In this document: positions 1 through 64,000 of the stretch, one piece after another
Layout of the letters: the number at the start of each line of letters is the position of its first letter
Numbering within the stretch: position 1 is the first letter of the stretch
Assembly (NCBI GenBank): GCA_950097015.1
Contig: CATNEN010000003.1
Location: 8,060,001-8,124,000, forward strand
DNA length: 64,000 nucleotides
Direction of reading: 5' to 3'
Origin: Macrostomum hystrix
Lineage: Eukaryota; Animalia; Platyhelminthes
Program-made: the position numbers and the translations under genes
Notes under the pieces: generated by a model
What the model was told of the DNA's origin: nothing
The model's database searches: none
What the model saw: the letters and a program-made list of their open reading frames with translations, nothing else

Positions 1-278
1 TGTTATGAGGATGTAGCTGTTTGTTATGAGGATGTAACTGTTTGTTATGAGGATGTAGCTGTTTGTTATGAGGATGTAGCTGTTTGTTATGAGGATGTAA
101 CTGTTTGTTATGAGGATGTAGCTGTTTGTTATGAGGATGTAGCTGTTTGTTATGAGGATGTAGCTGTTTGTTATGAGGATGTAGCTGTTTGTTATGAGGA
201 TGTAGCTGTTTGTTATGAGGATGTAGCTGTTTGTTATGAGGATGTAATTGTTTGTCATGAGGATGTAATTGTTTGTGA
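1..278. repeat. 21-bp minisatellite (TGTTATGAGGATGTAGCTGTT)n, truncated by window edge
   Basis: About 13 tandem units directly visible. Confidence 0.95.
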
Positions 279-1845
279 TGACGGTTCGGTTTCTTTAGCT
301 AAGATGAAATTTAGATTTGTGTGTCATTGCTTTCGATTGAAATTTCAATTCAATAAATACAGTAGAGGCTGAGCTATTTCTAGACTTTAACAAATCAAAT
401 TCCGTGCTAAGCCTGGGGCTTTGGTTAATCTACTTAGGTTACATGCACTTCCACTGAGTGCTCAGTTCGGAAACTGTCTCCCAAGTGCAAAAGCCATTAG
501 ACACGCTTTTTTTCGACCCCATGATATGAGACCGAAACCTCCTATAATATATATGTTTAGTCCACTTCGCGAGGGCTGCACTACAGTGTAGGAGGGGGAG
601 TAGAAAAAATTAGGTTACAGTCGCTATGCGGATGAAATCTCGCATGTGCATGCATGTCCTACTGGTCACTCTAAACTTAGAGGCTGGGCCTTGTGTGTGG
701 GCGGAATGCCGCATCATCGCTTGCGCCCGCCAACCCTGGGGACAGGCTTCAGCGCGACACTCTTGAGATGGCACTCGTCTCCATCGAGCAAATCATCTTC
801 CTCATCCGTGTATAAGGAGGACAAATTTCCTGCACCCCCACGACATGTAGGACACAGGACACATAGTTCATCGGTCCCGCAATCTCGTTGTGGACTATAG
901 CAACTACTGGCTGCACGAGATGACAACTGAATAATTTGAATGCTAATTGCGAAAGAAAGGCATTAAGCATGGTGGCCACCAAGCTTGCAGAATTTCTGAT
1001 CCATTTCCAATGCCTCCACAGCAGTTCCACCAAACTGTATAGAGAACGAAGTCATCACAATCTCACTTGGCTGACAGAAATGACTGAATCACTGGCTCAT
1101 GTACTGATACAAACATATACAGACGCAAACTGTAGAACAGTTACTGACTAATTCTCTGTTTTACGATTGGGAATACTTTCTTTAAGCGTGGAAGAAATCG
1201 TTCAAGAGTACCCATCACTAAAAAGTGCTCGTGTACTTTTGGCTCTCAAGAATTCTACACCAGAAGTAGGTTTAGGACATCCTGTGCAATACAGAAAACT
1301 TCAACCGCACTTTTCTGATCTCCTTCTGCACATGTACTCTTTTAGCCAATTCAAGTTGCCTTGTTCCAGTCTCTCCTTTTAAATCCCATCTTTATTTCTC
1401 ATTGCTAGCTGTCGATTTCGATCCGACCCCTTGTGTGCTACTAAGTTTTCCGTTCAAACGCAATGGCTCTAGCAGACGGGGCAAGGAATTGGGCTACATT
1501 TTTAAACTAGAAGATTCTGGAAGGAAACAGACGAGGTTAAATTGTTTCGATTCCAAAAGTGAAAATAATTTGTTAAAATAAATATAGAAGCATGTCTGAT
1601 TGGTTGCTTCATGATAAATAGACGAAAAGAAAATGAAGATCAATTAATTATTCGCAAATGAAGTTTTCTAAAATTCGTTGAAAAACACGATTTGCGAGAT
1701 ATAGTAGAAGAAAAGCATTGATGTGAAAGAATGTGAAAAACGTGTAAATTTCCTATCCCGCTAGTGCATTTTTCTGTGAAAATCAGCCTTTAATAAAATT
1801 TTTCTAAGAAACGAAGTGTTCCGTCCTTCTTCCTCTTGTGGTCCT

Positions 1846-1952
1846 TGTGCCTGACGATGAGAAAAACAGGGCAGATGTACACACCTCACTGGCTACGGGT
1901 CTACCGTCACAAAATGATGTACCAGTACCTTCTGCAGCTATTATTATTATTT
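1846..1952 (+). mobile_element. 3' fragment of tRNA-derived SINE family
   Basis: GCCTGACGATGAGAAA..CAGGGCAGATGTACAC, CTGGCT..GGGTCTA..GTCAC.AAATGATGT and a (TTA)n tail match the fuller copies at 23.1 kb and 28.5 kb. Confidence 0.75.
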
Positions 1953-2761
1953 TTATAAATGAAATCGATTTAATACACTTAAGATTTACAATCATCCAAT
2001 TGCGACAGAATTCGACAAAACGTTGCAACCTTGAAGTTCAGCAGACAATTCTAAACGTATCCTTTAGGCTATAAAAGGTAGGCTTTGTTTGCAACCTTGT
2101 TCTGAACGCAGCTTCCAAAACGGTTTCAGGGTTATTCCTCTAAGGCAGCAGAATATTCGTTTATGGCTACGCATATCTTCGAAGCTTCTAGCTGCAACCG
2201 ATTCTCTTGTTTAGTTGTTTGGTCAGGCATTTGTGGTGTTTAAAAGTGCATCGCATTAGCTTAAGCATCACTCGATGAAGGATAACCAATGGTCATTCTT
2301 CTATCTAGTCTAGTTTATCTGCTTATGCTTGCATAGGGGAAATTCAATAGTACAAAACGTATTCGATAAAAGTACATCATCAAGCTGGGAATTCTTCGCA
2401 ACCGACTATGAAAACCGGCGTCTATTTTATCACCTTGATGACAAATTCAGAATCCCATTGTCACTGCTTTCTAGATTAATATTACACTCATGGTATACGA
2501 AGTTTCATTATAAACTAGCTTCTACATTGTTGAATGGAAAGCCATTCTTAAGACGAAAACTGCGACTACGACGTGGGCGGGGGTGGAGAGCTAAAAATAG
2601 AACAACTTTTATAAGTGTGCTGCCATTCAGTGCCAGTGCCAGCAACAACTGGCTCTGGTACGAGTAAAATTTTGGGTCCACGGACTGAACAGTTGCCAAG
2701 ATGTAATTCGATTTGAAATGGAAATGAAAGTGCTGAAAAAACTGCTTAAGACTCTACTCAC

Positions 2762-5249
2762 TCCTGGTGTACAGAGCCAGCGGTGCAGTTGTGAGCATGA
2801 CAATCAGAGGCTGACCACCAAATAGAGAAAATGCGATTCCAGCAATGCTCTGAGAGAGGATCACGCGTTGTACAGCTGAAAGTTTGAATTTTCGCTTTAA
2901 TAAAGATTGTTTTATAGAATTTTTGATGCTAGTTATAATTAATACTATCTGGAATAATTTAGACAACCAATCTAAAAGAGCGATAACTCACTAATTTTGC
3001 CTCCAGTTTGGTTGTCATTCAGGACGCCAAACGCAATGCTGGGCATTAGGCAGGCAAAGTACAGAAACGTGATGGCGGACATTAATTTACGCAGGGTTGT
3101 GTTGCCTCGAAAGCCTATAGAAAAGTACGAAAAATAACGAAGACGAATTATAACTATAAGGGTACAGAATAGGGTAGAAATTTTATTAAACTGAACTAAC
3201 CATCCGTGTAGTCCGAAGGATAGTGGGGCAGTCTGCGTTTAAAATCTGCTCTGATTCCATTGCAGAGAGGCCACGTGCTGTCCTGTAATTGAGGTGCAGT
3301 GTGAGACGAAAACACGTCAGCTTGTTGCAGGAATCGAATGTCAAGAATACCTAACCGGTACGTCTAGATAAGCTAGGTTTATTATTTTTAATTGTAGAAA
3401 GATTTCAACAAGTATTTCAAATACCCGCATTTTTTCTGTATCTTCTAAAATATTAAATCCAGAATACGGGCTAAAATTTTCGCTCTATCCGATGAATCAA
3501 CGTCCAGTATCACAAAACATCGCATCGTCGAGATAAACGATTCTAGTCGGGGTGTATGGGGGCAAAAACCACAAGATTTTATCACGTTATCATGCCGGCT
3601 GCGATTAAGATTACGATTATGATTAAGATACCTGAGGCTTCTATAACTCACAATGGATCAGTGGTCAGGGTGGTAACGGGTCCGACCCTCGCACTAATGT
3701 CCCAGAACATTGTTTCAAAATAAATATTTTCCAACCATCTTTCTTTATCACTCACGTAGCTAAAGGCCTGCGACATGAAGTCCTTCGTACGCAGGCTCTT
3801 TCGCCTATAGATCTTCTGCTCCTCGCCAAGGTCCTGCGCGTGGCCCTGCAGCATCTCCTTGAACTCGGTCTCGTTTTCAGCTAGCAGAAGGCGCTGACGA
3901 AACTCGCTGTCGGCTAGTATTGTGGCGAAGGTTCTACCAAGTTCGATGTCACTTTTAGTGCCTTTCTGTACGAATGGTCAAACATGTCATGTTTGTATGC
4001 TTGTTTGTTTAACGAAAAATGCGTATCAGAAAATATTTTCCGACCTCCTTGGTCGGTGTGACCACCAGCAGTACGAAGTAGACACCTTCAGATGATCGGC
4101 CCAGGTTCACAGGACTGGCTAGTCTGGCAATGGCTACGTGACGCTTGTGGACTCCGTTCAGAGAACACCTGCGGTTTGAGTTGGTTTTAAAAGTATATTA
4201 TCCTATTTAAGTTATTCTCATCTGCAGAACAACGCATCGTATTAAAAAATCTATCGCGACTCACATTGTGCATAGCCAGCTATTGTCGGTGATCAAGCCT
4301 TCGTTATCAATCACCGATATACTCTTGATTGTCTTTGCCAAACGTTGATCTGCAATCAACCAATAGGGTACGAGTGCCTTTTGTTTTTTTAACTCAAAAT
4401 ATCCGTATTTGCAGGAGGTCTTTTATTCTGCTGATTATTTTCATCTATTCGAGTTTTGATAATTTAATCACTCAAAAGCCTATAATTTATACTCAATGCT
4501 GGACAAAGTGTTACACAGCAGGCGTACAGGTGTAGTCGAGCCAGGAGGCCTGCAAGAACAGTGTCTTCTTCGCCTCCTGGACCTTGGCGTCTAGCCAGTT
4601 GGTGCTCTCAGCCTCGTCTCGACTAGAATGAGCCTCTTGGTCTGCTCTAAAGATGGACTGGAGCATCTTCTCAACGATGCACTCGATGTTGGCGCCCTCA
4701 AGGTCTAGCAGCAGGGTGGCCTCCTTGAGGAAGCGCTCAATATCTAGGTTGGCGCGCACTTCACTGCTGAAGTCTTTCAGCGGGATTTTCTGAGACAAAG
4801 TTGACATGTTGAAAACTCTATGCCGTCTGTCAAATGGGTAAGGCTAGAAGCAATCATCAAAACAATTCAGTTTTTGAACTCACCTCCAATCTGGACACAA
4901 CAAGACATGGAAGCGATTCGTCTGAAAATTTAATTTAAAGAAAGCCTTGTATTTCCATGAAAGTCAGTAAGCCGTAAAACTGAAAATATAAACTTGTCTT
5001 TTCATTAAAAAAGCACGCATTTTCATTCAAGCCAAGCTGCACGTCAGCCACGTTACAATTAGCCAATCGTGAAGTCATTCGGTGAAGCCCCGGCTGCATC
5101 AAGCCATCCATGCCGATGACGGCGCCAACACCAACGCTGCCGCCATCGCCACCGCCGCCGCCGCAGCCGCCAAGAGTGCTAAGTCCATCGCCGTTCCATT
5201 CGATGGAACAGTCGTCACTGACGACGCTCTGTACTCGATGAAGTTCCAT
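2762..5249 (-). CDS. SLC4A11: SLC4A11/BOR1-like transporter (SLC4 family), N-terminal cytoplasmic domain and first TM segments; 3' part lies outside the window
   Basis: Phase-consistent GT-AG exons on the minus strand: 5249-4994 (start and donor tentative), 4921-4884, 4843-4528, 4349-4265, 4168-4045, 3965-3756, 3282-3201, 3114-2992, 2875-2762. The translation includes KDFSSEVRANLDIERFL, NSWLCTMCSLNGVHKRHVAIARL, KGTKSDIELGRTFATILADSEFRQRLL, GIRADFKRRLPHYPSDYTDG, FLYFACLMPSIAFGVLND and FGGQPLIVMLTTAPLALY. These match SLC4A11 motifs as I recall them. Confidence 0.88.
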
Positions 5250-6660
5250 TTGTAGCTGACTTCTCAACTCAACCCGAACGATGCGTCTAGGACTGCATTT
5301 GTTCGATTTGAAAACAAACTTCCACAATGGCGAAGATTGTTCTTGACTCCGCAAATGTCGGACACAAAGTAGGTTTATCGAGTGCGAGAAAGGAAATTTA
5401 ATGACGCTGGTGAGGATTCCGGATTTTGGGAAAGGGATTCCGTGGAATGAGGATGCCGCTACACCGGCTGCACTGGCCAATCATTGCCACCAACGTTAGA
5501 GGCTTAGTTTAAATAGTAACAAATGCTTATCATACTACTGACGATGCGCTGCGCGCCTTTGCGAGAATCCGATTGCTTGCCAGACAAGATTTATGACAGA
5601 AATTTGTGCTGAAGAAGTTTAATACTATACTATCAAGTTTGAAGCTTGTCTATCGATTGTCCCTGTCCGTTTACTATAAAGCTAACGAGTAACTTGACTG
5701 ATTGTACACTACCCTTAGCACTTGCGCTAGGAATGAATATTTCATTACATTGGTTGTAAATCTTGTTGCATGCTCCAATCAGTATGTGCGCTAATGCGCT
5801 TGCGTTTGGTTGCTAATTCGGTATCGGCGAAGTAATAAAAGAGATTCCATTTCTGCTTCCACTCTAGCCGCTTAGCAACACAGTTGAAGGGTCACGGCAG
5901 AGAGAAGACAAATAAACCTTTCCAGATTTCTCAGAATTCGTTCCCCCTAGAAACTTTTTTGTTTAGGAAATGTACTTTTAGATTGCTCCTGCCAGTCATC
6001 CGTATATTGGCACTTTAGTTGGCAGGCTGCTAAACTGTTAGATATTTTGCAAGACACTTAACTGTCCGCATTAGCTGGGGTAATTGAGGGTGGATGTTAC
6101 GTCGTCTCCCCCAGTCCATGGACTGAACAGCGGTACACAGACTTCAGATGCGCAGCGCAATTGCTGCGGCTGTGACACTGGCTAGAATCTAGCCTAAATG
6201 TTATGAAGTGTTTTAAACAGTTTGACTGTGCTAAAAATGTAGTATATTTTTCATCTTAGTAATATCGTAACAAACTACTTGTGTACCGGAAGTGAGTAGC
6301 ATATAATGCTAATTTTATTTACAAAATTTTACTAGAAAATGAATTGAAGCGAGATATGATAACACTTGGCAAGAAAATTGATTTCAAGGTTATCTGAAAA
6401 AAATAATTCCTGCATAAAATGACATGATAGAAAACTGTAGAAGGAAAAATGGATTAGGAACACACAAAAAGATCCGCTAATGACTGAATCGCATCTGCAT
6501 CATTAACCTATGTGGTCTTATTTGAATCCCTAGAGTCCATACAATAACATAGTTTGCTCATGTCTCGCTTTCCATTGCCTTTTGCACTCTAAGAAATACA
6601 GAATACAGTTTCCTTAGACTGACTTGTGTTCAGATACAGACTGTTACTCAGACACCGACA

Positions 6661-9600
6661 GACTGAGAGACTGAGAGACTGCATGGGAGAGACTGGGAGA
6701 GAATGAGAGAGAATGAGAGACTAACAGAGACAGAGAGACTGAGAGAGACTGAGAGAGACTGTGAGAGACTGTGAGAGACTGAGAGGGACTGAGAGAGACT
6801 GAGAGAGACTGAGAGACTAACAGAGACAGAGAGACTGAGAGAGACTGAGAGAGACTGTGAGAGACTGTGAGAGACTGAGAGAGACTGAGAGAGACTGAGA
6901 GACTGAGAGAGACTGAGAGAGACTGTGAGAGACTGAGAGAGACTGAGAGAGACTGAGAGAGACTGAGAGAGACTGATAGAGACTTAGAGACTGAGAGAGA
7001 CTGAGAGAGACTGAGAGACACTGAGAGAGACTGAGAAAGACTGAGAGACTGAGAGAGACTGAGAGAGACTGAGAGAGACTGAGAGAGACTAACAGAGACA
7101 GAGAGACTGAGAGAGACTGAGAGAGACTGTGAGAGACTGAGAGAGACTGAGAGAGACTGAGAGACTAACAGAGACAGAGAGACTGAGAGAGACTGAGAGA
7201 GACTGTGAGAGACTGAGAGAGACTGAGAGAGACTGAGAGAGACTGAGAGAGACTGATAGAGACTTAGAGACTGAGAGAGACTGAGAGAGACTGAGAGACA
7301 CTGAGAGAGACTGAGAAAGACTGAGAGACTGAGAGAGACTGAGAGAGACTGAGAGACTGAGAGAGACTGAGAGAGACTAAGAGAGACTGTGAGAGACTGA
7401 GAGAGACTGAGAGAGACTGAGAGAGACTGAGAGAGACTGAGAGACTGAGAGAGACTGAGAGAGACTGAGAGAGACTGAGAGAGACTGAGAGAGACTGAGA
7501 GAGACTGAGAGAGACTGAGAGAGACTAAGAGAGACTGAGAGAGACTGAGAGAGACTGAGAGAGACTGAGAGAGACTGAGAGAGACTGAGAGAGACTGAGA
7601 GACACTGAGAGAGACTAAGAGAGACTGAGAGAGACTGAGAGAGACTGAGAGAGACTGAGAGAGACTGAGAGAGACTGAGAGAGACTGAGAGAGACTAAGA
7701 GAGACTGAGAGAGACTGAGAGACTGAGAGAGACTGAGAGAGACTGAGAGAGACTGAGAGAGACTGAGAGAGACTGAGAGAGACTGAGAGAGACTGAGAGA
7801 GACTGAGAGAGACTGAGAGACTGAGAGAGACTGAGAGAGACTAAGAGAGACTGTGAGAGACTGAGAGAGACTGAGAGAGACTGAGAGAGACTGAGAGAGA
7901 CTGAGAGAGACTGAGAGAGACTGAGAGAGACTGAGAGACTGAGAGAGACTGAGAGAGACTGAGAGAGACTGAGAGAGACTGAGAGAGACTGAGAGAGACT
8001 GAGAGAGACTGTGAGAGACTGAGAGAGACTAAGAGAGACTGAGAGAGACTGAGAGAGACTGAGAGACTGAGAGAGACTGAGAGAGACTAAGAGAGACTGT
8101 GAGAGACTGAGAGAGACTGAGAGAGACTGAGAGAGACTGAGAGAGACTGAGAGAGACTGAGAGAGACTGAGAGAGACTGAGAGACTGAGAGAGACTGAGA
8201 GAGACTGTGAGAGACTGAGAGAGACTGAGAGACTGAGAGAGACTGAGAGAGACTGAGAGAGACTGAGAGAGACTGAGAGAGACTGTGAGAGACTGAGAGA
8301 GACTGAGAGAGACTGAGAGAGACTGAGAGAGACTGAGAGAGACTGAGAGAGACTGAGAGAGACTGAGAGAGACTGAGAGAGACTGAGAGACTGAGAGAGA
8401 CTGAGAGAGACTAAGAGAGACTGTGAGAGACTGAGAGAGACTGAGAGAGACTGAGAGAGACTGAGAAAGACTGAGAGAGACTGAGAGACTGAGAGAGACT
8501 GAGAGAGACTAAGAGAGACTGTGAGAGACTGAGAGAGACTGAGAGAGACTGAGAGAGACTGAGAGAGACTGAGAGAGACTGAGAGAGACTGAGAGAGACT
8601 GAGAGAGACTGAGAGACTGAGAGAGACTGAGAGAGACTGAGAGAGACTGAGAGAGACTGAGAGAGACTGAGAGAGACTGAGAGAGACTGTGAGAGACTGA
8701 GAGAGACTGAGAGACACTGAGAGAGACTGAGAGAGACTGAGAGACTGAGAGAGACTGAGAGAGACTGAGAGAGACTGAGAGAGACTAACAGAGACAGAGA
8801 GACTGAGAGAGACTGAGAGAGACTGTGAGAGACTGAGAGAGACTGAGAGAGACTGAGAGACTAACAGAGACAGAGAGACTGAGAGAGACTGAGAGAGACT
8901 GTGAGAGACTGAGAGAGACTGAGAGAGACTGAGAGAGACTGAGAGAGACTGATAGAGACTTAGAGACTGAGAGAGACTGAGAGAGACTGAGAGACACTGA
9001 GAGAGACTGAGAAAGACTGAGAGACTGAGAGAGACTGAGAGAGACTGAGAGACTGAGAGAGACTGAGAGAGACTAAGAGAGACTGTGAGAGACTGAGAGA
9101 GACTGAGAGAGACTGAGAGAGACTGAGAGAGACTGAGAGACTGAGAGAGACTGAGAGAGACTGAGAGAGACTGAGAGAGACTGAGAGAGACTGAGAGAGA
9201 CTGAGAGAGACTGAGAGAGACTGAGAGAGACTGAGAGAGACTGAGAGAGACTGAGAGAGACTGAGAGAGACTGAGAGAGACTGAGAGAGACTGAGAGACA
9301 CTGAGAGAGACTAAGAGAGACTGAGAGAGACTGAGAGAGACTGAGAGAGACTAAGAGAGACTGTGAGAGACTGAGAGAGACTGAGAGAGACTGAGAGAGA
9401 CTGAGAGAGACTGAGAGACTGAGAGAGACTGAGAGAGACTGAGAGAGACTGAGAGAGACTGAGAGAGACTGAGAGAGACTGAGAGAGACTGAGAGAGACT
9501 GAGAGAGACTGAGAGACTGAGAGAGACTGAGAGAGACTAAGAGAGACTGTGAGAGACTGAGAGAGACTGAGAGAGACTGAGAGAGACTGAGAGAGACTGA

Positions 9601-9888
9601 GAGAGACTGAGAGAGACTGAGAGAGACTGAGAGAGACTGAGAGAGACTGTGAGAGACTGAGAGAGACTGAGAGAGACTGAGAGAGACTGAGAGAGACTGA
9701 GAGACTGAGAGAGACTGAGAGACTGAGAGAGACTGAGAGAGACTGAGAGAGACTGAGAGAGACTAAGAGAGACTGTGAGAGACTGAGAGAGACTGAGAGA
9801 CACTGAGAGAGACTGAGAGAGACTGAGAGACTGAGAGAGACTGAGAGAGACTAAGAGAGACTGTGAGAGACTGAGAGACTGAGAGGGA
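6661..9888. repeat. (GAGAGAGACT)n / (GAGAGACT)n satellite with higher-order duplications
   Basis: Directly visible. An identical block recurs at 7089-7301 and 8785-8997 (offset 1696). Confidence 0.97.
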
Positions 9889-10391
9889 GGCAGAGAAAGA
9901 AGGAGATATACTGATAGATTGTGAAATATATAAAGGAGAAGATTTAAAAACGAAAGAGATTGTAAATTTCGATGAGATTTGAGAATAAAAAAAATGTTCT
10001 TACTCAAAGCCGCAGGAAAGTCATACTTTATTTATTCATCACACATGAAGCTAGAATATTTGATGTCAAGGATTCAAGGGGTGAATATCATGAAGTGACG
10101 AGCAAGGTTTTGAATCTTTAGACTGTATCCAATATCCTTCTGCAGGTGAATTCTCCCAATAAGATTCGCCCACCTTTTTTGCGTGCCTCGCTCTATTTCT
10201 CTTAGGAGTAGTCACGCTTCTTAAATCCCAGTTTGCCATAGATCCCATACCTGCTTGCAGCGAGTATTAAAAAAGGGGTAGAAACGCTAGCAGACATATG
10301 CGTGACAAATCGACTGTCAGGTCAATATCCCTTCCGCTGTGCGCTTTACTGAATCCTCATACCCATCTTTCTGACTTTGTGCATCTCGTCT

Positions 10392-12058
10392 GATCTCTCC
10401 CGTGTCTCCTCTCTCCTGTGTCTCCTCTCTCCCGTGTCTTATCTCTCCCATGTCTCATATCTCCCTTGTCTCATCTCTCTCGTGTCTCATACCTCCCATG
10501 TCTCATCTCTCCCGTGTCTCCTCTCTCCCGTGTCTCCTCTCTCCCGTGTCTCATCTCTCCCGTGTCTTATCTCTCCCGTGTCTCATCTCTCCCGTGTCTT
10601 ATCTCTCCCGTGTCTTATCTCTCCCGTGTCTTATCTCTCCCGTGTCTTATCTCTCCCGTGTCTCATCTCTCTCGTGTCTTATCTCTCCCGTGTCTCATCT
10701 CTCCCGTGTCTTATCTCTCCCATGTCTCATATCTCCCGTGTCTCCTCCCGTGTCTCCACTCTCCCGTGTCTCCTCTCTCACGTGTCTCCTCTCTCCCGTG
10801 TCTCGTCTCTCCCGTGTCTCCTCTCTCCCGTGTCTCCTCTCTCCCGTGTCTTATCTCTCCCATGTCTCATATCTCCCGTGTCTCATCTCTCTCGTGTCTC
10901 ATATCTCCCGTGTCTCCTCTCTCCCGTGTCTCGTCTCTCCCGTGTCTCCTCTCTCCCGTGTCTCCTCTCTCCCGTGTCTCCTCTCTCACGTGTCTCCTCT
11001 CTCCCGTGTCTCGTCTCTCCCGTGTCTCCTCTCTCCCGTGTCTCCTCTCTCCCGTGTCTTATCTCTCCCATGTCTCATATCTCCCGTGTCTCATCTCTCT
11101 CGTGTCTCATATTTCCCGTGTCTCCTCTCTCCCGTGTCTCGTCTCTCCCGTGTCTCCTCTCTCCCGTGTCTCCTCTCTCCCGTGTCTTATCTCTCCCATG
11201 TCTCATATCTCCCGTGTCTCATCTCTCTCGTGTCTCATATCTCCCGTGTCTCCTCTCTCCCGTGTCTCGTCTCTCCCGTGTCTCCTCTCTCCCGTGTCTC
11301 CTCTCTCCCGTGTCTCCTCTCTCACGTGTCTCCTCTCTCCCGTGTCTCGTCTCTCCCGTGTCTCCTCTCTCCCGTGTCTCCTCTCTCCCGTGTCTTATCT
11401 CTCCCATGTCTCATATCTCCCGTGTCTCATCTCTCTCGTGTCTCATCTCTCCCGTGTCTCCTCTCTCCCGTGTCTCGTCTCTCCCGTGTCTCCTCTCTCC
11501 CGTGTCTCCTCTCTCCCGTGTCTCATCTCTCCCGTGTCTCATCTCTCCCTTGACTCATATCTCCCGTATCTTATCTCTCCCGTGTCTCATCTCTCCCTTG
11601 ACTCATATCTCCCGTATCTTATCTCTCCCGTGTCTCATCTCTCCCGTGTCTCATATCTCCCGTGTCTCATCTCTCTCGTGTCTTATCTCTCCCGTGTCTC
11701 ATCTCTCTCGTGTCTCATCTCTCTCGTGTCTTATCTCTCCCGTGTCTTATCTCTCCCGTGTCTCATCTCTCCCGTGTCTCATCTCTCCCTTGACTCATAT
11801 CTCCCGTATCTTATCTCTCCCGTGTCTCATCTCTCCCTTGACTCATATCTCCCGTATCTTATCTCTCCCGTGTCTCATCTCTCCCGTGTCTCATATCTCC
11901 CGTGTCTCATCTCTCTCGTGTCTTATCTCTCCCGTGTCTCATCTCTCTCGTGTCTCATCTCTCTCGTGTCTTATCTCTCCCGTGTCTTATCTCTCCTTTG
12001 ACTCATATCTCCCGTATCTTATCTCTCCCGTGTCTCATCTCACCCGTGTCTCATCTCG
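10392..12058. repeat. 18-bp pyrimidine-rich minisatellite (CTCTCCCGTGTCTCATCT-type)
   Basis: Directly visible. A 336-bp higher-order repeat is seen (10883-11071 vs 11219-11407). Confidence 0.97.
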
Positions 12059-12631
12059 TTTTCCCATTATCCCGTTTTGAATGCGCCTCCCCAGCCCAGA
12101 ATCTTTAATCTCAAACTTATAAATTTTGTCTTTACCTATGCTCTAAACTTTCCCTAGCGTGGGCTTCTTAATCCATTTCATTCCTATCGTAAGCCTGAGT
12201 TAATCTAATTTCTAGCTCTATCCCGATGCACTCGCTTGGTCAGGAAGTTAAGCTTCTTAGACTTGCGGCTCTGAAGCATTTGGAGGGCTTCAGGCTCCAT
12301 AGGAAACTTTTTTCAGCCAGCCTGACTGACCGCTGCTTCTAAGACAGGAAGCATAGCGAAAACCTGCCTACCTTGACTACAGGCAACTCTACATAGCTAT
12401 ATTGGGATAATTTTCGGGACAACGCCCAGTAGAATGGTTGATATGGTGATATTATATCGTAGAGCTCATCCTTTATTCCTTTTTTCTCTCGTCCTGACTG
12501 AAATGTGTTATAAGAAGAAGAAAATTAAAAAATAATAAATCATCACGCTTAAATAGATTGAAAATCTCCCAGCCGTGCCGCCTGCTGCTTCCTGTACTTT
12601 TCTTTCTCTGCCGGTGCACATATTTTTATTC

Positions 12632-15600
12632 TCATCCGGACGGCGTAGACGTCACGGCAACGAGTTTAAATGCCCAGCTAAGGAGCCGTCTTCCCGATCC
12701 TGTGTCGGCGTGCAAGTTTTTTTTAACAAAACAAAACAAAAGTAAGCTTTAAAGGTTTGTTTTTCTGTCTGAAAATGTGAGACCTGATATTATTAGAGTT
12801 TTTAAACATGTCACGCATCTGGGATCTGGGATTCGAAATCTGCGATTTGATATCTGGGTTTTGGGGATCTGAGATTGAGGATCTGGGATTGGGGATCTGT
12901 TCTCTATTATGAGTCCTGTCCTGTCCTGTCCTGTTCTCAAATCTCACACTGCCCTGTTCTCAAATCTCACACTGTTCTGTTCTCAAATCTCACACTGCCC
13001 TGTTCTCAAATCTCACACTGTTCTGTTCTCAAATCTCACACTGCCCTGTTCTCAAATCTCACACTGTCCTAAATCTTTTTTCAAATCTCACACTGTCCTG
13101 TTCTCAAATCTCACTGTCCTGTTCTCAAATCTCACTGTCCTGTTCTCAAATCTCACTGTCCTGTTCTCAAATCTCACTGTCCTGTTCTCAAATCTCACTG
13201 TCCTGTTCTCAAATCTCACTGTCCTGTTCTCAAATCTCACTGTTCTGTTCTCAAATCTCACTGTTCTCACTGTTCTGTTCTCAAATCTCACTGTTCTGTT
13301 CTCAAATCTCACACTGCCCTGTTCTCAAATCTCACACTGTCCTAAATCTTTTTTCAAATCTCACACTGTCCTGTTCTCAAATCTCACTGTCCTGTTCTCA
13401 AATCTCACTGTCCTGTTCTCAAATCTCACTGTCCTGTTCTCAAATCTCACTGTCCTGTTCTCAAATCTCACTGTCCTGTTCTCAAATCTCACTGTCCTGT
13501 TCTCAAATCTCACTGTTCTGTTCTCAAATCTCACTGTTCTCACTGTTCTGTTCTCAAATCTCACTGTTCTGTTCTCAAATATCACACTGTCCTGTTCTCA
13601 AATCTCACTGTCCTGTTCTCAAATCTCACTGTTCTGTTCTCAAATTTCACTGTTCTCACTGTTCTCAAATCTCACTGTTCTCACTGTTCTGTTCTCAAAT
13701 CTCACTATTCTGTTCTCAAATCTCACTGTCCTGTTCTCAAATCTCACACTGTCCTGTTCTCAAATCTCACACTGTCCTGTTCTCAAATCTTACACTGTCC
13801 TGTTCTCAAATCTCACACTGTCCTGTTCTCAAATCTCACTGTCCTGTTCTCAAATCTCACTGTCCTGTTCTCAATCTCACTGTTCTGTTCTCAAATCTCA
13901 CACTGTCCTGTTCTCAAATCTCACTGTCCTGTTCTCAAATCTCACACTGTCCTGTTCTCAAATCTCACTGTTCTGTTCTCAAATCTCACTGTCCTGTTCT
14001 CAAATCTCACTGTCCTGTTCTCAAATCTCACTGTCCTGTTCTTAAATCTCACACTGTCCTGTTCTCAAATCTCACTGTCCTGTTCTCAAATCTCACTGTC
14101 CTGTTCTCAAATCTCACTGTCCTGTTCTCAAATCTCACACTGTCCTGTTCTCAAATCTCACTGTTCTGTTCTCAAATCTCACTGTCCTGTTCTCAAATCT
14201 CACTGTCCTGTTCTCAAATCTCACACTGTCCTGTTCTCAAATCTCACACTGTCCTGTTCTCAAATCTCACACTGTTCTGTTCTCAAATCTCACACTGTCC
14301 TGTTCTCAAATCTCACTGTCCTGTTCTCAAATCTCACACTGTCCTGTTCTCAAATCTCACTGTCCTGTTCTCAAATCTCACTGTCCTGTTCTCAAATCTC
14401 ACACTGTCCTGTTCTCAAATCTCACACTGTCCTGTTCTCAAATCTCACACTGTTCTGTTCTCAAATCTCACACTGTCCTGTTCTCAAATCTCACTGTCCT
14501 GTTCTCAAATCTCACACTGTCCTGTTCTCAAATCTCACTGTCCTGTTCTCAAATCTCACTGTCCTGTTCTCAAATCTCACACTGTCCTGTTCTCAAATCT
14601 CACTGTCCTGTTCTCAAATCTCACAATGTTCTGTTCTCAAATCTCACACTGTCCTGTTCTCAAATCTCACCGTCCAGAAACTCATCTAGGTAGTCGGACA
14701 GTTCGCCACGGCCGCCGTCCTGCAGCTGGTCAAACTGCTGCAGCGCCATCAATATGGACGTCCGCCTCGTGATGCTTAAGGACAGGCTGCTGTTGCGTCC
14801 TCGCGGCTGAAGGAACGGACTGCCCGACTGGAACGGGCTGGCGGAACCGCCCAGAAAGCTGGGTCTCGGCGTTGAACTAGCATTAGGCATCAGGCAGGCG
14901 AGTTCTTCGCCGCCGACCAATTCAGTCGGCGCGCGGGCAGCCTTTGAAACGCCAGCCTCGTCAGAATGATCATTGCAGTGATTGAACTGAGGATCTTCCA
15001 CTATCGATGTCAGAGCCATTGCTGCTGAGGAATGTACTTTTGTATTTGGGACCAATTCTTGGGGAAAACAGCTCTACCTTATCTAATCTAGTAATTGCGC
15101 ACAAACACTCACAGTCAGGATCTGTCTGTCTCCCAGTTCGCGCGCCCTTGTTCACATCCCAGTTTGGGTAATTAATGTTTTCAAAGCCGGCACAGTTTTT
15201 AGCGAGTCTTCAACAGCTGCTACCTCTACGAGCGTATCTAGGAAAATGAAAAGCCTTTTGAAGACTAACAACTATAAGCATGAGTACGAGTGGATGATTG
15301 GGGGAGAGTAGGAGCGAGGTGAATGGCCAGGAGTGTCTGTGAGCGAATGGCTTGGATGAAGCATTGGGGATACACTGACATGAGATGGATGACTGAGAAA
15401 ATAAAGACGAGCTTGTCTTGAAAAAGCATTTTGAACAGGAAACCAAGGTTGTTCTCGTAAATAAAACAAACAAAAATTTTTTGTCAGTCTGGCCATAATT
15501 CAAAGGAATGACTATTTTTGTTTAAACCAGGCAGACACAGAGAACGATAGAGAATGTGACAGAGAAGGAGACAGAGAGGGAGGCAGAGAGGAAGACAGAG

Positions 15601-18600
15601 AGGGAGGCAGAGAGAGAGAGATAGAGAGGGAGGCAGAGAGGGAGACAGAGAGATAGATAGAGAGGGAGGCAGAGAGGAAGACAGAGAGGGAGACAGAGAA
15701 GGAGACAGAGAGGGAGGCAGAGAGGGAGACAGTGAGGAAGACAGAGAGGGAGACAGAAAGGGAGACAGAGAGGGAGACAGAGAGGGAGACAGAGAAGGAG
15801 ACAGAGAATGAGACAGAGAAGGAGACAGAGAGGGAGACAGAAAGGGATACAGAGAAGGAGACAGAGAAGGAGACAGAGAGGGAGACAGAGAAGGAGATAG
15901 AGAGGGAGACAGAGAAGGAGACAGAGAGGGAGACAGAGAGGGAGGCAGAGAGGAAGACAGAAGTAGACAGAGAGGGAGACAGGGAGACAGAGAGGGGGAC
16001 AGAGAAGGAGACAGAGAAGGAGGCAGAGAGGGAGGCAGAGAGGGAGACAGAGAAGGAGACAGAGAAGGAGGCAGAGAAGGAGACAGAGAAGGAGACAGAG
16101 AGGGAGGCAGAGAGGGAGACAGAGAGGGAGGCAGAGAGGTACAGTAGGAATCCCGGACTCGGCCAAAAATTCCCGAGACGGAGACAATGCCGCCTAATGC
16201 ATTCTTTCCACTCGCTTGCTGGGTTATAGTCAGCCTTACTTGGTAGGGCCAAATGCTTTCAGCGCTATCTGCATTTCCTGACTAAATCTACTCATCATTT
16301 TTGCCCCTTGGGAACTCAAGCTTAGCTTCAATTTGGTTGCCACATAATTAGAGATGAGGAGGAGACTGATAGATTGAATAGAACTCCCCTTAATCCAATT
16401 CATTTTTGTCTTTCACCGATTCTCTTTGACTTAGGAATTGGACCCAGTCGACATGTTTTCTGCTGGTGCTGGTGCTGGTGCTGCTGCTGCTACTCCTACA
16501 GTTTATGTTACTTTAGTAAATGATTAATTTAGAATTTAGAAATTTCTACACATTAAGAGCTTAATTTTACCAATTTGTACATGTCTACCATTTCACATTC
16601 ATATCTCAACAAACAATCTACCTCTCTGCCTACTGTCTCACAATCTACCTCTCTGCCTACTGTCTCACAATCTACCTCTCTGCCTACTGTCCCACAATCT
16701 ACCTCTCTGCCTACTGTCTCACAATCTACCTCTCTGTCTACTGTCCCACAATCTACCTCTCTGCCTACTGTCCCACAATCTACCTCTCTGCCTACTGTCT
16801 CACAATCTACCTCTCTGCCTACTGTCCCACAATCTACCTCTCTGCCTACTGTCTCACAATCTACCTCTCTGCCTACTGTCCCACAATCTACCTCTCTGCC
16901 TACTGTCTCACAATCTACCTCTCTGTCTACTGTCTCACAATCTACCTCTATGCCTACTGTCTCTAATTCTGCAGAATTCGGTGCTGAGTTCGTGTACTCA
17001 GCTCATATATTAAATTATGAGCGGTAAACTCGGTGGCACCCAGCCTATTTGCATATCGGGTCTGTGAGTTACACTAAGCAAGGATTGGTTCAGTAACTCG
17101 GAAATTCACTTCTGTCCCATAATTCACTTAAGCTATTGGTTTGTTGGAGTTTTTACACTTTCCAGTAGGTTGCTGGAGTTTTTCTGCATGCACTTTACTG
17201 CAAAATTAAATTGAAATTTGTGTGCTTCGTTTCATATTTAATTTGCAGCATTTCAAATTCTGCCAATGTAGCTGAGACATTTTCTTGTCCACATACTCGT
17301 AAAATTTCCGATGTACTATTTAAAACACTCACCAATTCACACTCTCGCTGACTAACTTACCAAATCACTCACTCAATAACTCACTCACTCACTCACTCAC
17401 TCACTCACTCACTCACTCACTCAATCACTCACTCACTCACTCACTCAATCACTCACTCACTCACTCACTCAATCACTCACTCACTCACTCACTCAATCAC
17501 TCACTCAATCACTCACTCACACACTCACTCACTCACTCACTCACTCACTCATTCAATCACTCACTCACTCACTCACTCACTCACTCACTCACTCACTCAC
17601 TCACTCACTCACTCACTCACTCACTCACTCAATCACTCACTCAATCACTCACTCACTCACTCACTCACTCACTCACTCACTCAATCACTCACTCACCCAC
17701 TCACTCACTCACTCACTCACTCACTCACTCACTCACTCACTCACTCACTCACTCACTCACTCACCCACTCACTAACTCACTCACTCACTCACTCACTCAC
17801 TCACTCACTCACTCACTCAATCACTCACTCACCCACTCACTCACTCACCCACTCACTCACTCACTCACTCACTCACTCACTCACTCAATCACTCACTCAC
17901 CCACTCACTCACTCACCCACTCACTCACTCACTCACTCACTCACTCAATCACTCACTCAATCACTCACTCACTCACTCACTCACTCACTCACTCACTCAA
18001 TCACTCACTCACCCACTCACTCACTCACTCACTCACTCACTCACTCACTCACTCACTCACTCACTCACTCATTCAATCACTCACTCACTCACTCACTCAC
18101 TCACTCACTCACTCACTCACTCACTCACTCAATCACTCACTCACCCACTCACTCACTCACCCACTCACTCACTCACTCACTCACTCACTCACCCACTCAC
18201 TCACTCACCCACTCACTCACTCACCCACTCACTCACTCACTCACTCACCCACTCACTCACTCACCCACTCACTCACTCACCCACTCACTCACTCACTCAC
18301 TCACCCACTCACTCACTCACCCACTCACTCACTCACCCACTCACTCACTCACTCACTCACCCACTCACTCACTCACCCACTCACTCACTCACTCACTCAC
18401 TCACTCACCCACTCACCCACTCACTCACTCACCCACTCACTCACTCACTCACTCGCTCACTCACTCACTCACTCACTCACTCACTCACTCACTCACTCAC
18501 TCACTCACTCACCCACTCACTCACTCACTCACTCACTCACTCACCCACTCACTCACTCACCCACTCACTCACTCACCCACTCACTCACTCACTCACTCAC

Positions 18601-21600
18601 TCACTCACCCACTCACTCACTCACCCACTCACTCACTCACTCACTCACTCACTCACTCACTCACTCACTCACTCACTCACTCAATCACTCACTCACTCAC
18701 TCACTCACTCACTCACTCACTCACTCACTCACCCACTCACTCACTCACTCACTCACTCACTCACTCACTCACTCACTCACTCACTCACTCAATCACTCAC
18801 TCACTCACTCAGTCACTCACTCAGAAGCTGTTGTATTGCTTTAAAAAACAGAAACTAAGCCATTGGCTGATCGAGCAGAGCGTTGCATTCACATCACAAA
18901 CCCCCTTTATCTTACATGGGTGTGGCTCTGCTTTTGTTAAAGAAAAAATTAGCTGAATCACAAGAAATTTGGGATAAGAGTTTGCTAAAATTTACTGATT
19001 TTAGAATTCAGTGTCATGTTTGGCCAGGAAAAATCGGTCATAAAATTCTCATTCCTTCAGACCGAAGACTGCAACTGCATGCGTTTTTTGTTTAAATTGC
19101 AGGAAGATATTTTTATTAGCCAAATTTGAAAAACCAGGCTTGAAAACGAATTGATAAAAGATAAGAAAAATCTGGCTTGAAAATTGAAGCAATTAGTAAA
19201 AAGAACGATTCAATTAGTCACTTTGACTGTCGCTTGAAGTTAAATTATATGTTGTACGAGAAGATAATGAGATCCTTACAATGTCTCTAGGTTAATGAAT
19301 TTTTTTAAATTAATTATTTTAATTCATTTTTAATGACATTAATGAAAGCTTTGTCTTTTAGGATATTCTCAACAAACTAGATCAAATGAGGCTTTGGGAC
19401 AATCTGGCGATTTTGAGATCACCTGATTCAATGATTGGGGATTAGATTGGGATAAAAAATCACCTGAAAGTAATGATGGGGTACATTGGGATTTGGCATC
19501 ATCTAGGGATCTTAATTAATACGATCATCTTGGAAATCTGGGTTGGGATTATTTAGGGATGTGGAATTGGATCATTTAGGGATCTAGGATGGGATCATCT
19601 TGGAAAGCTGGGATGGGATCATCTGGGGATCTGGGATGGGATCATCTTGGAAATCTGGGATGGGATCATCTGGGGATGTGGGATTGGATCATTTAGGGAT
19701 ATGAGATGGGATCATTTAGGGATCTGAGATGGGATCATTTAGGGATCTGAGATGGGATCATTTAGGGATCTGGGATGGGATCATTTAGGGATCTGGGATG
19801 GAATAATCTGGGGATGTGGGATTGGATCATTTAGGGATCTGGGATGGGATCATTTAGGGATCTGGGTTGGGATTATTTAGGGATGTGGAATTGGATCATT
19901 TAGGGATCTGGGATGGGATCATCTTGGAAAGCTGGGATGGGATCATTTAGGGATCTGGGATGGGATCATCTTGGAAATCTGGGATGGGATCATCTGGGGA
20001 TGTGGGATTCGAACATTTAGGGATCTGAGATGGGATCATTTAGGGATCTGGGATGGGATCATTTAGGGATCTGGGATGGGATCATTTAGGGATCTGGGAT
20101 GGGATCATTTAGGGATCTGGGATGGGATCATTTAGGGATCTGGGATGGGATCATCTGGGGATGTGGGATTGGATCATTTAGGGATCTGGGATGGGATCAT
20201 CTTGGAAAGCTGGGATGGGATCATTTAGGGATCTGGGATGGGATCATCTTGGAAATCTGGGATGGGATCATCTGGGGATGTGGGATTGGAACATTTAGGG
20301 ATCTGAGATGGGATCATTTAGGGATCTGAGATGGGATCATTTAGGGATCTGAGATGGGATAATTTAGGGATCTGGGACGGGATCATTTAGGGATCTGGGA
20401 TGGGATCATCTGGGGATGTGGGATTGGATCATCTTGGAAATCTGGGATGGGATCATCAGGGGATGAGATATAGGATGAGAGATAAGAAAGAGACCCAGAA
20501 AGAGAAAGAAAATAAATTACTTTGAGATTATCAGCCCACAGCCAAGCATAGATTATTGACTAATTTCCTTTGGGAACAGGATCTCTACGGTTGAGTCTGG
20601 AAGAGCGGGTGCGAATGCATGCATTAGGAGACAAATAGTGGAGACAAGTTAGACTGGGGGATGAGGAGCAGTTGATGCATGTGCACTTTAGTTTTTTTCT
20701 GATTGGTTGATTACTGATTTACAAAGGTTGTAGTGAAATTTGAGCAGGAGAATGATTTTTTGCTTCATTGTTTTATTGCAACAACTCTATCGGGACTCTA
20801 CTTGAAGGGATTTTGCACTTGAATTTTTCTATATAGTTAAGTACATTATAAGCGACACTTTCTAAACTGAAATGTCACTGTCTAATCCGAAATGGCACTG
20901 TCTAATCCGAAATGGCACTTTCTAATTCGAAATGGCACTTTCTAATTCGAAACGGCACTGTCTAATCCGAAATGGCACTGTCTAATCCGAAATGGCACTT
21001 TCTAATTCGAAATGGCACTTTCTAATTCGAAATGGCACTTTCTAATTCGAAATGGCACTGTCTAATCCGAAATGGCACTTTCTAATTCGAAATGGCACTT
21101 TCTAATTCGAAATGGCACTTTCTAATTCGAAATGGCACTTTCTAATTCGAAACGGCACTGTCTAATCCAAAATTACACGTTCTAAGTGGCACTTTCTCTG
21201 AAATGACACTCTTTATAAAAATGGCACTTTCTGTAAAATGGCACTTTCTCTGAAAAGGCAAGCTTTAATAATCGGTATTCATTAACCCGAAATGACATTT
21301 TTTCAAACCACAGAAGGTTTTTAGCCTACGAAAGATTACGAAATAAGTACGAGTAACGGGTAGCTAAAATAAAATACTATTTAAAATTGTATTTGTTTAA
21401 CCTTGTTTGTGCTAAAGATACATAATCAATTTTGGCTCGGATTTAAAAATCTTTGCTTCAATGCCTACTATTGAGTAGGGCGTTCGTGATGAAAATCAAG
21501 CTGGAAAGAAGCTAGAAATTGAATGAATATTTATTACGAGTAAAACAAAGCATAGCTTTCTTTTCGTTCTTGCCATTGGTATTGAGAATGTGAGCGGAAA

Positions 21601-21635
21601 CGAGAGATTTAGAGTAAGGCAAAATAGATTATGTC

Positions 21636-21676
<41 letters not shown>

Positions 21677-24600
21677 AATATTAACAATAAATTAATATTT
21701 TAAAATAAGAATAAAAAATAAAATTAATATTAAATAATACGTCACTTTCTTTTATAAAATCATTTTACTAGATATTTTTTCTCAAAGAATAATTATAGCC
21801 GAATTATTTGATTGATGTCGACGACAAATTTATCACCATATCAATTAATTTACTTATTCAAGTTTATAAGTAAAGCTAAATAGCTATTAGCCGACAATAT
21901 ACCTCTGGGATCTGTAGGATCTGGGATCTGTAGGATCTGGGATCTGTAGGATCTGGGATCTGTAGGATCTGGGATCTGTAGGATCTGGGATCTGTAGGAT
22001 CTGGGATCTGTAGGATCTGGGATCTGTAGGATCTGGGATCTGTAGGATCTGGGATCTGTAGGATCTGGGATCTAGGATCTGGGATCTAGGATCTGGGATC
22101 TGTAGGATCTGGGATCTGTAGGATCTGGGGTCTGTAGGATCTGGGATCTGTAGGATCTGGGATCATTAGGATCTGGGATCTGTAGGATCTGGGATCTGTA
22201 GGATCTGGGATCTGTAGGATCTGGGATCTGTAGGATCTGGGATCTGTAGGATCTGGGATCTGTAGGATCTGGGATCTGTAGGATCTGGGATCTGTAGGAT
22301 CTGGGATCTGTAGGATCTGGTATCTGTAGGATCTGGGATCTGTAGGATCTGGGATCTGTAGGATCTGGGATCTGTAGGATTTCGGATCTGTAGGATCTGG
22401 GATCTGTATAAGGATCTGGGATCTGTATAAGGATCTGGGATCTGTAGGATCTGGGATCTGTAGGATCTGGGATCTGTAGGATCTGGGATCTGTAGGATCT
22501 GGGATCTGTAGGATCTGGGATCTGTAGGATCTGGGATCTGTAGGATCTGGGATCTGTAGGATCTGGGATCTGTAGGATCTGGGATCTGTACGATCTCCTC
22601 ACAAAACGCACCGTTTCCGTCTGCGTTGCGGTAGTACATGGCCAGACTGCCGCCGCTCATGACGCTCATGCTGTCGCACCCGACGGAGATGGCGCTGCAG
22701 CCGGACACACGCCTGTCGCGCTGCTGCTGCGAAGAAAGCCGCCTTCGAAAGCTACCACCCTGATGATCCGGCAGCTCCAATAGGCTACCAGGGCGCGGCG
22801 TGTTCGGCGACGTCACGCTGCCTGCCCGCTGCTGGCGAGGCTGCTGCTGCTGCTGCTGCTGTCGTCGATCGGGCGATCCGTTGATGCCGACGCCAGCTAC
22901 CAGAGCAGCCCTGATTTGCGCGTCCCTGTCATCGCCATCGTCCGTGTCATCGGCTTCTTCTGTCACTACGTCGATGGTGACGTCGATCGGCACTGACAGG
23001 CTGCGAAAATCATCGGCGCATTTTGGTCGCCGCGAAGCAACGGGACCTGCCAAATTCGAGAACGAAAATTTTGAGCAAAAGTATGAAAACTTAGGACCCC
23101 TAAATGCGAGTATAACACTGTTTAGGGGATGAATTACGGTCGGTGGCAGAGCGGTTAACGCGTTTGTCTCTCGCTCCAAGGTCCCTGAGCTCGATTCCGC
23201 GGCGGGCCAACGCCGTTGAGTGAGAGTGTACACTGCCTGACGATGAGAAAGTCAGGGCAGATGTACACACCTGTGTGCGTGTGCTCAGGAGTCAGCGGAA
23301 TGGGTAGAATTGCCTCCTCGCTGGCTGTGGGTCTATTGTCACCAAATGATGTGCCATTGCCCGCAGCCCATCAGACCTTTCATTCTGAAGTATCAGTCAG
23401 TTCAAGAGTGTCAATCTGATGTAATCTATAGATAAAAAGAATTAACTCGTATCTTAAAATTGAGTTGTTGGACAAGGCTTGTCCTTTATAATTCATGAAG
23501 CGTGAAAGAAAACTTAAGAGAAACGCTGGTGAAGTGCAAAGAAAGACAGACAGAGGTCTCAAGCAGTTCTCCTTCATCTTCTTTGCTCAGCCATTCGCAG
23601 CATGCCTCATTCAATTATTGATCTCATCTGTGAACGCGTGCATACTCTATCTCACTTAAAGACACTGCGAGAGCTGTCAAGAAGAAAGCGAAAAAAAATG
23701 TATAACGAAATAAAGTCAGTTAGACATCAATCTTTCAAGACAGGTTGCTATAGTGACCAGCCTATAAATGTTCTTTCCGCTGTAACCGTTTGTAACTGTG
23801 ATTTGTGAAGACGTAAAATGTGTTTCTTAAAGATCAATTTTGACTCCCTGCTTGCGGTCTCCACCTAAAAGCACCCTTGTGTCTACTCTCGGACGAACCA
23901 GTGGGAGGTCCTGAGCTCGAATCCGTGGCATCCTCGCGTTTTTCTTAGAAAGTTATTAATCTGTTGAAAAAATATAGAAAGACTACGAGCAACACTAGGG
24001 CATTTTAATACTGGCCTGTTAGACTTTTAGGCAGCCTAAACTATTGACCTAATATCCTACTTTGATTGAACTGAGAGGGCCTTGTGCCATTGACAGTCTA
24101 TTGGCATTGCCCTAGTTTGTGGCGTAAATTTAGTTAATTTGAATTGGCGCCAAATCTGTTCTTGTACATTACGTGTAGTATATGTTTTATACTCGAGCTT
24201 CTTAAAGGATTATATATGACAAGAAAACTTTACATTGAAGCTTTCTTAAAGTATAGAACGAGTGAATTTTAATATATTATGCAATCATGCAAACTTAGAG
24301 CCTCATACTGAAAGTGTTCAAGAACAGATATGGCGCCAATTTAAATTATACATGCTATTCGATTTCTTATTTTAACTTGAACTGAGCGGAGATGGGGTGG
24401 GCTGACGATAACAAGACTGAGGTAAGAGAAAGAGGCTAGTAGCGAGTGAGAGACGGACCAATCAGAAGGCAGCGGAAAGAGACCAAAAGTAGAGAGGTAG
24501 AGAATTAGACAGAATTAGAGCGATGTGAGAATTGACAATGAAGTATCTTAATTTCACCCATGAAAGTCGCGACATGACAGTAATAAAACAAAAATTAAGG

Positions 24601-27600
24601 AACTTGTGAGCCTACCCAAGTATAGGCACCACTCCGTCTTTTTAAGTAAGTTAAAACGAAACGAAAGTTACTTTTTTAAAGCCACGTAATTTTAAAGTGA
24701 TCTACTCAACTTGTGCCAGGAAAAAGTTCGCTGATAAAAGAATCGTGAGCAAGCTATATCTAATAAAATTAATTTCTTCTAGCCGACACAATGCCTGGCT
24801 TCCTGAACCTGCATGACCCAAATGGAGAATATTTTGCTTCTTCGTCTGTTCAAGCTCGCGATGTTCACTTCCGTAGCAGACTGGCGCTTCTAATCCCAAT
24901 AAGGGGGAAGAATGAGAAGTAGACTTTGAGTCCGAGTAAGGAGCGGCTTATTCAACATCTGACTCTAGCATCGGAGCGGTCGTATGGATTGGGAGAAAAT
25001 GAAAATGTGGGGCCGGTATAAGGAAATGTGGAAACTGCTCCGGGCGAGTCACGCACGAGCTCAGAAGGGCGGGGCCGGCGGCTGCGGACAGCTGTGGAGT
25101 TCTGGTGACACGAACTGCAGCCGAATAATTGATAAAGGTGAATTATAGGCCTCTCCGCGTGCGTCCGGTCACACAAGCGGAGCCTGGCCTTTTTCCTAAT
25201 ACTCCATCAGTCCATCCATCCGTCCATCCAACCATCCATCCATTCATCCATCCGTCCATCCAACCATCCATCCATTCATCCATCCGTCCATCCAACCATC
25301 CATCCATTCATCCATCCATCCATCTATCTATCCATCTATCCATCAATCCATCCATCCATCCATCCATCCATCCATCCATCCATCCATCTATCCATCCATC
25401 CATCCATCCATCCATCTATCCATCCATCCATCCATCCATCCATCTATCCATCCATCCATCCATCTATCCATCTATCCATCTATCCATCCATCCATCAATC
25501 CATCCATCTATCAATCCATCCATCTATCCATCCATCAATCTATCCATCCATCCATCCATCCATCCATCTATCCATCCATCCATCCATCTATCCATCCGTG
25601 CATCTATCCATCCATCCATCCATCCATCCATCCATCCATCCATCCATCCATCCATCCATCCATCCATCCACCCATCCATCCATCCATCCATCTATCCATC
25701 CATCCATCTATCCATCCATCCATAAATTCATAAGTTCACCTTTCGTTGACATTCGAATTAATCAATTAATCAATTAATCAATTAATCAATTCAATATATG
25801 TATCTTTTGATCTATTATTTTATCAATGTCAATGTGGAATAAACTAATCAATTCATCAAGTAACCAAATAATCAATCAATCAATCACATAAACTCACGAA
25901 AGAATTAAACTGATGGAACTCATTTAGAACAGCCAATCAGATATCAATAATCGAATTGTCAGATGATAATCTCACCCAGGATTTATTTGAGATATTTGAG
26001 ATGACGCGACTGTAGCAATTTAACAGGCCCCCATGCGGATGGCATTGTCGTGGATTAAATATCGTGGGTGAAATTTTTTAATAAATTATTTTTGCAAAAA
26101 TGGAAACAGCTTATGATCAAACTGCCCAACAAAGCGATGTCAAGAATTAAAAAAAAGTGAGATGGATTATCGAGGATCAGACAGTGGATTGCTTTTCTTG
26201 ACGTCAAATGTACTAATAAAATAATATCGCCTTGCACTATACTGCACACGAACCAAATTTATTCATCATGGCCTTTTACCTGCCCATATAAAGGCTTCCA
26301 TTTCGTTCATCAACCCGCAAGACGGAACGGAGCAGGTAGAATTCAATTTCCTATGCGGATCCAATCACACTCTCACACACAGGTAGTTCCAACTATGCAT
26401 TTCACTGTCTCCATGTTCCTTACTGCGTTTTCTGGGTTAAAGAAAAAATTCTTTCTACTTTGATGGCCTCCCTGGATCCACAGGAATCCCCTGCATGGCT
26501 TTCGTTGGATCTTGAGCACAAAACACAAAGGCCGCGACTAGAGATGACTGCACTGAGTTCGGGTTTGTTTGCACTTTATATATATATATAGGTCACATCA
26601 GACTAGAAAGGTATGAGAAAGGTAAAGAGATTGACAGGTAGAAAGGTATGTAGATAAACAGGTAAATAGACAGGTAAAAATGTGTATTTTGTCTCTACTA
26701 GACAGGTAGATAGACGAGTAGATGGATATGTGGATAAACAGGTAGATAGACAGGAAGCTAGGCAGGTAGACATATAGGTAGATAGACTGGTAGATAGATA
26801 GGTAGATAGATAGGCAGATAAATAGGTAAATAATTAGGTAGATGGACATTTAGACAGACGAGTAGATATAAAGTTAGATACATGTTAGTATATAAACAGA
26901 CTAGATAGACTTGTAGATAGATAGGTAGATAAAATTATAGCTAAATAGGGAGATAAACAGGTAGATAGACAGGCAGATAGACAGGCAGATAGACAAGTAG
27001 ATAGACAGGAAGTTATATAGGAAGATAGTTAGGTAGACAAATAAGTAAAGTTATAGATAGATGGACGTTTAGATAGATAAGTATATACAGGTAGATACAT
27101 ATAGATAGATAAACGGGTAGATAAGCAGATTGTGATAATGAATTTCTGATTGTTGCAGGAAGGCTGTGGTCACTCACGCAGCAGTGTACATCCGTCCCGA
27201 CTTTCTCATAGTCGGGCTGTGTACTCATATATTTTCACTGTTTAAATGGCACGGCAACCAATCCCCCAAGCCTTCTCTCAGAGGCTGCGTCGAATAAATA
27301 TAATGTAGCCTCGCTGCGGATGCGGGCCCAGAGAGGATGAGAACAGTGAAGGGAGAGGATGAGAACAGTGAAGGGAGAGGATGTGAACAGTGAAGGGAGA
27401 GGATGAGAACAGTGAAGGGAGAGGATGAGAACAGTGAAGGGAGAGGATGTGAACAGTGAAGGGAGAGAATGTGAACAGTGAAGGGAGAGGATGAGAACAG
27501 TGAAGGGAGAGGATGAGAGCAGTGAAGGGAGAGGATGAGAACAGTGAAGGGAGAGGATGAGAACAGTGAAGGGAGAGGATGAGAACAGTGAAGGAGAGGA

Positions 27601-30600
27601 TGAGAACAGTGAAGGGAGAGGATGAGAACAGTGAAGGAGAGGATGAGAACAGTGAAGGGAGAGGATGAGAGCAGTGAAGGGAGAGGATGAGAACAGTGAA
27701 GGGAGAGGATGAGAGCAGTGAAGGGAGAGGATGAGAACAGTGAAGGGAGAGGATGTAAGCAGTGAAGGGAGAGGATGAGAACAGTGAAGGGAGAGGATGA
27801 GAACAGTGAAGGGAGATTTCTTTGAAGACTCTAAAAGGATTAGTTACGCACGAGAACAATTGTACCCACCGCAGCACACAGTGATGTTTGATGTGAACCA
27901 AGTCATGTGTACAGTTTGGTGTCTTACACACAGTTATGCATAAATTTGAAATTAATATTTAAATCAGCTTACTCAGATGGACAAAAATAAGTCTACCTAC
28001 TGGACGGATTTACCTTAGATTGACAGGTAAGGCTGCTAGGCTGTGGCAGGCTAGTCGTATGTGGCATCTGACCTGACCGCGTTCTATAACTAGGGGCAGG
28101 TGATCTCTTTGAGCTGGGATTAAGGCAGAATTTTCATTTCGGCCACAAGTCGCATTCCCCTACCCTGCCGCTGTGTGGGAGGGCAGGAAGTGAATAAAAA
28201 AAGCTAAGGAGATGAATTGGAGATTTCGATTAGGGGATAATTTGCCTTCGCAATTGTCACTAGGCGAGGAGAATCAATGTGGGGATGATAAGAAAATATG
28301 CAGCTTCGGTGACACTGGATTCTGCAACAATCTTATCGTTCAGGATTGGCCACAAACTTGCTGATGAATCGCTTTTAGCCTAGTGATTAGAGCCTTGGAA
28401 GATCAGGGGTTCGATTCCCAGCCCTAGGAGACAGAATGTGAAGGGTGAGACAGGACAGAATTTGAAGGTGAGACAGGACATGATGTGAAGGCTGAGGAAT
28501 TGTGACGATGTGAAGGGTAGGGGGTGAGTGGCATAGCGGTCTAACGCGTTTGCCTCTCGCTCCAAGGTCCCTGAGTTCGATTCCGCGGCGAGGCCACATT
28601 CATTTAGGGCGAAGCCACGGAGAGAAGGCTTGGGGACTTGTCGTGCAATATACGCCCTTTGAGGGCCAACCTATAAGGCACAGTGAGAGTGTACACTTCC
28701 TGACGATGGGAAAGTCAGGGCAGATGTTATCTATGTGCCTGTGTGCTCAGGAGTCATCGAAACGGGCAGATTTGCCTCCTCGCTGGCTGCAGTTCTACAA
28801 TCACCAAATGATGTGCCACTGCCCGCAGCTCTCCTGCAGTTCTTCTTATTGTTATTATTATTGTTATTATTCTTACGTGAAGGGTAAGAAAGTGGAGAAT
28901 GTGAAAGGTGAGAGAGAAGCCCAATAAGCATGCATAGACAGTGACTTGTCAATAAACAATGAATTCGAAAAAAGCATTGGAGCTTATTGAAGCATTAAAA
29001 ATGAAAGCCGCGACAACTATTACTCGTACATAAGTCGTATAAAAGCAAAGCTACCACAGACCGGAATAGAAGAGAGAAGAGAAGAGAGAATGGTTAGACT
29101 TATGAGTGCAGTCTCTGAGCTAGCGAAAGTAATTAGTTAGCCCATCGATAAATCTGATTGACTCAAGACTGAATTGAGAACTTTCTTGCCTCAACTAAAG
29201 TGTGCGGCTTGAAAATGAAAATACTCATCTTAATAAGTTACTAAAACTATATGAATTTGCGAGCCTAAGTATTTGATTAATAGAACGCAAAACAGCCACT
29301 GAAAAAATAATTAAAACTAAAAAAAATGGTTTTGAAGCAGACAAGAAAGGCAAAAAACGGATGCATCAGCAGAAAATGGTGAATTGTCAGCAACAGCAGC
29401 AGCAGAAAATGTTGAATTGTCAGCAACAGCAGCAGCAGAAAATGTTGCATTGTCAGCAACAGCAGCAGCAGAAAATGTTGCATTATCAGCAACAGCATCA
29501 GCAGAAAATGTTGAATTGTCAGCAACAGCAGCAGCAGAAAATGTTGAATTGTCAGCAACAGCATCAGCAGAAAATGTTGAATTGTCAGCGACAGCAGCAG
29601 CAGAAAATGTTGAATTGTCAGCGACAGCAGCAGCAGAAAATGTTGAATTGTCAGCAACAGCATCAGCAGAAAATGTTGAATTGTCAGCAACAGCAGCAGC
29701 AGAAAATGTTGAATTGTCAGCAACAGCAGCAGCAGAAAATGTTGAATTGCCAGCCACAGCAGCAGCAGAAAATGTTGAATTGTCAGCAACAGCAGCAGCA
29801 GAAAATGTTGAATTGTCAGCAACAGCAGCAGCAGAAAATGTTGCATTATCAGCAACAGCATCAGCAGAAAATGTTGAATTGTCAGCCACAGCAGCAGCAG
29901 AAAATGTTGAATTGTCAGCAACAGCAGCAGCAGAAAATGTTGAATTGTCAGCAACAGCATCAGCAGAAAATGTTGAATTGTCAGCGACAGCAGCAGCAGA
30001 AAATGTTGAATTGTCAGCGACAGCAGCAGCAGAAAATGTTGAATTGTCAGCAACAGCATCAGCAGAAAATGTTGAATTGTCAGCAACAGCAGCAGCAGAA
30101 AATGTTGAATTGTCAGCAACAGCAGCAGCAGAAAATGTTGAATTGCCAGCCACAGCAGCAGCAGAAAATGTTGAATTGTCAGCAACAGCAGCAGCAGAAA
30201 ATGTTGAATTGTCAGCAACAGCAGCAGCAGAAAATTTTGAATTGTCAGCAACAGCAGCAGCAGAAAATGTTGCATTGTCAGAAACAGCAGCAGCAGAAAA
30301 TGTTGAATTGTCAGCAACAGCAGCAGCAGAAAATGTTGCATTGTCAGAAACAGCAGCAGCAGAAAATGTTGAATTGTCAGCGACAGCAGCAGCAGAAAAT
30401 GTTGCATTGTCAGCAACAGCAGCAGCAAAGGCAAAATCTTCAAAAAACAGCAGAAGAAGCAGGCAAAGCTAAGTTATAAGGACAGCGGCAGCAGAAAAAA
30501 CTGATTATTCATTTCTTTATCGTCCTAACCTGATTTAATTATTTCTGCACAGTATCCGTTCCCTGTTTCTCTCTGTCTCAGCAATTCCCCTCCCGCAGAC

Positions 30601-30720
30601 TTTTCTGCCGAACAGCTCGAAGGCCTCACTAACAGCGAAGTTCTTTTAGCAGAAATCGATGACCTCTCACCCAGTTTTTCCTCTGAGCTTTCAATCCTTG
30701 TCGAGACCGACAAAGTGCGC
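12632..30720 (-). CDS. Tentative multi-exon gene for a low-complexity Ser/Arg-rich protein of unknown function (5' end not identified)
   Basis: GC-rich coding-like exons with GT-AG borders and compatible phases: 30720-30530 (phase 2-1), 23046-22612 (1-1), 15024-14671 (1-1), and 12699-12632 (terminal; TGA followed directly by AATAAA). Several RRxS/KRxS motifs (KRTSLL, RRLSS, RRVSG, RRTSIL) and a polyQ. The two middle exons are the best supported; linking all four is inferred. Confidence 0.5.
12915..14670. repeat. 21/23-bp minisatellite (TCTCA[CA]CTGTCCTGTTCTCAAA)n
   Basis: Directly visible. It ends exactly at the donor site of the 14671-15024 exon. Confidence 0.97.
15555..16140. repeat. 12-bp purine-rich repeat (GAGACAGAGAGG/GAGACAGAGAAG)n
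   Basis: Directly visible. Confidence 0.93.
16612..16963. repeat. 27-bp minisatellite (CAATCTACCTCTCTGCCTACTGTCTCA)n
   Basis: About 13 units visible. Confidence 0.95.
17379..18823. repeat. (ACTC)n microsatellite
   Basis: Directly visible. Confidence 0.98.
19520..20465. repeat. ~23-bp minisatellite (GGGATCATTTAGGGATCTGGGAT)n
   Basis: Directly visible. Confidence 0.93.
20855..21260. repeat. 20-bp minisatellite (GAAATGGCACTTTCTAATTC)n
   Basis: Directly visible, degenerating at the right end. Confidence 0.92.
21906..22590. repeat. 16-bp minisatellite (GGGATCTGTAGGATCT)n
   Basis: Directly visible. Confidence 0.96.
23129..23370 (+). mobile_element. tRNA-derived SINE copy (internal deletion)
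   Basis: A-box-like TGGCAGAGCGG, B-box-like GCTCGATTCC, and a body homologous to the 28520-28876 copy. Confidence 0.85.
24135..24348. mobile_element. MITE-like element with ~35-bp imperfect terminal inverted repeats
   Basis: Left end TAATTTGAATTGGCGCCAAATCTGTTCTTGTACA matches the reverse complement of the right end, TAATTTAAATTGGCGCCATATCTGTTCTTGAACA. AT-rich, non-coding interior. Confidence 0.65.
25210..25722. repeat. (CATC)n microsatellite
   Basis: Directly visible. Confidence 0.97.
26620..27125. repeat. Degenerate (ATAG/ACAG/GTAG)n microsatellite
   Basis: Visible decayed tetranucleotide periodicity. Confidence 0.8.
27150..27330 (-). mobile_element. Diverged tRNA-SINE copy (partial)
   Basis: The reverse complement contains CCGCAGCGAGGCTACATT, GCAGCC..GAGAGAAGGCTTGGGG and GTACACAGCCCGACTATGAGAAAGTCGGG..GATGTACAC, collinear with the 28.5-kb copy. 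Confidence 0.7.
27331..27815. repeat. 22-bp minisatellite (GAACAGTGAAGGGAGAGGATGA)n, array 1
   Basis: Directly visible. Same unit as 31011-32062. Confidence 0.96.
28520..28876 (+). mobile_element. Full-length tRNA-derived SINE with 10-bp TSD
   Basis: A-box TGGCATAGCGG (28529-28539), B-box GTTCGATTCC (28575-28584), (TTA/TTG)n tail, and direct repeat GTGAAGGGTA at 28510-28519 and 28877-28886. Several homologous copies occur in the window. Confidence 0.88.
29365..30428. repeat. 33-bp CAG-rich minisatellite (CAGCAGAAAATGTTGAATTGTCAGCAACAGCAG)n
   Basis: About 32 units visible; open in 4 of 6 frames. Confidence 0.95.
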
Positions 30721-31010
30721 CTACCATAGGCCGGCCAAAGTGAATGAGCAGAATTGATATTGATTTCTTTGGTATTGATTTTTTCTCATATGCTGCAGAT
30801 TCAGGCCCGCAGGCACTCCATGTGAACCCATATGGGTCTGCGAATTGTAGCGAGCATGGTTGAACAGTAAAACTGACTCTATTAATAGATGGATTGTACG
30901 ATTGTGATATCTGATGAATTTCAAATGCGATTCCTACACTCGTACAATTAGGCAAAAATTAAGAGAGCTAACGGATTAGAATAAGAGCGATACGAGACAG
31001 GGTACTGGGT

Positions 31011-32062
31011 GAGAACAGTGAAGGGAGAGGATAAGAACAGTGAAGGGAGAGGATGAGAACAGTGAAGGGAGAGGATGAGAACAGTGAAGGGAGAGGATGA
31101 GAACAGTGAAGGGAGAGGATGAGAACAGTGAAGGGAGAGGATGAGAACAGTGAAGGGAGAGGATGAGAACAGTGAAGGGAGAGGATGAGAACAGTGAAGG
31201 GAGAGGATGTGAACAGTGAAAGGAGAGGATGAGAACAGTGAAGGGAGAGGATGAGAACAGTGAAGGGAGAGGATGAGAACAGTGAAGGGAGAGGATGAGA
31301 ACAGTGAAGGGAGAGGATGAGAACAGTGAAGGGAGAGGATGAGAACAGTGAAGGAGAGGATGAGAACAGTGAAGGGAGAGGATGAGAACAGTGAAGGGAG
31401 AGGATGAGAACAGTGAAGGGAGAGGATGTGAACAGTGAAGGGAGAGGATGAGAACAGTGAAGGGAGAGGATGTGAACAGTGAAGGGAGAGGATGAGAACA
31501 GTGAAGGGAGAGGATGAGAACAGTGAAGGGAGAGGATGAGAACAGTGAAGGGAGAGGATGAGAACAGTGAAGGGAGAGGATGAGAACAGTGAAGGGAGAG
31601 GATGTGAACAGTGAAGGGAGAGGATGAGAACAGTGAAGGGAGAGGATGTGAACAGTGAAGGGAGAGGATGAGAACAGTGAAGGGAGAGGATGAGAACAGT
31701 GAAGGGAGAGGATGAGAACAGTGAAGGGAGAGGATGAGAACAGTGAAGGGAGAGGATGAGAACAGTGAAGGGAGAGGATGAGAACAGTGAAGGGAGAGGA
31801 TGAGAACAGTGAAGGGAGAGGATGTGAACAGTGAAGGGAGAGGATGAGAACAGTGAAGGGAGAGGATGAGAACAGTGAAGGGAGAGGATAAGAACAGTGA
31901 AGGGAGAGGATGAGAACAGTGAAGGGAGAAGATGAGAACAGTGAAGGGAGAAGATGTGAACAGTGAAGGGAGAGGATGAGAACAGTGAAGGGAGAGGATG
32001 AGAACAGTGAAGGGAGAGGATGTGAACAGTGAAGGGAGAGGATGAGAACAGTGAAGGGAGAG
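31011..32062. repeat. 22-bp minisatellite (GAACAGTGAAGGGAGAGGATGA)n, array 2
   Basis: Directly visible. Confidence 0.96.
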
Positions 32063-32410
32063 GAGAGGTAGACACTGGAGAGGAAGACACTGGAGAGGTA
32101 GACACAGGAGAGGAAGACACTGGAGAGGAAGATACTGGAGAGGAAGATACTGGAGAGGAAGACACTGGAGAGGAAGACACCGGAGAGGTAGACACGGGAG
32201 AGGTAGACACTGGAGAGGAAGACACCGGAGAGGTAGACACGGGAGAGGAAGACACCGGAGAGGTAGACACTGGAGAGGAAGACACCGGAGAGGTAGACAC
32301 GGGAGAGGAAGACACTGGAGAGGAAGACACTGGAGAGGAAGACACCGGAGAGGTAGACACGGGAGAGGTAGACACTGGAGAGGTAGACACGGGAGAGGTA
32401 GACACGGGAG
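32063..32410. repeat. 15-bp minisatellite (GAGAGG[A/T]AGACAC[T/C/G]G)n
   Basis: Directly visible, abutting the 22-bp array. Confidence 0.94.
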
Positions 32411-32961
32411 ATAAGAGACAGAGGTTGAACAGGCAATCTAGTATTGAGCTGTGACAAGGCTAATATAATCCTATCGGTTCACGCCCCACAGAATCGCGTG
32501 AATGGCAGGCATTCACGGCAAGTTCAGAATCGTTCAATGCAGCATTGTCTCCGCATGGACAGCCAGCCAGCAGCTTTGGGGTTCAACTGCAAAGCCGCTT
32601 AGAAAAAGCTTGGCAGAGGGCTGAATTCTCGATAGCGATATTCGCCGGCTGGAATTCGTTCGTCCGTGGCAAATTCGCAAAAAGACAATAAATAATCGAC
32701 TAGACAAAGTGACGGCGCTTCTCATTGCGACTGAGTCCTGTGCCTGCCTGAGCACATTTGCCTAGCCGATAATGAGCTCATTTTGGCACTTTTTCGTTTC
32801 ATAGAAACCCGCAATTAGTTATCTGATTTGAGTAAAAGCAAATGCTGTGATTTCTGGAGCAACAGATTCCGGTGTTTGAAATAAAAGTGCAAATGTGCAA
32901 TGATCGATGCATGCTTGACGTTAGGCTTTGTCGTATTGGCCATTATATTTTTCGACTTGTC

Positions 32962-35900
32962 TAACATCTACTATCTAACATCTAGGGGTTCTGTCTAATA
33001 TGTAGGGGTTCTGTCTAATATGTAGGGGTTCTGTCTAATATGTAGGGGTTCTGTCTAATATGTAGGGGTTCTGTCTAATATGTAGGGGTTCTGTATAATA
33101 TGTAGGGGTTCTGTCTAATATGTAGGGGTTCTGTCTAATATGTAGGGTTCTGTCTAACATCTAGGGGTTCTGTCTAATATGTAGGGGTTCTGTCTAATAT
33201 GTAGGGTTCTGTCTAATATGTAGGGGTTCTGTCTAATATGTAGGGGTTCTGTCTAATATGTAGGGGTTCTGTCTAATATGTAGGGGTTCTGTCTAATATG
33301 TAGGGTTCTGTCTAATATGTAGGGGTTCTGTCTAATATGTAGGGGTTCTGTCTAATATGTAGGGTTCTGTCTAATATGTAGGGGTTCTGTCTAATATGTA
33401 GGGGTTCTGTCTAATATGTAGGGGTTCTGTCTAATATGTAGGGGTTCTGTCTAATATGTAGGGGTTTCTGTCTAATATGTAGGGGTTCTGTCTAATATGT
33501 AGGGGTTCTGTCTAATATGTAGGGGTTCAGTCTAATATGTAGGGGTTCTGTCTAATATGTAGGGGTTCTGTCTAATATGTAGGGGTTCTGTCTAATATGT
33601 AGGGGTTCTGTCTAATATGTAGGGGTTCTGTCTAATATGTAGGGGTTCTGTCTAATATGTAGGGGTTCTGTCTAATATGTAGGGGTTCTGTCTAATATGT
33701 AGGGTTCTGTCTAACATCCAGGGGTTCTGTCTAATATGTAGGGGTTCTGTCTAATATGTAGGGTTCTGTCTAATATGTAGGGGTTCTGTCTAATATGTAG
33801 GGGTTCTGTCTAATATGTAGGGGTTCTGTCTAATATGTAGGGGTTCTGTCTAATATGTAGGGGTTCTGTCTAATATGTAGGGGTTCAGTCTAATATGTAG
33901 GGGTTCTGTCTAATATGTAGGGGTTCTGTCTAATATGTAGGGGTTCTGTCTAATATGTAGGGGTTCTGTCTAATATGTAGGGGTTCTGTCTAATATGTAG
34001 GGGTTCTGTCTAATATGTAGGGGTTCTGTCTAATATGTAGGGGTTCTGTCTAATATGTAGGGTTCTGTCTAACATCTAGGGGTTCTGTCTAATATGTAGG
34101 GGTTCTGTCTAATATGTAGGGGTTCTGTCTAATATGTAGGGGTTCTGTCTAATATGTAGGGGTTCTGTCTAATATGTAGGGGTTCTGTCTAATATGTAGG
34201 GGTTCTGTCTAATATGTAGGGGTTCTGTCTAATATGTAGGGGTTCTGTCTAACATCTAGGGGTTCTGTCTAATATGTAGGGGTTCTGTCTAATATGTAGG
34301 GTTCTGTCTAATATCTAGGGGTACTGTCTAACATCTAGGGGTTCTGTCTAACATCTAGGGGTTCTGTCTAACATCTAGGGGTTCTGTCTAACATCTAGGG
34401 GTCCGGTCTAACATCTAGGGGTTCTGTCTAATATCTAGGGGTTCTGTCTAACATCTAGGGGTTCTGTCTAATATGTAGGGTTCTGTCTAACATCTAGGGG
34501 TTCTGTCTAATATGTAGGGTTCTGTCTAATATGTAGGGGTTCTGTCTAACATCTAGGGGTTCTGTCTAATATGTAGGGTTCAGTCTAACATCTAGGGGTT
34601 CTGTCTAATATGTAGGGTTCTGTCTAATATGTAGGGGTTCAGTCTAATATGTAGGGGTTCTGTCTAATATGTAGGGTTCTGTCTAATATGTAGGGGTTCA
34701 GTCTAATATGTAGGGGTTCTGTCTAACATCTAGGGGTTCTGTCTAACATCTAGGGGTTCTGTCTAATATGTAGGGGTTCTGTCTAACATCTAGGTGTTCT
34801 GTCTAATATGTAGGGTTCTGTCTAACATCTAGGGGTTCTGTCTAATATGTAGGGTTCTGTCTAATATGTAGGGGTTCTGTCTAACATCTAGGGGTTCTGT
34901 CTAATATGTAGGGTTCAGTCTAACATCTAGGGGTTCTGTCTAATATGTAGGGTTCTGTCTAATATGTAGGGGTTCAGTCTAATATGTAGGGGTTCTGTCT
35001 AACATCTAGGGGTTCTGTCTAATATGTAGGGGTTCTGTCTAATATGTAGGGTTCTGTCTAATATCTAGGGGTACTGTCTAACATCTAGGGGTTCTGTCTA
35101 ACATCTAGGGGTTCTGTCTAACATCTAGGGGTTCTGTCTAACATCTAGGGGTCCGGTCTAACATCTAGGGGTTCTGTCTAATATCTAGGGGTTCTGTCTA
35201 ACATCTAGGGGTTCTGTCTAATATGTAGGGTTCTGTCTAACATCTAGGGGTTCTGTCTAATATGTAGGGTTCTGTCTAATATGTAGGGGTTCTGTCTAAC
35301 ATCTAGGGGTTCTGTCTAATATGTAGGGTTCAGTCTAACATCTAGGGGTTCTGTCTAATATGTAGGGTTCTGTCTAATATGTAGGGGTTCAGTCTAATAT
35401 GTAGGGGTTCTGTCTAATATGTAGGGTTCTGTCTAATATGTAGGGGTTCAGTCTAATATGTAGGGGTTCTGTCTAACATCTAGGGGTTCTGTCTAACATC
35501 TAGGGGTTCTGTCTAATATGTAGGGGTTCTGTCTAACATCTAGGTGTTCTGTCTAATATGTAGGGTTCTGTCTAACATCTAGGGGTTCTGTCTAATATGT
35601 AGGGTTCTGTCTAATATGTAGGGGTTCTGTCTAACATCTAGGGGTTCTGTCTAATATGTAGGGTTCAGTCTAACATCTAGGGGTTCTGTCTAATATGTAG
35701 GGTTCTGTCTAATATGTAGGGGTTCAGTCTAATATGTAGGGGTTCTGTCTAACATCTAGGGGTTCTGTCTAATATGTAGGGGTTCTGTCTAATATGTAGG
35801 GTTCTGTCTAATATCTAGGGGTACTGTCTAACATCTAGGGGTTCTGTCTAACATCTAGGGGTTCTGTCTAACATCTAGGGGTTCTGTCTAACATCTAGGG

Positions 35901-36770
35901 GTCCGGTCTAACATCTAGGGGTTCTGTCTAATATCTAGGGGTTCTGTCTAACATCTAGGGGTTCTGTCTAATATGTAGGGTTCTGTCTAACATCTAGGGG
36001 TTCTGTCTAATATGTAGGGTTCTGTCTAATATGTAGGGGTTCTGTCTAACATCTAGGGGTTCTGTCTAATATGTAGGGTTCAGTCTAACATCTAGGGGTT
36101 CTGTCTAATATGTAGGGTTCTGTCTAATATGTAGGGGTTCAGTCTAATATGTAGGGGTTCTGTCTAATATGTAGGGTTCTGTCTAATATGTAGGGGTTCA
36201 GTCTAATATGTAGGGGTTCTGTCTAACATCTAGGGGTTCTGTCTAACATCTAGGGGTTCTGTCTAATATGTAGGGGTTCTGTCTAACATCTAGGGGTTCT
36301 GTCTAATATGTAGGGTTCTGTCTAACATCTAGGGGTTCTGTCTAATATGTAGGGTTCTGTCTAATATGTAGGGGTTCTGTCTAACATCTAGGGGTTCTGT
36401 CTAATATGTAGGGTTCAGTCTAACATCTAGGGGTTCTGTCTAATATGTAGGGTTCTGTCTAATATGTAGGGGTTCAGTCTAATATGTAGGGGTTCTGTCT
36501 AACATCTAGGGGTTCTGTCTAATATGTAGGGTTCTGTCTAACATCTAGGGGTTCTATCTAATATGTAGGGTTCTGTCTAACATCTAGGGGTTCTGTCTAA
36601 CATCTAGGGGTTCTGTCTAATATCTAGGGGTTCTGTCTAATCTCTAGGGGTACTGTCTAACATCTCAGGATTCTGTCTAACATCTCAGGATTCTGTCTAA
36701 CATCTCAGGATTCTGTCTAACATCTCAGGATTCTGTCTAACATCTCAGGATTCTGTCTAACATCTCGGAG
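32962..36770. repeat. 19/20-bp satellite (CTGTCTAATATGTAGGGGTT)n with 750-bp higher-order repeat
   Basis: Directly visible. The diagnostic variant GTCCGG recurs at 34401, 35151 and 35901. Confidence 0.97.
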
Positions 36771-37494
36771 TTAGCTAACATCTCACTTGTCCAACATGCT
36801 AAGTGTCCCATGTATTTCTATCTAGAGTCAGATAGAACAATCATTAGTTCAAATCCAGTCGACACTCAACAAGTTATTTAGCTTGTCTTCGTCTATAGGA
36901 ATGGTGCACTACCGCAGGCAAAGGCCGACGAAAAGCTCGCACTTGTTTTCGCAACTGGTGGAATATATAGCTGAGAACTCATGAAGCCAGCCTACTGTGC
37001 TCAGGCCATTGTACTCAGAGACTAATGCGGAATTATCTATAGCCGGGGCGCGCAGACGGATAGCCGCATGGATTATCCCCAGCTGTCACAAGCATGCGTC
37101 ACATAATAGCTTTCCGACTGAAGGCTTTCAGGCTGGAGAAGGACGGATTGCGAGATTGACTTCTGTATAGGGCTTCTCTAGCCACCAAAAAATCTGGGAT
37201 TCGCATCCCATTGAGCTGTAGAGGAAGAGAAAAATTTGGGCGAAGAAGGGAATAATAGAATTATAATAAGAGAACTTTATAAGGCTCCACCTATAGGACC
37301 CAGATTCTTTAACATTCTGGTGGCCTGTGTATAGGATGAGCAGCTTCTTCAGGCTTAGAAATAGTCTGAGCACCAAAAAGGAAACGGAAGATAGCAAAGC
37401 CTTCTAAGAATATTGTGTTGGCCCAGCAAACTGTGGAGGTTCTTTTCAGTACCTGCGGCTGTTGTGCTGTGAGTCTAGAGAAACAGCATCAATT

Positions 37495-39190
37495 GAGGTC
37501 AAATTGCTGACTGCATGCTGATCATTGCAAACTGTATATTTTTTTGGAGGGGGTCAGTTGCTGACTGCATGCTGATCATTGCAAGCTGTATATTTATTTT
37601 GGAGGGGGTCAGTTGCTGATTGCATACTGATCATTGCAAACTGTATATTTATTTTGGAGGGGTCAGTTGCTGACTGCATGCTGATCATTGCAAACTGTAT
37701 ATTTATTTTGGAGGGGGTCAATTGCTGACTGCATGCTGATCATTGCAAACTGCATATTTATTTTGGAGGGGGTCAGTTGCTGACTGCATGCTGATCATTG
37801 GAAACTGTATTTATTTTGGAGGGGGTCAGTTGCTGACTTCATGCTGATCATTCGCAAACTGTATTTATTTTGGAGGGGGTCAGTTGCTGACTGCATGCTG
37901 ATCATTGGAAACTGTATTTATTTTGGAGGGGGTCAGTTGCTGACTGCATGCTGATCATTGGAAACTGTATTTATTTTGGAGGGGGTCAGTTGCTGACTTC
38001 ATGCTGATCATTCGCAAACTGTATTTATTTTGGAGGGGGTCAATTGCTGACTGCATACTGATCATTGGAAACTGTATTTATTTTGGAGGGGGTCAGTTGC
38101 TGACTGCATGCTGATCATTGGAAACTGTATTTATTTTGGAGGGGGTCAGTTGCTGACTTCATGCTGATCATTCGCAAACTGTATTTATTTTGGAGGGGGT
38201 CAGTTGCTGACTGCATGCTGATCATTGGAAACTGTATTTATTTTGGAGGGGGTCAGTTGCTGACTGCATGCTGATCATTGGAAACTGTATTTATTTTGGA
38301 GGGGGTCAGTTGCTGACTTCATGCTGATCATTCGCAAACTGTATTTATTTTGGAGGGGGTCAATTGCTGACTGCATACTGATCATTGGAAACTGTATTTA
38401 TTTTGGAGGGGGTCAGTTGCTGACTGCATGCTGATCATTGGAAACTGTATTTATTTTGGAGGGGGTCAGTTGCTGACTTCATGCTGATCATTCGCAAACT
38501 GTATTTATTTTGGAGGGGGTCAATTGCTGATTGCATACTGATCATTGCAAACAGTATATTTATTTTGGAGGGGGTCAGTTGCTGACTGCATGCTGATCAT
38601 TGGAAACTGTATTTATTTTGGAGGGGGTCAGTTGCTGACTGCATGCTGATCATTGGAAACTGTATTTATTTTGGAGGGGGTCAATTGCTGACTGCATGCT
38701 GATCATTGGAAACTGTATTTATTTTGGAGGGGGTCAATTGCTGACTGCATGCTGATCATTGGAAACTGTATTTATTTTGGAGGGGGTCAGTTGCTGACTG
38801 CATGCTGATCATTGGAAACTGTATATTTATTTTGGAGGGGGTCAGTTGCTGACTGCATGCTGATCATTGGAAACTGTATTTATTTTGGAGGGGGTCAATT
38901 GCTGACTGCATGCTGATCATTGGAAACTGTATTTATTTTGGAGGGGGTCAGTTGCTGACTGCATGCTGATCATTGGAAACTGTATTTATTTTGGAGGGGG
39001 TCAGTTGCTGACTGCATGCTGATCATTGGAAACTGTATTTATTTTGGAGGGGGTCAGTTGCTGACTGCATGCTGATCATTGGAAACTGTATTTATTTTGG
39101 AGGGGGTCAAAAAAATTGCTGATTGCATACTGATCATTGCAAACAGTATATTTATTTTGAAGGGGGTCAATTGCTGACTGCATGCTAATC
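37495..39190. repeat. ~53-bp minisatellite (GGAGGGGGTCAGTTGCTGACTGCATGCTGATCATTGGAAACTGTATTTATTTT)n
   Basis: About 31 units. A 160-bp trimeric higher-order pattern occurs in the middle. Confidence 0.96.
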
Positions 39191-40199
39191 AATTAATCAA
39201 CTAGATCACGCAGCCATGCAGATAAATGACGTCGCTAAGGTCACAAAAAGCTGAGCTGTACTCACTATTATCCGACTCCATATCAGCAAGCTGTACTATC
39301 AATCAGGCTAAGAGCTTTCTGTTGATTCTGCAATTTTTCTCCAGTTAAAATTCGACGGAAAAAAATAGAAACAGCGGGTTGCCGGATTCAGGGATTCAGA
39401 CTTCACTGTGCACAAGCCGTGTGTATGCACTGAATCTCCTAGAAACTCAAACTCCAATCAAATAAATTCCAGTCTCATAGTCCGAGGCAGCCAATAACTG
39501 CACTTTGACAACGCTGGTGCCAACCTGCCATTGGCTGCAACACACCCACTGACCGACTTAAAGCTTTCAGTAAAATATGGCCTCACAAGGAGAGAATGAC
39601 AGCGCCGATAAGACTAACAAGAGTTCCCAGGAAGGAAATAAATGACTGGGGAAAAAAGGTAGTGCATATAGTTTTGATGAAATTACAAAATTGTGGGAAC
39701 TGTAGGAAGTTAAAAAAGCAAGTCAAGAGAAAATGTCGCTGCATACTAAATGTTTGACTTCACACAAAAGCAGAAACAAACACGGTGCGCGAAGAGACTA
39801 TTAAAAAATGCAAACAGCCAGAAACTTTCTAATAGTTAGTTATATTTTAGACTTATATTTTAACTGTTAAATTAATTAGATCCATTGCACACAGAAACAC
39901 AAACACTTATGTGACCTCGAAAAAATGTATCTACTCACAAAATATGGTAAACTGTGACAAACAGGCATGGATGATAAAAATGATTAAAACTACCTTAAGT
40001 TATTTGTGCTCAAAGCGTAAATAACAACAGTTTCATTGTTAGTGTAAAGCCATCATTTGTAGTTACCGTGCGTTTACAATTTATTAAAATATGAGCTAAA
40101 TGAATGGAATAATTAATAAGAGAAATCAAGGTTGCAAAATTAAAGTTAGGACCAAATTTATTATTTATTTTTCTAAGGAGAATAAACTGACATACTCGT

Positions 40200-41052
40200 T
40201 AATTGGTAATCTCACCATAGGGAATTGATAATCTCACCCTGGTGAATTGATAATCTCACCATGGTGAATTGAAAATCTCACCCTAATGAATTGAAAATCT
40301 CACCATAGGGAATTGATAATCTCACCATAGGGAATTGATTATCTCACCATAGGGAATTGATTATCTCACCATAGGGAATTGATTATCTCACCCTGATGAA
40401 CTGATAATCTCACCCTGGTGAATTGATTATCTCACCCTAGGGAATTGATTATCTCACCCTAGGGAATTGATTATCTCACCCTAGGGAATTGATTATCTCA
40501 CCCTCGTAAATTGGAAATCTCACCCTAGTGAATTGGAAATCTCACCTTAGTGAATTGACAATCTCCCCATAGTGAATTGACAATCTCACCGTAGTGAATT
40601 GGAAATCTCACCGTAGTGAATTGATTATCTCACCGTAGTGAATTGACAATCTTACCGTAGTGAATCGACAATCTTACCCTAGTAAATTGGAAATCTCCCC
40701 ATAGTGAATTGACAATCTCACCCTAGGTAATTGGAAATCTCACCCTAGTGAATTGGAAATCTCACCTTAGTGAATTGACAATCTCCCCATAGTGAATTGA
40801 CAATCTCACCCTAGTGAATTGGAAATCTCACCGTAGTGAATTGATTATCTCACCGTAGTGAATTGACAATCTTACCGTAGTGAATCGACAATCTTACCCT
40901 AGTAAATTGGAAATCTCCCCATAGTGAATTGACAATCTCACCCTAATGAATTGGAAATCTCACCCTAATGAATTGGAAATCTCACCCTAATGAATTGGAA
41001 ATCTCACCGTAGTGAATCGACAATCTCCCCATAGTGAATTGATCATCTCACA
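40200..41052. repeat. 22-bp minisatellite (GAATTGA[CT][AT]ATCTCACC..AG.)n
   Basis: Directly visible. Confidence 0.93.
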
Positions 41053-41753
41053 TATATAATGATTATCTTTTTTAGATTAAACAAACAAAAACACAAAGAA
41101 TAAAATTTCTAACACCAAAAACACGATGAAAAAGTTTTATTAGAAGAAACAATCAGTAACGATAACACAAAAATTATTGCTGCTTTTGGAGTAGCGAATT
41201 CACAAATGAATCAGGGAACACCTATTGGCCATAATTCCGCTACATATTAGCAGTTAAAATTTAATTGAATAAAAATTCAGGCCTTCATAAATTGGCACAT
41301 AACAACACAAGCTAAATAATTAACAATTCTCCTAGTATAAGTGTGTGTAATGAAAATCAAGAAATGAATAAATAGACTAGTGAAATGTGATTAAGATAAC
41401 AGACTAGATATATCTATATGTACAGTATATAAATATGCAACTACTTTCAGTAGTAGTAATAAAAAAACGAGTGATTAAAATAAGAGAGAGACACACGCGC
41501 ATGCAGACAGCGTATGTGTAACTAGATACCTTTGCAGAAGCACTGAATATGGCATTTAGCAAGAGAGATGATATACGCCTATACAACTTGAGTATCTAAG
41601 CGTATAATATACTTTGAATTTTACTTGGAAAATTAGTGTGAATAAAATTTTGTCTACAAGAATTGCTTACTGAAAAGATTAAAAATTGATATTTATCAAA
41701 CTATCAGGCAAATTATTATTAATTTTTGTAAAACGATCAATGTTATTATTTTT

Positions 41754-44700
41754 TTAGCTTAATAAAAATTGAAGACCGGTATAAATGACTAGCAGTGTGA
41801 AGCAAGCGTTGCCAGTCGTCTGCGAAGTCACACTGCCGGAGGTGAATGAATCTTCTAAAATAAAAGGTTGGTGATTTTACTGCTTAAAATATGCTGCGAA
41901 TAGCCCGAATTATTAATTAAATTAATATGACTTAATCACACTAATTTAAGAAACCAAATTAACTGAAAATGAACAAATAAATTCTATCCTGAAATGACCA
42001 CATTAAATCAATTTTGAAATGACCAAATCAAATCAAATTCGAAATGACCAAATAAAATCAATTTTGAAATGACCAAATCAAATTTGAAATGACCAAATCA
42101 AATTTGAAATGACCAAATCAAATTTAAAATGACCAAATCAAATAAATATTAAATGACCAAATCAAAGCAAATCAATCATAAAATGACCATATCAAATCAA
42201 CTTTGAGATGACCAAATCAAAGCAAATCTTAAATGACCAAATCAAAGCAAATTTGAAATGACCAAATCAAAGCAAATTTGAAATGACCAAATCAACTTTG
42301 AAATGACCAAATCAAATCAATTTTGAAATGACCAAATCAAATTTGAAATGACCAAATCAAATTTGAAATGACCAAATCAAATTTAAAATGACCAAATCAA
42401 ATAAATATTAAATGACCAAATCAAAGCAAATCAATCATAAAATGACCATATCAAATCAACTTTGAGATGACCAAATCAAAGCAAATCTTAAATGACCAAA
42501 TCAAAGCAAATTTGAAATGACCAAATCAAAGCAAATTTGAAATGACCAAATCAAATCAACTTTGAAATGACCAAATCAAATCAACTTTGAAATGACCAAA
42601 TCAAATCACTCATAAAATGACCAAATCAAATCAACTTGAAATGACCAAATCAAATCAATCATAAAATGACCAAATCAAATCAAATCAATCGTGAAATGAC
42701 CAAATCAAATCAAATCAATCGTGAAATGACCAAATCAAAGGGATCCCAAAAATGAGCAATCAAAAGCCCATTAGCAGTGACTCACCGACATTGAAGGCAA
42801 AGCTTTGCTTAGGCAACGGGAGTCTAACAAAGGTTTCCTCAGACACCAGCACCCGAAAAGTGGCTGGTCTATTGGCGTGCACATAATAAGCGGCCGGCAA
42901 TCGATAGACAAATTCAATTCGCTCTTCAGCAGGACCATTTGCGACGCTAAAAGCATTGCTGATAGATTTCAATTCAGTTCGCCGGCGCCAATCAAAACTA
43001 GCGTCTAATAAGTCGCGAAATCGATTATTGAGACAGGCGCCGAGCTGGTTAGGCGGGTCAATCATTCGAGGCCGGACAGCGTTGGCCAATAGAGCAGCCG
43101 TGTCGTAGGCGCAAGCCACTCTGCCTACAGGATAGAACTGCACTGGACTCTCTATGGTCCAATAGGCTGCGAAGCCAGGCAGAGATAGCCAGAGTCTGGG
43201 TACGGAGCAGGCCACTTCGATTGGTTGGCCGTGTTTAACACGCAGCCTGCCAGCTCTGGTGCAGGTCATGCTGCTATTTGTCACTAGGCCGCGTTCCTTC
43301 CTATCGTCCAACAATCTGGCCGACTGTTTCCATAGAATTTTACCGCTATCCAACGGATGAGCAAACTCAAGGTTTAGACGATCGCCGTGCAGTACTGGAG
43401 CTTCCGATAACACCACCTGTTGAAGTTAATTAGTTTCTTACTATCAAGTCGTGCTATTGGTGGTCCTTAAAAGGGCCGTTTTAGCAAAGAAAACAGGTCT
43501 TTTTTCTTCTTATATGCTACTGTAAGTCAACTGATATGCATGCTCGTTGCTTGTAATATTAAATCGCCCCAATTTAATGTGACCTCGCCGCGGAATCGAG
43601 CTTAGGACCTCAGTGCAAAAATACCTTAGGTGTAAACTGCTCAGCCAATTACCCCCTCTCTAATATATCGTGGCCAACTGTGTAAATGAAATTTAGTGTG
43701 ATAAATCATTGCTCATAGCTGATAACCTAGAAAATAGCCTGATAATGATTGAAATGGATTTGATAACAACTTACATGACTTTGATAGTGGCTTGCATAAT
43801 TTCGTTTCTGATTGTCATAATTTTTATAGTGTTTGATATGATTTTGATAATGATTTTCATGATTTTGATAGTGATTGTCTTGCTTTTGATTGTGATTGAC
43901 GTGATTTTATTGAGATTTTAATGATTTTTTTATTTTCTTAGTTTTTATTGACTTGAAAATCTAGTATTTCCCATCCAAGTCGCTGATGTTGATAATTGTG
44001 TAGTCAACATTAATTTGGGTCTATCAAGAATTCACATTACACACCTGAACAAAGCGTCGAACATTCCACAGACAGAATATCTCCTGCTGGCAGTGAATCA
44101 GTTCAGCATCGGGCGATACCACAGTGTAGGTCTGCACAATGCGACCAGGGAACAAGCTGGCAGTGAATGACAGGTTGGCGTAGGGACTAATTAAACTAAC
44201 AGCCAACTCGACGTACTGAGTCTTGCCGCCATTGTAGATGAGTTCAATTTCTTCCCCTGTCTTTGACAGATTGCTCTGAGAACCAACCAGAACGGTAGCG
44301 TTTAACGAAATATCTGAAATTTAATTGTACAGGTATAGTCTTTTGTTAAAGTAACTATTTTCCTATCTAATTCGTTAAAGTTTGTTAAAGTAAAAGTGAA
44401 AGTAACCTAAAAAATCACGAATTCTCTTGAAGCAAATTATTTGGTGACACCAGACCCGCAGCCAGCGAGGAGGCGAATCGCTGACTCCTGAGCACACACG
44501 CATACAGATACTGTACTCAGGCACACGCTCACACAGGTGCGTAAATCGACCCTGCCTTTCTCATTGTCAGGCAGTGTAGACTTTCACTGTGCCAAGGGCG
44601 TAAATTGCACGAAAAGCTCCGAAGCCTTCTCTCCGCGGCTGCGCCCAAATTTAATGAAGTTTCGTATATTTAAAAACAAAAAAATAGCAAAATAATCAAT

Positions 44701-47700
44701 TACCATTAGCGTAGACAAGTAACGGCTTGAAAACGCTGTAACCGGTATCAAACTGACAGCCGTAATAGCCTGTGTCCTCGGCGACAGCGCCTGTCACAAT
44801 CGAACAAGGATAATTGATATGCAAGAAAGCTAATTGATATTTAAAGCGACTAGGAAAGATAAATTTTTGTCTGTTTTCGACTGTTTTACACCGCAAGGAC
44901 ATACAGTTGAACAGCAGCTGTTAGTTATTAATATTACTAAAACACACACACACATGCCTTCCTCTCACTTCTAACCCTTAAAGAACTCAGCAAATTGACG
45001 CGAAATACTAACACAATATGCTAGTATTTTACACACTCAACACTAGTCTAACCTAATTATAATGCTTGCATTCTTGGACTAAAAGTACTCTCTAAACATA
45101 CTAACTATTAGATTGTTAAATATTTCCCTTTCCATTTCTCTTCTGTAAGTTAGGGCATCAAATATTCTTTATCATTACAAAATGGCACTCGCTATCAATC
45201 AGAGTATCAAGAATGCCATATCATCTCGATATCAATCAGAGTATCAAGAATGCCATATCATCTCGCTATCAATCAGAGTATCAAGAATGCCATATCATCT
45301 CGCTATCAATCAGAGTATCAAGAATGCCATATCATCTCGCTATCAATCAGAGTATCAAGAATGCCATATCATCTCGCTATCAATCAGAGTATCAAGAATG
45401 CCATATCATCTCGCTATCAATCAGAGTATCAAGAATGCCATATCATCTCGTTATCAATCAGAGTATCAAGAATGCCATATCATCTCGCTATCAATCAGAG
45501 TATCAAGAATGCCATATCATCTCGATATCAATCAGAGTATCAAGAATGCCATATCATCTCGATATCAATCAGAGTATCAAGAATGCCATATCATCTCGAT
45601 ATCAATCAGAGTATCAAGAATGCCATATCATCTCGATATCAATCAGAGTATCAAGAATGCCATATCATCTCGCTATCAATCAGAGTATCAAGAATGCCAT
45701 ATCATCTCGCTATCAATCAGAGTATCAAGAATGCCATATCATCTCGCTATCAATCAGAGTATCAAGAATGCCATATCATCTCGCTATCAATCAGAGTATC
45801 AAGAATGCCATATCATCTCGCTATCAATCAGAGTATCAAGAATGCCATATCATCTCGATATCAATCAGAGTATCAAGAATGCCATATCATCTCGATATCA
45901 ATCAGAGTATCAAGAATGCCATATCATCTCGATATCAATCAGAGTATCAAGAATGCCATATCATCTCGCTATCAATCAGAGTATCAAGAATGCCATATCA
46001 TCTCGCTATCAATCAGAGTATCAAGAATGCCATATCATCTCGATATCAATCAGAGTATCAAGAATGCCATATCATCTCGATATCAATCAGAGTATCAAGA
46101 ATGCCATATCATCTCGCTATCAATCAGAGTATCAAGAATGCCATATCATCTCGCTATCAATCAGAGTATCAAGAATGCCATATCATCTCGATATCAATCA
46201 GAACATTAAGAATGTTATATTATTTCAAAAATGGCACTCACTATCAATCAGAGTATCAAGAATGCCATATCATCTCGATATCAATCAGAGTATCAAGAAT
46301 GCAATATCATCTCGATATCGATCAGAACATTAAGAATGTTATATTATTTCAAAAATGGCACTCGCTATCAATAAGAGTATCAAGAATGCCATATCATCTC
46401 GATATCGATCAGAACATTAAGAATGTTATATTATTTCAAAAATGGCACTCGCTATCAATCAGAGTATCAAGAATGCCATATCATCTCGATATCGATCAGA
46501 GTATCAAGAATGCCATATCATCTCGATATCGATCAGAGTATCAAGAATGCCATATCATCTCGATATCGATCAGAACATTAAAAATGTTATATTATTTCAA
46601 AAATGGCACTCGCTATCAATCAGAGTATCAAGAATGCCATATCATCTCGATATCAATCAGAGTATCAAGAATGCCATATCATCTCGATATCGATCAGAGT
46701 ATCAAGAATGCCATATCATCTCGATATCAATCAGAGTATCAAGAATGCCATATCATCTCGATATCAACCAGAGTATCGAGAATGCCATATCATCTCGATA
46801 TCAATCAGAGTATCAAGAATGCCATATCATCTCGATATCAATCAGAGTATCGAGAATGCCATATCATCTCGATATCAATCAGAACATTAAGAATGTTATA
46901 TTATTTCAAAAATGGCACTCGCTATGAAATACGAGATGATCGTAGAGCTTCAAGAGCGCCATATAATTTTTAAATGCATTTTAAGCAATCCAGACTCACT
47001 GATGATCCGAAATGTGACGCTAGTATCATTCCGCTGAATAGTAGAATTGTATCGCTTAGGAAACATGGCCCATGGTTGATTTAACTGCCAGAAGCTGTTG
47101 TCGACAATGAGTTTTGGCTGCGAAGTTGGACTCTGGTTGAAATCAGTCAGATCAGATTCCAATAAGGCAGTAAATGGCATCTGAGAGTGGAATCGAACTA
47201 TTGATGGCACGGTTGTGACGCCAAATGGTGGAGCGCCATCAAAGGCGCAGGTGACTTCAATGCGTGCGCCTTCTTGACAGCTTCTACTAGACAGTGTGAC
47301 AGAAGTTCGGGCTGCTTGAAAAGTGTCTAGACAAATAGAAAAAAATGTAATATGAAACTGTGCTCAAATTTGATTTATCTACTACTAACTACTACTAATA
47401 GTAGATATAATAGTTAACATAGGGTGCTTTTCTGTGTAGGGTCAGGGTTAGGGGACAGAAACAGTGCATAGACAGCGCACAGATGGCACACAGATTATCC
47501 CTCCAAAATGTATTCCGGCGCATGCTGTGCCACCTTCCTGACTATGGCCATAGCTATAGCAGAACACTACTTTAAAGCATATAAACTATAATGAAAGATA
47601 TAACCAAAAGGTCAATGTTTTGAATTTGAAAACATTTACTTGCAATTTAAGTCATGTAGTCAGCCACTGAAATATTTGGTAAAATCTACCACCTTCCTTG

Positions 47701-50016
47701 ACTATGGGCTGTTGACAAGGGGTGTCCAAAAAGTAGTGGGAATTTTCAATGTAGCTCATAGACTTTGTATTCAGATAAAATAATTTCGTTAACTTTTCTT
47801 GAAACTGGATTTATCAATATATGCAATATTTTTTTGCCAATATCTTCTGGGATTAAAAGTTATGAGCCATTTAGCACAGTTGCCCAGGGTACAACTTACA
47901 GAAGATGACATTTTGAAGGCTTTCAATGAAGAAAGTTTGCTTTGTACTATTTCTGCATTAGGTTTACACGATGATGCCTACAGAAATCCTTGAGCATGTT
48001 TATGGGCTCAACATGAGAACTATGCTCATGCAAGCTTCACCAAAGCCAGGCAATCTCAAGCTTTAGATGCAAGCCAGCTCAACCAAGCATTTGTCAACTT
48101 GCGCATTTGAAGCATCTGAAGATTGTGCAAACATGTTGGACATCCACTGATGCTGCTGCTTTTTTTGATTGTCACGGCCCCTTGACAATTGATTTCCTAG
48201 AGCCAAACACAACTGTGAATGTGGAGCACTACATCTTGTCTCAGAAGAAGCTCAAGGCTGACATCCACAATAAACGGCACAGTGGAATCAAGCCCTCAGT
48301 TCTCCACCATGACAATGCCCGACTGCACAGGGCTTCAAAGACAGTAGAAGCAATTCAGGGCATGAAGTTTGAATTCTTGCCTCACCCACCCTACTCCCCT
48401 GACTTGGCGCCAGCAGACTTTTGTCTTTTTCCGAGACAGAAGGAGCTGCCTTGAGGCAAAGTCTACGCAAATCATTACTGCCTTGAAGAAGAGGTTTGGC
48501 GCATCCTTGTTTTTGCAATTCCCAAGGAGCAATAGGCCTATGCTCATGCAATTTATTTGTTGTGCACTTGCTGTGAAAAGTGCATCAGCTGCAAAGGCGA
48601 CTACATGGAGAAGGTCTCTATCCCTGACAAAAAGGACATTTGAGTTGACGTTAAGATGAACTTCAATGGGATTACGACTGATAGTTTGTTGTCATGTTTC
48701 ATCTTAATTACTACTTTTTTAAGTTTCTCTAAGTTGTACCCTGGGGAACTGCACTAAATTGTTCAGAACTTTTAAATGCCAGAAGATAATAGCAAAATGA
48801 AAAAAGTATTACAGAGATACATAAATCTGCTTTCATAAAATGTATAGGAGTTTAATGTGTCTGAATCCAATTATGAGCCATAGTCAGGAAGGTGGCAGTT
48901 TGGTCGGAAAATTCCGGCGCACACAAGCCCTTTTTGGGCACACAACGGCGCACAACGGCGCACAACGGCGCACACCAGAGGACACCGGCGCATGGCGGCG
49001 CGGCGCGGCGGGCGCTGCGCAACATGCAGCGTTACCCTTGTGGCGATCCCATGTAACGATGTAAGTCGTTACTTGTTACAGTACACTATTCACTGTTCTA
49101 TCTAATGTAACACTGCATTCTACCAAAAAATAAAAATAAAATAAAATATTTTCCTTTTCCTTTTTACCTTTGTTTTTGCCATTTGCTTACTTTTTATGTT
49201 TGTTTTGTTTTAAAAATCAGAAATTATATTAAAAATTTTTTAAATTTCTTTTTTCGGTTAAACGATCTCAATTTCTCATAATATAATATAGATAGCCCGT
49301 AACCGTCCCGTATTAACCATTATATTCTCTTGTCTCGTGACTCGACTCTCGTGTAACGTTTATTTATTTCATTCATTATTCATTTATGAGAATAGAATGA
49401 GTTCGCCGTTCGTTCGTAGGGTTTATTGAAAATATTGGCGCACAAAAATTGTTGCTATGTTGTAAAAAAAGGTCTTTTATTGTCGCAAGGCAGCTAGTGG
49501 CGGGCGCACAACGGCGCACACGAGGGTTTTTGTGTCGGCGCACGGCGCACAATTTTGGGAGAGGCCAAAATTTGTTCCGGCGCACACTCTGCCACCTTCC
49601 TGACTATGGATTATGAGCTACATTGAAAATTCCCACTACTTTTTGGACATCTCTCATATATAGAAATAAAAATGTAGAGATTGATGAAAATTCTAAACTC
49701 TGATAAAATTAACAAGGCATTTCTTAAAGTGCAAAAATTCTTTAAATGTTAAAAATGCTAAAAATGTATATCATGCCTACTAGGCCTACTCAGATCGGAT
49801 AAGAATTGGCCAATTGTTTCAAGCATGGAAGCAGATAAAAAAATCTGCTTGCACTGCTCTGGCATGTAAATAATATGACTTCATGCAGCACTTAAATACA
49901 TTAGCTAATTGACAGAGTCCGAGAAGAGAGAACTTACATGCTGGGACAAATAGAAATGACAGTGCCAATAAGAAAAACTTGATTATGGAAGCATTTTTGC
50001 TAATGAATGGAGCCAT
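41754..50016 (-). CDS. Predicted ~497-aa cell-surface protein: signal peptide, N-terminal Ig-like domain, C-terminal GPI-anchor-like signal
   Basis: Six phase-consistent GT-AG exons: 50016-49938, 47326-47000, 44790-44704, 44313-44045, 43416-42786, 41854-41754 (1494 nt total, no internal stop). N-terminus MAPFISKNASIIKFFLLALSFLFVPA. Ig signature IEVTCAF ... VTFRIISAVAEDTGYYGC. C-terminus EDSFTSGSVTSQTTGNACFTLLVIYTGLQFLLS* is a hydrophobic tail with no cytoplasmic domain. Confidence 0.8.
41990..42740. repeat. 20-25-bp minisatellite (GAAATGACCAAATCAAAT..)n in last intron of the Ig-like gene
   Basis: Directly visible. Confidence 0.92.
43457..43481 (-). other. Histone-mRNA 3' stem-loop-like sequence (orphan)
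   Basis: The reverse complement reads AAAC-GGCCCT-TTTA-AGGACC-ACCAA, the canonical layout with one stem mismatch. No histone ORF lies upstream. Confidence 0.45.
43563..43660 (-). mobile_element. tRNA-SINE head fragment
   Basis: The reverse complement has GGGGTAATTGGCTGAGCAG...GGTCCTAAGCTCGATTCCGCGGCGAGGTCACATT..TTGGGGCGA, matching the 28520 copy head. Confidence 0.75.
44430..44660 (-). mobile_element. tRNA-SINE body (5'-truncated) in intron 3 of the Ig-like gene
   Basis: The reverse complement has GGGCGCAGCCGCGGAGAGAAGGCTT, CTGCCTGACAATGAGAAAGGCAGGG, GTGTGCTCAGGAGTCAGCG and CCTCCTCGCTGGCTGCGGGTCTGGTGTCACCAAAT. Confidence 0.82.
45185..46925. repeat. 37-bp minisatellite (TATCAATCAGAGTATCAAGAATGCCATATCATCTCG[C/A])n with a recurring longer variant unit
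   Basis: Directly visible. It lies in intron 2 of the Ig-like gene. Confidence 0.96.
48107..48454 (+). pseudogene. Mariner transposase C-terminal fragment
   Basis: FFDCHGPLTIDFLEPNTTVN, HHDNARLH and YSPDLAPADF motifs; premature stop; N-terminal part missing or decayed. Confidence 0.88.
48878..49609. mobile_element. Non-autonomous DNA transposon with 21-bp TIRs and 8-bp TSD, nested in the mariner TIR
   Basis: Perfect TIR CCATAGTCAGGAAGGTGGCAG / CTGCCACCTTCCTGACTATGG. TSD ATTATGAG at 48870-48877 and 49610-49617. Subterminal GGCGCACA(AC) repeats at both ends and an AT-rich centre. Confidence 0.9.
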
Positions 50017-51688
50017 TGTATATTATAGGTGGAGAGTATATTAGGCAACTGTATACAAATTTATTTTTTCGGAAAATATTAAATTATTACAGAATCTGAA
50101 ACCGCGCTGCCTAGAGACTAAACTTAGGGTGTCAATGAATAAAAGATGCGGCCTTTAAAATCCCATTCCAGGAAACAGTGAAAAAAGCATTTTATAAAAT
50201 TTACAAATAACATATAACATATAACAAATGGATGATGACAATGCTTGCTTCTGCGCGAATTTCGTGAAGTAAAATTAAATTTTTTGGCAGTTTTAAAAAA
50301 GCGAAAGCATATCACTCCAGAATTAGACATAATTTTCCTGCGATTTTACTAAGTAAAATACAACATATACAATTCAATTTATAATTAACGAAGGAAACCC
50401 AACTATGTGAAAAGCAAGGAGAACTGTACTATAACGCTTAAATTTAGGTTCTTGTCTAGAAGACGGTATAACGAATATTTTCTAATGGTCTAGTACTCTA
50501 TTCAATAAAGATATACTTGTTTTCTGTTCAATGTTTTCTGTCCAATAATTAGTTTCCGACGTCTGATGACTTTCTGGGTGACGTCGATGGAAAAATTGTT
50601 TTACGGGTTAACTCTACTGTGAATAATTGATGCTCTGAACTTAGTGTTTTATATACACAAACAATACTATTCAAGATATTTTCATTTAAGAAGCAGAAGC
50701 GTGTAAACGCTTCTGAAGCGTGTACTCTGAAGCGTGTAAACGCGCGTATGACTGCGTGTAAGTGTCATCATAACTTATATTAAAATGATGCTTTAACTCA
50801 GAATTTGGTATTTTAATGATTGCATCTAACGTTTACATTTTTATATTTTTGTACACGCGTCTAGAGTATGTAGTCTTGTGACTTCTTTAAAACATTAAAT
50901 CGTAGTATGAATTATTTTTTTCATAGTAAGGCCAGAGCAATTCTCCGAATCGATTTGAGTCGTATCCTTCAAACCCAGTCTGCAGACTAAGATTGCTATA
51001 CTCTACGTTTCCATACTAAGTCCATAAATACCAACTGAAAAGATTTTTTTTACTATCGACTGTGCCCTCCTCGAATATTCAATATAGAATGCATAGATGC
51101 ATTTCTCAGTGCATATAGCCGAATACGAGCTAGCAGTATTTCCAAATAGTTCACCCACGATCGGCCAGCGACTGAGGCATGCATGGGATTACATAGTTCT
51201 TCTGGGCTCCAATAGAAGCGACTTGGACCAGTCTTTTACGCTCTTTTTTCTTTCTCTCTATATCGTCGATATCATATTTGATAGCTGGCGATTCAAAAGC
51301 CTCGCAGGGCTCACATAGCACAATAGAGACTCAAACGAAGTCCCATTGACTAACTGCAAAAGACAGAAGATCTCGCCTAGAGTTAGCTCAAATTTATTGC
51401 CAATTGAGACTTCTGGAGCGCTTAAAAGATGCTGGTATGAAAATTGGTACGGAAAATCGAGAAGGTCTGCAACAGTCCAGCTGGAGAGTCGACGAGTCGA
51501 GAATGTTTGAAAACCAGCTGGTCGCATTTGTGGTAGCGAAAACCACTCAACCCTCCAACCCTCCAACTGGAGACAACTCTTTTAAAGTGTGCATTAAAAT
51601 AGCCGCAAGCCTTAAGCTAGATCTAAACTAAAAAAAACTAGCGTTTCGTTTAGCTGAACCTTTGCCAGCAAGCTTGACAAGCCAAGAA

Positions 51689-52343
51689 ATGAAGCTGATC
51701 TTTGCGTTGGCCGTTGTTGCCGTTGTCGTCCTGTGTCGTAAGTGGAACTTCCGATATTCCTACATTCAGTCGAAAATGCAATAAACTTCGCATCAATAAA
51801 ATGCTTAATAAACTTTTCAGTTGTGGAGTCTGCTCCTGCTAGGGGCAGAGGTTCTGCCAGGCCCGGCGCTGTTGGCAAGAAGGCCGGAAAACCCGCCGGT
51901 AAAAAGGCCGGAAAACCCGCCGGTAAGAAGGCCGGAAAACCCGCCGGTAAGAAGGCCGGAAAACCCGCCGGTAAAAAGGCCGGCAAGCCCGCTGTTAAGA
52001 AGGCCGGAAAACCCGCCGGTAAGAAGGTCGGAAAACCCGCCGGTAAGAAGGCCGGAAAACCCGCCGGTAAGAAGGCCGGAAAACCCGCCGGTAAGAAGGC
52101 CGGAAAACCCGCCGGTAAGAAGGCCGGAAAACCCGCCGCTAAGAAGGCTGCCAAGCCAGCTGGTAAGAAGGCCGGAAAACCCGCCGGCAAGAAGGCTGGA
52201 AAAGCCGCAGGAAAGGGTCGCAAGCCTCTCTTCAGACCCTCGGCTGGTTGGAGCATGGAAGGTGAGCTCACTTAAAGCATTGAGATCTTGCTTTTGGTTT
52301 TAAAGGCCAGCAAAGTATCACATTTTACTAAATTTCAGCCTAA
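51689..52343 (+). CDS. Small secreted Lys/Gly/Ala/Pro-rich cationic repeat protein (~164 aa; 14 x GKKAGKPA-like)
   Basis: Exons 51689-51737 (MKLIFALAVVAVVVLC, donor GTAAGT), 51821-52261 (acceptor TTTTCAG, donor GTGAG) and 52339-52343 (TTTCAG|CC TAA). Phases fit (1/1). Clear signal peptide ending ...VESA. AATAAA at 52438-52443. Repeat units vary at synonymous positions, as expected for coding repeats. Confidence 0.82.
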
Positions 52344-52764
52344 AGACGCAACATGCACAGAGACGCGCCCGAGCTGTCAACACGGCCGGACAATTATGTT
52401 TCATGACAAGCATATACTAATTGAACTATACATTTGAAATAAACAGGCTTTCCTTGAAATTTAACACTATTTCAACATTATTATTGGCTGATGGAAATTG
52501 CCAAATAAAATACTAACGTAGACAATTCTACAAGAATTATGGCAAGGCAATCGGTAATGGAGACTTTTAACACTGCATGATCAATATGCTGCATCCTGAC
52601 TCCAATCTTTCTATGCTTTTTCTCCTCCTTTGAAGCTTTCTTAACTTTAAAGGTAATGTTAATTACCATCAGAGTTTTACTATTAGTTCAGTTTTTCAGC
52701 TAAAATTGTTTTAGTGACAAAAGAGATATCTTTCGTTCGTAAGAGAACTATAACAATCCACTCT

Positions 52765-52870
52765 GTCTGGGGCGCTGCCACGGAAGGTTGGCTTGGTGCT
52801 TGCTAATTAAACTACGCTTTTAAAGGCCGAACCGAACCAGCAACAGTAAGACCTGACGATAAAGAGGTGT
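52765..52870 (+). mobile_element. Highly degenerate tRNA-SINE body fragment
   Basis: GGGGCGCTGCCACGGAAGGTTGGCTTGG...TACGCTTTTTAAAGGCC...ACAGTAAGACCTGACGAT is loosely collinear with the 28.6-kb SINE body. Confidence 0.45.
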
Positions 52871-53708
52871 TCTAGTATAGTCTGTATAGATCTAAATATT
52901 TTCGACGAGATCAACAGATCATAGAGTATAGTTTCATGTTGGTAAAGACAGACGTTCACGCCATGTTACCATGTTATTTTCAATCTCTTAACTATTATAA
53001 CAAGTACAGAAAGGCACCTATTAAAAAATAAAAAAATCCTTCAATAATTTTTTTTATTTAAGGAAAAAGCATTAACGCACCATTTAACGGCAAAGAAAAT
53101 CACAGTACCAGATGTTATGCGTGTATACCTTCGATGCATGATTAGCGTCATCGAGTCTAAGGTACGAGCGTAAGTGGACCGCTTATTGATCGATGAAAGA
53201 ACGATTATTGTTGTGGTTAAAACATTGTCTTTTAAAAATGAATTGGCAGTTAGTTAAAGAAGTTCCTAAATTTATTCGATGCTTAAATAACAAAAACAGA
53301 CGTGCCTATCTGTTTCTAGTCTTTAGATTTCAAAATTTGCATGCAAGCCAGAAACATCGCCTTGCAAACTTTTTGTGTCCTTTAATTTAAACAATTAAGT
53401 TAGTTAAAATTCAACCCGGGCCACCGTTCGGCAAAATATGTTTGCCTTAGAAAACCAACCTCTATTCACCTGCTGAAGAATTATTGAATAATTGACACAT
53501 GACTATAAACAAGGAAAGAAAAAGGTTTAATCCTCGCAAAGTTTCCATTTTCCCACACGCCATACAATCTTACCAACTGAATAGATGGAAAATAATGAAC
53601 CCAAAGACAGCTAGAAGAGAACTGAACCAGCTGCGCTCTGGTGCACTTTATTGAGACGCTAGAACAAGCCAGATGGAGTAGAGTTGACAGTTGACGACGA
53701 AACGCATC

Positions 53709-53715
53709 TATAAAA
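53709..53715 (+). promoter_or_regulatory. Candidate TATA box of lectin copy 1
   Basis: TATAAAA about 75 nt upstream of the ATG at 53786. Confidence 0.45.
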
Positions 53716-53785
53716 TGTCAAAACTTGAAAAATTCACGAATCGCGACAAAAATTCTATCCCACCACCAATCCTTCACTCGCCACA

Positions 53786-54541
53786 ATGGCTGAGCTAAGA
53801 TTTATCGCAAACGCAACGCTGCTTCTGTTTATGGTTCGGTACTTCCTATGCTGTCAAGCCGATCGGAGCTTTACAGTTCAAAACAGCTACCTGTGCATCC
53901 GACCTGAGTTTGTTAGAAACCAATCTGCGACATCTCTCCGACACTGCTCCATGATGTGCTCCGAGATGGAAAACTGCCAGGCCTTCACCATGGCGGACGG
54001 TCCGTGTCAGCTGTTCGTGTTCAACAAGTGCAGCAAGTCGGTGAGGGACTGCAGCTGCTCCAGGAGAGGCCAGGTGTTTGTGAAGCAGCAGCCGGGACTC
54101 GAGGCTGGCCAGCTGTGTCCGACTGGCTACGGAGACGACCTGTGCGGAGTGAAGTACAAGCTGTACTTTGGCACGGGAACCTGGTGGCCGAGCAGGCAGA
54201 AGTGCGAGTCGGAGAGCGGTCTGGTGATCATGGCCGATGTGATGGACACCACAGAGATGATTCGCGTGGAGCAGATCTACAACAACCAGGCTGGAGGCAC
54301 ATCCATCTGGCTCGGCGGTCTTCAAGCTCCTGGCAGTCCGGAGCCAGCTGGAGGTTGGTACTGGGTCGGCTGCAACATCACCCTGGACGTCATTGTTTGG
54401 GGCAGTGGCGAGCCCAACAACGGCATGAGCCGAGAAAACACAATCGCGCGCTGGTACTATCACAATAAGCTCTCGGACTTGTGGGAGTCATCAACCACAC
54501 CTGGCGCTGTCCTGTGCGAGTGCGTGTCACCGTTTGACTGA
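53786..54541 (+). CDS. Secreted PAN/apple-like + C-type lectin domain protein, copy 1 (EPN motif), intronless
   Basis: Signal peptide; Cys pattern LC...CSMMCSEMENCQAF..GPCQL (PAN-like); CPTGYGDDLC linker; CTLD motifs W..SRQKC, IWLGG, WYW, WGSGEPNN, EN, LSD, VLCEC. Confidence 0.88.
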   Translation: MAELRFIANATLLLFMVRYFLCCQADRSFTVQNSYLCIRPEFVRNQSATSLRHCSMMCSEMENCQAFTMADGPCQLFVFNKCSKSVRDCSCSRRGQVFVKQQPGLEAGQLCPTGYGDDLCGVKYKLYFGTGTWWPSRQKCESESGLVIMADVMDTTEMIRVEQIYNNQAGGTSIWLGGLQAPGSPEPAGGWYWVGCNITLDVIVWGSGEPNNGMSRENTIARWYYHNKLSDLWESSTTPGAVLCECVSPFD

Positions 54542-55293
54542 GCGCTCTCAATGGAACTATGTATTATTCCTTTATCCATTGCTTTGTTCCTTTTTTAACA
54601 AGGAGTCAGTTTTCGTGCATTCTTCTAAAAATGCGCAACCTGTTTGCAACGCTTTGCTTTGAATTGAAAGATAGAATTGCATCTGATTTAGGTCACTAAT
54701 TTCTGAGCTGCTAATCGCATAATCAATTTGCTAAACTGTTCGATTGCAAATTACGTAATCTTTTTTAATTATCATCATATTACGTAAGTAAACTTCTTGC
54801 ATGCGTCGTAGCTTGTAGAACGAAAATTATTCACCTGGCCCCAGCCAATCACAGAGCACCACGTGCACTTAATTTTGGCGGCATGCATCAGAGCGAATAA
54901 GTTTTTTAGCGGTCGGCGAAGCACAAGTAAAGTAAAATCTTGGACAGAAAGTAGAAATTAGCATTAATAAAATAATAAACGAATCGCTTCAGGATTTAGC
55001 TCTGGTTCTTCTGGTAGCGAGTTTCCAGTATTGTTCGCTATTCCGCGTTATTTTTTTCACAGAGTTTAGAGTTTAAACAGAGGAAAATGAAAGTTACAAA
55101 GAGATATCGAAAATTATTTCTGAGTCCGATTTACTGATAGAAAAAATAGAGGCATGAATATCACAACACTTAGAGTGTCATGTTTGAACCATTGCTTCGA
55201 AATCATCTGCTAATAGTGTTTGCATAAGCTGGTAATGCAGCGTCAAGAGCTGAATCACCGAATCCTTGCACTGACGCCACTGATCACATTCGC

Positions 55294-56052
55294 TCAGTCG
55301 AAGGGAGACAGGCACTCACACAGGACAGCGCCAGGTGTGTCAGAGACTTCCCGAAAGTCCGTGAGTTTTTCGGTATAGAACACGCGCCCGATTGTATTTT
55401 CTGTATTGTAGTTATTGTTCGGCTCGCCACTGGCCCACAGACTGCCATCCACGGTGATGTTGCAGCCGACCCAGTACCAGCCACCTGCTGGCTCCGGACT
55501 ACCTGCTGGCTGGAAGCCTCCGAGCCAGATCGATTTGCCTCCAGCCTTGTTGTCGTAGATCTGGTCTACGCGGCTCATCTCTGTGGTGTCCATCACATCG
55601 GCCATGATCACCAGACCGCTCTCCGACTCGCACTTCTGCCTGCTCGGCCACCAGTAACCTACGCCGAAGTACAGCTTGTACTTCACTCCGCACAGGTCGT
55701 CTCCGTAGCCAGTCGGACACAGCTGGCCAGCCTCGAGTCCCGGCTGCTGCTTCACAAACACCTGGCCTCTCCTGGAGCAGCTGCAGTCCCTCACCGACTT
55801 GCTGCACTTGTCGAACACGAACAGCTGACATGGACCGTCAGCCATGGTGAAGGCCTGGCAGCTTGTCATCAGAAAGCACAGCACAGAACAGCGCACGAGT
55901 GACATGGCGACTGCTTGAGTCCTGACAAACTCAGGTCGGATGCACAGGTAGCCGATTTGGGCATCGAAAGTCACCCCGGCATAGCAGGGTACCAAGGATC
56001 GATGCACCAGCAACACCACCAGCAGGAAGCTTTTGTGCTCTGAGAATAGCAT
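55294..56052 (-). CDS. Secreted PAN/apple-like + C-type lectin protein, copy 2 (EPN motif), intronless
   Basis: The first in-frame ATG at 56052 gives the signal peptide MLFSEHKSFLLVVLLVHRS. Paralogous to copy 1; ends CECLSPFD*. Confidence 0.87.
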   Translation of the reverse strand: MLFSEHKSFLLVVLLVHRSLVPCYAGVTFDAQIGYLCIRPEFVRTQAVAMSLVRCSVLCFLMTSCQAFTMADGPCQLFVFDKCSKSVRDCSCSRRGQVFVKQQPGLEAGQLCPTGYGDDLCGVKYKLYFGVGYWWPSRQKCESESGLVIMADVMDTTEMSRVDQIYDNKAGGKSIWLGGFQPAGSPEPAGGWYWVGCNITVDGSLWASGEPNNNYNTENTIGRVFYTEKLTDFREVSDTPGAVLCECLSPFD

Positions 56053-56479
56053 GGCCCATCGAAAAACAGATTGCGGACTCTTTTTTACAGGTTGAGCTAA
56101 TCGTCTCAAAATATTTGAGCTTTTCTGCAGCTTTTATGCACCAAGGTACCGGTTTTGACTAAGTGACTCAATTGTCTAAGCTGTCAATCAGTCGCATCTT
56201 TGGAGTAGAATATGCTTGATTTTTTAAATATCTCATTGTCTTGAGCCAGGAAGCGTTGAAGGCATATTTTTAGTTCAGAGCAATCGAATAATGGAAGAGA
56301 TATAAATATCCTTTCAACGAATTCGAAATACAATTCCGAGTCGCAACTTGCAAAAATCAATCTAATTGAAGCTCATTGTTCTTTGAAAAAGCACAATGCA
56401 TGCAAAAATAGTACTCGTTTTTGCAGCTGTCTTGTGTGGTTTATTGATTCGATTCGATTTCTATAATGAATGGTGTCAC

Positions 56480-56692
56480 CTTGGATTGGGGTGGGGCACC
56501 AGTTTGGATTGGGGTGGGGCATCAGTTGGGATTGGGGTGGGACATCAGTTGGGATTGGGGTGGGGCATCACATTGGATTGGGGTGGGCATCACATTGGAT
56601 TGGGGTGGGGCATCACATTGGATTGGGGTGGGGCATCAGTTTGGCTTGGGGTGGTGCATCAGTTTGGCTTGGGGTGGGGCATCAGTTTGGCT
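56480..56692. repeat. 23-bp G-rich minisatellite (TTGGATTGGGGTGGGGCATCAGT)n, G-quadruplex-capable
   Basis: About 9 units, each with GGGGTGGGG. Confidence 0.92.
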
Positions 56693-57886
56693 AGGGCCGC
56701 ACTGAGGTGCAGTGCTAATTTGTGTATAGGGGTGAATGAAATACACTAGCGCTTATGGGAAAATCTGACCTTCGGCCAGAAAAATTTGAATATCTCGATG
56801 GTCTGAAGAGCTGACAACTTGATTATTGTTTCAGAAGATGCGCAACAAAAATTGTTGCTCAGAAGTTGCTCAGTTTCGTGTGCTTGCCTTGCTCCGTTCG
56901 GGTGCAGCACGAAAAATTGTAATGGGGAAATCCCCCTTGGTAGGTCTATTGTTAATCTAGTAGCGAACTCTATCATATAAATTTAAGGAACTTTGATATT
57001 CTTAAATTATCCTTTAAGGATATTTATCATGACAACTGATAAACTGTCAGGAAGACTCCTTGTATGGGTTTATTGTCTTTTATCGTTTGATGTACTTTAT
57101 TAATAATCATTAGGTATAATTCCAATCCAGTCAATTCCTATTAAAATTTCTCTCAGTTTGGAATTATGTAATATTCCATATTTTATTTAGCTTTTAATTA
57201 TAGTGAATAAAGTCATGCCGTATGTTATCCGTATTTAGAAGTTACTAGCAAGGTATAGCACTGGAAATAAAATTAATAAGCGTTGGAAGAAACGAGGGAT
57301 GAGGAAGTTTTGGCAGAATGACGTTAAATAATTTAGCAGATAGCAACACTGGACTAATAAAATTGATAGGACCTAATAGGAAAATGTGTAACAATAAGCT
57401 GCACAAGCAGAATGAAAAATATTTTCTACGTTTTCAAGCCCATGCAACGTCAACGTTATCAAGATCAACGCCATCTAGTCAGCCTCACCTCCGCCTACAT
57501 AGAATATCGATTAGGGCTGCAGCCAATCAGTTTTTAGCTCCAACAAATGGCTATATAATTTCTCAACGCTCAGTTCACCACTAGCGTATGGCGTATCTGC
57601 TCTTAGTGCATAATAGGATCCCGGTACCCCGCTTCGCAATGTTCGCCTGCTCAGACCAGTTGCCCAGTTGCTAAATATTCCAATTTCTCGCTGTCCGTTT
57701 AATCCCTTTTAGATAAAAAAACTCACCAAGGCTCCTAAAAAGCCTCCTCAATAGAATTTATCCACAAAGCATTGTAATTTCAAAAGTTTACATCCTTTTT
57801 TAAGCAGCAAAAAGCTAGCTGATTGGAAGAGACATCCATTATCACAGAAGACATTACATTCATATATTATCTTTCAGTGGTTTGAA

Positions 57887-57930
57887 ATGCGGCAATTAGG
57901 GATCACTAGAACAATGTTTGAGCCGCTACC

Positions 57931-57961
<31 letters not shown>

Positions 57962-58678
57962 CTGTATAGACGCCTGTTATCATCCGCTGCAAACCTGAAT
58001 TTCAAAAATCAACTGGGCTACCTGTGCATCCGACCTGAGTTTGTTAGAAACCAATCTGCGACATCTCTCCGACACTGCTCCATGATGTGCTCCGAGATGG
58101 AAAACTGCCAGGCCTTCACCATGGCTGACGGTCCGTGTCAGCTGTTCGTGTTCAACAAGTGTAGCAAGTCGGTGAGGGACTGCAGCTGCTCCAGGAGAGG
58201 CCAGGTGTTTGTGAAGCAGCAGCCGGGACTCGAGGCTGGCCAGCTGTGTCCGACTGGCTACGGAGACGACCTGTGCGGAGTGAAGTACAAGCTGTACTTC
58301 GGCATAGGAACCTGGTGGCCGAGCAGGCAGAAGTGCGAGTCGGAGAGCGGTCTGGTGATCATGGCCGATGTGATGGACACCACAGAGATGATTCGCGTGG
58401 AGCAGATCTACAACAACCAGGCTGGAGGCACATCCATCTGGCTCGGCGGTCTTCAAGCTCCGGGCAGTCCGGAGCCAGCAGGAGGCTGGTACTGGGTCGG
58501 CTGCAACATCACCCTGGACGGCAGTCTGTGGGGCACAGGGGATCCCAACGGGTACAACGGAGACGACAATGAAAACGTCACCGGTCGCTGGAATGCGCAC
58601 AGCAACCTTTCCGACTTTCGAGAATTCTCGTCCACCCCGGGAGCTGTTCTGTGCGAATGCGTCAATCCATTTGACTGA
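57887..58678 (+). CDS. Secreted PAN/apple-like + C-type lectin protein, copy 3 (DPN motif), intronless
   Basis: Poly-Leu signal peptide encoded by a (CTG)n run; alternative ATG at 57914. Core nearly identical to copy 1; ends CECVNPFD*. Confidence 0.87.
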
Positions 58679-59604
58679 TCGATCAATTCAGCGAATTCAC
58701 ACTGAAATTCATCGTCATGAATATCGTGCGCGATTCATGCACTTCTAAAATAGATGTATTAGTGGTTTAATTCAGGATAATTCAGACTGGCAATCTCTCG
58801 GGTCTCATTATTTTGGAATGTTTACTGTTTACTTCGAACTATTTTTCTAACGTTTGTTCGTCTTTAAATTTTTTTTTCTTTGCACGAAGCAATTTCATCG
58901 CCGTAATTTTTGCGAGATTTCTTGGTCCCTGTGACTGTTCGCGTCTTTACTTATTAATATATCAGCTGTAGGCAGTTACTGAATTGGTCTCAAAGGGGAC
59001 TTCGAAACCAGAGTTAAGTAATTGACACAATTACTTTGTCGCAAGTTTTCATTTTAATTTGGCTTGGACTGTTGACTATTTTTTACATTTGCAAAACAAT
59101 TCTGAACGCGTCATGCTATTCTGAATTTCGTCTGTTATCATCCGTGCAAGAATTATGAAGCTTCAGTACTAAAATCTACTCAAGATCATTTTTTAGCCTA
59201 GACCCCTAGATAATGACATACAGAAACTATTTTTATCTTCTTTTTAAAGCACGCATGCAGTTGCTACAATGTATGATTATCGAGAGGTCACGCTTCACAC
59301 ACAATATTTTCAGATTTTGATAGTTTATGATTTTGCTTTCAATTAGGTAACCGACAACTAAAGTGGGAACTTAAAAGCTTTCAACTTCTGCTTCACTGAC
59401 TTCTAGACGAGGTGAAATCGAAGATGGAATAACACACGAAGAGTAACTATGAGATGCCGTTACATCTTAATTTGAAAGCGTATTACGAGCTAGATGGACT
59501 GGCATCTTAAATGCGAAAACTGAATTATAGAACAGTCTGGATAAAGGCTTAAAATCTAAGTGCAAGTGCTTATTGTCGAATACATGCAAGTCTTGTTATT
59601 ACTA

Positions 59605-60598
59605 CGAGGGGTGTCCCAAAAGTTCCCGGAATGTCCGAGGTAGCTCTTCAACGGAGCCATGAAATTTTATGCCCATGGTGTCAAATGAAAGGAAATTTTG
59701 TTACAAAGAAAACAAAGTTAAAATCATGTTCATATCTTTTTCTATTCTGGGGCTGCAGCAAGAAACGTGCGCGAAGGTCAGGGGTAGTGTTACACAAGCT
59801 CAAAAATCTATGGAAATGATTTTAAACAATAAAACACAGAACAGTTCATGAATCCTCGTTGATGAATCCTCGGGGTATGCACCAATTCAAAATTTAAAGC
59901 GAATCGTTAAGCTCAACCTGCGGCTTCTCCACGTAGTCGCCATTCAGCTGGACACACCTCTGCCACCTTGAAAGCATGCCGTCGATTGCCTGGGCAAAAA
60001 CAGTTCGAGGCATTTCATGCAGGATGACGCGACGAGTGAAGTCTTCAATTTCACTGCGGTTCTTGAACACCCGGCCACGAAGAAGTTTCTTCATTTGTGG
60101 AAAGATGGCAAAATCGGCAGGGGCCAAGTCTGGCGAGTAGGGCGGATGAGGCACCAACTCAAAATTCAGCCGGTCGATCTGCGCCGTCGTCTTTCCAGCA
60201 GTGTGTGGCCGAGCATTGTCATGGTGCAAAAAGCGCTTGGTACAAATTATCTGCACTCGCGTAAAAGCTCAGATAAGCTTTATGAGCATTTCTGTTTTTT
60301 TCCATAGACACTGCCACGTCTTTCTGACACCTCAGTAGCACTAATTCAAAATGAAAATATCCAAAAATGGAGATGAAAAATCATTGCCATAAAGTTTTGA
60401 GCTTGTGTAACACTACCCCTGACCTTCGCGCACGTTTCTTGCTGCAGCTCCTGAATAGAAAAATATATGAACATTATTTTAACTTTGTTTTCTTTGTGAC
60501 AAAATTTCCTTTCATTTGACACCATGGGCATGAAATTTCATGGCTCCGTTGAAGAGCTGCTACCTTGGACATTCCGGGAAATTTTGGGACACCCCTCG
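59605..60598 (-). mobile_element. Internally deleted mariner (DD34D) element with ~220-bp TIRs and TA TSD
   Basis: TA|CGAGGGGTGTCCCAAAA...TTTTGGGACACCCCTCG|TA. Long inverted repeats at ~59605-59822 and ~60377-60598. Internal minus-strand transposase fragment. Confidence 0.93.
59894..60256 (-). pseudogene. Mariner transposase C-terminal fragment (D34D)
   Basis: HHDNARPHT-(34 aa)-YSPDLAPADF and RWQRCVQLNGDYVEK. The DNA-binding N-terminus and first catalytic Asp are deleted. Confidence 0.92.
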
Positions 60599-61981
60599 TA
60601 TTATTCTTTAACTCAGATGCAATACAAATTTAGATCTTGACGATCTAATTGTGATAGCTTACTCTCTTCGCTATCCTTCTTAGCCTGGGGGTCAGTGGCG
60701 GAACGTTAAACACATCAAGGTCGCTGATGCAATAGATTGGATACTCGTAGATTGCAGAAGAAGATAATAGCTCGTATTAATATTAATTGCAACAGTTAGA
60801 CTGACAGCAATAGCCAACTCTCTTAAAATTTAAATGGAGGCAGCATCGCGCATTGCTCATCCTTTCATCCGAAAAAAGGCTTCATCATCACACGTCATAC
60901 TGAAGGCAACAAAAGAAATCCTCGATTAAATATGTCCTTGCAAGGTCCGTTGCGTTGCAGTGAAGGAATTCGTTTTCAAAAAGACGCTATAGCTAGATTA
61001 TTGTCTAAAATTAGTGTCAGCTTTTAGATTTTTAGAATAGCTTCAACTGTTGAAGCTGAGCTTCCCTTCCCCAATCTGTCAATCATCTGCTGCAACTCTA
61101 GTGATGCATGGCTTCTAGACAAATATAATGCAGCAGAGGACTTCAACATCCTAAAACCATAGCTCACAATGTTGAGATGCAGCCACCCACACCAAATGCG
61201 TTCTAGCGTAATCTATCCAATGCACCACTTCCTATGTGCTGATTTCCTAAACGCAGGCTACCAATGGCAGCATAACAACAAGCTATATATATAACATACG
61301 AAAGTGCGAAGCAGTCAACCGTTTTCCCACTACCTTAGCTTCTTCCAACTCCTAGCCTCGCTAGCAAATCAATCTAAAGTTATAATAGTCAACCAGACTA
61401 CGGACTCAATCACATAGACAACAGGCCTTAGCCTTGAACCGCTGAATATTCGACGAATCTGATAAGTACCACGTTCCTGACTGCTTCTTACTTAGTATTC
61501 TGATTGCTCACCATCATTGTGAATTATTTGAACAACACCAGTAATACGATTGGAAATATAACACCTGAGAGAAGGTTTAACACCGCTGGAAACTTGAGTT
61601 GAACTTGCCGATCATTGACTCAACATAGGATATACGTATTTAGAACAGAGAGTTAATTAGAGAGCATCATAGAGAAGATAACAATAAAGTATATCAATGG
61701 GATTTGCAACTGACATTGGATTCTTTATTCCTATGAGTACGACGTTGGTCTGTATGTTGAGCTCAAAATAAACTCATTCTCACTCAATTCTCGTGTGATG
61801 TTTTCGTCGTAAAAATGGAGCCTTGGAAACTGATCAATCATTTGCCGTGTAGTCAAATATTCAAAACGAAAGCAGGAAATATAATTAGACACAAGCCAGC
61901 TACTCAACGCCTACGAAAAGGACGATATCCAAACGTTTAACAACATCCATCATCTTCACAACATCCAAATCGCCCAAACAT

Positions 61982-62730
61982 ATGTAACTAGTGGTTAAGC
62001 TCAAAAGTATCCTGCTGGCACTGTTGCTGGTGCATCGACCCTGCGATGCCAGCATAACTTTCGATGCTCAAGATGGATTCCTGTGCATCCGACCTGAGTT
62101 TGTTAGAAACCAATCTGCGACACCTCTCCGACACTGCTCCATGATGTGCTCCGAGATGGAAAGCTGCCAGGCCTTCACCATGGCTGACGGTCCGTGTCAG
62201 CTGTTCGTGTTCGACAAGTGCAGCAAGTCGGTGAGGGACTGCAGCTGCTCCAGGAGAGGCCAGCTGTTTGTGAAGCAGCAGCCGGGACTCGAGGCTGGCC
62301 AGCTGTGTCCGACTGGCTACGGAGACGACCTGTGCGGAGTGAAGTACAAGCTGTACTTCGGCATGGGAACCTGGTGGCCGAGCAGGCAGAAGTGCGAGTC
62401 GGAGAGCGGTCTGGTGATCATGGCCGATGTGATGGACACCACAGAGATGATTCGCGTGGACCAGATCTACTACAACAGGGCTGGAGGCAAAACCTTCTGG
62501 CTCGGAGGCTTCCAGCCAGCAGGTAGTCCGGAGCCAGCAGGTGGCTGGTACTGGGTCGGCTGCAACATCACCGTGGATGGGAGTTTGTGGGGCTACGGAG
62601 ATCCAGACAATCGCTACAACGCCGAAAACGTGATTGGTCGTTGGTTCAATCACGATAAGCTCTCAGACTTCGAGATTATTGGGATACTCCTGGCGCTGTT
62701 TTGTGCGAGTGCATCAGTCCTTTTAACTAA
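61982..62730 (+). pseudogene. PAN/apple-like + C-type lectin copy 4 (DPD motif), disabled
   Basis: The in-frame ATG (61982) is followed directly by TAA (61985). A 1-nt deletion at ~62669-62670 (GACTTCGA vs GACTTTCG in paralogues) shifts the frame; restoring it gives DFRDYWDTPGAVLCECISPFN* (stop 62728-62730). Confidence 0.78.
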
Positions 62731-64000
62731 AAAATTCCATCGGGAATAAATTTACTCCAAGTACTCTACAACTTGTACATATCTTTACTATTTATTACAT
62801 CAACGTCGACGTAAAAATTTTGTCTGCATACTAGTTATGCTTAAATATATTATTTGCTTTGTTTAGCAATTAATACTTAATATTATGATATCAGCTTTAT
62901 ACATATTGGCAGGACTTTTGTGACGCCTTTCGAAAGTGATAGTGTCAGCGATTCGATCAGATTTGTTGCCCTTAATTCTCCGAAATAAATTGAGGATATG
63001 TAGATCATTTACAGACTATGACCATAAAAATTTAAGCTGTAATTTTTGGGCAATCTAGGTATTATAATCCCAGCTAATTGTAGTGTATGGCTCATAAAAC
63101 GCTCTGCTGACAGAGGCACAAAATGGGGCGTTTCACAAGCACGAAATTTCACATCGTCGAACGAAACAATATTTCATAAAGCTCGAAATTTCATAACGAC
63201 CAATATTACTGCGGAGATAGGATACTTCACAACGTCTAACTCTGTTTGCACTATTGAGAAGGCGTTTGCTATGTCCCCAGCGTAATTTGACGATTTGAAG
63301 TCTCGATCCTATCTGTATAGTGTCAATGGCAAAATGGCAAACAGAAAATGCATTGTATGCAAATTAGTACGTGTACAAATGATGCCGGCAAATATATATC
63401 TATTTTTGCTAGTTTCATCATTTTATGTCTAATTAAACATTAAATTATAAAATAAAAAACAATTAAAAAGTATAATTTTTTAGCATTGAACTCGTTTTTC
63501 TCGTCTCGTCTCGTGTTTAAACAATTTCTCGTAGCGAACGTAAATAGGTAAGAACTGTTTTAAGTGGAGTCAGTACTAAGACGAGAATTCTTTTAAAAGG
63601 AATAAATCTATTTTGCTAGACAAATTATATTTGCTTGAGTAGCCACGATAAGTTTAGAAACCATTACACGCCAATATCGTGTCATTTTTTAGATGTTATT
63701 TTTTTGACCTATATGCGATAGTTCATTCGATCATGACAATAAGGAAAATTGTGCCAGTCTTACTAAAGAGGCCTAATTTATTTTATTTAAAAGCACGAAC
63801 CATTTTTGCGGTTGATTAAGTAGGCCTAAATATATTCAAAAGGTCTTGAGACCATAGACCAATTATTGTGCTACTTGAAGGCTTAAATAGCTTCAAAGCC
63901 ATTTAATTTGACTACTTACTAGGCCTACTTAGTCAAAGCAGGAAGTTGGCCTAAGTAGTTGTGTTCTTTTTATTGAATAAACATATTTTGTTCCTAATTA

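Follow-up and report, generated by a model that had tools for sequence, protein, structure and literature searches.

Four lectin-like genes in the window

The window, by which we mean the whole 64,000-nt stretch of Macrostomum hystrix DNA that was analysed, carries four paralogues (c1 to c4). Each is a single ORF in the ORF list, in agreement with the four intronless copies described in an earlier note on this DNA. Gene c1 (53786-54541, plus strand) is intact and encodes 251 aa; its ORF, its hydrophobic N-terminus (read directly) and the domain evidence point to a secreted protein with a PAN/apple module and a C-type-lectin-fold domain (CTLD). Gene c2 (55294-56052, minus strand) is inverted, and both its ORF and comparisons with locus L005 (C3:8.234 Mb) indicate an intact gene of 252 aa, the start being taken as the ATG (the listed ORF reaches upstream to a TTG at 56109). 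L005 supplies the match for the 5' flank, signal peptide and N part of c2. A short-read contig spanning 54687-55436 carries 20 unmatched T ahead of 54687 (plus strand), which mark the c2 poly(A) site at the end of a 3' UTR of approximately 600 nt (54687-55293, minus strand). Gene c2 is transcribed and polyadenylated.

Gene c3 (57887-58678, plus strand) is an intact ORF of 263 aa and a chimera according to segment distances, flank homologies and pairwise profiles. Its L003-type part runs from the upstream 1.07 kb through the mid part (97-98%), and its L004-type part from the mature N-terminus to the tip, together with approximately 1.5 kb of 3' flank. The head-to-head intergenic region between c2 and c3 (56053-57886) includes a 23-bp minisatellite at 56481-56690 and is 96-97% identical to the region between L005 and L003 (C3:8.234-8.237 Mb), which indicates a segmental duplication. 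Gene c4 (61982-62749, plus strand; ORF 61991-62749) is a near-twin of L007 (C3:6.396 Mb) and, judging from its sequence, probably a pseudogene. At 61982-61987 it reads ATG TAA where L007 has Met-Gln; further on, the loss of one nt from a T run (62669-62670) removes the C-terminal Cys-Glu-Cys, the homologous stop lying at 62728-62730. These two disabling changes were not part of the earlier account.

The last 48 codons of c1 (54395-54538, plus strand) form a tip cassette holding the EPN...EN...D positions of the putative binding face of the CTLD. The corresponding cassettes lie at 55297-55440 (minus strand) in c2, 58526-58675 (plus strand) in c3 and 62585-62730 (plus strand) in c4. The c1 and c2 tip types are each unique among the 11 closest copies, and the 5' type of c1 is common to L009. 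The c3 tip is of the DPNGYNGDDNEN type, also found in L004 and L005 with 5-7 nt differences, and the c4 tip is of the L007 type (6 nt differences), its frame being lost after 62669. The four tip motifs had been read correctly in the earlier note.

Domain structure and putative ligand site

The family profile reaches solved CTLDs (codakine, E 3.7e-5), and the AF2 model (pLDDT 92) aligns with codakine at Z 17.9 and rmsd 2.2 Å over 127 residues (VIA-align). VIA-align returned 65 chains at Z ≥ 8, and all 50 entries shown are CTLDs or CTLD-like; with Foldseek most top CTLD matches had a TMt of 0.72-0.84 (codakine, 0.84). Pfam Lectin_C gave no match at E ≤ 0.1 for the four proteins, nor at E ≤ 0.01 for 60 members. 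Pfam thus misses the domain, but profile and structure together establish its C-type lectin fold.

Codakine, a bivalve mannose-binding C-type lectin (PDB 2vuv/2vuz), is the best structural and profile match of this domain. Both have the EPN motif and a Glu eight residues later; however, identity is only about 21%, the flatworm protein carries an N-terminal PAN module, and its CTLD does not have the canonical second disulfide, there being no Cys after EN. In the family four of the five ligand positions of Ca2+ site 2 are kept ([E/D/Q]-P-[N/D/S/G], then the Glu of 'EN' at +8, then an Asp that never varies), whereas the position of the WND Asn is occupied by Ser, Thr, Ala or Val. The tip is a putative site of Ca2+ and sugar binding. 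The helix-1 and C-terminal cysteines of the canonical framework are present and the C2-C3 pair is absent, the family having EN-T/V and no Cys after the Asp. It has cysteines of its own, namely an invariant Cys in 'GCN' and a Cys-Glu-Cys at the end, whose pairings are predicted from the sequence.

The profile of the N-terminal domain matched the PAN module of Eimeria MIC5 (E 4.5e-5) and the apple domains of Toxoplasma MIC4 (4.4e-3), and Pfam PAN_1 and PAN_4 matched below gathering score only. A domain-only model (pLDDT 80) had no Foldseek match at E ≤ 0.001, yet its top Foldseek rows were nearly all PAN/apple proteins (SRK, HGF N domain, plasminogen, factor XI). Leech antiplatelet protein, also among these rows, had TM 0.57-0.60 and rmsd 2.9.

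Size and distribution of the family

At least 146 matches to the family were found in the M. hystrix genome, most of them without internal stops, so the four genes seen in the earlier note are a small sample. Members are small, secreted and mostly intronless, with a signal peptide, a PAN/apple module and a CTLD, and all copies look like complete genes, each with its own 5' region. Codon analyses were carried out on 80 full-length copies. Our literature search found no paper naming the family or its accessions, and the word 'lectin' has zero occurrences in the M. hystrix genome paper (PMC10468722).

Named relatives are confined to Macrostomum, and all are from M. lignano. Proteins annotated there as 'C-type lectin domain-containing' or 'Apple domain-containing' (UniRef A0A1I8H3Z5, A0A1I8GTV8, PAA63283.1) belong to the same family, being approximately 250 aa long with a signal peptide, PAN/apple module and CTLD, and 48-51% identical. 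Conservation between the two species is best in the 189-nt block described below and in the helix-1 region; no published function was found for the M. lignano proteins. The block version of contig C3 is in none of the retrieved M. lignano proteins, whose blocks also differ among themselves, although this species comparison was made at the protein level (the nucleotide data being from M. hystrix only) and with a library clustered at 50% and hence biased toward diverse members. Judged by these matches, the family is a Macrostomum-restricted, lineage-specific expansion.

A homogenised block between diverged ends

A block of 189 nt, covering the C-terminal two thirds of the PAN domain, the linker and the first CTLD strand, lies at 53975-54163 in c1, 55672-55860 in c2 (minus strand), 58106-58294 in c3 and 62165-62353 in c4 (the other three on the plus strand). 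When the c3 block was searched against the whole genome as DNA, at least 40 scored places matched it at ≥96% identity, most of them spread over 8 Mb of contig C3; because Pilon polishing can remove minor differences between nearly identical repeats, the real identity may be a little lower. In 26 C3 copies, per-codon diversity drops from approximately 0.6 to 0.03 at codon 27 and goes up again at codon 90. The median pS of these copies is 0.074 in the block against 0.77 in the N part, 0.52 in the mid part and 0.75 in the tip. Among the four window copies, Nei-Gojobori dS is 0.02-0.05 in the central block; its lowest value is 0.6 in the tip and 0.5 in the signal-peptide part, and in both it goes up to saturation. 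Such a strong unevenness of dS from one part of the gene to another is in keeping with the earlier reading.

Across species and genomic groups the block is the most conserved part at the protein level, and silent identity between groups is somewhat raised in it; selection and codon bias thus have a share in keeping it conserved. The block version differs from one genomic group to the next. Copy distance rises with genomic distance (rho 0.48 for the block and 0.40 for the mid part, p < 0.001). The ends have a GC3 of 0.56-0.59 and the block one of 0.81, and GC-biased conversion may have contributed.

Genes c1 and c3 share a longer conversion patch (53886-54389 and 58017-58520, both plus strand). 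The earlier manual count of about 8 differences in 504 nt was confirmed as exactly 8, of which 6 are silent third positions and 2 fall within one Thr/Ile codon. Pairwise profiles place the patch from -10 to +490, with unalignable DNA on both sides. The strong divergence reported just outside it was likewise recovered, with 16-27 mismatches per 30-nt bin directly beyond the patch and ends saturated at silent sites.

Mosaic structure and tests of recombination

Segment distance tables of the 11 closest copies show that signal-peptide/5' types assort independently of 3' tip types. For the same copies the PHI statistic gave z = -30 (p < 1/2000), and it was also significant in five further groupings (all 26 C3 copies and the C7a, C9, C25 and C7b clusters). 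Identical-run lengths exceeded all 2000 permutations in 20-22 of 55 pairs. Multiple hits in the saturated ends push up the Rm count. In AU tests, 5'-part trees rejected the tip clades and tip trees the 5'-part clades, with p from 4e-7 to 1e-93, for clades picked after the distance tables had been inspected. A plain tandem-duplication history is rejected by this segment-wise incongruence.

Pairwise profiles locate the breakpoints, and flank homologies agree with them. L005 has a c2-type 5' side joined to a c3/L004-type segment that extends from the block to the stop codon, and its far 3' flank resembles the c1-c2 intergenic region (79%, BLAST). Segmental duplicates with 96-97% identical flanks have tips that differ at 37%, and each of these tips matches one elsewhere, which implies replacement and not mutation. 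Since c2 is inverted and still has the common core, exchange with c2 would have been by conversion.

Taken together, the saturated ends, the mosaic, the significant PHI, run-length and AU tests and the flanks of the c1/c3 patch make ectopic gene conversion among the copies well supported. The earlier proposal of old duplicates whose middle is homogenised by ectopic conversion with sharp borders is borne out by the dS heterogeneity, PHI, run lengths, tree conflict and a patch bounded by unalignable DNA.

Variation and selection in the tip

Other parts of the earlier proposal were not upheld. The binding pocket had been thought to escape exchange, yet whole tips, sometimes with their 3' flank, have moved between loci, as in L005 and c3. 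It had also been thought to diversify, and for this we found no evidence: dN in the tips of the four window copies is 0.26-0.36 against dS of 0.6 to saturated. Young tip pairs have dN/dS from 0.1 to above 1 on counts of 3-15 changes, too few to decide, and the pair c4/L007, with 0 silent and 6 replacement changes, includes the probable pseudogene. With pairwise dN/dS below 1 and small young-pair counts, neither positive nor accelerated selection on the tip is shown. Residues at the Ca2+-site positions are kept, and the adjoining columns are the most variable. Nor does a constant frame with a variable tip describe the genes, because the 5' half of the PAN domain varies as much as the tip; the layout is variable-constant-variable. 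Judging from these rates and matches, the tips are old cassette types (dN/dS < 1) moved between loci and not a protected or hyper-evolving pocket.

Origin of the pattern

Probably these are old copies whose middle has been kept alike by repeated ectopic, homology-dependent recombination, with end cassettes reassorted between loci. The age of the copies would be recorded in the signal peptide, the first PAN half and the final ~50 codons, all saturated at silent sites. Exchange would be mostly non-crossover gene conversion, some events also carrying a flank, and homogenising would be strongest in the 189-nt block, which is also the most protein-constrained part. We infer that conversion is limited by homology: tracts would start and end only where two copies still match and would consequently stop at the edges of the shared core, leaving sharp borders. 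The diverged ends would persist as discrete cassette types that are reshuffled among loci. Sharp borders of this kind follow from homology-dependent recombination and call for no selection for diversity.

Three explanations would do without conversion or without a biological signal. One assumes old independent copies in which nucleotide-level selection (RNA structure, an overlapping frame, a small-RNA target or extreme codon bias) preserves the block. Its high GC3 and the long alternative-frame ORFs over the block in c1, c3 and c4 fit this, as does a silent identity somewhat raised even between genomic groups. However, block RNA folds no better than shuffles (z = +0.5) and no Rfam family matched in 53000-63500, so RNA structure was rejected; overlapping or antisense coding was rejected as well, alternative-frame spans being within the 95th percentile of synonymous-shuffle controls and broken in some copies. 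Moreover, pS in the block rises from 0.074 within C3 to 0.48 once C3 copies are compared with other contigs, with most of the encoded amino acids unchanged, and the mosaic of 5' and tip types and the flank evidence are left unexplained, making this account very unlikely. Still less likely is a recent burst of duplication in which the block shows the true young age and the ends were hypermutated or driven apart by strong positive selection. The lineage-specific expansion and the near identity of the block and part of the mid region in many copies are compatible with it, but for ends with pS of 0.75-0.77 mutation would have to become tens of times faster within 100 bp, the intergenic flanks are unalignable for most pairs, and the duplicates described above acquired their differing tips by replacement. 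Least probable of all is that identical cores arose by collapse or by short-read polishing of repeats. For the published assembly (220,453,370 bp, 42 contigs), pooled worms were sequenced as PacBio CLR reads, polishing was done by Arrow and Pilon, and haplotigs were purged (PMC10468722), all of which speaks for this reading. Against it, flanks and ends are distinct in at least 40 copies, which also have a few private differences in the block, and polishing cannot make 50%-diverged sequence identical. Independent short-read contigs, assembled from public runs and covering 53700-59699, reproduce the unique tips and flanks with 0-3 differences; their depth is approximately 3000-3800 on the block and 70-110 on unique parts, a ratio of about 35-50.

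A further explanation, which extends the earlier proposal, accepts the exchange and adds an adaptive purpose, namely that selection keeps the block as a recombination anchor while the first PAN half and the CTLD face are recombined for immune or reproductive recognition. The variable-constant-variable layout with its independently assorting ends would suit such a repertoire, as would the retained Ca2+-site residues beside the most variable columns, the intactness of most copies and the expression of c2. Neutral homology-limited conversion gives the same pattern, though, tip dN/dS is below 1, young pairs give values on both sides of 1 from few changes, and the WND Asn, a canonical Ca2+ ligand, has been substituted, so that we consider this explanation doubtful. 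A little more doubtful is its full form, in which germ-line exchange among more than 100 genes around a selected anchor yields a combinatorial repertoire of secreted lectins for recognition of pathogens, mucus or sperm and partners; if true, the flatworm would possess an equivalent of var-like or KIR-like mosaic families.

Comparison with known systems

Homology-limited conversion, as we read it, has divided these genes into a core that is homogenised and end cassettes that persist and can be exchanged. The case is a very clean natural one, the borders between core and ends being codon-sharp and the pattern present in dozens of copies over megabases. It also brings to notice a large, unstudied, Macrostomum-specific family of secreted lectin-like proteins in a model genus for sexual conflict, regeneration and adhesion. 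An adaptive role of cassette exchange, if borne out, would make the family a candidate recognition repertoire of an invertebrate. Studies of Macrostomum genomes that ignore recombination will find their read mapping, orthology calls and dN/dS scans confounded by this family.

The CTLD proteins of vertebrate NK receptors are type II membrane receptors and their genes have introns, whereas the flatworm proteins are small and secreted and come from single-exon genes in at least 146 copies. The NK-receptor C-type-lectin-like genes (KLRC/NKG2, Ly49) are likewise clustered CTLD paralogues of which part is homogenised by conversion and the rest stays distinct (PMC3210942). There conversion makes the ligand-binding domain uniform, and the signalling parts remain distinct (PMC3210942). 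In the flatworm, by contrast, it is the scaffold that has become uniform and the putative binding face that remains distinct.

In Plasmodium var genes and in primate MHC and KIR genes, conserved homology blocks serve as recombination sites between diverged cassettes, giving chimeric paralogues and segment-wise incongruent trees. The flatworm family resembles these in its block-mediated exchange of cassettes, here among germ-line paralogues only, but gave no evidence of antigenic variation, mutually exclusive expression or balancing selection. Programmed or somatic systems such as var/VSG switching and lamprey VLR assembly rely on silent donor cassettes that supply an expression site, or on somatic change of sequence; the flatworm copies, by comparison, all look like complete genes with 5' regions of their own. 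It is a clear new example of a known process and not a new process.

The four genes and their surroundings

The four PAN/apple and C-type-lectin-fold (CTLD) paralogues of the cluster are each a single ORF, with c1 (53786-54541), c3 (57887-58678) and c4 (61991-62749) on the forward strand and c2 (55294-56052), whose ATG start gives a hydrophobic leader, on the reverse strand. An earlier note, made from the sequence alone, counted about 8 differences in 504 nt between c1 (53886-54389) and c3 (58017-58520). This count is exact, and six of the eight are silent third positions. The sharp borders it described were also recovered, with 16-27 mismatches per 30-nt bin directly outside the stretch, and the motifs it quoted from the tip (the last ~50 codons, with the CTLD binding face) had been correctly read. 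Two disabling changes in c4 were overlooked: ATG TAA at 61982-61987, where the near-twin L007 at 6.396 Mb of the same contig (C3) has Met-Gln, and the loss of 1 nt from a T run at 62669-62670, with the C-terminal Cys-Glu-Cys replaced. Despite this second-codon stop and homopolymer-length frameshift, the homogenised block and mid part of c4 (see below) are as homogeneous as in intact copies. Judged from its sequence, c4 may be a very young pseudogene or one that is still being converted, or the two lesions may be CLR assembly errors. The signal peptide of c3 contains a perfect (GCT)9 at 57931-57957, giving a poly-Leu stretch. The leaders homologous to it in L002 and L003, family copies elsewhere in the genome, vary a little in their numbers of Leu and Pro, so this tract is a length-variable microsatellite inside the signal peptide.

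The 47 kb upstream of the cluster (1-47000) are a mosaic of over 20 distinct minisatellite arrays with units of 8-59 bp, lengths of 0.3-3.8 kb and extreme GC and AT skews, among them arrays with a 10-bp unit (6665-9878) and a 20-bp unit (32974-36760). The cluster sits in a repeat-rich and possibly recombination-prone region. A 23-bp minisatellite of nine copies (56481-56690) occupies the head-to-head intergenic region of c2 and c3, where it creates a spurious 117-aa ORF (56396-56749), and the same repeat is found between L005 and L003 as well as upstream of L002. Between c3 and c4, a 120-aa ORF on the reverse strand (59894-60256) is a transposon remnant; it matches the C terminus of a DDE_3 (Tc1/mariner-type) transposase with an E value of 8.8e-5, which falls short of Pfam's cut-off.

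Family size, range and expression

The M. hystrix assembly was produced from PacBio CLR reads of pooled inbred worms using canu, with Arrow and Pilon polishing, and the genome searched here (220,453,370 bp in 42 contigs), in which the window occupies C3:8,060,001-8,124,000, has the same figures as the published assembly (PMC10468722). A six-frame search with c3 as query returned at least 146 family matches, most without an internal stop, many of them in tandem clusters on contigs C3, C7, C9, C1, C25, C34, C38 and C39. A hydrophobic leader was present at the start of all 75 extracted full-length copies with a plausible start codon. Partial copies exist as well (matches to part of the query, e.g. 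aa 137-258), including one at C3:8239642-8240001, and about ten copies contain internal stops, which points to birth-and-death turnover alongside conversion. All named relatives in public protein collections belong to M. lignano and are annotated merely as 'C-type lectin domain-containing' or 'Apple domain-containing'; a literature search found the family's relatives mentioned in no paper. Evidence of expression for the window genes is modest, consisting solely of public-run contigs: a polyadenylated one for c2 that ends at 54687, which gives a 3' UTR of ~600 nt, and low-depth ones for c1 and c3.

Protein folds

Pfam did not recognise the lectin domain and gave only sub-threshold PAN matches. 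With a family profile, the C-terminal 140 residues matched solved C-type lectins (codakine, E 3.7e-5; mosquito GCTL, mannose receptor and selectins), and the N-terminal part matched PAN/apple modules (Eimeria MIC5, E 2.7e-4; E 4.5e-5 with a domain-only profile). An AlphaFold model (pLDDT 92) superimposed on codakine with Z 17.9 and an rmsd of 2.2 A over 127 residues (Foldseek TMt 0.84), and all 50 structural matches listed were CTLDs or CTLD-like. When modelled alone (pLDDT 80), the N-domain gave weak matches, nearly all to PAN/apple proteins. The lectin domain is an atypical CTLD: it carries [E/D/Q]-P-[N/D], a Glu eight residues on and an invariant Asp, while the Asn of WND is replaced by Ser, Thr, Ala or Val and the canonical second disulfide is missing. 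With these residues kept and the others altered or lost, Ca2+-dependent sugar binding is only plausible.

A homogenised block within diverged copies

Homogenisation of the core is by no means confined to c1 and c3. In 26 full-length copies located within C3:3.9-11.8 Mb, the nucleotide diversity per codon falls from ~0.6 to 0.03 at the Cys codon of 'CQAF' and returns to ~0.5 sixty-three codons on. Median silent-site difference (pS) in these copies is 0.77 in the first half of the PAN domain, 0.074 in the 189-nt block, 0.52 in the mid part (between block and tip) and 0.75 in the tip; a pS of 0.75 is saturation. In a DNA search of the genome with the c3 block (58106-58294), identity was at least 96% at 40 of 40 scored places, taken from 143 candidates. 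Each genomic group has its own version of the block, and pS in the block reaches 0.48 when C3 copies are compared with copies from other contigs. As M. hystrix has 2n = 6, C3 and the other contigs are not chromosomes, and statements of location hold for contigs. The block is the best conserved part between species at the protein level, so that protein-level selection also acts on it; such selection cannot explain silent-site identity within groups. Helix 1 of the CTLD contains another, smaller stretch where the C3 copies show almost no diversity (protein 'KCESESGLVIMAD', codons 103-113, after CIRPEF; in all copies, region of window 54103-54141), set apart from the main block by ~13 variable codons.

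Reassortment of the gene ends

The 11 closest copies come from C3 clusters at 6.40, 8.11 and 8.23 Mb, with one further copy at 8.69 Mb and one on C38. By signal peptide and 5' sequence they group as {c3, L002, L003}, {c2, L005, L008}, {c4, L007} and {c1, L009}, whereas the tips group differently, as {c3, L004, L005}, {c4, L007} and {L002, L003, L008, L009}, with c1 and c2 each alone. The PHI statistic is strongly significant for these copies (z = -30, p < 1/2000) and significant in five further groupings, namely all 26 C3 copies and the C7a, C9, C25 and C7b clusters. The gene conversion proposed in the earlier note is supported by a GENECONV-type run-length check, in which 20 of the 55 pairs lay beyond all 2000 permutations and 22 passed the corrected threshold. 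In AU tests the 5' part and the tip each rejected the clades found in the tree of the other (p 4e-7 to 1e-93); these clades had been named after the distances were seen.

Pairwise profiles locate the switches. Identity between c3 and L003 is 97-98% from a point 1.07 kb upstream through the whole mid part, beyond which they are unrelated, while c3 and L004 are 92-100% identical from the first mature-protein codon through the tip and 86-92% in the 3' flank, where alignable stretches reach ~+1.5 kb. In L005, the 5' flank, leader, first PAN half and block are those of c2, but from the block through to the stop codon the sequence is of the c3/L004 type. What c1 and c3 have in common is limited to an internal patch of ~500 nt with unalignable flanks, and c4 and L007 represent a plain duplication of 1.15 kb. 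Segmental duplication links the c2/c3 pair, which is arranged head to head around the 23-bp minisatellite, with L005/L003 (C3:8.234-8.237 Mb), yet the tips differ between the two members despite flanks that are 96-97% identical. The gene ends are cassettes that reassort among loci. Because c2 is inverted relative to its neighbours and still shares their core, its exchanges with them would have to be conversions.

Mechanism and alternative explanations

The data are best explained by ectopic gene conversion that depends on homology, accompanied by occasional exchanges of greater length. Conversion tracts would begin and resolve solely where copies still match, a restriction that would keep the constrained middle homogeneous and its borders sharp; the diverged ends would last as old types carried between loci. 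Established theory, reportedly from Walsh (1987) and from Teshima and Innan (2004), holds that conversion homogenises similar segments and bypasses diverged ones. The farther apart two copies lie in the genome, the more they differ in the block and in the mid part (rho 0.48 and 0.40, p < 0.001), a trend that is absent from the saturated ends. GC3 reaches 0.81 in the block but only 0.56-0.59 in the ends, in a genome of ~40% GC, an excess compatible with GC-biased conversion without proving it. Both patterns fit homology-dependent conversion.

Pilon polishing may have erased a few real differences in the block. An artefact as the source of the identical cores is opposed by the distinct flanks, by private differences within the block and by contig depth in a public short-read run, ~3000-3800 on the block versus ~70-110 on unique parts, an excess which indicates multi-copy identity in the reads too, beyond the polished assembly. 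A nucleotide-level function could in principle hold the block constant, but its RNA fold is nothing unusual, it has no Rfam match and no consistent overlapping frame, and such a function could not account for the mosaic. Nor does a recent burst of duplication with hypermutated ends agree with ends that are saturated at silent sites, with flanks that are mostly unalignable, or with supposedly mutated tips that match the tips of other loci. The earlier note's idea of an adaptive recognition repertoire fits the variable-constant-variable layout and the retention of Ca2+-site positions amid hypervariable neighbours. However, dN/dS in the tip is below 1 and young tip pairs are uninformative on selection, and we consider this idea rather unlikely.

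Comparison with known systems

The observation is solid and broader than that of the earlier note, and the mechanism is an ordinary one. Conversion-driven mosaicism is also known in the var, MHC and KIR families. The M. hystrix genes are a new and unusually clear case, in an unstudied flatworm family. In vertebrate clusters of CTLD receptors (KLRC/NKG2) such mosaicism is well known (PMC3210942), but there the binding domain is the part that is homogenised.
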